Assembly: GCA_049999805.1 (NCBI GenBank)
Contig: JBNGIO010006371.1
Location: 323,260 to 387,259 of the forward strand
From: Folioceros fuciformis
Taxonomy: Eukaryota
Direction: 5' to 3'
DNA: 64,000 nucleotides
In this document: in pieces, positions 1 to 64,000 of the stretch
Layout of the letters: every line of letters begins with the position of its first letter
Position numbering within the stretch: the stretch's first letter is position 1
The notes under the pieces: generated by a model
What the model was told of the DNA's origin: nothing
Databases searched by the model: none
The model's input: only the letters and a program-made list of their open reading frames with translations
Made by a program: the position numbers and the translations under genes

Positions 1-177
1 ACTCTATCTAACAAGCTTGCTCTTCAAGCCCTCCACAGCTATGCCTCTAGGCTAGACTTCTCACTATCTGCCTCTATCTCTCTGTGTAGAAACTTCAAAT
101 GCCCATCATTTCATGAGGGAGAACTTAATTTGTTAACCTTTATGACCATCAATTGCATGGACTTACTTGTTGCGACG

Positions 178-1795
178 TCAACGTGTTACATTTGAAATTA
201 TAGATGCCTCATCTAACATATATTCATGATATGTTTTAATGTCCTTTATATTCAGCACAGTTTCGTTGCACATATCATCTAAATATATTTCTATTGGAAA
301 ATTTAAGATAATTTTATACGACTCATTTGAGTGTGATCTTCGTGCAACATTGTGCCGTAGTCCACATAAATACATCTTAATTTTCATCTTATCCGCTGCA
401 TGTGCTGCTTGTTTTGCAAATAAGTAACTGCCGCAAAAGTACTGCTTCCCATTTGATCTCTTTTTTATATATTTTTTGCAACTCCTAATTGAATGACTCG
501 AGGTAGATGATGGAGCGGGTTTAGATGAAGGGTCGTTTTCAATACTTGAAGCAAGTGGGCACCATACAAAGCAATCAAACTTGCTTGTAATTTTATTCGT
601 AGTAACTCCTTGATATTGTTCTTTATCTTCATTAATACTTTTTACCCATGCATATTGTGTTTCAACCATTTCTCGCATGCATTTCCACACAGATTCTCTT
701 ATTCTTTTGTGTGGGTCATGACTTGACCTACTTGGCCTAATAGATATTAATTTTTGTGGGCATGGTCGACTTTGCATTTTTAGTGCATTTCCTTCATAAT
801 TTGTGAGCTGATTTGTAGTCCATTCATGATTCATGGATTCATTATCCCATTTATCATCCATGGCATCACTATGCTCAACATCTCCTTCAACATCCATGGA
901 TTCATTGTCTTCTTCACCATGCATGGATTCATCATTCATATCATCTAGTTCAGTATCCATGGATTCATAGTGTACATCATTCCATGTGTGATTTATGTAT
1001 TCATGATGCACAACATCTCCTTCGGCATCCATGGATTCATTGTCTTCTTCACCATGCATGGATTCATCATCCATATCATCTAGTTCAATATCCATGGATT
1101 CATAGTGTACATCATTCCATGTGCGATCCATGTATTCATGATGCGCAACATCTCCTTTGGCATCCCTGGATTCATTGTCTTCTTNNNNNNNNNNNNNNNN
1201 NNNNNNNNNNNNNNNNNNNNNNNNNNNNNNNNNNNNNNNNNNNNNNNNNNNNNNNNNNNNNNNNNNNNNNNNNNNNNNNNNNNNCATCTAGTTCAATATC
1301 CATGGATTCATAGTGTACATCATTCCATGTGTGATCCATGTATTTATGATGCGCAACATCTCCTTTGGCATCCCTGGATTCATTGTCTTCTTCACCATGC
1401 ATGGATTCATCATCCATATCATCTAGTTCAATATCCATGGATTCATAGTGTACATCATTCCCTGTGTGATCCATGTATTCATGATGCACATCACTCCATT
1501 TGTGACCTGTGAATCTATCAGGCACATCAACACATTTGTTGGAACCCAACACGTCGTTTCTCGAGAATTCATCATGCACATCAATACATTTGTTGGAATA
1601 CAATGCCTCGTTTATGCAATGATCTGGGTTCTTTACCCACTCGACATGTGAAACACGAATTGTTAGTGGTTGATCACTGGATACACCATATTGAATTTTT
1701 TTAGGAATTGCAATATGTATGAATTCCTCACTAGATGGTGGTATGTAATCAGTCCAAGACTTGAGACATGGCATGCAACTTTGATCGTAAGCCAT
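178..1795 (-). CDS. Putative protein with acidic His/Met-rich 45-aa tandem repeats and a C-terminal divergent AP2-like domain (spans an N gap, so frame continuity is assumed)
   Basis: ORFs 1172..1852 and 178..1287 encode the same repeat on either side of the gap; first in-frame ATG is at 1795. The C-terminus has YQGVTTNKITSKFDCFVW...GKQYFCGSYLFAKQAAHAADKMKIK...ILNFPIEIY, which aligns by eye with the AP2 consensus YRGVTRHRWTGRFEAHLW...[25 protein letters not shown]...TNFPISNY. Confidence 0.55.
860..1490. repeat. 135-bp coding tandem repeat (45 aa), copy number unresolved because of the N gap
   Basis: The unit start tcttctt(cacc) recurs at 908, 1043 and 1178, and the repeat continues beyond the gap. 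Confidence 0.9.
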
Positions 1796-2304
1796 GTTGC
1801 TCCCTCGAGCACCCTGTTTCCCTAGTTTCTTGCTATTAGATACTTTGCACACCTTACTCTCTCCTTTGATACCTTACTATTTGATCACTAACCTTGTATT
1901 TTGATTGATTTCACCAAGGAATATTAGATCAGAGACCCACAAAGTGAGAAGAAATCCTCCTTAGGACCAAAGAGCAAAATCACTTGTCTCTTAAATATAA
2001 GTAATATATAAAGATATAACACATATATAGTGATCCTTTTAAAATTTAATAAAAAATTCAAAATTAAATTCTTCCAGTGACTTGTTTCTTGAGTTAATAA
2101 AAGTAATGCCTTGGTCTACACATATATAGTGATTTTCTTAATTTTCCAAGAAAAATCTCAAATCTAGAAGAAGTTTTTATAGCAAATTTATTGAAAATCA
2201 AGAATTATTTTACTTGAATAAACCATACCTAGTTCTCCCCCTAAAATCCACACAACCGCAATCTCAAAAGGTATTGTCATACTGGTGGCGCAGCACCGAT
2301 TTCG

Positions 2305-2376
2305 GGGGCATTGCGAGAATCGAACTCGCGACCTCTTGCACCCTAAGCAAGAATCATACCACTAGACCAAATGCCC
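2305..2376 (-). tRNA. tRNA-Pro (anticodon AGG)
   Basis: Reverse complement GGGCATTTGGTCTAGTGGTATGATTCTTGCTTAGGGTGCAAGAGGTCGCGAGTTCGATTCTCGCAATGCCCC, 72 nt. All stems pair, the anticodon loop is TT-AGG-GT, and A and B boxes are present. Confidence 0.95.
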
Positions 2377-2633
2377 TCTTACGTCATCTGTAAGAGTGTA
2401 AAAGGTATATAATTTAATAAGAAAAGTTTTGTGAGGCAAAATGGATAGGATGCTGCGGCAGCTGATTGGCGGACAAGGGGATTGTGCAGGCATCCAGTGG
2501 CGGGAGGACGCCATGGCGGATGCCCTTTCCTCGCTCTCGTCCGGGAAATCCAGTACTCTCAACCGTCTTCACGCTCCGTCTTGCTTCCTCGACAACTCTC
2601 GCGAAGACCGGCAAGCAGCAGTCAGTAGTAGCC

Positions 2634-3098
2634 ATGGCCGCCTGCACAGCAGCAACCACCTGCGTGGCCGCCGCCGGCCTGCCGACGCTGAAGATGGCGG
2701 CGAGCAGCGCGGGGCTGCGGACCAGCACGTCCGTGCACATGCTGGGGGCGAGGAAGCCGTCGACTGCCCTGCAGAGCGTGAAGTCGCGAGCTCGGACCAC
2801 GTGCGCCGACACTGCTGTGATCGTGAGCGTTAGCACCGGGGCGCTGCTCTTCTTGGGCAGAATCGTGTTTCTGCCCTTCCAGAGAGCGCAGGTGGCCAAG
2901 GCTGGCCTGCCTGTGCAAAACGGCGTCACACACTACGAGGCTGGCGACAGCCGCGCCCAGGAGGTGGTGAGCCTCCTCAAGACCAACGACCCCGCCGGCT
3001 TCACCATCGTCGACGTCCTGGCCTGGGGCGCCCTCGGCCACGCCGTCGCCTTTTTCATCCTGGCCACCGCCTCCAATGGCTACGAGCCCCAGTTCTAG
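2634..3098 (+). CDS. PSAG: Photosystem I reaction centre subunit V (PsaG), chloroplast precursor, intronless
   Basis: Ala/Ser/Thr-rich transit peptide followed by [18 protein letters not shown]...[18 protein letters not shown]...[18 protein letters not shown]...ILATASNGY, typical of PsaG. Confidence 0.95.
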
Positions 3099-3842
3099 AC
3101 GCGTCCTAGACATCGTCCGGATTCCGCAGCTGCAAATGCTCGCTCCTCTTTTGTTGGATGGGTGCCCTTCTTTGTTTGCGTCTCATTGTGGCCACTCGAG
3201 ATGGTGCTCCTTTCCGTTGTACATTTCCCTTCAATGCCCATAATTCAAAACAGGGTTGGACTGGACTGGACTGGATTCGTTAGTACATCACCACCTTTTC
3301 TTCTCTTCCGCCTCTGAACTCATGTCATCTGCCTGTGAGCTTGTTTGCCTGCGCGCCTTCTACCTTCTTCTGTGACAAATTTTGTCGTAGCAACTACAGG
3401 GATGGTACTGATCTGTCGGTGTATCACAATGTTCGAAATATATCGTCGTAACACAACTCACAAATCGAGTGTTTGTGTTTCAGTTTGGACCCCAGTGGTA
3501 GTCGTCATCGTTTGGCCAGCTTCAGCATGTCTCACATTTCCGACCCTTTTCTCGTTTTCATTCCATGTTTAGGTCAGAAAGTTTTTCGTGAAGCGCACGT
3601 TTCAATCCTCAGATTGAAGTTGAGGTTGGAGTTTTATGTCCAAAGTGTTCATCTCCGAAGGTCCCAGGATGGAAGGCAAATCTCCACAATCGCAACACAA
3701 TACACTTCCCATTAACAGGGCCAGCCACCCTCAAAATCGTAGGAGCTGGTAATTTTACACAAGGTACGGCCTTTTTTCATGCCCACAACTCAGTTCCTGT
3801 ACACTCAAAGCCTCACTTGGAAATAAATACACCAAAGCTCAT

Positions 3843-5095
3843 CTACCGAATAGACTTCTGCAAGTTGCCGGGTGCTTGCTCCGCGGCATTCTTGGCCTCG
3901 TCGCCCTTGGATGCCACAGTGTCGGTCAGGCCCTGCGACAACACATTGTCCGAGCAAGTGAGAAACCATGACGATTGAGCAGGTTGGCAACAAGAAGGGG
4001 CACTCATACCAAGAGGTGGTACCTTGAGGGTGTCCTGCAAGCTTCCAAAAAAACCTCCTGCTTCCTTCTTGGCCGAGTCTGCTTCTCCAGAGATCTTGCT
4101 CTGAGCTTGGCCTACCAGGTTCTCAGAATCATTGGATGCTCCTTGGGCAAGCTGGCTCACTGCGTCTGTGTCGCTGGAGACCTTGCCCTGCACCTGGCCG
4201 AAAATGTTCTTGGCGGTCTTTTGGGCTTCGCTCCCTGAGTTCTTTGTCTGTCCGAAGAGTCCTTCCACGCCCTGCTTTGCGTCCTCAGCCTTGTCGGCAA
4301 GTGAGCCAGTGATATCCTGCAACAGTGAGGAGCGTGCGACTTAAGATCTTCAACATTGCATTGCAGCTTTGTATGCCCACTGCAAAATCGCAGAAAATGT
4401 CTAGTCTGGCAACACACCTGAGAGGACCCTACGATGCCCTCAGCCCTCCTCTTGGCTTCCTCCAAGTTGCTCTTGGCGGCCTCTCCAATACCGCTGGCGG
4501 AGCTTTGCAAGCCCTCGATTGCACCGCTTCCAGCCCTAAGCGACCAAGAACCACAACTAAGTCCGACCTTCCCTCAAATTTCTCCCCAAACACAATGCCA
4601 AACAGTGGATGCGCAAGCTAGCAAGCACACACTCCCAAGCGACTCAGTAACGAAGCCTCACTGTTGTGCAACTTTGGCAGCATCCCCTAGCTGCCCATTT
4701 CCGGAGTTCGCTAATTGCGAGGGGCCAAAACGGGAAGGAGAATCCTCCACATTCAGCTTGTCGGCGGCCTTGAGCAGTTCATCGGCACCCTTGGCAGTCT
4801 GGCTTGCACCGTCATTCCCTAGACCAGCCGCAGCGCGGGCCGCACTGTCTCCGACCAGGAACGCACCGGCTGCCATCAATCCCGCCAAAACCTCCCTTCG
4901 AGCAGCCCTCGTCTCCTCCCGGGACTCAGACTGGGAGCTGGCCCTGACCACCATCCTGCACTTCAACGACCGAGGTGCAGAGACAGGCATCACCACCTTG
5001 CTTCCTCCGTTCACAAAGGAGCTGCTGCTCACGCCGCCTTGCAGCTGAGCTCCGGACACCGACATAACCCCAGCCAAGGTCGCGGAAGCCGCCAT
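3843..5095 (-). CDS. Thylakoid-lumen-targeted hydrophilic LEA-like protein, 4 exons (5095-4662, 4535-4418, 4316-4023, 3932-3843), about 311 aa
   Basis: Phase-consistent GT-AG introns. Bipartite transit peptide with a twin-Arg signal (ARREVLAGLMAAGAFLVGDSAARA). The mature region is rich in A/K/E/D/Q/S/G with amphipathic repeats such as LADKAEDAKQGVEGLFGQ. Confidence 0.75.
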
Positions 5096-5262
5096 CCTGC
5101 TGATGAAGAGGAAGAAGGAAGCTGAATCTGGAGGACTGAATTGCGAGAAGCCCCGGCACAGAGCTTACAAGCAGCGCAGGAGGGGAAGAGGATGGGGAGC
5201 TCAAAGGTGAACACCACTTGTCAGCGTCTTGGATGGTGAGCAGCACCGGGGCAGCTTGCCAT

Positions 5263-5691
5263 GTTTTATACCAAGGCGGAGCTGGATTCAGCTCTGCGGC
5301 CATCCTAGCAACCAGACTACACCTCCCGATTCCACGCGTACCGCCAATCCCTGCTCCCCCATTCAGGTGCCTCCATCTGCCGGGATCGCATCGGCACGGT
5401 TAGAAAGCCCCAAGATCGAGCCAAACATTCTGATTTCTGCACCAAATTTCTCCGTTTCTGCACCAAAATGGCTCAAATTTCTCTGCTAATCTTCCATTCA
5501 TGGTACATTGTCCAGTAGCTGCACCTCCCAATCGGCCATCCCGCATCTGCCACGCACAGACCAGGAGATGAGCATCGCCACGCCGGCCACCCCAGAAGGC
5601 CAAAGAAAGCTACGTGCCATCGCCCAACCCTTCCCACGTTACAATGACGGCAACGTGTCAAGCCTCCGTTGTTCGTGCATGCCTGCATGTG
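5263..5691 (-). promoter_or_regulatory. Putative promoter of the LEA-like gene with TATA, ABRE-like, CE3-like and RY-like motifs
   Basis: TATAAAAC on the minus strand at 5263-5270, CCACGCGT at 5332-5339, TACGTGCC at 5611-5618, ACGTGTC at 5653-5659, and two CATGCA on the minus strand at about 5675-5691. Confidence 0.5.
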
Positions 5692-5716
5692 CTCCATGGT
5701 GAAGTAACCACAGTTA

Positions 5717-5960
5717 GGCTCATGTTAAGTCAGGTCAGGTCAGAGCAGGTCCAGTCAGATCAGGTCATATCGGGTCAGGTCACATCTTGGTTCAGGTCAT
5801 ATCTGATCAGGTCATCTCGGGTCAGGTTATGTCCAGTCAGGTCATCTCGGGTCAGGTCATGTCAGATCAGGTCATCTCCGGTCATGTCAGATCAGGTCAT
5901 CTCCGGTCATGTTACGCCGGGTTAGGCTACGTCAGGTCACGTTATGTCCGGTCACGTTAG
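5717..5960. repeat. Degenerate pentamer-based (GGTCA/TCAGG) simple repeat with a higher-order period of about 20 bp
   Basis: tcaggtcaggtcagagcaggtccagtcagatcaggtcat... visible directly. Confidence 0.85.
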
Positions 5961-7652
5961 GGTTTACACTACCTGTGGACAGCACCAAGACGGGGTACAA
6001 CTCGGCCTCCACCGGGATCGTCCCGGAGAGCTCAGCTGGCAGGTAAGGAGCCCGGCCAAGCTTTCGTTCCAAGAGGGCAGCTATCATTCCTAAACCTCAG
6101 ATCCTAGAGAGCGTTCTTGTGTGCGTTCGGTGCGAGGTGGGTTTCTTGGCCGGTGCGGAGTGGCACCCTCCTCCAGTGCAGAACTCGTCTGTCCCTCCGT
6201 CCTCGCATCGCATTTGATGTGTTCAGCTCTGAGCCCATGCGCCGAGTCACGCCAGGGTCGATTGCCGTCCTGGATATCTTGTGGCAGATTGTCTTGCTCT
6301 TGTGTCTCGTTTACGGGAGTGTTTCAAGGTGATTCTTTTCCATGATCCATGCTGTTGGAAGGTAGTGGCTCTTCTTCGCCTCTCTGGCTGCGATCTTGGC
6401 TTGTTTGTGCGCATTTCATTGCAATAGTATGATTTCGCGTTCGTCTGGATGCCATTTGGAAGGTGTTTGTTTCTTAGTCCCATCCCGGATGTCGGTGGTG
6501 GGGGACACTTGTACAATCGTCCAGTATGATGAAGGGCTGACAAGGCGGCGGACTACTGGACGCCGATGGTTGCCAAGGATCTCCGGAAGCAGATCTACAG
6601 CTATGAGTCTGTCATTTCACAAGGTCTGAAACCGAGTTGTTGACCAGCAATCTGGCTACTCCGGGGTTTTGTGTCTTGTGGAATGACAGATCCACAGCTT
6701 CAGGCGTTGTCGATGCCAGTCCGCCACCACTTTCATGCTAGGATGTGCATCGCGGGCGATCCTTCTATCTTAGTGACATTGGCAGTGGCGCATCAAAGAT
6801 TCACTCCGGTTACAGTCTTCGGGGGAACTTGTCGGTGTCGCGAGCAAGGTTTACGCTTGTTAGAATGTTGCAGCCGTTTCAAATGTTCTGCTTAGTACCG
6901 GATTTGTGGATTTGTGTGAGCGATCTGCCACCATCTGAGATCGAAATCAATGTGATCTGTGTGGGAGAATGGACTCGACCTCGTTGCGAGCTGAGCCCTG
7001 GGCAAACGTCCGCAATCATCTCTTGAAGTACATTCCAACTTTTAAGTTGGCTCCGTTGCTCCTTGCCCGAGCTTTCGAGTTTGTATGCACTTCGTCTTGC
7101 TCTGGAACACCGTTAGCGGTGATAGAGATCGTGTGTTCAGAAGTTGACTTGGTTGCACACGACGAAGACACCTGGAGTTGTTCCTCAATACGAAACCGAA
7201 GCTCACTATTATTATAACTTTCTGCTCTCGTACGTTGTGTACCGCTGTTGGCTAAGAAGTGCGCACATGACGTCCAGTCCAGGTTTTACGGCTCGGATTG
7301 CTCTTGTGTGGTGCGAAGGAAGTGTCTCGAAGTACGGCTTATCTTCCTCCTTTCCCTTGGCATTCGAAAGGTATCATCACTCCTGCTCCAGTGTTCCTAT
7401 CCTCCTATCTCCTCGACCTTTAAAATTTCAGGCTTCTCTCTACAAATATCTCCAGCTGTTCAGCACATGCGTGCTGGCCACGCCGAAGGTTCGTTGAACT
7501 GGGGCAAAAGCTTAAAGGCCAGGCTTAAGAAAACAATGCAATGGATGAGTGCTAGAGAATCTGTACAACACCGACATACCATCAGTGTGTAGGTGCAGAA
7601 AACAAATGTGAGAGGATGATTCTCCACTGCAGAAGAATGACAGGCTTCGATA

Positions 7653-8841
7653 TCATACGCCTTTATTGTAGTGGACATGCCTTACAGCTCGACCGTGTCT
7701 GTCAACCCTGTGGTGGAACTCCTGTTCCAACTTCCGGACGTCCACACTTGCCTGCTGCTTGAATATTCCGAACACAAGAGGCACGGCAGCTTGGATTGAG
7801 ATGCCTACTAGGGCCATTAGAGTTGGTGTCTTCATGAATGGTCGACGGGCAAACAGGCTACTGTACTCCAACCTGCACAACGAAACCAAGCAGGACTTCG
7901 AGTTAGAATGAGGAGAAACAAGAGGCACAAATTTGGTCGGGAACTCGACTGCACCTGCATCTCACCTGTGCATGATGAGAGAAGGAATAACAAGAACTGG
8001 AGCAGCAGCAAAGACTCGGCCTCCTATGCAAGCACTCACAGCTCGCAACCCAGCAGCCTTGCTCTGACCAACTTCATCACCGTTGCTGTCATACACTTTG
8101 ATGCCTTGCAGAAATTCATCCCTGCGAGTGATACCAAGGTTGAGCACATCCGCTGCTGCCACTGCAGCGAAGGGTACTAACCTTCGGGCTATGGGCGTCC
8201 TGGAACAAGAACCATGGAGACAGCAAGGAAGGTGGTGACTCAGTGAGCTTGCAGGGCCTACTAGGACCTTTTCAACAGACTCACAGCAGCGTGGGGGTGC
8301 AGGCAAGCTCAGTGGATCCTAACAAGTGACTGGGTCTTTCTTGAGACTGGAGTTTAGGTCTTGCACATTACCAGCGACCCCCAGAAGGCAGTTTATCCAG
8401 GAGGGTGTTCAACCCGACAGCAGCCCCGACAGAGCTGGCTGTAGCTCCAACGTAGGCCTCACCCGCTTTTCGAAGACTCTCGCTGTTTGAAGCATTCCTA
8501 TTGGCATAGTAGTGCAGACAGTTGTACGTCTGGTTGAGCCACTGAGCAGCCACGTTCTGGGTGAGCCCCTTAGCCGACAGCATCAGGGTGTCCAGCACAA
8601 GGTTGCAAGGAATGATAAAGGAAAGCCGCAGTGGCAGCAGAATCTTCTCTCCAGTATCAGGGTGCACCACGGCATCCTTGATTTTCCGGGCCCTTTCCAG
8701 CCTCTGTGCAGGAATGGACGGGTCGTGTGACTTGAGAAGCTCTACAGCGGCGTCCACCTGCTTATCAGTCACAAACGCCGTCCTTATATCCATCATGCTG
8801 AAGATCCTCTGAACCCTCGCCCAGTACGTACCCTCGTCCAT
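7653..8841 (-). CDS. Sideroflexin (SFXN/Mtc/SLC56 family mitochondrial carrier), 3 exons (8841-8372, 8199-7966, 7872-7653)
   Basis: Family motifs: N-terminal DEGTYWAR, VHPDTGEKI, QWLNQTYN..YANRNAS, RLVPFAAVAAA..LNLGITRRDE..QGIKV, and C-terminal YNKGV* (family consensus FNKGL). The GT-AG introns are phase-consistent. An additional upstream exon cannot be excluded. Confidence 0.88.
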
Positions 8842-11800
8842 GACTTGAATCACAAGTCCTCCTCACCATGCGTGCAAAGGGAGCTCCATTCTTACCTCCA
8901 ACACACACTACCAACCACTCTGTGCACCGGAGACGGAAAGAGGAGATCTCCCGTTCCGAGAACTGGGAGACGGCAGCACTTGACGAAGGCCCCGAGGTTA
9001 AATACCTTCTGAAAAGTTTCACGTCACACCACATATCAGTACTACTTTGCTGCCGTGAGCTTCAAAGCCCAGGCTTGAAAACCTCGAGCCGCACCTCAGA
9101 TTAGTAAGTCAACGTGAAGCAGTGACAAAGCCAGCACGCGTTCCACGGACATTTCCAGCTTTCCTCGGGTCATGTTTCTTTCCTCACCCACCAGTGATGT
9201 GCTCCAAGCTGTGGTGGGGATTTTCAGTGCAGACTAGGAAGGTCCAGTCCTGCGGAATTCCGACACAGCTACCCAGCTTCAACGTGCAAGTTGCCACCCT
9301 AGTACCAGTAGATACATGCACTTGTATGTACTGTACGTATTTTGTCCGGGTACAAAAGCAGTAGCCACGTGTCCGGTGCTGCAAATTTCAGAATCAAACA
9401 AAGTCAGGGTGCAGCGATCTTGCTTTGGCCACTCAAGGACGGCCGCGAGCCGTGGTGTCCAGCCTATCGGCCACGTCTGTGCATGTCGGATCCAGAACCT
9501 CGATTCATTCACACGACAAGGGCCGTTTCAATGCGTCCATTCGGTCGATCGGCCATGACGACAACCACTTCTTGAGTCGGGCCGGCCGGTTGGCATACGA
9601 TGCAATGTCGTTGCTGTTGTGTCTGCTTCCGGGTCCCATGTCGGATGGCGTTTCGGAAACCCTTTCCACTCCCAAGTAGGAGTTTGCTTCTTCCATTTCA
9701 GAATGGATTTCGGACTGTAATGGATTTCGGTTTCGATTGATACAGCTGCTGAGGAGCAATGACACACATGGTTGATTAGGGGACTTGTGCCAGAATCGGC
9801 CACACAGGGTGCCCCCCAATTTTGTGATGGCTGGCTCTGCATATATGTATCATCCGACCTCTCTCTGCACAGGGATCTGGTGGCCTCCCTTCCAACTTCC
9901 ATCCAGCCATGGATGCTACCCGTGGTCAATACCATTACTTACTGTGGCAAAACTGCCAAGGCGTTATGCTTAACAATCTTGTACATGGTTGTACGTACTC
10001 TATAAAAATTTTGGAAGAAACCAGGCACGCCTTCAAGTGGATGGGAAAAGTTGGTACGGTACGCGCACACGGTTTGATGTTTCCGGAGGACAGAAGAGTG
10101 AATTTGGTATGCCGGAAGAACATGTTTTTGTATCATTCTAGACTACATTGGAGAAACTGGAGTGGCAAAGACTTCAGTTGCTCATATGGCAGTTCGAAAG
10201 GAGAAGGCTTCAGAGCAAGACAGCTGCAACCTGGAGGATCACCTTCTCTCCCGTTTAGAAAAGTGGTGAAGATCGATCTGTAGCACGGTGGAATGGCAGA
10301 CTTAGCTATGGAGAACTCAATGATTCTTCTGGGCGGGAAGGTGAGGTACCAGAACTGCTGGACGTCCAGGATACAGACTAGGGTTCACACAATGATTTCA
10401 CGAGCCTTTCATACATACGTGGATCCGGAGCGAATCGCGCATTGTGGGTTGTGGAGCATGAGTAACAGGTTCTCCTAATGAGGAGGAATCGCTTCACGAT
10501 CGGATTTGTCAGAGAAGCTGTTCGCAAATCATCTGTTCGCTGCAGGTTGTCCTTGCACACAGACTTGTCTTGACTGTGCATAATATCGACTTTGGCCATG
10601 AATACAACTGTGGGCAGGGGTGCCATTCGTCAGGACTAGTAGAGTGCTTATTGGGAGCACCAGGCCAGCCGATCGAACTGTAACCTTCAAAGATGGATAC
10701 ACCCACCGGGTAAGGCCTCCCTGGAACGTGTCCATGGCGTTATTCGATTCGATCGACCGGGCACACTTTCCGAAGCCAGGGCCGGGCTTCACGGTCCGAG
10801 GTACTTCGTCCCTATTCAGCCTCCTCTTGCCATTTGCCACGGCTCCTGCCACGTCCGCGTGTGCACTATGAGTGTTGACTAGCCTTGGCAGTTAGAACTT
10901 CAACCGTAGTTCCAAACGTCGTACGCTCTTCACTACTACTGACAGTAGGGAATACAACTGCCATGCAGTCTGCCGGCCTGCCGTCCCGCAATCTTTTACA
11001 TCTGGCAGACTCAAACAGGCATCGAAGATCTCGTTCCTGCAAGATTCGGACAAACAGAAGTCCATCCATGATCCTGGCATTTGATGATGCCCTGAGACGT
11101 GGCGTGGACCATAAATGTCCCCGGGCTTTCTGTGCATGCATAGGAGCCGGCCATAGCGATGGGGAAAGGGCGGTGCTCAACCTTCACCAGCATGTTCCCC
11201 AGTCCGATCGTGCACAACGAGCCTACTCTAGACTGGACTTGGCATTCGAATACCGGTTGACGCGGGTCCGCAACAAAAATAGCAGGTCGCAATACGACAA
11301 TGTTCGTGGGCCTGCCCTTACCCAGCCCCATCGACGTCACCTGCGGTTCTCCACGCACATGTCAAGGCCACAGAAATTTCCTTACCACGACCCGAATTAC
11401 GGCCAAGAGAGCACCAAAATAATGCGATTGGTTTGGCTTTCTTCGTCAAATTCGTTGCCGCGAATATCAACTTTGACATCTTGTCGGAATCCTCACTCGG
11501 TTGAGCCAGGACAAATTGGCCTCAAACCTCATGCCCTGATAAGCAATTCACAAGTACCAGATCCTTCATGTACACAAATCATTCTGACTACGGTACCTCA
11601 GCTTGAACATTGGTGAGTGTACAAGAAAGCCGGTAAGAATCATCCTCGAAGTCTTGTCCTCCGGTCCCATATTTAGGTCATCCTCCATTGCTGTCCTCTT
11701 GAAGTCTTTAATAAACAGAATGGATCACTGGCAATGATATGACCTCCACAATCCACGGCCCTCCACCTTAAACCACATTTGAGTGCAAGACAATGAGATG

Positions 11801-12844
11801 CTCACCTTTGAGATTAGTTCGAGGATTGCAACAAAAGAGGTTGATTCCCCTAACACCAGTTCGTTAGCAACTTGCCATCCTTCTTGTCACTCGCCCCCAT
11901 ACGAATCATGTCGCCCACATCAAAAAATCCTCACGGGCTTGATACTTGTTGGTCGCTGCTTATGATTCAAAAAGGGTCAAGCCAGAAATGACCAAAATGA
12001 TTTCACAGCTCAACGATCTGACTTCCCTTCCAGCATATCTCTTCCATTCCACTTCCCATCCGCCACTCATCTCAACTTTCTACAAAGTGTGAGTTGCCAG
12101 GCTTAGTGATGCAAAAGAACAAACATATTTATCATAAGACGGACTATCCTACACCGCCATGGGACTTCTCCCAGCAGCAATTTGTTCCATGGAGTGAACT
12201 AGCATAATGAGAAGCAGGTCTCCTCCGGGTTCCTTTTCTCGTCTCTTTCTTGTAAGGAAGCCCGGGGCTGTTTTGAAAGAGCTACGAAACGCGGCTGTGA
12301 AAATATCGCCGACAGGTGGAGGCCAGAGGAAAGCGGGCATCATAAACGAGAAACGGAATATAAAAAGAAGGAAGAAAAACCGTCTGAGGAGAATCCAGAA
12401 GTCTTAAAGAGAACGCATTTGTAGCTGAGTTACCCCGAAGAATGACCCGCCGGCCATGGAGGTGAGATCCCTGTGGTCTCATAAAGTCGCGTTAAGCGGC
12501 AGCGTGAGGACCACAGGTCAACCATATTTTACAGTCAATCCCTTGGTGGGAGCCGGCGGGTCGCTATGGCCGCGTCCCTATTTAGTAGCAGGACGCCCTG
12601 AACACGGCATAAGAGCGGTTCCCAGCCACTTCACTCCTCAGACCTGGCTACGTCTCGCATCTCGCTTCAAATTCTCATGCTTCCCCGCCTCGCTTGCATA
12701 CCATCTGACCACTCTAGCAACTGCGCTGGGGGCCCGGAATTCCGAGACTCAAGCGTCTCTTCTTTGGGATTCCGGTAGCACCGGACCTGCTCCTTGCGTG
12801 CTGGGCACTACGATTCGGAGTGGAACTTGACGTTTGCGGGCATC

Positions 12845-14148
<1,304 letters not shown>

Positions 14149-17100
14149 AGGGCGGTCACTGGTAGTCGCCTGTCTAACCCGTAATTGTTTCCCACGCGAT
14201 GGCGATGTTCATGCTGATCATCGTTGTATTTCCGTACGTCGTCCTCCATTGACAAATGGACCTAAACAACGACTTCACTGCACCAGTTTAATGACGTCAT
14301 CAGAAACCTCGTCCAAGCGATAGGTTCATCGTAAGAGGAGTCCTTCTGGAAGGGCCATGCTGGAGGGCCCAATGCTCCAAGGACCATTCTCGAAGGTTCA
14401 TGGTAAGACATGAAGTCGATATATGAGGATGCATTTTTAAAGGCAAGCGTGATAATATTAAGATGAGGGGAAACAAGAATAGCTTTATAATAGGAGCAAA
14501 GAGGAAAAATAGATGAATCATTATTCATCTTCTTCGTACACCAACCACTTCTATACTATAGTCGTCTTCATCAAGATATATCCTAAACCCTAAACCTGTC
14601 GATTAATTTGTGCCATTTATATGCTGCACCAAAATTCTTCCTACAATCAAGTTTCAATATTTTGTCATCCTCTCCTACAAACAAAGAAAATGATGCAGAT
14701 GCTATACCTCTATCATCGTCTTTGAATAGGCTTTGAAACATAAGTCTTTAGTTTTAATGTCGCTTAGAAAGCTTTCTTGCTGAATTTGAAGGGAAAGAAT
14801 GAGAGGAATAGTAGATTCTAAAATGAATTATACCATTAGTGACCACCATGGTGTTGGGGATTATGGTAAATGGTAAGTCCCATAAACCTCAATATGATGC
14901 CGATCTTATAATCTATCATAGAGTCTACTATTCCTATCAAAATGTGTGACCATAATAATTTCACTTGCAACTATAGTAGGTGGTAGTAATGGCATATATA
15001 TTAATTATAGAATATTATGTTACTATGTACAAGGGATAGAGAGATATTATCTAACATGTTTATAGAAGCAAAGTAAACATACTCTGTAGATATAGGGCAA
15101 CCATAAGCTATATATAGAGACTAGGGTCATTTTGAACTAAACAAACAAGAAGAATTTATTATTGACTATTCATCTGACAAGAACTCAACTTGAATTTCTA
15201 GGCAAGATTGTGGTAGTCATCTTGTCTAGGTCTTGTTTGAGTCATGAAGATATCATGTTTATGTAATTGCTCATAGCTAAGTTGTTGAGGATTAGTTAAG
15301 GAAGGTTTATAAAGGTCTTGTTTGAGTCATGTGGATATCATGTCACTATTTTTTCTTAGACATGCATATTTATAGCCCTTAGTCTTTGATTAGATGTTGA
15401 TTTATAGGAGAGTCTAAGAAGGACTAAGGGCTCTCTATATCTTGTGCTTGTCTAGGTATGAGGATGCCTCAAGTTTAGGTTTAGATGGCCCTTTACTTTT
15501 GCTACAAAGAGCTATCTAACAAGCCCTTTTTTATTCTTGCAGATTGAGATCGTCAATACGTAAACATAATAACACCGTCCAGTGAGTGAGGTGGGTGTCG
15601 TGGTTAATGAATTATTTTATTCCTACGAACAAGAAAGTAGAAAATATAATATAATTAAATTGTGCTATCAGAAATGGCTACATCATCAAAACTAAAGAAA
15701 TATATTTTCTTATTGAATAAGGTTTCTTAGAACTAGAGACAAACTTCACTTCTTAGAGATATGGGTTGTTTTTATATTAAAATCTAAAAAGGTTGTATTT
15801 GGATTTTTTTTTTCAATTTTAAGACCATCAATGATTGCATAACTAGATTTCACTTGTCTATCCTATTGTTTGCGTGAGGAGAAGTGGAATTGTTAATAGG
15901 GCAGTTAGTAATTTAGTATGTTGTAATTTTGTATGTTCAACCTTTAACCATTAGAGGTACAGGTTTGTTGGTGTTTTTTGATGTTGTTTTGATAGTCCTA
16001 CATGTTAGTAGGAAAATAAATCCTAAGTTTAATAGGATGTTAAGCATCAAGTGCTAGTTGGTGTCAGTTAAGTTTTCTGCAAATAACAAACATATATGAC
16101 AAGTAGGTTAGGAAATGAAGAGTTATTACGAACTTAGAGAAATCGAGAAAAGATTATGGACATGTGTGACCCTGCATAGTAGTAGTAGGAGACGGGTAGC
16201 ACACATATGTGGACAATACAGCTCATGGCAAGCGTAATTACAAAATGGACTCTTAGCTTGCACCCGCTCTCACACTCTAAAGGGTTGTTTTGCCTATGTC
16301 GACTCTTGTTGAGATAGTTTTGTGAAGTCATGAGAATTTGTTAGGAGAAGAAGTAATGCTCTTTCTCGAGGGACTAGTCCTTTATATACTTGGTGGATCA
16401 AAGGCTAAGAAGAACTCATAGTCAAATTTCTTGGTGTGTAGCAAGGAGAACTCATCGGGCTTTGGTGTTTTGGAAGCAGCCAACATTCTATATAAGATGG
16501 ACAGGGCTACCAAAGCGACTTGAGCAAGGCAAATGACAAGACTCGCAGGAGAAGTGGGGAAACTCACTTTTGATAGGGATGAATGTCATGCAATGTTGAC
16601 GAGGTAGGGTTAATGAACCCGCCACATGGCAGAGGTGCTTGCCAAGTAAGGCTGAGCATTCAAGGCAGCGCCAAAGAACCAATGACGCCAAAAGGTGACG
16701 CATGGAAATTGTGGAGCCTTGCGGCAGCCATTAAGAAGGGCCGCACAGGCAATACAAAGCATAGACGCGAATACAAGGTTGAATTGACTAATGTTTGCTA
16801 GAAGAGGTGGTCAGATGGATCCTCAGAGTTGACTAAGTAACATTGTGTAGATACTACGCGGATCAAAAGAATAAAGGCTTAAGACCCTATAGATGTATGT
16901 GCTGCTGTCTATCGTCGTTGGCATGTGAGAGGTAGTTGTAGAACTATTGAGTGTGAATGCGATGGACACAACCGTGCCAAGACAAGCACGACAGCTCTGA
17001 TCCGTTTATAGGTTCATAGCAGATTGAGCAACACATGGGACTGAAGGCAAAAATGTATATCTTATGAAAAATGGTAGGGAGAACAAGAAGCATGTCCTAG

Positions 17101-17254
17101 CTTCATGAAACGGTTACAATAACTAACCATGAAACAGTTACAATAACTAACTAACTCTCGTCTAGGGTTATAAAAAGTGCCCTATGTATATGTACTATAT
17201 ATTATAATTAAATACAATGTATTATATATTATAAATAAATACTCAACAAATAGG

Positions 17255-17632
17255 AAAGTGTAGAAGGTAGTGATGTTGTTGCTGGTGCTGAAGTAAGTGA
17301 GGGAAGTTGCAGGCCTAAGAAGTTAGGTGTAGAAGGTAGTGATGTTGTTGCTGGTGCTGAAGTTGGTGCTGAAGTAAGTGAGGGAAGTTGCAGGCCTAAG
17401 AAGTTAGGGTAAACCTTAAACTGACCCTTCATCGATAACAGTCTAAACCGACCCTCCATGGATAACAGTCTAAACTGACCCTCCATCTAGCAGTGAAGAA
17501 CCCCATGACCCTCCAAACCGACCCTCCATCTAGCAGTGAAGAACCCCATGACCCTCCATCGATAACAGTCTAAACCGACCCTCCATGGACAACAGTCTAA
17601 ACCGACCCTCCATCTAGCAGTGAAGAACCCCA
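17255..17632. repeat. Cluster of short direct/tandem repeats, probably transposon-associated
   Basis: Duplicated gtgtagaaggtagtgatgttgttgctggtgctgaag...aggcctaagaagttagg, followed by repeated taaaccgaccctccat(g/c)gataacagtc and ctagcagtgaagaacccca modules. Confidence 0.75.
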
Positions 17633-18924
17633 TCGCTTCTTCGTGGAAACGAAACCCAAGCTTGATTCTTTTGAACAGTTGCCTATGGTTTTGCCACCAC
17701 ATCTTCCAAAGTGAGATGCTTGGAAATCTTCACTATTTTGTCAAGTTCTAGCTCCAAGTCTTCTATGGCATCTAGATCTGCATACGTGCTTTCTAGTGCT
17801 CTGCCTATCTACCCCCCACCAAGGCTTCATCGTCGGATACAGTGTCCACTTCCTCCTCGAATATATGGAAACACCTTCGGTTGGGTCTGGAAGTCACATC
17901 TATTCTAAGTCTTCGGTAAGCCTAGGTGGACTATGTTTCTTCAGCTCGTGAGTCGGTGCTTGAAGGGGAAGTGTCCCGCATGGGACCCTTGTTCTAAGGA
18001 GACGAAGGGAGTCCGGCATGTAGAACCCTTAGGTCTGTCTGACCTTGAAAGTCACACCGTGCTTCCCAAAGTCGAACAAACACGAAGTGCCGTACAACAA
18101 GGTCTCCCTAACAAGACCAGTACCTCATGCCTGCCACCGGTTTCATTACGAGGTAGTCCAATTTGAATGCTTGTGGTAACTCATTGGAGAAAAACAATGG
18201 ACGTTTACTCGTCTGCTACTCAACTGGTCCACCATTCGTAGGAAGATACGCACCGGCTCGAAGGTGGAAAGGCCCCATTGTGTCACGTCTTCCTCCATGG
18301 TCAGGTTGACACACGATCCGGTATACAAGGGTACGCGCAACACGACACATCGGGTATTGTCTACATCAATCTCGAATGACGTAAGTCTACCACCCACACA
18401 ACATGTACATCAACAACCTATTGCTGCGTCGTGTTGGTTGCCTCCGATTGCGCCTCTCAAATTGCTTCTCGGACCATCTTATGTGAGCGAGGGCGGCTGC
18501 CGTAAGCTCACGATGAGGCGTTTGTTGAGGAGGTCAGAGGTTTGTTGGGCTCCCTGAGTGGCCAATGCCCCTTGAATCTTCGTGGGGGGGTGGTGCCGCC
18601 TCATGAGGCCCGCCTTTGATGGCGTTATCGTGAAAGGCCCCGGTGACCCCGACTGACGTCAGACCTTCAGAGTTTCTACTCCAAGATGTCCACCACTTCT
18701 TTGCTGATGTCTGGTGGGAAAACAATTAGGGGACGCGTCGAGCGGTGCAGTTTTTCAGACCGTACTAGAAGGGGGTGGGCGATGCTCCTGCGGAGTGCCT
18801 TTGTCCCTTCCCTCCCATCACTCGTCTACGACTTTGGTGCGAGTTTCCACTCGTCCCACCATAGCTTCTTTGGAGTCGCTTCTCTCCCATCACTTGTCGG
18901 TTGTGGTAAGTACAACAGCCTCCT

Positions 18925-21900
18925 TCAAGAGCCAAAAGTCCGCATGTGCAGCTGCTTACTGCACAGACGCGTCTTGACCACGTCCGCAACCAAAAACCCA
19001 TGCACTATTCCGCTCATGTCGGTCCACCAGCTCTGGCCTGGCTGCTTCCATGCCCTGATTCTTTTCCTTCTCCTCTGCGTCTCCTGGGCCAGTTCCCACA
19101 TCTGAGCACTGCTATATATGTTTGACATGGACGCATATGCTGCGGCGTTCGTCTGGTCTAGCTTTATTGCTTCCTGAAAGGCGTGGGATCCAACCTCCAC
19201 ATTGTTCCACTTTTGACAAGCACCCAATAGTGTGTGCCACACTGCAGCACCTGGAAGTCCGGGCATTTTTGCTATTAAAGCTAGTGCTTCGTCCAAGTGT
19301 CCTGCACGACCCAGAAGATCCACCATGCATGTGTAGTGGTCCGCTGTGAGAATAACACAACTGCTTCTGCTTATGGCCTCGAAGTACTCTCGTCCCTTGT
19401 CCACGAGACCCGTATGGCTGCATACTGTAAGTACACTCAGGAAGGTGATGTCGTCTGGTTGCTTGCCATCCTCTCTCATTCTGAGAACCAAGTCGAATAC
19501 CTGGTCGCTGTCTCCTTGACGAGTGTATCCAACAATCAATGCATTCCAAACAAAAACATCTCGTTTGGGCAATGCCTCAAACACCTGCTGCGCATCCACC
19601 ATGCTCCCACACTTCCCGTACATGTCTATCAAACTGGCGGCTACGAGCACATCAGCCTGAAGCCCTTGCTCCTTAATCTGTGCATGAAGCTGCCTCCCGA
19701 GGTGTAATGCAGCGACCTTTGCACAGGACTGCAGGAGACAAACAAACGTCACAGAGTCAAGTGCAGCCACTCCTTCATCTTGCATAGCCTTGTAAAGAGC
19801 AAGTGCTTCCTGCCCCAGGCCGTGCTGGGAATACCCTGCTATCATGGAACTCCAGGTCACCACACACTTTTCACCAAGCCTGTCAAACACCTCTCGGGCA
19901 TCCTCCAGGCTGCCGCACTTGATGTACATATTCATTAGACTGCTGGCTACAAAACCATCAGCTTCCAACCGTTCGTCTCTGACACGTTCATGAAGTTGCT
20001 TTCCTGTCTCCAAAGCTAGGATGCCCAAACTTGCACATGCCTGCAGAAGGCTCACAAACATCACAGAATCCGGTGCAACGACACCTTCTCTCTGCATTGC
20101 ACTGTAAAGGTTAAGTGCTTGTTCACCCATGCCCCACTGTGCATACCCTGCTAACAGAGAAGTCCACATCACCACATCCTTTTCATCAAGCCCATCAAAC
20201 ACTTTTCGAGCATCTTCCAAGCTGCCACACTTCGCATACATGTTCACTAAACTGCTGGCTACAAACACATCCACTTCATATCCTTGTTCCCTGATTTGTT
20301 GATGAAGTTGATGCCCCATCTCCAAAGCAGGCGTGCCTACACTGGCACATGCCTGCAGGAGGCTCACAAACGTTGGGGAGTCAGGTGCGGCCATACCTTT
20401 TCCTTGCATATCCCTGTAAAGACAAAGGGCTTCCTGACCCATGCCATTCCGAGAGTAACCTGCGATGAGAGACGTCCACATCACCACATCCTTTTCACCA
20501 CTGCTGTTGAACACGTTTCCAGCATCTTCCAAGCTGCCACACTTCACATACATGTTTACCAGGCTGCTGGCTACAAACACATCGGTTTCATGTCCAAGTT
20601 CCCTGATCAGTGCATGAAGCTGCTTCCCCTTCTCCAAGACCGAGTTCCCCACACTTGCACATGCCTGCAGGAGGCATACAAATGTCACCGAATCAGCAGC
20701 AAAATTGCCGTCTTCTTCCATCGTGCTGTACAGACTGAGGGCTTCCTGCCCCATCCCATGCTGGGAATATCCCGCAATCATGGCGTTCCACGTAATCACA
20801 GATTTCTGACCAAGTCTATCGAACACTTCCCGAGCATGCCGTAGGCTGCCACACTTTGCGTACATATTCACCAGACTGCCAGCTACTACCACATCGGAGA
20901 GCAATCCTTGTTCCCTAATTTGTGCATGAAGCTGTTTTCCCTTCGCCAAAGCTGGGAACCCTAGACCTGCACATGCCTGCAGCAGGCAAACAAAGGTCAC
21001 AGAATCGGGTGCAACAAAGCCTTCCTCTTGCATAGCACGGTAGAGATGAAGGGCTTCGTACCCCACGCCTTGCTGGGAATATCCTGCTATAATGACACTC
21101 CAAGTCACCACATCTTTACGAGGAAGACTGTCAAACACTCTTCGAGAATCTTCCAAGCTGCCACATTTTGCATACATGTCCACCAAGCAACTGCTGACGA
21201 ACAAATCAGGCTCAATGCCAGAAGCCAACACATCACCGTGCACCTGTTTCCCAGATTTCAAGTCTCCTCCCCTCGCACAGGCCTGTAGGGCTGCTACAAA
21301 GACGTGACCATTTGGTTTCACACTTGTCCTGCGCATCGAATGGTACAGTTGTATGGCTTCAGCATACTGTCGGTGTTTCACATGTGCACCAATCACAGCA
21401 CACCATGTAAAGACATCCGGTTCAGAAACCATATCGAACACATCCATAGCTTCTCCCAACCTAGCATGAGAAACGTACATCCGCAGAATGTGGTTGCCCA
21501 AGAACGTGTCCGACCCATACCCCTCCTTCACAATCAAAGCGTGAGTACAACGAGCCAGAGGCAGATCCTTCTTGGCCACGCACTCCTTGAGAACCCTGTA
21601 AAAGAGAGATTTGGGCGAGAGACACAGTGTATGCACCAGGACTCCCAGAGCCTCAACAGCCTCCGTTAGCAGCTCCTGCTGACACAGCTTGCTGACGGTT
21701 TCAACCGTTACATTCCTTTCGTATCCTGCAAGCCTGCCATCCTCCAAGCTCCCGTCCCATCCAGGACAACCAGGAACTATTTGCACATCCAGAGAAGGCG
21801 TCTGCGCAGCAATGGTAGCAGACTTATCCAACTCCCGGGGCTGGAAACCACGAGAACCTTCTCTACAGGAAACAAAATTCGCCACAAGACCACTTGGGCG

Positions 21901-21927
21901 TGTAAAGACCCGTCTCCAGCTAGGCAT
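18925..21927 (-). CDS. PLS-class PPR protein with E1/E2 and WW-type PG box, no DYW deaminase; intronless
   Basis: 1000-aa ORF with repeated P-L-S triplets (DVVTW..MIAGYSQ / PDSVTFVCLLQACA / SSLVNMYAKCGSLEDA), then HYTCMVDLLGRAG, VWHTLLGAC and WKQPGQSWWTD. The ORF ends shortly after VHGFLVAD. Confidence 0.93.
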   Translation of the reverse strand: MPSWRRVFTRPSGLVANFVSCREGSRGFQPRELDKSATIAAQTPSLDVQIVPGCPGWDGSLEDGRLAGYERNVTVETVSKLCQQELLTEAVEALGVLVHTLCLSPKSLFYRVLKECVAKKDLPLARCTHALIVKEGYGSDTFLGNHILRMYVSHARLGEAMDVFDMVSEPDVFTWCAVIGAHVKHRQYAEAIQLYHSMRRTSVKPNGHVFVAALQACARGGDLKSGKQVHGDVLASGIEPDLFVSSCLVDMYAKCGSLEDSRRVFDSLPRKDVVTWSVIIAGYSQQGVGYEALHLYRAMQEEGFVAPDSVTFVCLLQACAGLGFPALAKGKQLHAQIREQGLLSDVVVAGSLVNMYAKCGSLRHAREVFDRLGQKSVITWNAMIAGYSQHGMGQEALSLYSTMEEDGNFAADSVTFVCLLQACASVGNSVLEKGKQLHALIRELGHETDVFVASSLVNMYVKCGSLEDAGNVFNSSGEKDVVMWTSLIAGYSRNGMGQEALCLYRDMQGKGMAAPDSPTFVSLLQACASVGTPALEMGHQLHQQIREQGYEVDVFVASSLVNMYAKCGSLEDARKVFDGLDEKDVVMWTSLLAGYAQWGMGEQALNLYSAMQREGVVAPDSVMFVSLLQACASLGILALETGKQLHERVRDERLEADGFVASSLMNMYIKCGSLEDAREVFDRLGEKCVVTWSSMIAGYSQHGLGQEALALYKAMQDEGVAALDSVTFVCLLQSCAKVAALHLGRQLHAQIKEQGLQADVLVAASLIDMYGKCGSMVDAQQVFEALPKRDVFVWNALIVGYTRQGDSDQVFDLVLRMREDGKQPDDITFLSVLTVCSHTGLVDKGREYFEAISRSSCVILTADHYTCMVDLLGRAGHLDEALALIAKMPGLPGAAVWHTLLGACQKWNNVEVGSHAFQEAIKLDQTNAAAYASMSNIYSSAQMWELAQETQRRRKRIRAWKQPGQSWWTDMSGIVHGFLVADVVKTRLCSKQLHMRTFGS

Positions 21928-22645
21928 CCTCTAAGACGAAATGACTTTCCTCCAGATTGTTGCACGATGCATCTGCGTTGCAAGGCAACAGCTGATTCCT
22001 TAGTAGCACTCCTAGAGGACATGTTATCCTCATAGACAGCCATGGTACATAGGAGCAACAGCTGCGTCTATGGATGCTTGTCTTTCTTGCACAAAGAAAG
22101 GGAATTTGCTTCCCACAAGTATGCCATACGACGAGTCCCCGTCTATCGTTCGGCAGAGTCGGAAACTCAGAGAACACTCAAATAACAGCTTTACTGCAGA
22201 AGTTGTGTATACAGATGGAAAGGAATGGAGTACGTATTTTGAAAACGGGATGGGAAAGGTTTGAAAAAGAGATGAAATTTTTTCTTAAGATGGCATAACA
22301 TAAGTGCACGAATTTAAATTTTGTTGCTTATGATATGGCTTTGAACCTATTTTATAGTCTATAATATTCAATAATTTATGCTAAGATTAGTTCAATTTGT
22401 GGTTTTTAATCATCATGGTCTTATCCTCGCCAACCACCCTTACACATAACTAGGACAAAGTAGCTAGCATTGTTTTACGTTATGCGTTAAGAAAATCAAA
22501 GATTCTAATGAATTTTGCTTTACTTTATTTTACTAGAAAATCAAAGATTCCAACAAACTTTGCTTTTCTTGTATGCTACTAGAAATTCAAACATTCCAAC
22601 AATCTTTGGAACACACCATCAATTTGCCACCACATACACCAATTA

Positions 22646-22666
22646 CCCTAAACCCTAAACCCTAAA
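22646..22666 (+). repeat. Interstitial plant telomeric motif (CCCTAAA)3
   Basis: ccctaaaccctaaaccctaaa. Confidence 0.8.
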
Positions 22667-24794
22667 GTCGTGTACTGATCCTGCTCAAAAAAAAGGAACA
22701 ATCAACCACATGCATTCTATTTCACATCACCATTGTGCACGAAAGTATGTATCCACTTGGACAACATAGAATTACAGCTTGGTCCAATGTATCTTACATT
22801 TTACACACTTTTTGTTTGCCAACTCCTGTAATCTTAGCTAAGTCTCTTCTTTTGCTTGTTGGCTGTTGATCCTTGAAGATCAGTCCCTATAAGAAAATCA
22901 AGACACACTAAAAATATCCTCTGCACAATCATCGCTAATACCCAAACTCAACTAGCGATAAACATCACTAAGATTCAATTTCGTGACAGAGATCGCTTTA
23001 ATCGAAGCGACTTCGAAATATAGGAGATGCACATAGATGCCCTCCTCCAAAAACATGACCTTAGATCAATTGTGGGTGACACATGGTTGTCACCTTTCCT
23101 CATGTCAACACCACTTGCCATATAAGATCAAGTGGAAGCTTAGATAAAGAAGAGCAAGGGAGCATGCCATGTCTTCATTTTAAGACTCGACAAGACAATA
23201 GTCCATAGTCCAACACACGCAAGGTCAGACAACTACACATGGTATCTTAAAGGTATCTCAAAACATGTTTTAGGCATAGTGTTCCTTATGTTTGGTGGAA
23301 GACAATTTTACTCACTCTACATGAAGGACATTGAGAACATGAAGCAACACATATACAACTTACATATACTTAAATTTTTGCACACTTAACAGCTCCAAAG
23401 TTTTAACAAATGACCAACTATTTTTTCTAAGACTTATAGACGATTGCCTTCTTTTCATGTTGCTATTGCTAAGCACGATGTGTTCATTAGGAGAGCAAAA
23501 AAATAAAATGGTAGGGATTGGAGGATAACAAGAAAGTAGAAGCGAACACAAGGTAGTGGGCATGTCATGCTTGTTGTTGTCCTCGTAGGCATCAAGTTTT
23601 GTTTGTCTGCTATGGCTCTCATGTCGCTATATCTCAACAATGTTGTTGTTGCCTTGCTACTACTCGAAAAGGCTGCTTGCTCATTGCCCCACATTCATGG
23701 TAGAGCTTGCTACTACTCTCCTACAAATGCTTGGAGGCAAGCCTACTAGATGACCCAGGTTTTGTGCCTTGACACCTTAGGCGATTGAAGTTTTTGTACT
23801 TAGTGTTGCTTATGCACATGTTTTATGTTTCGCAGGTTAAGAGTTAAAGATTAAACTTGAATAACATAGCACCTAATCACGTTATAGCGACGAAATCATA
23901 TTCTTTACAAAGGATATCGAGAATCAAGCTTAGAAACCAAAGAACTGCACACTATATATGTAGGTCACATGTATAAAGAAAAAACACTTTGAAATTGTCT
24001 GGTTTTGTCATATTTCAAACTTAGGTTGTCTTTGACGTCAATCTTTTTATTACGGCAATTAGGCAATAGTATGTTTGTATGTGTAGATTTGGGCAACAAC
24101 AGAAGAAAACAATGCAGCCTTTTGGGATACCATATATGGTTCGAAAATCTATTTCTACTTCTGAAATAAGGAGAATAGGTTTTACACAAGAAGTACTTAC
24201 TCCAACTAGTCCAAGACCTTTGCGCCCTTTTCTTACCCGCACATATTGGGATAATCAATATACCAAGATGAAGAGAAATTTAAAGTGGCAAACAATCTTA
24301 ACGAAATGTTTCATTTGTAGGTCAAAGAAGGAGGAAACCATAGATGAAAGTGATACAGAGTCACATATTGTGGGAGCAATAGAGTTACCTCTCCGTAGCC
24401 CAACAACCGAAGGAACTCTTAACCAAGAGTTTATAAATATATTATCTTATGGACCTTTGCCAACCATCCACGAAGACTGGGTTGGAGAAGGATACATATG
24501 CAAGAAGGGTCCTAGTTATCTTAAACACATTAGCGTTAAAAGGAAACACCAAGAACTCCATGTTAACATCAAATATACTAAACGCTTGGTGTTTTAGAGT
24601 TTAGGGTTTTATTTCTTTAGAATTAGGATGCTTAGCTATGTTTTCCGTCCTTATTGACTTACGTCATGTACTATTTTGAATCAATTATTTTAGAACAACC
24701 TCTGTGTGGTAAACATATTCGTATACATATCGGACGACGAAGACAAGAGGGTCTATAAAAGATCTCCATTTACATTATGATAAGTGTTTTGTTG

Positions 24795-24834
24795 TTGGAA
24801 ACCCTAAACCCATGTCGGGTTTAGGGTTTTCCAA
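24795..24834. repeat. Inverted repeat (hairpin) made of telomeric motifs
   Basis: ttggaaaccctaaaccc-atgtc-gggtttagggttttccaa; the arms are complementary except for one extra T. Confidence 0.8.
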
Positions 24835-25485
24835 ATTTAGGGCAATATTTGGATAGGAAGTTAGATTCATTTCAAATAATATTCTAATATCTACATGAAT
24901 CTTAAACACCTTAATTGTTAGATGAAGACAATCATGAGTGAGTTTGTTGTTCGATATCTACACGAAATATTAAGTTCTCCATTCTTAAGGTGAATACCTA
25001 GATAGAGTGTGAACGTAGTATGAAGGGCTTAGGGTTTAGGGTTTAGGATTTACACCTAGATAGGTAGGTGTAATGTGTATAGGTATTCAACTATGTTTGT
25101 TTTTTTTTGCAACAGTGAATACCTGTATACATGTTGGTTTGTTGCAATAGCAAAAAAACGGTGACGCCTTGGGGGTTGTTGGGTAGTAATGCTGGATAAG
25201 ACAAGCAAGCAGTATAAAATTGCTGCCCTCGAATCCGTCGAAGTAAAGAGTGCACAAGGTTGGCTTCAAAGCAAAGACAACCGGATCAGTGATCCAAGGT
25301 GCGGGACACAGCTTTGTCCTAGAGGTAGTGGAAAGCGACATGTGGCGCAAGGGAGAACGTCGAGGCTGCCGGGCTTAGCAAGCACGGCCGGCGCCGATAT
25401 CAGCCTTGCCCCAGGAGGAGCATTACAGCGACGTGCACCCAGAGGAAGTTGGGGCTGTATTCTGGAGGAGGCTGTAACGTTGGAC

Positions 25486-37823: not shown

Positions 37824-38655
37824 GTTTCCACGGAAGAGAGAGAGAGCCATGCATAACGTGGGGAGAAGTGGGAGCTCACATTCTGGAATCCCAACATCAA
37901 CATCAACACAGGGGACCGGTCCCGCGGTAGGAGAGAGGCCTAGGCCAGGCGATGCCAGGATCCCCTGTGACTTCCAAGACAGCGAACAGTTACGTGCGGG
38001 GTATGCAAACTTGGGGAGGGGCATGGTCCAGCGTCTGATTCCGATCCTCAGTCCCTCTCAGGACGACCAGCCCCGGTGGCAGTGTGGAGGAATGTGGCTG
38101 GGCCCAGGTTTCTCAAACACGCCTGCGTGCCGTAGGCATGTTATGGGAGTACGATTTGCGATTGCGAGAAGGTGACCCGGTACCGTTTCAATGCTGTGCT
38201 AAGGAGCCAGATTGTAAGCCGGATTTTCATGAGATGTGAAGTGGGCATCGGTAAAGAAACTTCTGCTCCGGTTGCGAGCTGTTGGTTACTCCTCAGGATC
38301 TTGAAGACACCGACATCTTCTCTTCCAACACATGCGTGTTGTTCATTTTCCTGTGAATTATGCAAGGTAGAACGAAATTGCCCAAAAAAGTAAAAACAAA
38401 GAAGGCTTTGAAGGAATGGGAACTCCGTGAGTGAGTACAGCCTGCTCTGAACAAGATCCCATCAACTCGTGACTGCACCTGGAGGATTGAACAAGAAGTA
38501 ATTGCCGTTTCAGTGATAGGCCATTTTGGACATCACAGCTGATTGTATGGCTATCTACCACGCAGGTTTGTTAACTTGATGACCAGTGTGCCAGCCGGCC
38601 AGCTTCCAGCTGCACGTGCAGGTGAGTAACAATGAAACCAGGAAAGGGAGCTGCG
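37824..38655 (+). pseudogene. Degenerate BXL relic (pieces of exon 2, exon 3 and the last exon)
   Basis: gtttccacggaag..., ctcacattctggaatcccaacatcaacatc, caggatcttgaagacacc and ccagcttccagctgcacgtgcaggtgagtaacaa match the flanking BXL genes, with frameshifts and large deletions. Confidence 0.8.
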
Positions 38656-39067
38656 TGTCCTTGACCTTGTTGGTCACTCAATTGTTGAACTGAGGGACAC
38701 ATTCCTGACTCCATTAGATACCCTCTCACAGCCGCCGCGATTGCATTTCGAGGCTTCTCAGGTTAAGGCTAAGAACCAATTGACATATACCGCACCTTGG
38801 TAATGCCCAGTTCTCTTGACTCGGCAAATCATACACTAAAACTACAAGCTAGGCTAACATGTTGTATGTCCTTACAGAAGCCCAGGAAACCCATCTTTAA
38901 TAAATCACAAGCCAACGTGGTGAGCTGCGTACTGGGAATGCCACCCCAATTCCCTCCTTTTCATGCCATCACGATCATTCTATTGGCCGAGGGACTGAAA
39001 ATGTTAGACCAGCTGCACATAAGCCATGGAATCAGCTTGCGTGAGCAGCTGCCAGTATAGCTCCAGT

Positions 39068-39310
39068 CGCAGCTTACTCACAACAGGTAGGCCTTTGTAC
39101 TTGGCACTTAGTTAGCTCAAGAAGTTGCAGCTTACTCACAACATACCTTTGTTCTTCACACTTGTTAGTCCCAGAAGTTGCACCTTGCTCACAACAAGTA
39201 GGCCTTTGTACTTCAAACTTGTTAGCCCCCGAAGTTGCAGCTCACTCACAGTAGGTAGGCCTTTTCTACTTCATACTTCTTAGCCTAGGAGTACTTCACA
39301 CTTGGTAGCT
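39068..39310. repeat. Degenerate tandem repeat of about 55-60 bp (gttgcagcttactcacaac...ggcctttgtactt...)
   Basis: About four diverged copies are visible. Confidence 0.65.
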
Positions 39311-39826
39311 TAGGAATGTTGTCTGGAATTTCAGAGGCATGTTCAGTTAAAAATATTATGGAATTTAGAGGCTCTTAAAAGGGCTCGAGCATTCATGCAT
39401 CAGCATATCATTCCTGCTGTAGAAGATGGACAGTTAGTCTACTTAATATTGAATGCATATTCTTCAACTATATTTATTTTTTATTATTTTGTATAATTAT
39501 TATCAACAACAAGACAATTAGCAACCTTAATATGTTTATCACCACACCACTTTAATAATAATAATATTTAAATATAAAATAAATTTGTTGCCTAGATAAA
39601 GGCATTTTTTACCTTGAGAAAAACGAAAAACCCATGACCCTATTCCTATTAAAGTTGGAAACAACCCGTTTTTTTTTAAAGAAAGTAATCACTAGTTAAA
39701 ACTAGAACAACTCAAACTGGAATACTAGATAACACAATAGAATATTTTACTGACTAGTGCAAACTAGAGAAACTAGGGGGCAAAGCAAGCTCTAGCCCTG
39801 AAAACGACCCATGGGAAGTGCTATAT

Positions 39827-40633
39827 TTTCATGAAATATAGCATCTTGGAAGGAAATTTGAAATGAAATGCTATATATATTTCATCCCAAATCTTCTTCC
39901 TTGCAATACTACATTTCATTTCAAATCTTCTTCCTTGCAATGCTACATTTCATCCTAAATCTTCTTCCTTGCAATGCCACATTTCTTTTCAAATCTTTTT
40001 CCCTGCAATACTACATTTCGTTTCAAATCTTGTTCCTTGCAATGCTACATTTCATCCCAAATCTTCTTCCTTGCAATACTACATTTCATTTCAAATCTTG
40101 TTCTTTGCAATATTATATTTCATCCCAAATCTGCCTCCTTGCAATACTACATTTCATTTCAAATCTTCTTCCTTGCAATACTACATTTCATTTCAAATCT
40201 TCTTCCTTGCAATCCTACATTTCATCCCAAATCTGCCTTCTTGCAATACTACATCTCATTTCAAATCTTCTTCCTTGCAATGCTACATTTCATCCCAAAT
40301 CTTCTTTCTTGCAATACTACATTTCATTTCAAATCTTCTTCTTTGCAATGCTACATTTCATCCTAAATCTTCTTCCTTGCAATGCTACATTTCATCCTAA
40401 ATCTTCTTCCTTGCAATACTACATTTCATTTCAAATCTTCTTCTTTGCAATACTACATTTCATCCCAAATCTTCCTCCTTGCAACACTACATTTCATTTC
40501 AAATCTTCTTCCTTGCAATCCTACATTTCATCCTTAATCTTCTTCCTTGCAATACTACATTTCATCCCAAATCTTCTTCTGCAATACTACATTTCATTTC
40601 AAATCTCCTTCCAAGATGCTATATCCCATGAAA
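39827..40633. mobile_element. 34-bp minisatellite array enclosed by 44-bp terminal inverted repeats (foldback/MITE-like)
   Basis: Unit aaatcttcttccttgcaat(a/g)ctacatttcat(ttc/ccc). The left arm 39827-39870 is the reverse complement of 40590-40633 with 3 mismatches. Confidence 0.6.
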
Positions 40634-40887
40634 GCCAAGAGAGAGACTGTCTAAGTCACGTACCTTACAAGGCTGAAAGCCAAGAGACAGACTAGTCTAG
40701 GTCATGTGCCTTAGAGGGCCGAAAGCCAAGAGAGACACTAGTGTAGGTAATGTGCCTTAGAGGGCCGAAAGCCAAGAGAGAGACTAGTCGAGGTCATGTG
40801 CCTTNNNNNNNNNNTGCCTTAGAGGGCCGAAAGCCAAGAGAGAGACTAGTCTAGGTCATGTGTCTTAGAGGGCCGAAAGCCAAGAGA
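40631..40887. repeat. Minisatellite with a unit of about 46 bp (agggccgaaagccaagagagagactagtctaggtcatgtgccttag)
   Basis: Directly visible, with an N gap inside. Confidence 0.85.
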
Positions 40888-41479
40888 GGGGCTAGCCTTG
40901 CAAATATCGATCTAGGAAGTACCCGTAGCCCCATAGCCCCTAAAGTTGACCATGATCATGACCTAAAATGGATTGGAGATAGTGAAAGACTTGAACAAAT
41001 TGATTGGAGATAGTGAAAGACTTACCTACAACTGGAGCCGACAATGCTTCTAAAGCTGCACTAATATTTGACATGTAAACGACTTTTGCAAAAGTGCTTT
41101 ATCAAGGGATGAAAATGCACTACCGAAGAAGGCCACCACCAAAGAAAGAAAGGAGAAATGCACTCCTATGGTTGTGATAAACCTTTGCACCATCTTCATA
41201 AGTCTTGAAAATTCATAGCCCTATCGGCCAGGGAGGGATAAAAGCATTACACACATCGTGCATAGGAATATATCTACGGGCTTGCTTTTTACATATCCCT
41301 CAGCTACCACCTTGGAGATTGCCACCCACCCTAGAGGATGATTGATTGTAGCAAACTCATAGATATAGTCCCTAATGGCATGTGTGAAGACAACATCTAC
41401 AAGGGAATGTGCGACAAACCACATTTACAAGAAAGCAATATTAGGGATATGTGTTAGGGTTGTGTGATGGACCACATGT

Positions 41480-41820
41480 GAAAAAAAACAACATTGTGAA
41501 TATATGACGACCACATAAATAAGAAAGAAAATAACATTAGGGTGTGACCACCAAATCTTCAAGAAAACAACATTAAGGTGTGACCACCANNNNNNNNNNA
41601 CAACATTAAGGTGTGACCACCACATTTACAAGAAAACAACATTAAGGTGTGACCATCACATCTACAAGAAAACAACATTGGGGCGTGACAACCACATCTA
41701 CAAGAAAACAATATTAGGATATTACCACCAATTTACAAGAAAACAACATTAGGGTGTGACCACCATATCTACAAGAAAACAACACTAGGTAATGGGACCA
41801 CATAAGCAAGAAAATAACAA
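41480..41820. repeat. Minisatellite with a unit of about 37 bp (acaagaaaacaacattaaggtgtgaccaccacatct)
   Basis: Directly visible, with an N gap inside. Confidence 0.85.
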
Positions 41821-42772
41821 TTTTTAAATAATGCGCACTAAACGAAAAAAGGCACTCTAAAAAACTACAACAACTGGGATGTTCAACCGGGAAATATATA
41901 TATATATATATATATATGTTGAAAACGAAAGAGAATTGTCGAAGGGAGGTAGGAGAGTTGTGTGTTGAGCAAACCATATGCCGAGGCCTGCAACTCTTTC
42001 GTGCGCCAAGTCTGTCCTGATTCACCAAGAAGGAATCAGCCTGTGCTCGCTTGCTTCACGTAGCTGATGAAGCTCGTTGCGCTGGGTCCCTGGTCCTGTG
42101 CGGCAGAGATTGATGGCTCAAACGAGGCTCCGGCTCACCCTCCGTCTGTTCCACAGCGATCGCTTGCTTGCCCTCGAGGAGGCTACCACACCTCCTGAGC
42201 ATCGACAGTGCAAACCCCGCAGGCATGGATCCCTTTCGGCGCATCACGGTTCACCCTCACCCAGAGGCTACCTAGGAATCTCAACACTGCAGATGTCTCG
42301 ACAGCGGCCTCTCCGCTTGACCACAACTTATGTGCAAGTTGCCCAAGCCCCTTACTTCCACTGACGCAAAGTCAGGTGCAGCATGCAATGACTAAACTCC
42401 AACTGTCTGCCATGAACTAGGTCTCTTCCAGGCAACGCATCCAACACCTGCATCCATGAACCTGCAATCCCGTTTGGAACGCTCGCCCGGACAGGCACAC
42501 CATCCCAGTGTCGCGTAGGGTACAGCCACACCATCCAAGTCTGTCGCCGATTATCATGCCCTGTGTTAAATGTGCTTCGTCTCCGTGCTAAGGACACGCG
42601 CCATTTAAACTGTACCGTCTGTCCTCTGTTCCGAGGACAGACATACTATACAAGTGTGCGTGAAGAGTCATTCAATGTTAGCACAAAGGGAAAGAAGAGA
42701 TGAAAGCTATATAGGACCCTCAACATGCAGGCAGAGTGGATATGTCTTGGTGAGGCATGCAGTGCAGCAAAC

Positions 42773-45700
42773 ATGGCTTGTGGGAGTTGTGGCGAGTTGG
42801 TTATGTTAACGTTCGTGGTGATATGGCTACAGCTTGCGGGCAGGAGCGTGGAGGAGTTTGATGCGAAGCCGGCCTTCGCGTGCGACCGTGCCAGGAATCC
42901 AGATGCTTCGGCCTGGCCTTTTTGCGACACTTCGCTCCTCATCCAGGATCGGGTGAAGGATCTGGTGAGCCGGCTCACCCTGGAGGAGAAGGCGCTGCAG
43001 CTGGGCAACAATGCTCCTGCCATTTCGCGGCTGGGTATCCCGGAGCACGAATGGTGGTCGGAGGCCCTGCACGGCGTGGGATACAGCCCTGGAGTCACGT
43101 TCGGGGGAGCGGTGCCCGGGGCTACCAGCTTCCCGCAAGTCATCCTCACGGCCGCATCTATGAATAGAACGCTGTGGTATCAAATCGCGCAGGTGGGTCA
43201 TGTCACTGGGTGCCCAGCGCTGCTACGTTGTGGTTGTGGTAGTATTAGGACATACCATGTTGTGACAAGTTGGGATGGATACGTTTGTGTTGCTGTGCTA
43301 TCGGCAGGCTGTTTCCACGGAAGGACGAGCTATGTACAACTTGGGGAGGAGCGGGCTCACGTATTGGAGTCCCAACATCAACATCTTCCGGGATCCGAGG
43401 TGGGGGAGAGGGCAGGAGACGCCCGGGGAGGATCCTCGTGTGAACTCCCAGTATGCCAGAAGCTACGCGCGGGGTCTGCAAGGGGAGGAGCTTGAGCTCG
43501 CGTCTGATTCCGATCCCCAATTCCCCTTAGGGCATGACAGGAAGCTGCAACAGGAGAAGGCGGTGGCACCACCACAGTACCTCAAGACGTGTGCGTGCTG
43601 CAAGCATTTCACGGCGTATGATCTGGATCATTGGATGGGCGTGTCCCGATACCACTTCAATGCTGTGGTAAGCGCTAGCTTGATTGCCACGTACTTGTGC
43701 CGCAGGATTGTATGCGGGCTTTGAATAGCAGTGGAACTGGCTCATGACATGGACTAAGAAACGTTTGCGTGCTGGGCATGTGGCGTGTAGATTACTGCTC
43801 AGGATCTTGAAGACACCTACAATGTTCCCTTCAAAAGGTGCGTTGAGGAAGGCCATGCGGCCAGCGTCATGTGCTCCTACAACTCTGTCAATGGAATCCC
43901 CATGTGTGCAGATTACAACCTTGTTACCGGAAAGCTTGTGAACGACTGGCGACTTAGTGGGTGAGTACATGTACAGCCTACTCTGCGCACGGTGCAGTTG
44001 TACCACCTCCGCATGAGAGTCCACGGTTGTGGATTGGGCTAGTTCTGACATTAGCATGCTTCAGTGACATGCTTGGACATCACACAAGTCCGGATGATTG
44101 TCTGTTGTAAGTACGTCTGTTTTGATACATGTGTGTTGTGCGTGCAGATACATTGTTTCTGATTGCAATGCTGTTGGGATTATCCACGACAGCTACAACT
44201 ACACCTACACGCCAGAGGACACAGTGGCAGCTGCACTCCACGCAGGCCTGAACCTTGACTGTGGCACCTACTTCCAAGAGAACATCGTGAGAGCTGTGGA
44301 AACAGGCAAGGTGAACGAGTCCACCGTCGACGGAGCCCTGAGCAACCTCTTCACCGTCCGCATGCGGCTGAGACTGTTCGACGGCGATCCCGCCACCCTG
44401 GATTACGGCAAACTGGGGGTGGAGTCCATATGCAGCCAGGAGCACCAAGCACTGGCGCTGGATGCAGCCAGGCAAGGAATCGTCCTTCTCAAGAACGAGA
44501 ACAGCCTGCTCCCTTTAACCGGCGTTGAATCCTTGGCTCTCATCGGCCCACACGGCGACGCCACAGACGCAATGCTCGGAAACTACTACGGTAAGGTTTT
44601 CTCAGCTGCAATGCAATCCGCATCCGCTGCCTGCAGTGCAACATCCAATACATGTTGGGTACGATGTGACATCCAGCTGAGTGACGAAGTGGGCGCTCAA
44701 TGCGTCTGGCATATGCTTGCAGGCGCCCCCTGCAACTACATAACCCCGAAGCAGGGCCTGGAGGCGTACGCGCAAGTGACCTTCACGCCAGGATGCGAAA
44801 ACGTGGTCTGCGCGGACGACTCAGGAATCAGCGAGGCAGCTACGACTGCAGCACGAGCGGACGTGGCGGTGATCGTGGTAGGCTTGGATAGCGGTCAGGA
44901 GGCGGAGGATCGGGACAGAACCTCCCTCCTGCTTCCCTCAAACCAGCAGAATCTGGTGGAGGACTCGACCGCCGCAGCAGCAGCGGCAGGCAAGCGGGTG
45001 GTGCTGGTCCTCATGTGTGGTGGCCCGCTGGACGTCACCTTCGCCAAGCAGGACGCCCGCATCGAGAGCATCCTGTGGGTGGGCTACCCTGGCCAGTCGG
45101 GCGGCCAGGCTCTGGCAGAGATCCTCTTCGGCCACCACAGCCCCAGTAATCGTTCTCGCCATTCCCCATCCCCCATCCACTGTGCATGCACAAATAAACA
45201 CCCATCCGTCCATGCTTCAACATCCGTGCTTGCCATGCTGCAGGTGGGCGACTCCCCGTGACCTGGTACCCCGAGCAGCTGGCGGAAACGGTGGACATGA
45301 CAAACATGAACATGCGGCCGGACCCGGCAACAAACTACCCCGGCAGGACGTACCGCTTCTACACCGGCGCCACCGTGTACAATTTCGGGCACGGGATTCA
45401 GGGCTACAACGGAAACACCTTCCAGCCCGCCTTCTTGCCAGAGCGCTCGCCCGCCACATTCGATCTTTCAGCAGCTGGTCCTGGCCGCCGAAAATCCGGC
45501 CCCCGCCAGCTGCGCTGCTCTGAGTTGGGGGATGACGATGCACAAAGCGCTGTAGAGCCGCCCAGCTTCCAGCTACACGTGCAGGTGAGCAACAACGGAA
45601 CCAGGGACGGGAGCTACACCGCGTTGCTCTTCACGCAGTCGCCCGCCGCGGGCGCCGACCACGCGCCCTTGAAGGAGCTGGTAGGATTGGAGCGCCTGCA

Positions 45701-45866
45701 CGTCGCTGCTGGCAGCACTGCGCACCATGCCTTCACTATTCGCCCGTGCCATCATCTAAGCACCGTCGCCGCCGACGGCTCTCGCGTCCTCAAGCCGGGT
45801 TTGCATCGCTTCTCCCTCGACCAGAGCTTCCATCAGGTTGCTTTAACCCTTCAGGGTTCCCAGTAG
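42773..45866 (+). CDS. GH3 beta-D-xylosidase (BXL family), copy 2, 6 exons
   Basis: Same motifs and intron positions as copy 1: [56 protein letters not shown] and GRTYRFY. Confidence 0.93.
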
Positions 45867-46607
45867 GAAGGAAAGGTAGCTGAATGACGGATTCGGAAGA
45901 AAGACTGTGAGTAGGAAGGACTGTATACAACAAGGAAGGTCAGAAAGAATAGTTGTAACCATTGAGCCGATAACTAATAAGCTCAAACGATGAGTTTAGT
46001 ATAACAACCCCAAGATAGGCAGAGCTTACACATCGATGTTGGATTAAGTTAGCAGTCTATCTGCATCTGCATAAGAGCTCACACAGAATCGACCAATAGA
46101 TGCTTGTATGAAATGGTTTGGAGAGTTGAGAAGGAGATGGAGTCCAAACCCAAACGTTTTAAGCCTGGCTTTAGTCCCACAAAACCTACGTTATCAACAT
46201 GGAATTACAAGGAACAGGAAGACATGGACGAAGGAGATGGTAAGGAGGGAGACTGAAGTTTGCAATGGCACGAGGGTGAAGGCGCTAAAGGAAACACGTT
46301 CTTGTACTCTCGGACTCAAATCCGCATGATTTTTAGTCTTGAGCATTCTGATAGCGAGAGCCTCCCTTGATAAAAGTTGAAATTGCTCCTATAAATCATC
46401 TACATTGGGAGCAAGACCGGGCGTCGAACCTCGGGTGCTGCGTCAGTACGTTGGGTGGTAGACAGATTGATGCATCTGCTGGCTTGGGTGAGGTGTTTGG
46501 AATTTGGTAGCTCGGAAGACAGTAAGGGGAAATGTGGAGCCAGGCAGGCGATTTGCCTGTAGCAGCAGGTCCTTGCAGGAGGGAGACAAATGTGAGGTTG
46601 GAGACAC

Positions 46608-49600
46608 ATGCCGTGGGCAGTGACCGGGGTTTGCTGTCTTGCATTCGAATGCTCAGCTCAGAGTTTGCTCCTGCAAGGCATGGGTGTTTTGGTAAGAGCT
46701 TCCGTCCTCCGGATTTCCAGGAAGCAACCGTCGACGCACAACCAAGTCGGGAGGTGCAGCAGCACCCTTGCAGCACACCCAGCAGGTGGTGTCTGTGAGA
46801 GGAGGTTAGCACGTAATTCGGACCGTGACAGAGATGGTGCTTACGATGTGGGCGTGACGGCTGAAACAGTGCACAGACTATGTGATGAGGGGCATGTCAC
46901 GGAGGCCGTCGAGGCTTTGGAGTTTCTGGTGCACACGGGTCGTTTTGTCACCAAAGCTCTGCTTTATGCTGTGTTGAAGAAATGTGTTGTGAAGAAGGAT
47001 CTTGCTCTGGGTAGCCGTGTGCATGCCTTCACTTTGAGAAAGGGGTACCAGGCGGACACGTTCTTGTGCAACCACATCCTGCGGATGTATGCTTCTCATG
47101 GCAGGCTGCAGGACGCGATGGATGTGTTTGAAGGTGTTGCCCAACCAGATTCCTTTATGTGGTCTTCCATCATCTCTGCACATGTTCGACAAGGGCAGGA
47201 CACGCAGGCGTTACAGCTGTATCATCGGATGCGGGGGTCTGGTGTGAAGCCAGATGGCCATGTATTTGTGGCAGCACTTCAGGCCTGCATCAGAGGATTA
47301 GACCTGAAATCTGGGCAGCAGGTGCATGCTGATGTGTTGGCCAGTGGCATCAAGCCAGATTTGTTTGTATGTAACGGCTTGGTGAACATGTATGGAAAGT
47401 GTGGCAGATTGGAGAGTGCGCAGGGAGTTTTTGATGGACTTAGCAAGAAAGACGTTGTGACATGGACTGCAATGATCGCAGGATATTCCCAGCAGGGCAT
47501 GGGTCAGAAAGCCCTCACTCTCTACGCTGCAATGCAACAGGAAGGCTTTGTTGTACCCAATTCGGTGACATTCGTGTGCCTCTTGCAGGCGTGTGCTAGT
47601 GTGGGCGCCCTGGCATTGGAGAAAGGGAGGCAGCTTCATGCACAAATCAGAGAAAGAAGACAACAGGATGATGTTCCTGTAGCTAACAGTTTGATAAACA
47701 TGTATGCAAAGTGCGGCAGCTTGGAAGATGCTCAGAGAGTGTTTGATGGGCTTTGTCAAAAGGATGTAGTGACGTGGAATGCCTTGATAGCTGGGTATTC
47801 CCAGCAGGGAATGGGGCATGTAGCTCTTGGTCTGTATAGTGCTATGCAAGAAGAAGGGATTGTTGTACCTGATGCTGTGACATTTGTGTGCCTCCTACAC
47901 GCTTGTGCCAGTGTCGGAACACTGGCCTTGAAGAAGGGGGTGCAGCTTCATGAGCAAATTAAGGAACAACGACTTCAAGCTGATGTGCTTATAGCTGACA
48001 GTTTGGTGAAGATGTATGCAAAGTGTGGCAGCATGCAAGATGCACAGAGGGAGTTTGATGGACTTAGAAACAAGGATGTACTGACGTGGACTGCAATGAT
48101 AGCAGGATATTCCCAGCAGGGCATGGGGCAGGAAGCCCTTTGCCTGTACAGTGATATGCAAGAAGAAGGCGTGGCTGTCCCCAATGCAGTGACATTTGTG
48201 TGCCTCCTACAGTCATGTGCAATTTTAGGCACCCCTGCACTGGAAACAGGGGTGCGTCTCCATGCTCAAATCCAAGAACGGGGACATGAAGCTGACTTGT
48301 TTGTAGTCAGCAGTTTGGTGAACATGTATGCAAAATGCGGCAGCTTGGAATCTGCTCAAAGAGTGTTTGATGAACTAAGTGCCAAAGACGTGATAACCTG
48401 GAATGCCTTGATAGCAGGTTATTCCCAGCAGAGGATGGGGCAGGAAGCTCTTCATCTGTACAGTGCAATGCAAGACGAAGGCATGGTTTTACCTGATTCC
48501 GTAACTTTTGTGTCCCTCCTGCAGGCATGTGCGAGTGTGGGGACTGCAGCACTGGAAACGGGGAAGCAGCTTCATATGCAGATCAAGGAACAAGGGTATC
48601 ATGCTGATCTCTTTGTAGCCAGCAGTTTGGTAAACATGTATGTCAAGTGTGGCAGCTTGGAAGATGGACAGGACGTGTTTGATAGACTTGGTCACAAAAA
48701 TGTGGTGACATGGAATGCCATGATTGGAGGGTATTCTCAGCAGGGCTTGGGGCAAGAAGCCCTTCGTCTCTATGCTGCAATGCAAAGAGACGGCAGGGTT
48801 GTACCAGATTCTGTCACATTTGTGTGCCTCTTGCAGGCATGTGCAGGTCTGGGCAACCTGGCATTGGAGACAGGGAAGCAGCTTCATGCAGAAGTCAATG
48901 AACGAGGACTCCAAGCGGATCTGTTCATAGCTGATAGCTTGGTGAACATGTATGCAAAGTGTGGTAGCATGGACGGTGCTCAGAGAGTGTTCAACGCCAC
49001 TTCGCCAAAAACTGTGGTGATGTGGACTGCAATGATAGCAGGATACTCCCAGCATGGCATGGGACAGGAGGCCCTTCGTCTCTACAGTGTTATGCAAGAA
49101 GAAGGCATGGCTGTGCCCAGTTCTGTCACATTTGTGTCTCTCCTGCAGGCCTGTGCAACTGTGGGCACTGCAGCCTTGGAGGAGGGAAGAAGTCTCCACA
49201 GGCAAATCAGAGAAGGAGGACATGAAACCGATGTGTGTATAGCCAGCGGTCTGGTGAACATGTATGCAAAGTGTGGCAGCTTGGAAGATGCGCAGAGAGT
49301 GTTTGACTCACTTGGTCAAAAAAACGTGGTGACATGGAATGCTATCATATCAGGGTATGCGCAGCAGGGTATGGGGCATGAATCCCTCCATCTCTTCAGA
49401 GCTATGCAAGCTGAAGGCGTGACTGTACCCGACTCTGTGACGTTTGTGTCTCTCCTGCAGGCATGTGCAAGTGTTGGCACCCTGGAATTGGGGACTGGGA
49501 AGCAACTTCATGCACTAATCGAAGGGGGAGGACATGAAGCTGATGTGTTTGTAGCCAGCAGTCTGGTAAATATGTACGCCAAATGTGGCAGCTTGGAAGA

Positions 49601-50864
49601 TGCAGAGAGGGTATTCCACGGAACTCGTCAGAAAAATGTGGTGACTTGGAATGCCATGATAGCAGGGTATTCCCAGGAGGGCATGGTGCAGGAGGCCCTT
49701 CATCTCTACAGTGCTATGCAAGCAGAAGGCATGGCTGCTGATCCCGTGACATTCGTTTGCCTCCTGCATGCATGTGTAAGTGTAGGCTCTGCAGCATTGG
49801 AGGAGGGAAGGTGGCTTCATACGCGTATCAGACAGCAAGGACTTCAAGGTGATGTGTTCGTAGCCAGCAGTGTAGTGAACATGTATGCAAAGTGTGGCAA
49901 CTTAGAAGATGCTCAAAAAGTGTTCGCCACACTCGGTCAGAAAGACGTGGTAACGTGGAATGCGTTGATATCAGGGTATTCCCAGCAGGGTATGGGACAG
50001 GAAGCCCTTCGGCTGTACAGTGCTATGCAAGACGAAGGCACGGTTGTACCTGATTCCGTGACGTTCGTGTGCCTCTTGCAGGCATGTGCAAATGTGGCAG
50101 CCTTGGGTGTGGGAGCACAGTTGCACTCGCAGATTGTAGAGCAGGGGCTCGAAGCTGACTTGTTTGTAGCCGGCAGTTTGATCAACATGTATGGGAAGTC
50201 TGGGAGCATGATTGACGCACAGCAGGTGTTCGATGAACTGCCCGAAAGAGACATTGTAATCTGGAATGCTCTGATCGCAGGCTACACCTGTGAAGGACAC
50301 AGTAAAGTGGTCTTCGAGTTGGTCCAGAAAATGCAACAGGATGGCATGCAGCCAGACAGTATCACATTCCTCAGTGTACTGACAGTGTGCAGTCACAGAG
50401 GACTGGTGAAGGAGGGGCGGGAGCACTTCGAAGCAATGAGCAGACACCACGGCATAGTTCCCACGGAAAACCACTACACGTGCATGGTGGATCTCCTGGG
50501 CCGCGCAGGACAAGTGGATGAAGCGCTATGTATTGTAAGTAGCATGCCGTTACTGCCCAATGCTGCAATCTGGCACACACTGCTGGGGGCTTGTCGAATG
50601 TGGGGCAACGTGGAAGTCGGACTCCATGCTTTCAATGAAGCAGTGAAGCTAGACAACAAAGACCCTGCAGCATATGTATTGATGTCGAACATCTACACCA
50701 GTGCTCAGATGCAGCAGGGGGCACAAAGGATGCAGGCCAGACGAAAAAGGATCAGGGCATGGAAGCAGCCGGGCCAGAGCTGGTGGACCGACAGGGAAGG
50801 ACTGGTGCACAGTTTCTTGGTTGGGAATGAGAAGCATCCACAGCATCTAGCAATGCCTGGATAA
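46608..50864 (+). CDS. Very long PLS-class PPR protein with E1/E2 and WW-type PG box, no DYW deaminase; intronless
   Basis: 1418-aa ORF of P-L-S triplets ending HYTCMVDLLGRAG...WKQPGQSWWTDREGLVHSFLVGNEKHPQ. It is a paralogue of 18925..21927. The start codon choice is uncertain. Confidence 0.93.
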   Translation: MPWAVTGVCCLAFECSAQSLLLQGMGVLVRASVLRISRKQPSTHNQVGRCSSTLAAHPAGGVCERRLARNSDRDRDGAYDVGVTAETVHRLCDEGHVTEAVEALEFLVHTGRFVTKALLYAVLKKCVVKKDLALGSRVHAFTLRKGYQADTFLCNHILRMYASHGRLQDAMDVFEGVAQPDSFMWSSIISAHVRQGQDTQALQLYHRMRGSGVKPDGHVFVAALQACIRGLDLKSGQQVHADVLASGIKPDLFVCNGLVNMYGKCGRLESAQGVFDGLSKKDVVTWTAMIAGYSQQGMGQKALTLYAAMQQEGFVVPNSVTFVCLLQACASVGALALEKGRQLHAQIRERRQQDDVPVANSLINMYAKCGSLEDAQRVFDGLCQKDVVTWNALIAGYSQQGMGHVALGLYSAMQEEGIVVPDAVTFVCLLHACASVGTLALKKGVQLHEQIKEQRLQADVLIADSLVKMYAKCGSMQDAQREFDGLRNKDVLTWTAMIAGYSQQGMGQEALCLYSDMQEEGVAVPNAVTFVCLLQSCAILGTPALETGVRLHAQIQERGHEADLFVVSSLVNMYAKCGSLESAQRVFDELSAKDVITWNALIAGYSQQRMGQEALHLYSAMQDEGMVLPDSVTFVSLLQACASVGTAALETGKQLHMQIKEQGYHADLFVASSLVNMYVKCGSLEDGQDVFDRLGHKNVVTWNAMIGGYSQQGLGQEALRLYAAMQRDGRVVPDSVTFVCLLQACAGLGNLALETGKQLHAEVNERGLQADLFIADSLVNMYAKCGSMDGAQRVFNATSPKTVVMWTAMIAGYSQHGMGQEALRLYSVMQEEGMAVPSSVTFVSLLQACATVGTAALEEGRSLHRQIREGGHETDVCIASGLVNMYAKCGSLEDAQRVFDSLGQKNVVTWNAIISGYAQQGMGHESLHLFRAMQAEGVTVPDSVTFVSLLQACASVGTLELGTGKQLHALIEGGGHEADVFVASSLVNMYAKCGSLEDAERVFHGTRQKNVVTWNAMIAGYSQEGMVQEALHLYSAMQAEGMAADPVTFVCLLHACVSVGSAALEEGRWLHTRIRQQGLQGDVFVASSVVNMYAKCGNLEDAQKVFATLGQKDVVTWNALISGYSQQGMGQEALRLYSAMQDEGTVVPDSVTFVCLLQACANVAALGVGAQLHSQIVEQGLEADLFVAGSLINMYGKSGSMIDAQQVFDELPERDIVIWNALIAGYTCEGHSKVVFELVQKMQQDGMQPDSITFLSVLTVCSHRGLVKEGREHFEAMSRHHGIVPTENHYTCMVDLLGRAGQVDEALCIVSSMPLLPNAAIWHTLLGACRMWGNVEVGLHAFNEAVKLDNKDPAAYVLMSNIYTSAQMQQGAQRMQARRKRIRAWKQPGQSWWTDREGLVHSFLVGNEKHPQHLAMPG

Positions 50865-51489
50865 AAGCGTGTTTAAAAGTGTGTTCCAAAACGAAGAAAG
50901 AAGGATAACAAGGTTGATTAAGCAGGGCCTCACCTCAAGGTCCCAAGTAAGCTTTTGCAAGGACTAATTAGCTGATATCCTAGGTGGAGTCTTAATCTGT
51001 CTGATATAGCGGTGGGGTCGTATGACATTACGTGAAAAGTATGAGAATGGCAAAGGTGCGTTGAGCTGGGAGATGTTCAAGCCTTATGTTCCAAGGAAGA
51101 CGCTCATAGTTTACCAGTATGAGAGGGTTTTAGACACTTTAGAATGTAGAAATTAGTAGAAGTGTACTACCGCTCACTGAGAGAAAAGGACAAATTAAAA
51201 GGGGAAAGACACAATGAATTGGAAGATATACACATTATGAAATCAACGTTTTCAAACGTATATACGTATTGATCCTCCACGTCTGGAAACCCAGAAGATA
51301 ACAAGCACCAACGCAAGCAAAGTTCCATCATAAGACAGACGTTGGGAACACCAAGACGCAGATAACAGAACCAGTCAACACGATGTCAGGAGTGCATGGA
51401 GGGCCTCCCTCCTCCACAAAAAACATGCATACACTAAACACAAAAGGAGACACGTGCTGCCTTTGCTCCTGAGAAGATTTGCCCGAAAC

Positions 51490-54389
51490 TCAAACGAACT
51501 GGACTTTAGGCTTCACGTCCGCATACATCTGTACAAGCTCCTTCACGACTCGCTTCACACTGCCATTGTTCTTGAACATCAAACGGCGATTCTCTTCCAA
51601 GTTCGAGAAACCCTTCACAGCAAGAGCGAAAGACGGACTGTCAGAAACGAGCTCTGATGCTGCCACAAGGAACAAATGGAAGTGACAACTTTGAGCCTAG
51701 CAGCATACCATCTCTTCCAACTCTTCCATGATAGGGTCCCAATCTGCCGCTGACACGAGATCATCCACAGTGCGCTGAAGATCGAAACCATTGCTCTCCA
51801 GCAAATACTTGTTCAAGGATTTCTCACGGAAGCCCATGGACTCTAACTTCAACAACAGACTGTCGAGTTCACCGAGTTCTTTGTCGAGTTCACTCACTTC
51901 ACCTTCGAAGTTCTCCGTCGACACGGATTGGGAAGATGCTGGAATGGAAGATGCACTGTTCCCTACAGGCATTTCAACCACAGAGAACCCTTCTACCTCG
52001 GTGTTCTCAGCCAACGGCACCTCACCAGGAGCAACCTCGTCCGGAAGAGCGGTGACCGGAGAAGGAACATTCGCAGGTACAATATCTACAAAGCCAGACT
52101 GTTCCTTCTCAAGACTGACCAAGCCAGTGACAGGCGGCTCCTTAATACCTGCAAGATCCTTCTCATCTTCAACCTTACCATCATCCTCCTTAGACAGTGA
52201 GACTTCGGTTTGGTCGGGTGAAGAGATACTTTCCGCATCTTTGGATGCTGAAGAGCTACTTTCCATATCTATGGATGCTGCAAGCTGAGGTGACTGCTCG
52301 CCTTTAGGAACCACCTGCAAAAGCAGGGACAGATACAGATTAAGAACAAAAGAAATACAATCAGATTCCACCTCGCATAATTCCCCACTCCTACAACACG
52401 ACCATCGAACATACTTGAATCAGAACCCACACGCGATGACCAAACTTTGGACCGTTAGGGGCCTGCAGACGCCAGTGAGATATGTAACGGCCAGGCCTTT
52501 CTGGGGCCACAAGATCAATGGGAGCATCTAACTCCGCTTCTGGGACCAGACCTCCTTCCGGCATCTGCAAAACTCGATGGTGAACCGACTGCTTAAAATG
52601 CCATCGCGGCTAAGAAAGCTTTACTTTCAGAACAATGAAGTTGTGTGCGTCTCTACCTGCAAGGGAGTCACTGACGTACCACCCAATGCATCTCCTCCAA
52701 CATGTACCAGCTGGGTATTGTGCGGCCACGGCACAGACCCACTGTTGCGCAACCGCCAAATCTTCGTGAAGTGTGTTCCTGGAGCAAACTCTGTTCCATC
52801 GAAGATACTAACATCTTGCACGAAGCGAGCATCCGGCTTTGCCACACCAGAAGAAACAGAGCGGCAGCTTGCCCTTACACCAAATTGGGGGCCACGGAAG
52901 GAGGGCATCGCATGCTGGAATGGCCGAGAGAAGGAACCCTGGAATGTTGGGTAGCGGTAAGGCCTCGCCATGGATGATTCGGCTGGTCCAGGGTAATACG
53001 GTCTTCCATAAGAAGCGGAAGGTGGGGGGTGACACACTGGACGTCCCTTCCTCAAGCGAGGTACATCAATTCGCTCGTACTCTCCATCGTCCACAGTCTC
53101 TTTGTAGCAAGAGAGACACAAGTCGTAATCAAACCTCCTGCAGCCAGACTCGACCGTCAAAAGCCGATGACATATTTAAGAGTGCACAGCAAGAATCACA
53201 TATTTAAGAGTGCATAGCAATAAGTAAAGACATGGCAACAGCACGTACTTCAGAGATATGAACCGGGATCCAGGTATGGGCGCTATCCCACAGCCATCGC
53301 ACTTGACTCCGTGGTGCAATACCTGACTGGGATGCTCCACGCTAGAGGGCTTGTCCTTCTGCAAGGGTTCGTATCCACCATATCCCACGTTGGGGTACTG
53401 TAGCCTAGAAAACAATGATCCGCGCACGGTGTGCAAATCCACGTCCACATCGGGACGCGGCTCACCACTCTGTGAGTAAGCAGCTGTCGGCGGAACCGAA
53501 GGCTCCTTCTCAGACTGCTTATCACTGCTACTCACGTTCTTCTCACTGTTCCTCGCGTTCTCTGAGCTGGGACTGACGAGTACCTGATTAGCCTTCAGAG
53601 ACTTGACAACCCGCTCAAGGGTCCTAATGACAACTGGAGTAAGCTCTCTTCCTGCCTTTTTCACCGCAGCCTCACATTCTGGCACCAGCTGCTTCACACC
53701 TTCTGCTGCGGGGCTCAACGCCCGCAGCGAATACTCCCAGCCCCGCAGCGAACGCTCCAAAATATCGGCTGCTGTCTCACCCGAAACTATCCCTGTGGGA
53801 CCGACGAGTAACTCCAGGAGATGGCGGTACTCCTCCACATCAGTCTTTCCAGTTGGAGGAGGAACTTGTCCATCTGATGCCTTCGCCTGAGCAGCAGACC
53901 CCGGAGAGGAGGAAGAAGATGAAGCGGCCAGAGACGCCGCAGGCGTGGCAGGGGCCGGCGAAACTGACGGGGCAGCTGCCGGAATCACCACAGGGCCAGA
54001 AGCCGTATGACTCACAGCCAAGTGCAGCGGGTTAAGCTTCTGAGAGAAGCACGCATCCTTCAACTCTTCGGTAGAGTCCATGTCCATAAACTCCCCATCT
54101 TCGTCCTTATATGCTATTGCAATCTTCTGGGACGCAGGGATGTTGAAGAGATCCCGCACCTTTCGCTCCAAGTCCGAAAACGCCGGAACCTCAGCCGTAG
54201 GTAGGGTGACGCGGCGAGCACGGCCATTGTAATGTATCTGACAACCACCACCACACCACATCACTTCAGATCAGAGAACCTCAAGAGCAACACATTGGCG
54301 GTAGCACCCGTCACGGCTGCCATGCGCAAAACAAAGTTCTTCGAACCCCTGAAAGCCACTACCTTGAAGGTAAACCCTGCAGCAGCCAT
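51490..54389 (-). CDS. NBR1: NBR1/Joka2 selective autophagy receptor, 6 exons
   Basis: PB1 (FKIHYNGRARR...YKDEDGE), ZZ finger (HHGVKCDGCGIAPIPGSRF...DYDLCLSC), FW domain (DARFVQDVSIFDGT..APGTHFTKIWRLRNSG, PGRYISHWRL), and two UBA domains with the LIR motif WDPI between them. Confidence 0.93.
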
Positions 54390-55900
54390 GATGATCACAA
54401 CGTAACTTGCGCCCCCTCAACAGCAACTACCTGCCACAGACAAACCGCAATGAGACCAGGAGCCATCTACACAGCACTCCAAATCAGATACGTCCTACCA
54501 CTCCGACAAACCCTGACACACCAATTGCCCTGCTCCGCAACGATTGAAAACATAGAATTACAACGAACACCTAGACCATGCAATCCGTTGCAACATCAGT
54601 TTCCAGAATCCAAACGTTCCAACTCTACCCACACAGCATGCACCCATCATGTAACTCACCACTGCAAACTAACAGGCAGGACTGTACAAGAAAACACAGG
54701 CGTTCCGGTTAGCCGCAAGAATCGTTCACGAAAAACGGCTCGGATGCACAAGCCCGCTGGCTGTGCAAACGTAAAGAAGAATTGACAGAAGAAGGCGGAG
54801 AGGAGGAGATGGGTGTCGCGTTCCCGTGAGCCGCGATGTCGGAAGTGAAAATACCCGCGCGCAGGGGCCTCTTTATACTCCCCGCAAAACCCTCTCGGTC
54901 ACGCTTTCCCTTACTCTACCCGACGCCACGTCCACAGCATGGTTTTCACCCAACTACAAGAAGTTGTCCTGGCGCTTTCGTCGCGTTATTACTTTCCTGC
55001 AAGTAACGGGCCGGGCGGCATGGAACCAGATTTTCAGTATCAGCAATGTCGCAGTTCCCATCTCACGGATCTTCCAGAAAGCTCTACCATGCGAGGTTTC
55101 CAAGCTCTGGAGCTCGGCCGAGCATCTGGACAGGGCTTTGTCCCGATGGAATGTCCCTCTCTCTCCTTCCTTCCTACGAGAGCTGTGAGATTCCAAACTA
55201 GAGCGGCCAACAACGGCATCTTTCTCTCAACAGAAAGTAGGAACTAGAGTTCGCATTGAAGGGGTGGAGTAAAAGCTCTCCGCTTGCTTTGCCGCATAAA
55301 CATTGAAACTCAACCTGGTGCGAAAACAGGAAGAGTTTGCAACTCCCAATGACATGGAGCCAGCCAACTCCTGCAAGCTTTGATGCCGACTCCAAGCACC
55401 TTGCCTTTTGGCAGATGTGGAAAGGGGGATTGATGAGGTAGGTCCTTGTGGCAAACACCCGACTTCACCAGCTTTACGATGGCTGCATGGTTCTCAAGGC
55501 GGAATCAACATGAAGGGCCTCTCTCCACAAATGAATCCCCAACCCTCTCTCATGAAGCATGCATTTTTTTTTTTCTTCCATTAGGCTTCTCAACTTCCTC
55601 TATGGCATGCAACGAACTATGAGTTGTCTTCAAATGCCATGTTCTTACAAAAGCTCTTAAATTGAGAAGAAATGTACTCTCCTCCATTATTACTCCTAAG
55701 ATTGTTCAAACAAAAGCTCTTAAATTAAGAAAAAATGTACTCTCCTCCATTGTTACTCCCGAGAGTCTTCAACCATTCTTCCCTAAAGGAAACAAACCTA
55801 GCAAGGCCTCCATCCATAGCTTAAACATTTTGAGTAACTCAATTGGGGTCTACTACTCAAACAATGAGAATGGAACTTTAAACATAAAGCTGGGAGGCTA

Positions 55901-56447
55901 CTTTCTCTCCTAGCTAGTAGCTAAGTGTGCCAATTGTTGAAGAGGTACCTTTCTCTCCTAGCCAGTGGCTAAGTGTGCCAATTGTTCAACAGGGGTCTTT
56001 CTCTCCTAGCCTCTGGCTAAGTGTGCCAAATGTTCAATAGGGTCCTTTCTCTTCTAGCCAGTGGCTAAGTGCGTCAATGTGTGCCAATTGTTCAAAAAGG
56101 TCCTTTCTCTCCTCGCTAGTGGCTAAGTGTGCCAATTGTTCAACAAGGTTCTTTCTCTCCTAGCTAGTGGCTAAGTGTGCCAATTATTCAACAGGGTCCT
56201 TTCTCTCCTAACTAGTGGCTAAGTGTGCCAATTGTTCAACAAGGTCCTTTCTCTCCTAGCNNNNNNNNNNAGTGGCTAAGTGTGCCAATTGTTCAACAAG
56301 GTCCTTTCTCTCCTAGCCAGTGGCTAAGTGTGCCAATTGTTCAACAGGATCCTTTCTCTCCTAGCTAGTGGCTAAGTGTGCCAATTGTTCAACAGGATCC
56401 TTTCTCTCCTAGCCAGTGGCTAAGTGTGCCAATTGTTCAACAAGGGC
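55901..56447. repeat. 48-bp minisatellite (ctttctctcctagccagtggctaagtgtgccaattgttcaacagggtc)
   Basis: Unit starts at 55901, 55949 and onward; near-identical copies with an N gap inside. Confidence 0.9.
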
Positions 56448-57320
56448 CTGTTGTGGAATGATGCATTAGGCTCCCTTCTCTTCAAGCTTAAAAGACTTGC
56501 ACATAGTCTTGCTAATCTCAATCCGAATAGGAACCAACATATACCATCGGTCCTAAGGTAGTGTCTAAGCGCGCTAACTATGTGAGAGGGTATGTGGAAG
56601 GATGCGTAGGGCTCCCTTCTCCTTAAGCTTAAGAGAATTGAGTGAAGTCTTGCCAATCACATCTTCCTACACTTCAAATCAAGAGCAAAAGAATGAGATA
56701 GTACACTACAAACCAACCTTGCCTCCATGTTTCTACATAGGAACCTACCTAAAATGAAGAGGTAGGCTTCTTCTATCCTAGATAGTGTGGAAGGATGCAA
56801 ACTCTTTAAGAAGCATATTAGGGGAGGATGCATTGGGCTTCCACATACTTAAGTATGATGGACTCATAAACAATCTTTCCGGTCGCATTTTGTGCACCTC
56901 AAGTGAAGAGCATGACTTAGAATGCTGCAAACCAACTTCACGTGCGCTGGACCAAGCTCACTTGCTCTTTGTGGAGACCGATAAGAGGACAACGTAACTC
57001 TTTTTCTTAGAGCGAAATACCATTGCAGTACATCAATCCAGGTGAGTTATGGTGTAATTCCAGACCTGGTTTGCAGCAAAGAGATTCCGCTTCCAATTTT
57101 TGAACCCCCCTTCCAACACAGTGAGAGCTCCGTACCCATGTACACACAGGGAAGGCTGCAGGATGACACTTGTCTACATAGAGACGTGGCAAACTGCTGG
57201 AAGGAGGGACTGATGTGTCTGCTTTTGTGGTATAAGCTGATTTGCTATGGCAGCACAACAAAAAAATATCTGTATTCTGTTTTGTTCTATCCTGTCTACG
57301 AGTACGGTGCAGACAGGTGT

Positions 57321-58928
57321 TCACTCCTGGACCCACTGCTGGCCGTCGATGAAAGCCTTGGTGAGGAAGGGCTGGGCATCGGCATCCGAGAGCTCCTTGG
57401 CCCAGGGCACCCTTCCAACCTCGCTAGCACCCGGGCCAGTGCATTTGTACTGGCCGTAGAAAACAGTGCTGCACCAACACACGAGGGGGTCCACCACAAC
57501 TGGATCAGGAGCTGTTGCCAACATAGAGCAAATGGCGAAAGAATTGTCTGCAATTTTCTTTCCTTTGTCTGCACAGCTGCAGTAAGTACTGCCTGGATTC
57601 TCGTGCGCTGGGAAAGCATACATACCTCTGGCGGTCAGGCAAGCCCCAGTTGTACCAGCCGACGGGAGTGATGATGTCCGCCAGATAAGTGTAGGCGAAG
57701 ACGACTCTAGAGTAGGCTCCCCACGCCCGGCCGAGGTAAATCTGCATGTGGCCCGAGCCCACCACCTTGCAGTTGACGAAGGAGAATCCCGTGTCCTCGC
57801 TGCCGGACTGCCGCTTCTGAGCTGTGAGCGAGCCTGCGCTGCTGCTCCTCTGGATCACGTTTAGCGTGCAACCCTGGGAATTGCGATGTGCGTCAGCCAC
57901 TGTGGAGCGTTTCTCCCAACCCACAACAACCGAGAGAGAAGACGAGAGTCCTCTTGCTTGTAGAGGGTCAATTTGCGCACTCCGTGCGTGCATGTCAGGA
58001 AGCCGCTTACATCGTACAAGGAGAGGCCGTCGCCGAAAATGAAATCCACCACGCCCTGGATGAAGCAGTCCTTGAAGTAGTGCCGCCCCTTGTGATCGTA
58101 CAGCGTGTCCTGTGCTCCCAGGAATCCGCACCGGTAGAACTCCGCCATGTCCCCAGTGATCATGAGCGCCACCGCCTGCTCCCCAGTCTCTCCACTGTCT
58201 GGCACGGGAGCCGAGTTCTGCGCGTTGCCCACCAGGAATCCGGATCAGAAACGAGTTAGACAACGGATTTGAAGCTGGTGAGCGGCAATGCAAGCCAGTG
58301 CGATGCATTCAGACCTCGAACGTGATGTCCTGCGCTATGAAATTGGGAGCGCTGATGGAGACGGTGGCGCTCTTGATGGTGGTGCCGGAGGAACTAGCGG
58401 TATCCCCCCAGGTAATCTTAGTTACGTCCTTCCCAGCCCCTTGCAACGTGATGAAAGGCTTGTTCTTTGGGATCACCACCTTCTCCCTGCACCGGCAACA
58501 GGACAATGTGGCCCCGCTCAGGATTCTGCATGAAGGAATCCAACCTGATGCATGCAGAAGCGGGAAGGAAACAGGTCTCACTTGTAGGTTCCGGCTTTGA
58601 TCTGGATGACCACCCGCTGCGTCCGCTTCTGGTCGGGCTTGATGGAATTCAGTGCAGCAGTGAGGGAGGTGAAATCCCCTGCCCCACCAGCATCCACCAC
58701 TATCACCCTGGCCGGCACTGCGGCCGCCTGCTGCACCGATGCCAGCACCTCGCCAGCGTCAAACTTGGCCAGATTGGTGCTGACTCTCTGATGCACTCGC
58801 TGCACCCAGGACTCGAATCCCCCGTTCAGGTGGTGCCCAACCCCGGGACGGTGGTGGCCACGGGCATCTCCAGGCCCGGCCGAGCCCAGCACCAGCAGGA
58901 ATAGTACAAACAAAGCTCCGGGACCCAT
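57321..58928 (-). CDS. Pectin methylesterase (CE8, no PMEI pro-domain), 5 exons
   Basis: Signal peptide, [80 protein letters not shown] and FIDGQQW. Confidence 0.93.
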
Positions 58929-61580
58929 CTACCCAGCCAGGGAGCGCTACCTGGCTCCCTGCCAAACGTGGGTGCCCAGAAGAGGAAGGAAGGAAGCTCA
59001 GCGTAGGCAAGGGAAAGGTGGGAGGGAGGGAGGAATGCGGATTCCTGCTCCCAGTCCGAAATGGGCTATGTGCTATGAGGAGGATTCTGGAAAAGGAAGT
59101 CTGAGGAGGCATACATATATAGCACAGCCGGGGCATGCAGTGCAGTGACTGCAATGCAGTGCTGGTGGCGGCTCCGCTTCCATGCCACTCGCTTCTGCCG
59201 TGCGGCTGGCTGGCTGGCTTGGCTGGCTAGCTGGCCTGCTGGCAGCTGAAGCAGCCGCCCAGCGGGCCCGGCCGTACGTAGGATAGGGCTCGCATCATAC
59301 GGTAGCGGGGAGGGAAGATACGTATGTATGTTCCGGGATGGCTGCTAGTCCAGTCTGGATGTGTCAGGGCGCGCATCTCCAAGCCTGCCCAGGCTGTGCT
59401 ATGTGCAATGTGCAATGTGCAATGCAGCATGCCCCCCACCCACTCCAGTAGACCAGTCCACGTCTCATCAACCCGCGCACCCAACACAGCTTCGTAATCG
59501 TACTCTCTGCGTCGGGTCCTTGATGACGATTGTGGTGCAATTCGACTGGCGATTCCGAAGGGATAGCAAAATTGTGGTTCCAGAAGATTTGCTCTTCTTG
59601 ACTGCTTTGTTATGACACCGAAATAATGGCCTCTTGTTGCTGCTGCAGCGGCAGTAGCAATGACTGCTCTCAGCAGCTTCACGACTCCACAGGCATCTTT
59701 TCTTCCTAGAGTACCTCTCCCTGCCACCGTCCTGGCGTCTTGCTGCAGACGTCTCTCATGATTCACCGCTTGTCAGTGGTGAGTCGTGACTGCTGCGACT
59801 CCTGGTGTCACAGTCCCTTGTGCGTCCGTGCCGTTTCCAAGCCCGGGATTTGCGTGCACTGCCCTCCTTTCTCCATCCACTTCCTGTACATAACATGTAC
59901 AGTGCACACCACCCTAATGCAGAGCAGGCATGGACATGTTCCTTCCTTGGCTGTGGGTGGGTGGGGGGGCGGGCCTGGGCTGGGCTTGGTTCGGCCGCTT
60001 TGAGACCCTTCTCCTTGCCACTTATCCTGGATGGACGTGAGAGCAATGCTCGGACGGTGCGTTTTGCGGTGTGGCAACTCTTACTGCTATGCCTGTGTAG
60101 CCAGTACTGCGGGCAACACTTATTGTGATACGGGCACTGCTCTCTGCGATGTGGGCACAGCTTATTCTTTGTCATGTGGCCAATTCCTTCTACTGGGAGA
60201 CACCGGTGGGCTGCATGTCGACATGGCCAACCTCTGGTAGGGTCTGAGAGTTGATGTTCACTGTTCTAAAAAAGGATGGTGAGACCCGCAAATCTTTCCC
60301 TCCAGGGCAGGCAGATGCGAGAATGTGGAACCGTTCGCTTGTCGCAAGCGGAGAGGAGACAAGCAACGAACTGGCAGTGGTGGACCATGGTCAGCTCGTG
60401 TGAGTCTCGTCACACCTACTCCTGCTCTTTTATTGCTCGCGTATCGCAGTCCACAGCTGCTGCTTCACGAATCACATCCCACTTTTCGCGGCTAATGGGG
60501 ACTGGACGGGGAGGGCCCTGCTCTGTAGAGGCTTGAACCCTCAGACGAACGGAATAGGGCTTCTTCCGGCTTCCACCCCATTCGTCAAGACAGGATACCG
60601 GTACACACAACTGCAGTTAGCGTTGGTGTCAGGAGCCAGGAGCCAGGACCCCGCCCTCCTTGGATTCCGCGAGGAAAGCGAAAAAGCCAGGATAGGCACA
60701 GCAGCGGGATTAGCGTCCCTGGTTCCCGCGTCCTGCCTGCTCGACTGGCCAGTGCCAGAGCCAGAGCCAGAGCCAGAGCCTGAGCCAGAGCCAGGGCCAG
60801 AACCTGTACTAGTCTAGTGCCTGCCACCATAGTGTCTGGCTCTGTGATGGGATTCGCACTGCACGCGGACCTGCTCCTGCTCGGCTCACAAACCAGTCAT
60901 CACATTTTCCTTTCCAGGCCATTCTTGTACCGTCTTCTGTACACTACAAGCCTTCCTGAAGTTTTCCAAGTTTTCCATTACCAGAAGCTCCCCTTGCTTG
61001 TCCAACACCTTCCCTTACCTCTCCAACGCCTATTGCCGCTATTGCCCTTTTTGGCTTACTCATCGCCAACATGTGTGAAGTGGGATCCTATTAAAGACCT
61101 CCTCCCTCTTCCATTTTAATTACATTTTAAATGATACTTTTTTATTTAGCAACCTTATTTTTTCATGAAAAAACTCTTTAACCTTCTTAACCACAAACAC
61201 TACAAAGTGCAAAGCCTCTTCTTTACTTGAGAAACACAAGCTTGAAACCCATCTACCTCGAAAGAGCTAAGTGAAGACATCTAAGGTCGTCCAATCACTA
61301 GGGGCTAGCTGAGAAAACCCTTGAGTCTAGTATAGACAACATAATATAATAAAGACCAATATTAGATTGAGAAAATTAGAATTAGATTCTAAGTTTTTTC
61401 ATTTACTTATTTAAGAAAGTTTTCTTTTAATATAAATATGAGTTAGCTCTTCATTGATTCCCATTCGCACTACTCGGATTNNNNNNNNNNNNNNNNNNNN
61501 NNNNNNNNNNNNNNNNNNNNNNNNNNNNNNNNNNNNNNNNNNNNNNNNNNNNNNNNNNNNNNNNNNNNNNNNNNNNNNNN

Positions 61581-61957
61581 GCAAGGACTTTCTACATTTC
61601 TTGCTCCAAGCTTTCTGACCCTCTACACGCAAGGACTTTCTACATTTCTTGCTCCAAGCTTTCTGACCCTCTACACGCAAGGACTTTCTACATTTCTTGC
61701 TCCAAGCTTTCTGACCCTCTACACGCAAGGACTTTCTACATTTCTTGCTCCAAGCTTTCTGACCCTCTACATGCAAGGACTTTCTATATTTCTTAGTCCA
61801 AGCTTTTTGACCCTCTACGCACAAGGACTTTCTACTTTTCATCGTCCAAGCTTTCTAATCCTCTAGGTGCAAGGACTTTCTAGTTTTCTCGGTCCAAGCT
61901 TTCTGACCCTCTAGGCATAAGGACTTTCTAGTTTTCTCGGTCCAAGCTTTCTCACCC
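61581..61957. repeat. 48-bp minisatellite (gcaaggactttctacatttcttgctccaagctttctgaccctctacac)
   Basis: Tandem copies after an N gap; they are identical near the gap and diverge to the right. Confidence 0.9.
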
Positions 61958-64000
61958 TGTTAGAAATAGCAATTATGTCTAATCTAGAAGCATGCTTATC
62001 TTGGGTGCCCTAATAGCTTAGGGTTATCTATATAAGACACCTTTTTACATTTTAATATACACTTCTTATTTTATTCAATATCTTGTGCTCATGCTTTGGC
62101 TCGTATGTCCACAATGTCAAGCTTTCTTGACATATTGCCAGCTCTCTATATTCTTGTTATGGTATCAGAGTGATTATGCTGGTGATTATGCTTTGATTTG
62201 CAATGCCGAGAAACAGAGCAAATTGTGGAGTGGGTGGTAGAGGAGGTTCTTCCAAGACCTTCTGTAGACTTGCTTTCCTCAATCCAAACTTGTGCATTCC
62301 AACCAGCATTCCGTGGACTGGTGCTGATACGAAGACTGAACGTGACTCTTTGGTCTTGGAAAATTATTATCTGACCAAGGGTCGAAATAATTCTCATCAG
62401 AAATTAGACACAATTGGCGCAGTTTTTCCTCGTTGCAATTGTGAGCGTTTTTTCAAAAAGAATCACGTGCAGTCAAGCCACAAATTAATAGGCCGTTCTC
62501 AGCACCATGAGCTATTTGTTCGAGAGTCAACACATCTGTGAATAACTCATCAAATTTTGAATCAGAGTTTCGTGTTCTGGAAGGAACTCTAAAGGCAGTC
62601 ATCCAACAACAGGAATCTTTTTCAAAGCGTTGATTCAGGCGCTTTTTCATGGTTCATCCATGTTTTTCCCTTTCGTCCCCTGCTTTTGCTGGCCACACAC
62701 AGGCAGTTATAACCGTCTGTCCGTTGAATCATCAATGCCCTAGGAACGATGTCAGCAGATTCAGTTAGTTTCCCTTTTCTGCTGAAATATTTAAGTTAAA
62801 CCCTAAAAAATATTTTCTTGACCTAACTGTTTCCCCTTATTTCTGCGGTGGTGATCTTTTCTTTTTGTATGTCCACTAGGGACCATCTACTGAATTTTCC
62901 CTTATCACCATACATACGTCATAGACAATTATTTCATAATAGTCCCCCTGGTACTCCTCCCCCCTCACCAACAGATCCTTTCCCTTTACCCACTACTCCA
63001 CCTGTCAATATGGGAACGGTCACATCTCCTTCCTTTACAATAGATTTGAAAGGGACTGACAGATTTAATGGGAAGAATTTTGAGGTATGGCGAGTACGCA
63101 TGCAGACTACCTTGAGTGCACGAGCAGTTTGGACAGTTACAGATGGCACATATCCGAAACCTATCCTACCAGTTGCTGGAGTTATCACCATTACAGGAAC
63201 GTCTGTTACACAGGCTGATGTAGATAAGTGGAACCAATTGAACAGTATAGCTGTTGCAATTATTATCCACGGCATCGATGAGGTGCTCATACCTGATGTG
63301 GAGTTCCTTACAAAAGCACACGAAATCTGGAGTCAGCTCACAGACACTTATGCCGTTAAGACCATGATGACTAAGTGCACTGTCAAGCAAGAATTCTATA
63401 CTTCGAAGATGCGAGAGGGTGATAGTGTGGCTGCCCACACTAGTAAATTTCGTCACCTTCGCTCTCGCCTTGCACAGTTGAATTCGACCATTTCTGAAGA
63501 GAACGCAGTTGCTCATCTTCTGCTCACTCTTCCACCCTCCTATCAGACTTTCGTCTCCCTTCAGAATGGGCCACTTGCACAGGCACGTCAGACACCAGCC
63601 GCTGGTCAACCTGGCCATTATTCGCTGGACGCAGTCATTGCTGCCTTATATGAAGAAGAGCAAACTCGTCAACGACATGCAGGTTCTGGCTCAAGCAAGA
63701 TACGAACTGACAGGGTTCTATATACTTCCCGGAATTCGCGTGGAGGTTCTGGGAGAGGGCGTGGTAGAGGTGGAGGTCGACCTCCTTCTCAACAAGGGCG
63801 TCAGCAAACCTCCACTAGCTCCTCCTCTACTAAAAGACCTGGTAACTGCAATTGGTGCCATGTTCCTGGCCATTGGGAGAGGGACTGCCGACGCAAGAAG
63901 GCTGGCGAGCCCCGTCGTCCAAAGCCAGAGGTTAATACTGTAGCAAAGGAAAGACCTTCGGGAGAAGGAAGTAAGGCTGTGGTGAAGATTTTCACCATTT
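61958..64000 (+). mobile_element. Ty1/copia LTR retrotransposon, 5' part (LTR about 61958-62159, PBS 62160-62170, gag); continues beyond the window
   Basis: TGTTAG start, internal TATA (tatataag), PBS TGGTATCAGAG complementary to tRNA-iMet, and a downstream copia gag. Confidence 0.88.
62869..64000 (+). CDS. Copia gag(-pol) ORF, open to the end of the window (absent from the ORF track because it has no stop)
   Basis: FNGKNFEVWRVRM, W..TDG, IWSQL..Y, KMREGDSV..H..KF, LLLTLPPSY..FV and zinc knuckle CNWCHVPGHWERDC. In-frame ATGs at 62869 and 63010. Confidence 0.88.
   Translation, partial: MSTRDHLLNFPLSPYIRHRQLFHNSPPGTPPPSPTDPFPLPTTPPVNMGTVTSPSFTIDLKGTDRFNGKNFEVWRVRMQTTLSARAVWTVTDGTYPKPILPVAGVITITGTSVTQADVDKWNQLNSIAVAIIIHGIDEVLIPDVEFLTKAHEIWSQLTDTYAVKTMMTKCTVKQEFYTSKMREGDSVAAHTSKFRHLRSRLAQLNSTISEENAVAHLLLTLPPSYQTFVSLQNGPLAQARQTPAAGQPGHYSLDAVIAALYEEEQTRQRHAGSGSSKIRTDRVLYTSRNSRGGSGRGRGRGGGRPPSQQGRQQTSTSSSSTKRPGNCNWCHVPGHWERDCRRKKAGEPRRPKPEVNTVAKERPSGEGSKAVVKIFTI

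Follow-up and report, generated by a model that had tools for sequence, protein, structure and literature searches.

An intact sideroflexin gene in Folioceros fuciformis, probably transcribed and of vertical descent within the streptophytes

A 64,000-nucleotide stretch of Folioceros fuciformis DNA (contig JBNGIO010006371.1 of assembly GCA_049999805.1, positions 323,260 to 387,259 of the forward strand), referred to below as the window, was found to carry a nuclear sideroflexin gene. We put at about 75% the probability that this gene is the orthologue of the sideroflexin genes of mosses, liverworts, lycophytes and streptophyte algae, that it was inherited vertically, is transcribed and spliced, and encodes a protein that works by the carrier mechanism proposed below. 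Sideroflexins (SLC56) are mitochondrial membrane carriers.

Results

Gene structure and transcript

The sideroflexin gene lies on the minus strand, as do all of its parts described here, and extends from the ATG at 8841 to the end of the stop codon at 7653, as read directly in the sequence. In-silico splicing of three coding exons yielded a coding sequence of 924 nt, which encodes 307 amino acids with the frame intact. Coding exon 1 (8372..8841) encodes residues 1-156 and two bases of codon 157 and contains the N-lobe, the HPDT motif and the predicted transmembrane helices TM1-TM3. Coding exon 2 (7966..8199) contains TM4 with Asp174, the C-lobe strands and TM5 with Arg218, while coding exon 3 (7653..7872) contains TM6, C-lobe sequence and the C-terminal NKGV and ends with the stop codon. 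The coding exons are separated by two GT..AG introns of 172 nt (intron 1, 8200..8371) and 93 nt (intron 2, 7873..7965).

A single contig of 1858 nt from sequencing run X3 aligned to 7450-9150 with zero differences and with all three GT-AG introns spliced out. Run X3 belongs to another study than the likely source of the DNA, contains 73% of the sampled words and is presumed to be RNA. The contig covered coding exon 1 with a piece at 8371-9008 (identity 100%) and coding exon 2 with a piece at 7964-8198, and introns 1 and 2 were absent from it (joints 8198/8371, cut +1, and 7870/7964, cut +2). A third joint, 9008/9095, marked an 86-nt GT..AG intron within the 5' UTR (9009..9094), the donor and acceptor of which were read in the sequence. 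All of the skipped stretches (3/3) begin with CT and end with AC on the plus strand, or GT..AG as read on the gene strand. Runs X1 and X2, which are DNA and may be the source of the window, contain the whole stretch, and the X1 contig over the gene was unspliced. Absence of all three introns from the X3 contig confirms the coding model and adds to the transcript a fourth exon, 5' and non-coding. The original prediction of a three-exon gene therefore stands for the coding exons but not for the transcript. These results indicate that the gene is transcribed and spliced, X3 being presumed RNA.

The non-coding first exon (9095..9211) comprises the X3 piece 9095-9150 and 61 more bases; its upper end is an estimate, and a transcript 5' end near 9211 holds if these X3 bases past 9150 stay colinear. 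The 5' UTR portion of the first coding exon (8842..9008) contains two upstream ATGs, with one uORF of 8 codons (8889-8863) and another of 34 codons (8869-8765) that overlaps the main ATG. The list of open reading frames also includes an ORF at 8765-9061 in this 5' region. The 3' UTR (7003..7652) is approximately 650 nt long, with a lower end estimated from the X3 contig, which spans 7450-7870 and has 447 further bases past 7450 that were taken as colinear.

A G-box upstream of the gene had also been reported. The G-box/ABRE-like element GCCACGTGTC is indeed located at 9364..9373 (unstranded), approximately 155 nt upstream of where the transcript is estimated to start, but CACGTG occurs in the window at chance frequency (10 observed versus 13.0 expected). 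The element has no evidential weight and was rejected as a meaningful regulatory feature.

Family membership and motifs

Each exon translation was submitted separately to Pfam, and all three matched PF03820 (Sideroflexins; gathering cut-off 22 bits). Exon 1 matched profile positions 8-163 of 319 (E 1e-39, 136.7 bits), exon 2 positions 172-246 (E 1.6e-24, 86.9 bits) and exon 3 positions 250-318 (E 2.1e-14, 53.6 bits). The matches were in colinear order and together covered 8-318 of 319, and no other Pfam family was matched. As judged from the translations, this agreement is far beyond chance.

The window protein contains HPDTGE at residues 60-65, before TM1, and the HPDT motif is described as a sideroflexin feature (PMC7761412; 10.64898/2026.06.18.732944). 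The Asn-rich TM2 motif NQTYNCLHYYANRN occupies residues 103-116, and the TM4 motif VPFAAVAAAD, which includes PFAAV, residues 165-174. The protein terminates in YNKGV, with NKGV at 304-307 followed by the stop codon; the C-terminal consensus given for sideroflexins is FNKGL (PMC7761412). Hydropathy analysis revealed four clear hydrophobic stretches. The coordinates of the gene in the original prediction were exact, and its description of an intact frame with the HPDTGE, TM2, VPFAAVAAA and NKG(L/V) motifs agrees with the colinear PF03820 match. That prediction had further regarded the segments LRLSFIIPCN and NCLHYYANR as divergent. Both proved to be the same, or almost the same, in every embryophyte orthologue aligned and close in oomycetes, so in the alignment they are typical of the streptophyte clade and not peculiar to the window gene.

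Relatives and distribution in plants

A protein-database search with exon 1 (longer proteins) returned 57 listed matches. Exon-1 identity was highest to Diphasiastrum complanatum (80%), Sphagnum (79%), Ceratodon (78%) and Selaginella (76%; annotated as 'sideroflexin-5'), followed by Marchantia paleacea (71%), a EukProt entry taken as Spirogloea (71%), Riccia (69%) and Chlorokybus (61%). Oomycetes showed 45-51% and animal SFXN5-like proteins 37-41%. Over the full length, identity to the window protein was 74.6% for Diphasiastrum, Sphagnum and Ceratodon, 70.8% for Selaginella, 67.8% for the Spirogloea row, approximately 66% for liverworts, 61.6% for Chlorokybus, 48-49% for oomycetes and 35-38% for animal SFXN5. 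A profile built from 15 of the exon-1 matches gave 172 proteins at E<=1e-10 (120 of them listed), and the plants named among these 120 were confined to the bryophytes, lycophytes and streptophyte algae already obtained in the exon-1 search. Cluster look-ups added Physcomitrium patens (A9STX9), named 'sideroflexin-like' at NCBI, where the Selaginella protein is named 'sideroflexin-5', and the liverwort Calypogeia fissa, with Diphylleia rotans as a near outgroup.

Among the annotated proteins listed (57 from the exon-1 search and 120 of 172 from the profile search), no fern, gymnosperm or angiosperm was named. A control search with a neighbouring LRR receptor kinase returned mostly angiosperms, together with Cryptomeria, Taxus, Ginkgo- and Pinus-type identifiers and the fern Adiantum, at 27-37% identity to the named plants listed (best match 46%). 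The database thus holds seed-plant and fern proteomes, and their absence from the sideroflexin matches listed is meaningful. This agrees with a 2025 review in Hum Genomics, which gives one SFXN gene each for P. patens and S. moellendorffii and no annotated one for angiosperms or gymnosperms (PMC12180156). The earlier suggestion that angiosperms lack sideroflexins was thus upheld by the matches listed, by the positive kinase control and by that review.

Structure and substrate-pocket residues

An AlphaFold2 model of the Diphasiastrum orthologue (74.6% identical to the window protein) had a mean pLDDT of 86 and a pTM of 0.78. It contains four N-terminal helices (H6-16, 19-23, 26-40 and 48-61), six long helices and strands at E193-196, 202-206, 278-282 and 303-307. 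The model of the orthologue agrees with the architecture described for the cryo-EM structure of SFXN1, which is monomeric and combines four short helices in an N-lobe, six TM helices and two pairs of strands in a C-lobe (10.64898/2026.06.18.732944). A PDB sequence search with exon 1 gave no match at E<=0.01, and a Foldseek search of the Diphasiastrum model against the PDB gave none at E<=0.001 (best TM approximately 0.2). The SFXN1 preprint likewise reports no related solved fold (10.64898/2026.06.18.732944).

In the same preprint, the mid-membrane pocket of SFXN1 is described as consisting of Q96, N100, N124, N128, V185, N189, R233, A237 and L276. R197 and Q289 hold the C-terminal K320-G321-L322, which forms the cytoplasmic gate, and R233 toggles (10.64898/2026.06.18.732944). 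Residues were mapped onto the window protein from the motif strings and numbers of the preprint, without alignment to the human sequence, with offsets of -20/-21 before TM3 and -15 after it. By this mapping, six of the nine pocket residues are kept (N100 as N80, N124 as N103, N128 as N107, V185 as V170, R233 as R218 and A237 as A222) and three are changed: Q96 to I76, N189 to D174 and, conservatively and by offset only, L276 to I261. Outside the pocket, N192 (N177), R197 (R182), Q289 (Q274), K320 (K305) and G321 (G306) are kept, and L322 is conservatively replaced by V307.

The exchange at Asp174 concerns a residue with an assigned role, N189 of SFXN1 being one of five whose mutation to Ala abolished ligand stabilisation (10.64898/2026.06.18.732944). 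The pocket Asp was present in 16/16 readable rows on the streptophyte, stramenopile and Diphylleia side of the alignment and in 0/8 on the animal, fungal, Euglena and Rhodelphis side, where the residue was Asn in four rows, Gly in two, His in one and Ser in one. At the Asn of TM1 (IIPCN), plants keep the residue of SFXN1, and animal SFXN5 rows have Gly (PFG).

Proposed function

By analogy with animal and yeast sideroflexins, the protein would lack a cleavable presequence and insert into the inner membrane of mitochondria. At its N-terminus the window protein aligned with homologues of oomycetes, fungi and animals from residue 1 onwards, with no added transit peptide, and this colinearity fits the presequence-free import via TIM22 described for sideroflexins (PMC7761412). 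Once inserted, it would transport small neutral amino acids, as modelled on SFXN1, as a monomeric uniporter with six helices and an alternating-access mechanism. Asn80, Asn103, Asn107, Val170 and Asp174 would surround the substrate mid-membrane, and Arg218 would act as a toggle, engaging either the pocket or the carboxylate of the C-terminal anchor Lys305-Gly306-Val307. The presence of Asp174 in place of Asn189 of SFXN1 may shift the substrate, for which serine, glycine, alanine, proline, GABA, branched-chain amino acids and citrate are candidates. SFXN1 is reported to enable transport of many neutral amino acids (10.1101/2025.06.18.660357) and is implicated in mitochondrial serine and glycine permeability (10.1101/2025.06.18.660357; PMC7761412).

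The choice of substrate also gives rise to the most serious alternative, which we regard as unlikely though deserving of weight, namely that the protein is an SFXN5-like carrier of a solute other than serine or glycine (citrate or another tricarboxylate, GABA or some other solute) and has no particular role in one-carbon metabolism or in photorespiration. The numbered animal proteins among the matches listed were all SFXN5-type (16/16 among 120 and 5/5 among 57), and SFXN1-type proteins were absent from the matches listed in the exon-1 and profile searches. Plant SFXNs are reported to be most similar to human SFXN5, which is proposed to modulate citrate (PMC12180156), and SFXN5 partially rescues GABA phenotypes (10.1101/2025.06.18.660357). 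The Asp in place of Asn at position 174 also favours such a carrier. However, in a maximum-likelihood (ML) tree of 43 rows (LG+C20+F+G4 PMSF; support as ultrafast bootstrap/SH-aLRT), animal SFXN5 and fungi were separated from the plant sideroflexins by a 100/100 branch; as it samples neither SFXN1-4 nor Fsf1, the tree does not establish orthology to SFXN5. The window protein neither grouped with animal SFXN5 in this tree nor shared its site residues, and the TM1 Asn common to plants and SFXN1 is replaced by Gly in animal SFXN5. Serine transport, moreover, is reported to be rescued by SFXN2, by SFXN3 and by the homologues from yeast and fly but not by SFXN4 or SFXN5 (PMC7761412), and the rescue by the yeast and fly homologues argues against the SFXN5-like carrier.

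Improbable in our estimation is a role as the long-sought photorespiratory mitochondrial serine/glycine carrier, at least in seed-free plants. Such a role would extend, by analogy, the link of SFXN1 to the permeability of mitochondria to serine and glycine. Against it stand the closer similarity to SFXN5, which is disputed in substrate and fails to rescue serine transport (PMC7761412), than to SFXN1/3, and the seed plants and ferns, which photorespire yet are without a sideroflexin among the matches listed. Since seed plants photorespire without an annotated sideroflexin, the protein cannot be the general plant Gly/Ser carrier; another carrier must serve there, and probably does so here too. 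According to PMC12180156, which is the only report on sideroflexin in bryophytes found in the literature searched, evidence of a plant serine carrier resembling SFXN1 is lacking. The same literature search found no report that joins sideroflexin with photorespiration, Marchantia or hornwort. In the barley and maize papers found, sideroflexin occurred only in the reference lists, in the entry for Attwood & Schioth 2021, itself without plant terms.

A broader proposal, which we consider speculative and quite doubtful, is that the sideroflexins of streptophytes, stramenopiles and Diphylleia form an 'Asp-type' subfamily in which the invariant pocket Asp would confer another substrate or coupling. 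Its members would carry mitochondrial amino-acid flux in seed-free plants, possibly photorespiratory serine and glycine, and this flux would have been re-routed by the ancestor of seed plants, perhaps also of ferns, when the gene was lost.

Phylogeny and origin

The 43-row tree bears equally on the reading that we prefer, in which the gene is an orthologue inherited vertically. Streptophytes formed a clade (97/93) with Chlorokybus basal, within which Zygnematophyceae and embryophytes grouped together (99/94), as did the embryophytes, the window protein among them (85/71). Inside the embryophyte group, mosses (95/86) and liverworts (100/100) were recovered as clades, with the window protein, Diphasiastrum and Selaginella in a polytomy. 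Oomycetes (100/99) and labyrinthulids (100/99) formed separate clades. The bootstrap of this tree was not fully converged (correlation 0.985), and the shortened Mesotaenium and long-branched Diacronema rows were omitted; a quick ML tree of 57 rows agreed with it. The branching order mirrors the species tree, which indicates vertical inheritance followed by later loss. The original prediction had left the choice between an ancestral carrier retained in seed-free plants and a horizontal acquisition, and had called for a phylogeny with fungal, oomycete and algal sequences. With such rows included, the window protein fell within the embryophyte and streptophyte clades, with the oomycetes outside, so that vertical descent of an ancestral carrier was retained and horizontal acquisition was rejected.

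The surroundings of the gene were surveyed by Pfam on 124 ORFs of >=110 aa in the window. The survey yielded PsaG/PsaK (2466-3095), a class III peroxidase (13.2-14.1 kb), two PPR proteins that lack introns and have an E motif (18928-21930, minus strand, and 46596-50861, plus strand) and an LRR receptor kinase (25165-28440), as well as a kinesin fragment, two GH3 genes, NBR1, a pectinesterase and a copia gag. The window is thus land-plant DNA, and contamination, already thought unlikely from the plant surroundings, is not an issue. In addition, run X4, which is DNA of a related species (organism B), contained an orthologue at 90-95% DNA identity, with the match ending at 9128.

An origin by horizontal acquisition from an oomycete, a fungus or another eukaryote, or by contaminant DNA in the assembly, is accordingly very improbable. 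Oomycetes were the best named non-plant matches among those listed (45-51% on exon 1), and the patchiness of a family missing from seed plants could be counted for such an origin, but it is contradicted by a single streptophyte clade in species-tree order (Chlorokybus, Zygnematophyceae, embryophytes) with oomycetes outside, by spliceosomal introns and plant neighbours on one contig, and by the orthologue in organism B. Horizontal transfer and contamination were both rejected on the ML tree, the introns and the plant neighbours.

Between the window gene and the orthologue in organism B, 15/22 visible changed codons in exons 2-3 were synonymous (40 of 91 differences were visible), a bias that hints at purifying selection on the gene. 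That the gene is silent or decaying and, as in seed plants, heading for loss is hardly credible: loss of the family in at least one plant lineage and the two upstream ATGs in the 5' UTR may be counted for it, but the frame is intact over the full Pfam profile, all family motifs are kept, the X3 contig is spliced and the codon changes are biased toward synonymous ones, and a pseudogene was rejected on the frame, the motifs and the spliced contig.

Discussion

The occurrence of sideroflexin in bryophytes and lycophytes and its absence from seed plants are already published, and the window gene is an ordinary one, a further orthologue of a group already reported. The novelty that the original prediction attached to a plant sideroflexin is thus not sustained, since the moss and lycophyte genes and the seed-plant absence are present in PMC12180156. 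Beyond that review, the present analysis adds the absence of ferns from the matches listed and the clade-wide change from Asn to Asp at the mapped pocket position. From the fern absence among the matches listed, loss of sideroflexin may predate seed plants. No published report of localisation, knock-out or transport assay of a plant sideroflexin was found in the literature searched. The genetic models Marchantia, Physcomitrium and Anthoceros carry or may carry a sideroflexin gene, and it would be an easy knock-out target in bryophytes.

Comparison with known sideroflexins

Human SFXN1 (SLC56A1), a mitochondrial carrier of serine and neutral amino acids, and the window protein share the HPDT motif, the Asn-rich TM2, the PFAAV of TM4, the Arg toggle and a C-terminal anchor of NKG plus a hydrophobic residue. 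An N-lobe, six TM helices and a C-lobe appear to be common to both as well, as predicted by the model of the orthologue. The window protein differs in being 15 residues shorter and in having Asp174 for N189, Ile76 for Q96 and Val307 for L322. Animal SFXN5 (SLC56A5, the 'tricarboxylate carrier' BBG-TCC) is the nearest animal paralogue by similarity among the matches listed (35-38%), yet it has Gly at the TM1 Asn site and Asn where plants have Asp174, and the 100/100 branch lies between the two.

The sideroflexins of oomycetes, labyrinthulids and Diphylleia rotans are closer, with a TM2 motif of the HYYANRNASN type, the pocket Asp and 48-56% identity. Those of oomycetes and labyrinthulids nevertheless form clades separate from the streptophytes, and some oomycete sideroflexins have a long C-terminal extension or an ELO domain fused to them. 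The closest likeness is to the sideroflexins of embryophytes and streptophyte algae. Although the window protein falls outside the moss, liverwort and lycophyte subclades of the embryophyte group, its 307 amino acids compare with 303-313 in embryophytes, and it shares with these proteins the same motifs, the pocket Asp, 66-75% identity and the same clade.

Genomic neighbourhood of the sideroflexin gene

Located within the same window as the sideroflexin gene are several other protein-coding genes. An LRR receptor kinase is encoded on the forward strand at 25165-28440 in a single open frame of 1092 codons. Its top database match was just 46% identical, and identity to the named plants among the matches listed was 27-37%; the named proteomes therefore include none that is closely related to this organism. 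PPR genes with a C-terminal E motif are present twice, both long and intronless, in stop-to-stop ORFs at 18928-21930 (minus strand, 1001 aa) and 46596-50861 (plus strand, 1422 aa). PPR proteins of the E-motif type have been linked to RNA editing in the organelles of land plants. Two glycoside hydrolase family 3 (GH3) genes, at 33743-37031 and 43266-45863, both encode GH3 N and C domains and an Fn3-like domain. They lie on the same (plus) strand, spaced ~9 kb apart, and the pair probably arose by tandem duplication.

The gag ORF of a copia-type LTR retrotransposon (62827-63999, plus strand) extends to the window end. None of the six N runs in the window, which mark assembly gaps of 100 bases (1185-1284 and 61481-61580) or 10 bases (37428-37437, 40805-40814, 41590-41599 and 56261-56270), is close to the sideroflexin gene.

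Upstream ORFs of the sideroflexin transcript

Two upstream ATGs precede the main start codon in the transcript, within its 5' UTR (8765-8889, minus strand). The first opens a uORF of 8 codons (8889-8863) that shares the frame of the main ORF and is closed by a TGA, and the second opens a uORF of 34 codons (8869-8765) that lies in a different frame and overlaps the main start codon. These uORFs could reflect translational control or could be noise.

Comparison with other sideroflexins

Some oomycete sideroflexins matched by exon 1 (P0016, P0017 and P0028) are annotated as fusions. One form, of 869-920 aa, has a long coiled-coil-like tail, and the other, of 629 aa, has an ELO domain (PF01151). 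Merged gene models or genuine fusions could each account for these annotations.

The substrate-pocket position occupied by Asp174 in the window protein maps to N189, a residue named in a cryo-EM preprint on human SFXN1 (10.64898/2026.06.18.732944). Asp was found here in all streptophyte, oomycete, labyrinthulid and Diphylleia sideroflexins readable at this site in the alignment, and these "Asp-type" proteins also grouped in the 43-row ML tree, all falling on the same side of a 100/100 branch. In the same alignment, the residue was Asn in the animal SFXN5 rows and Gly in fungi.
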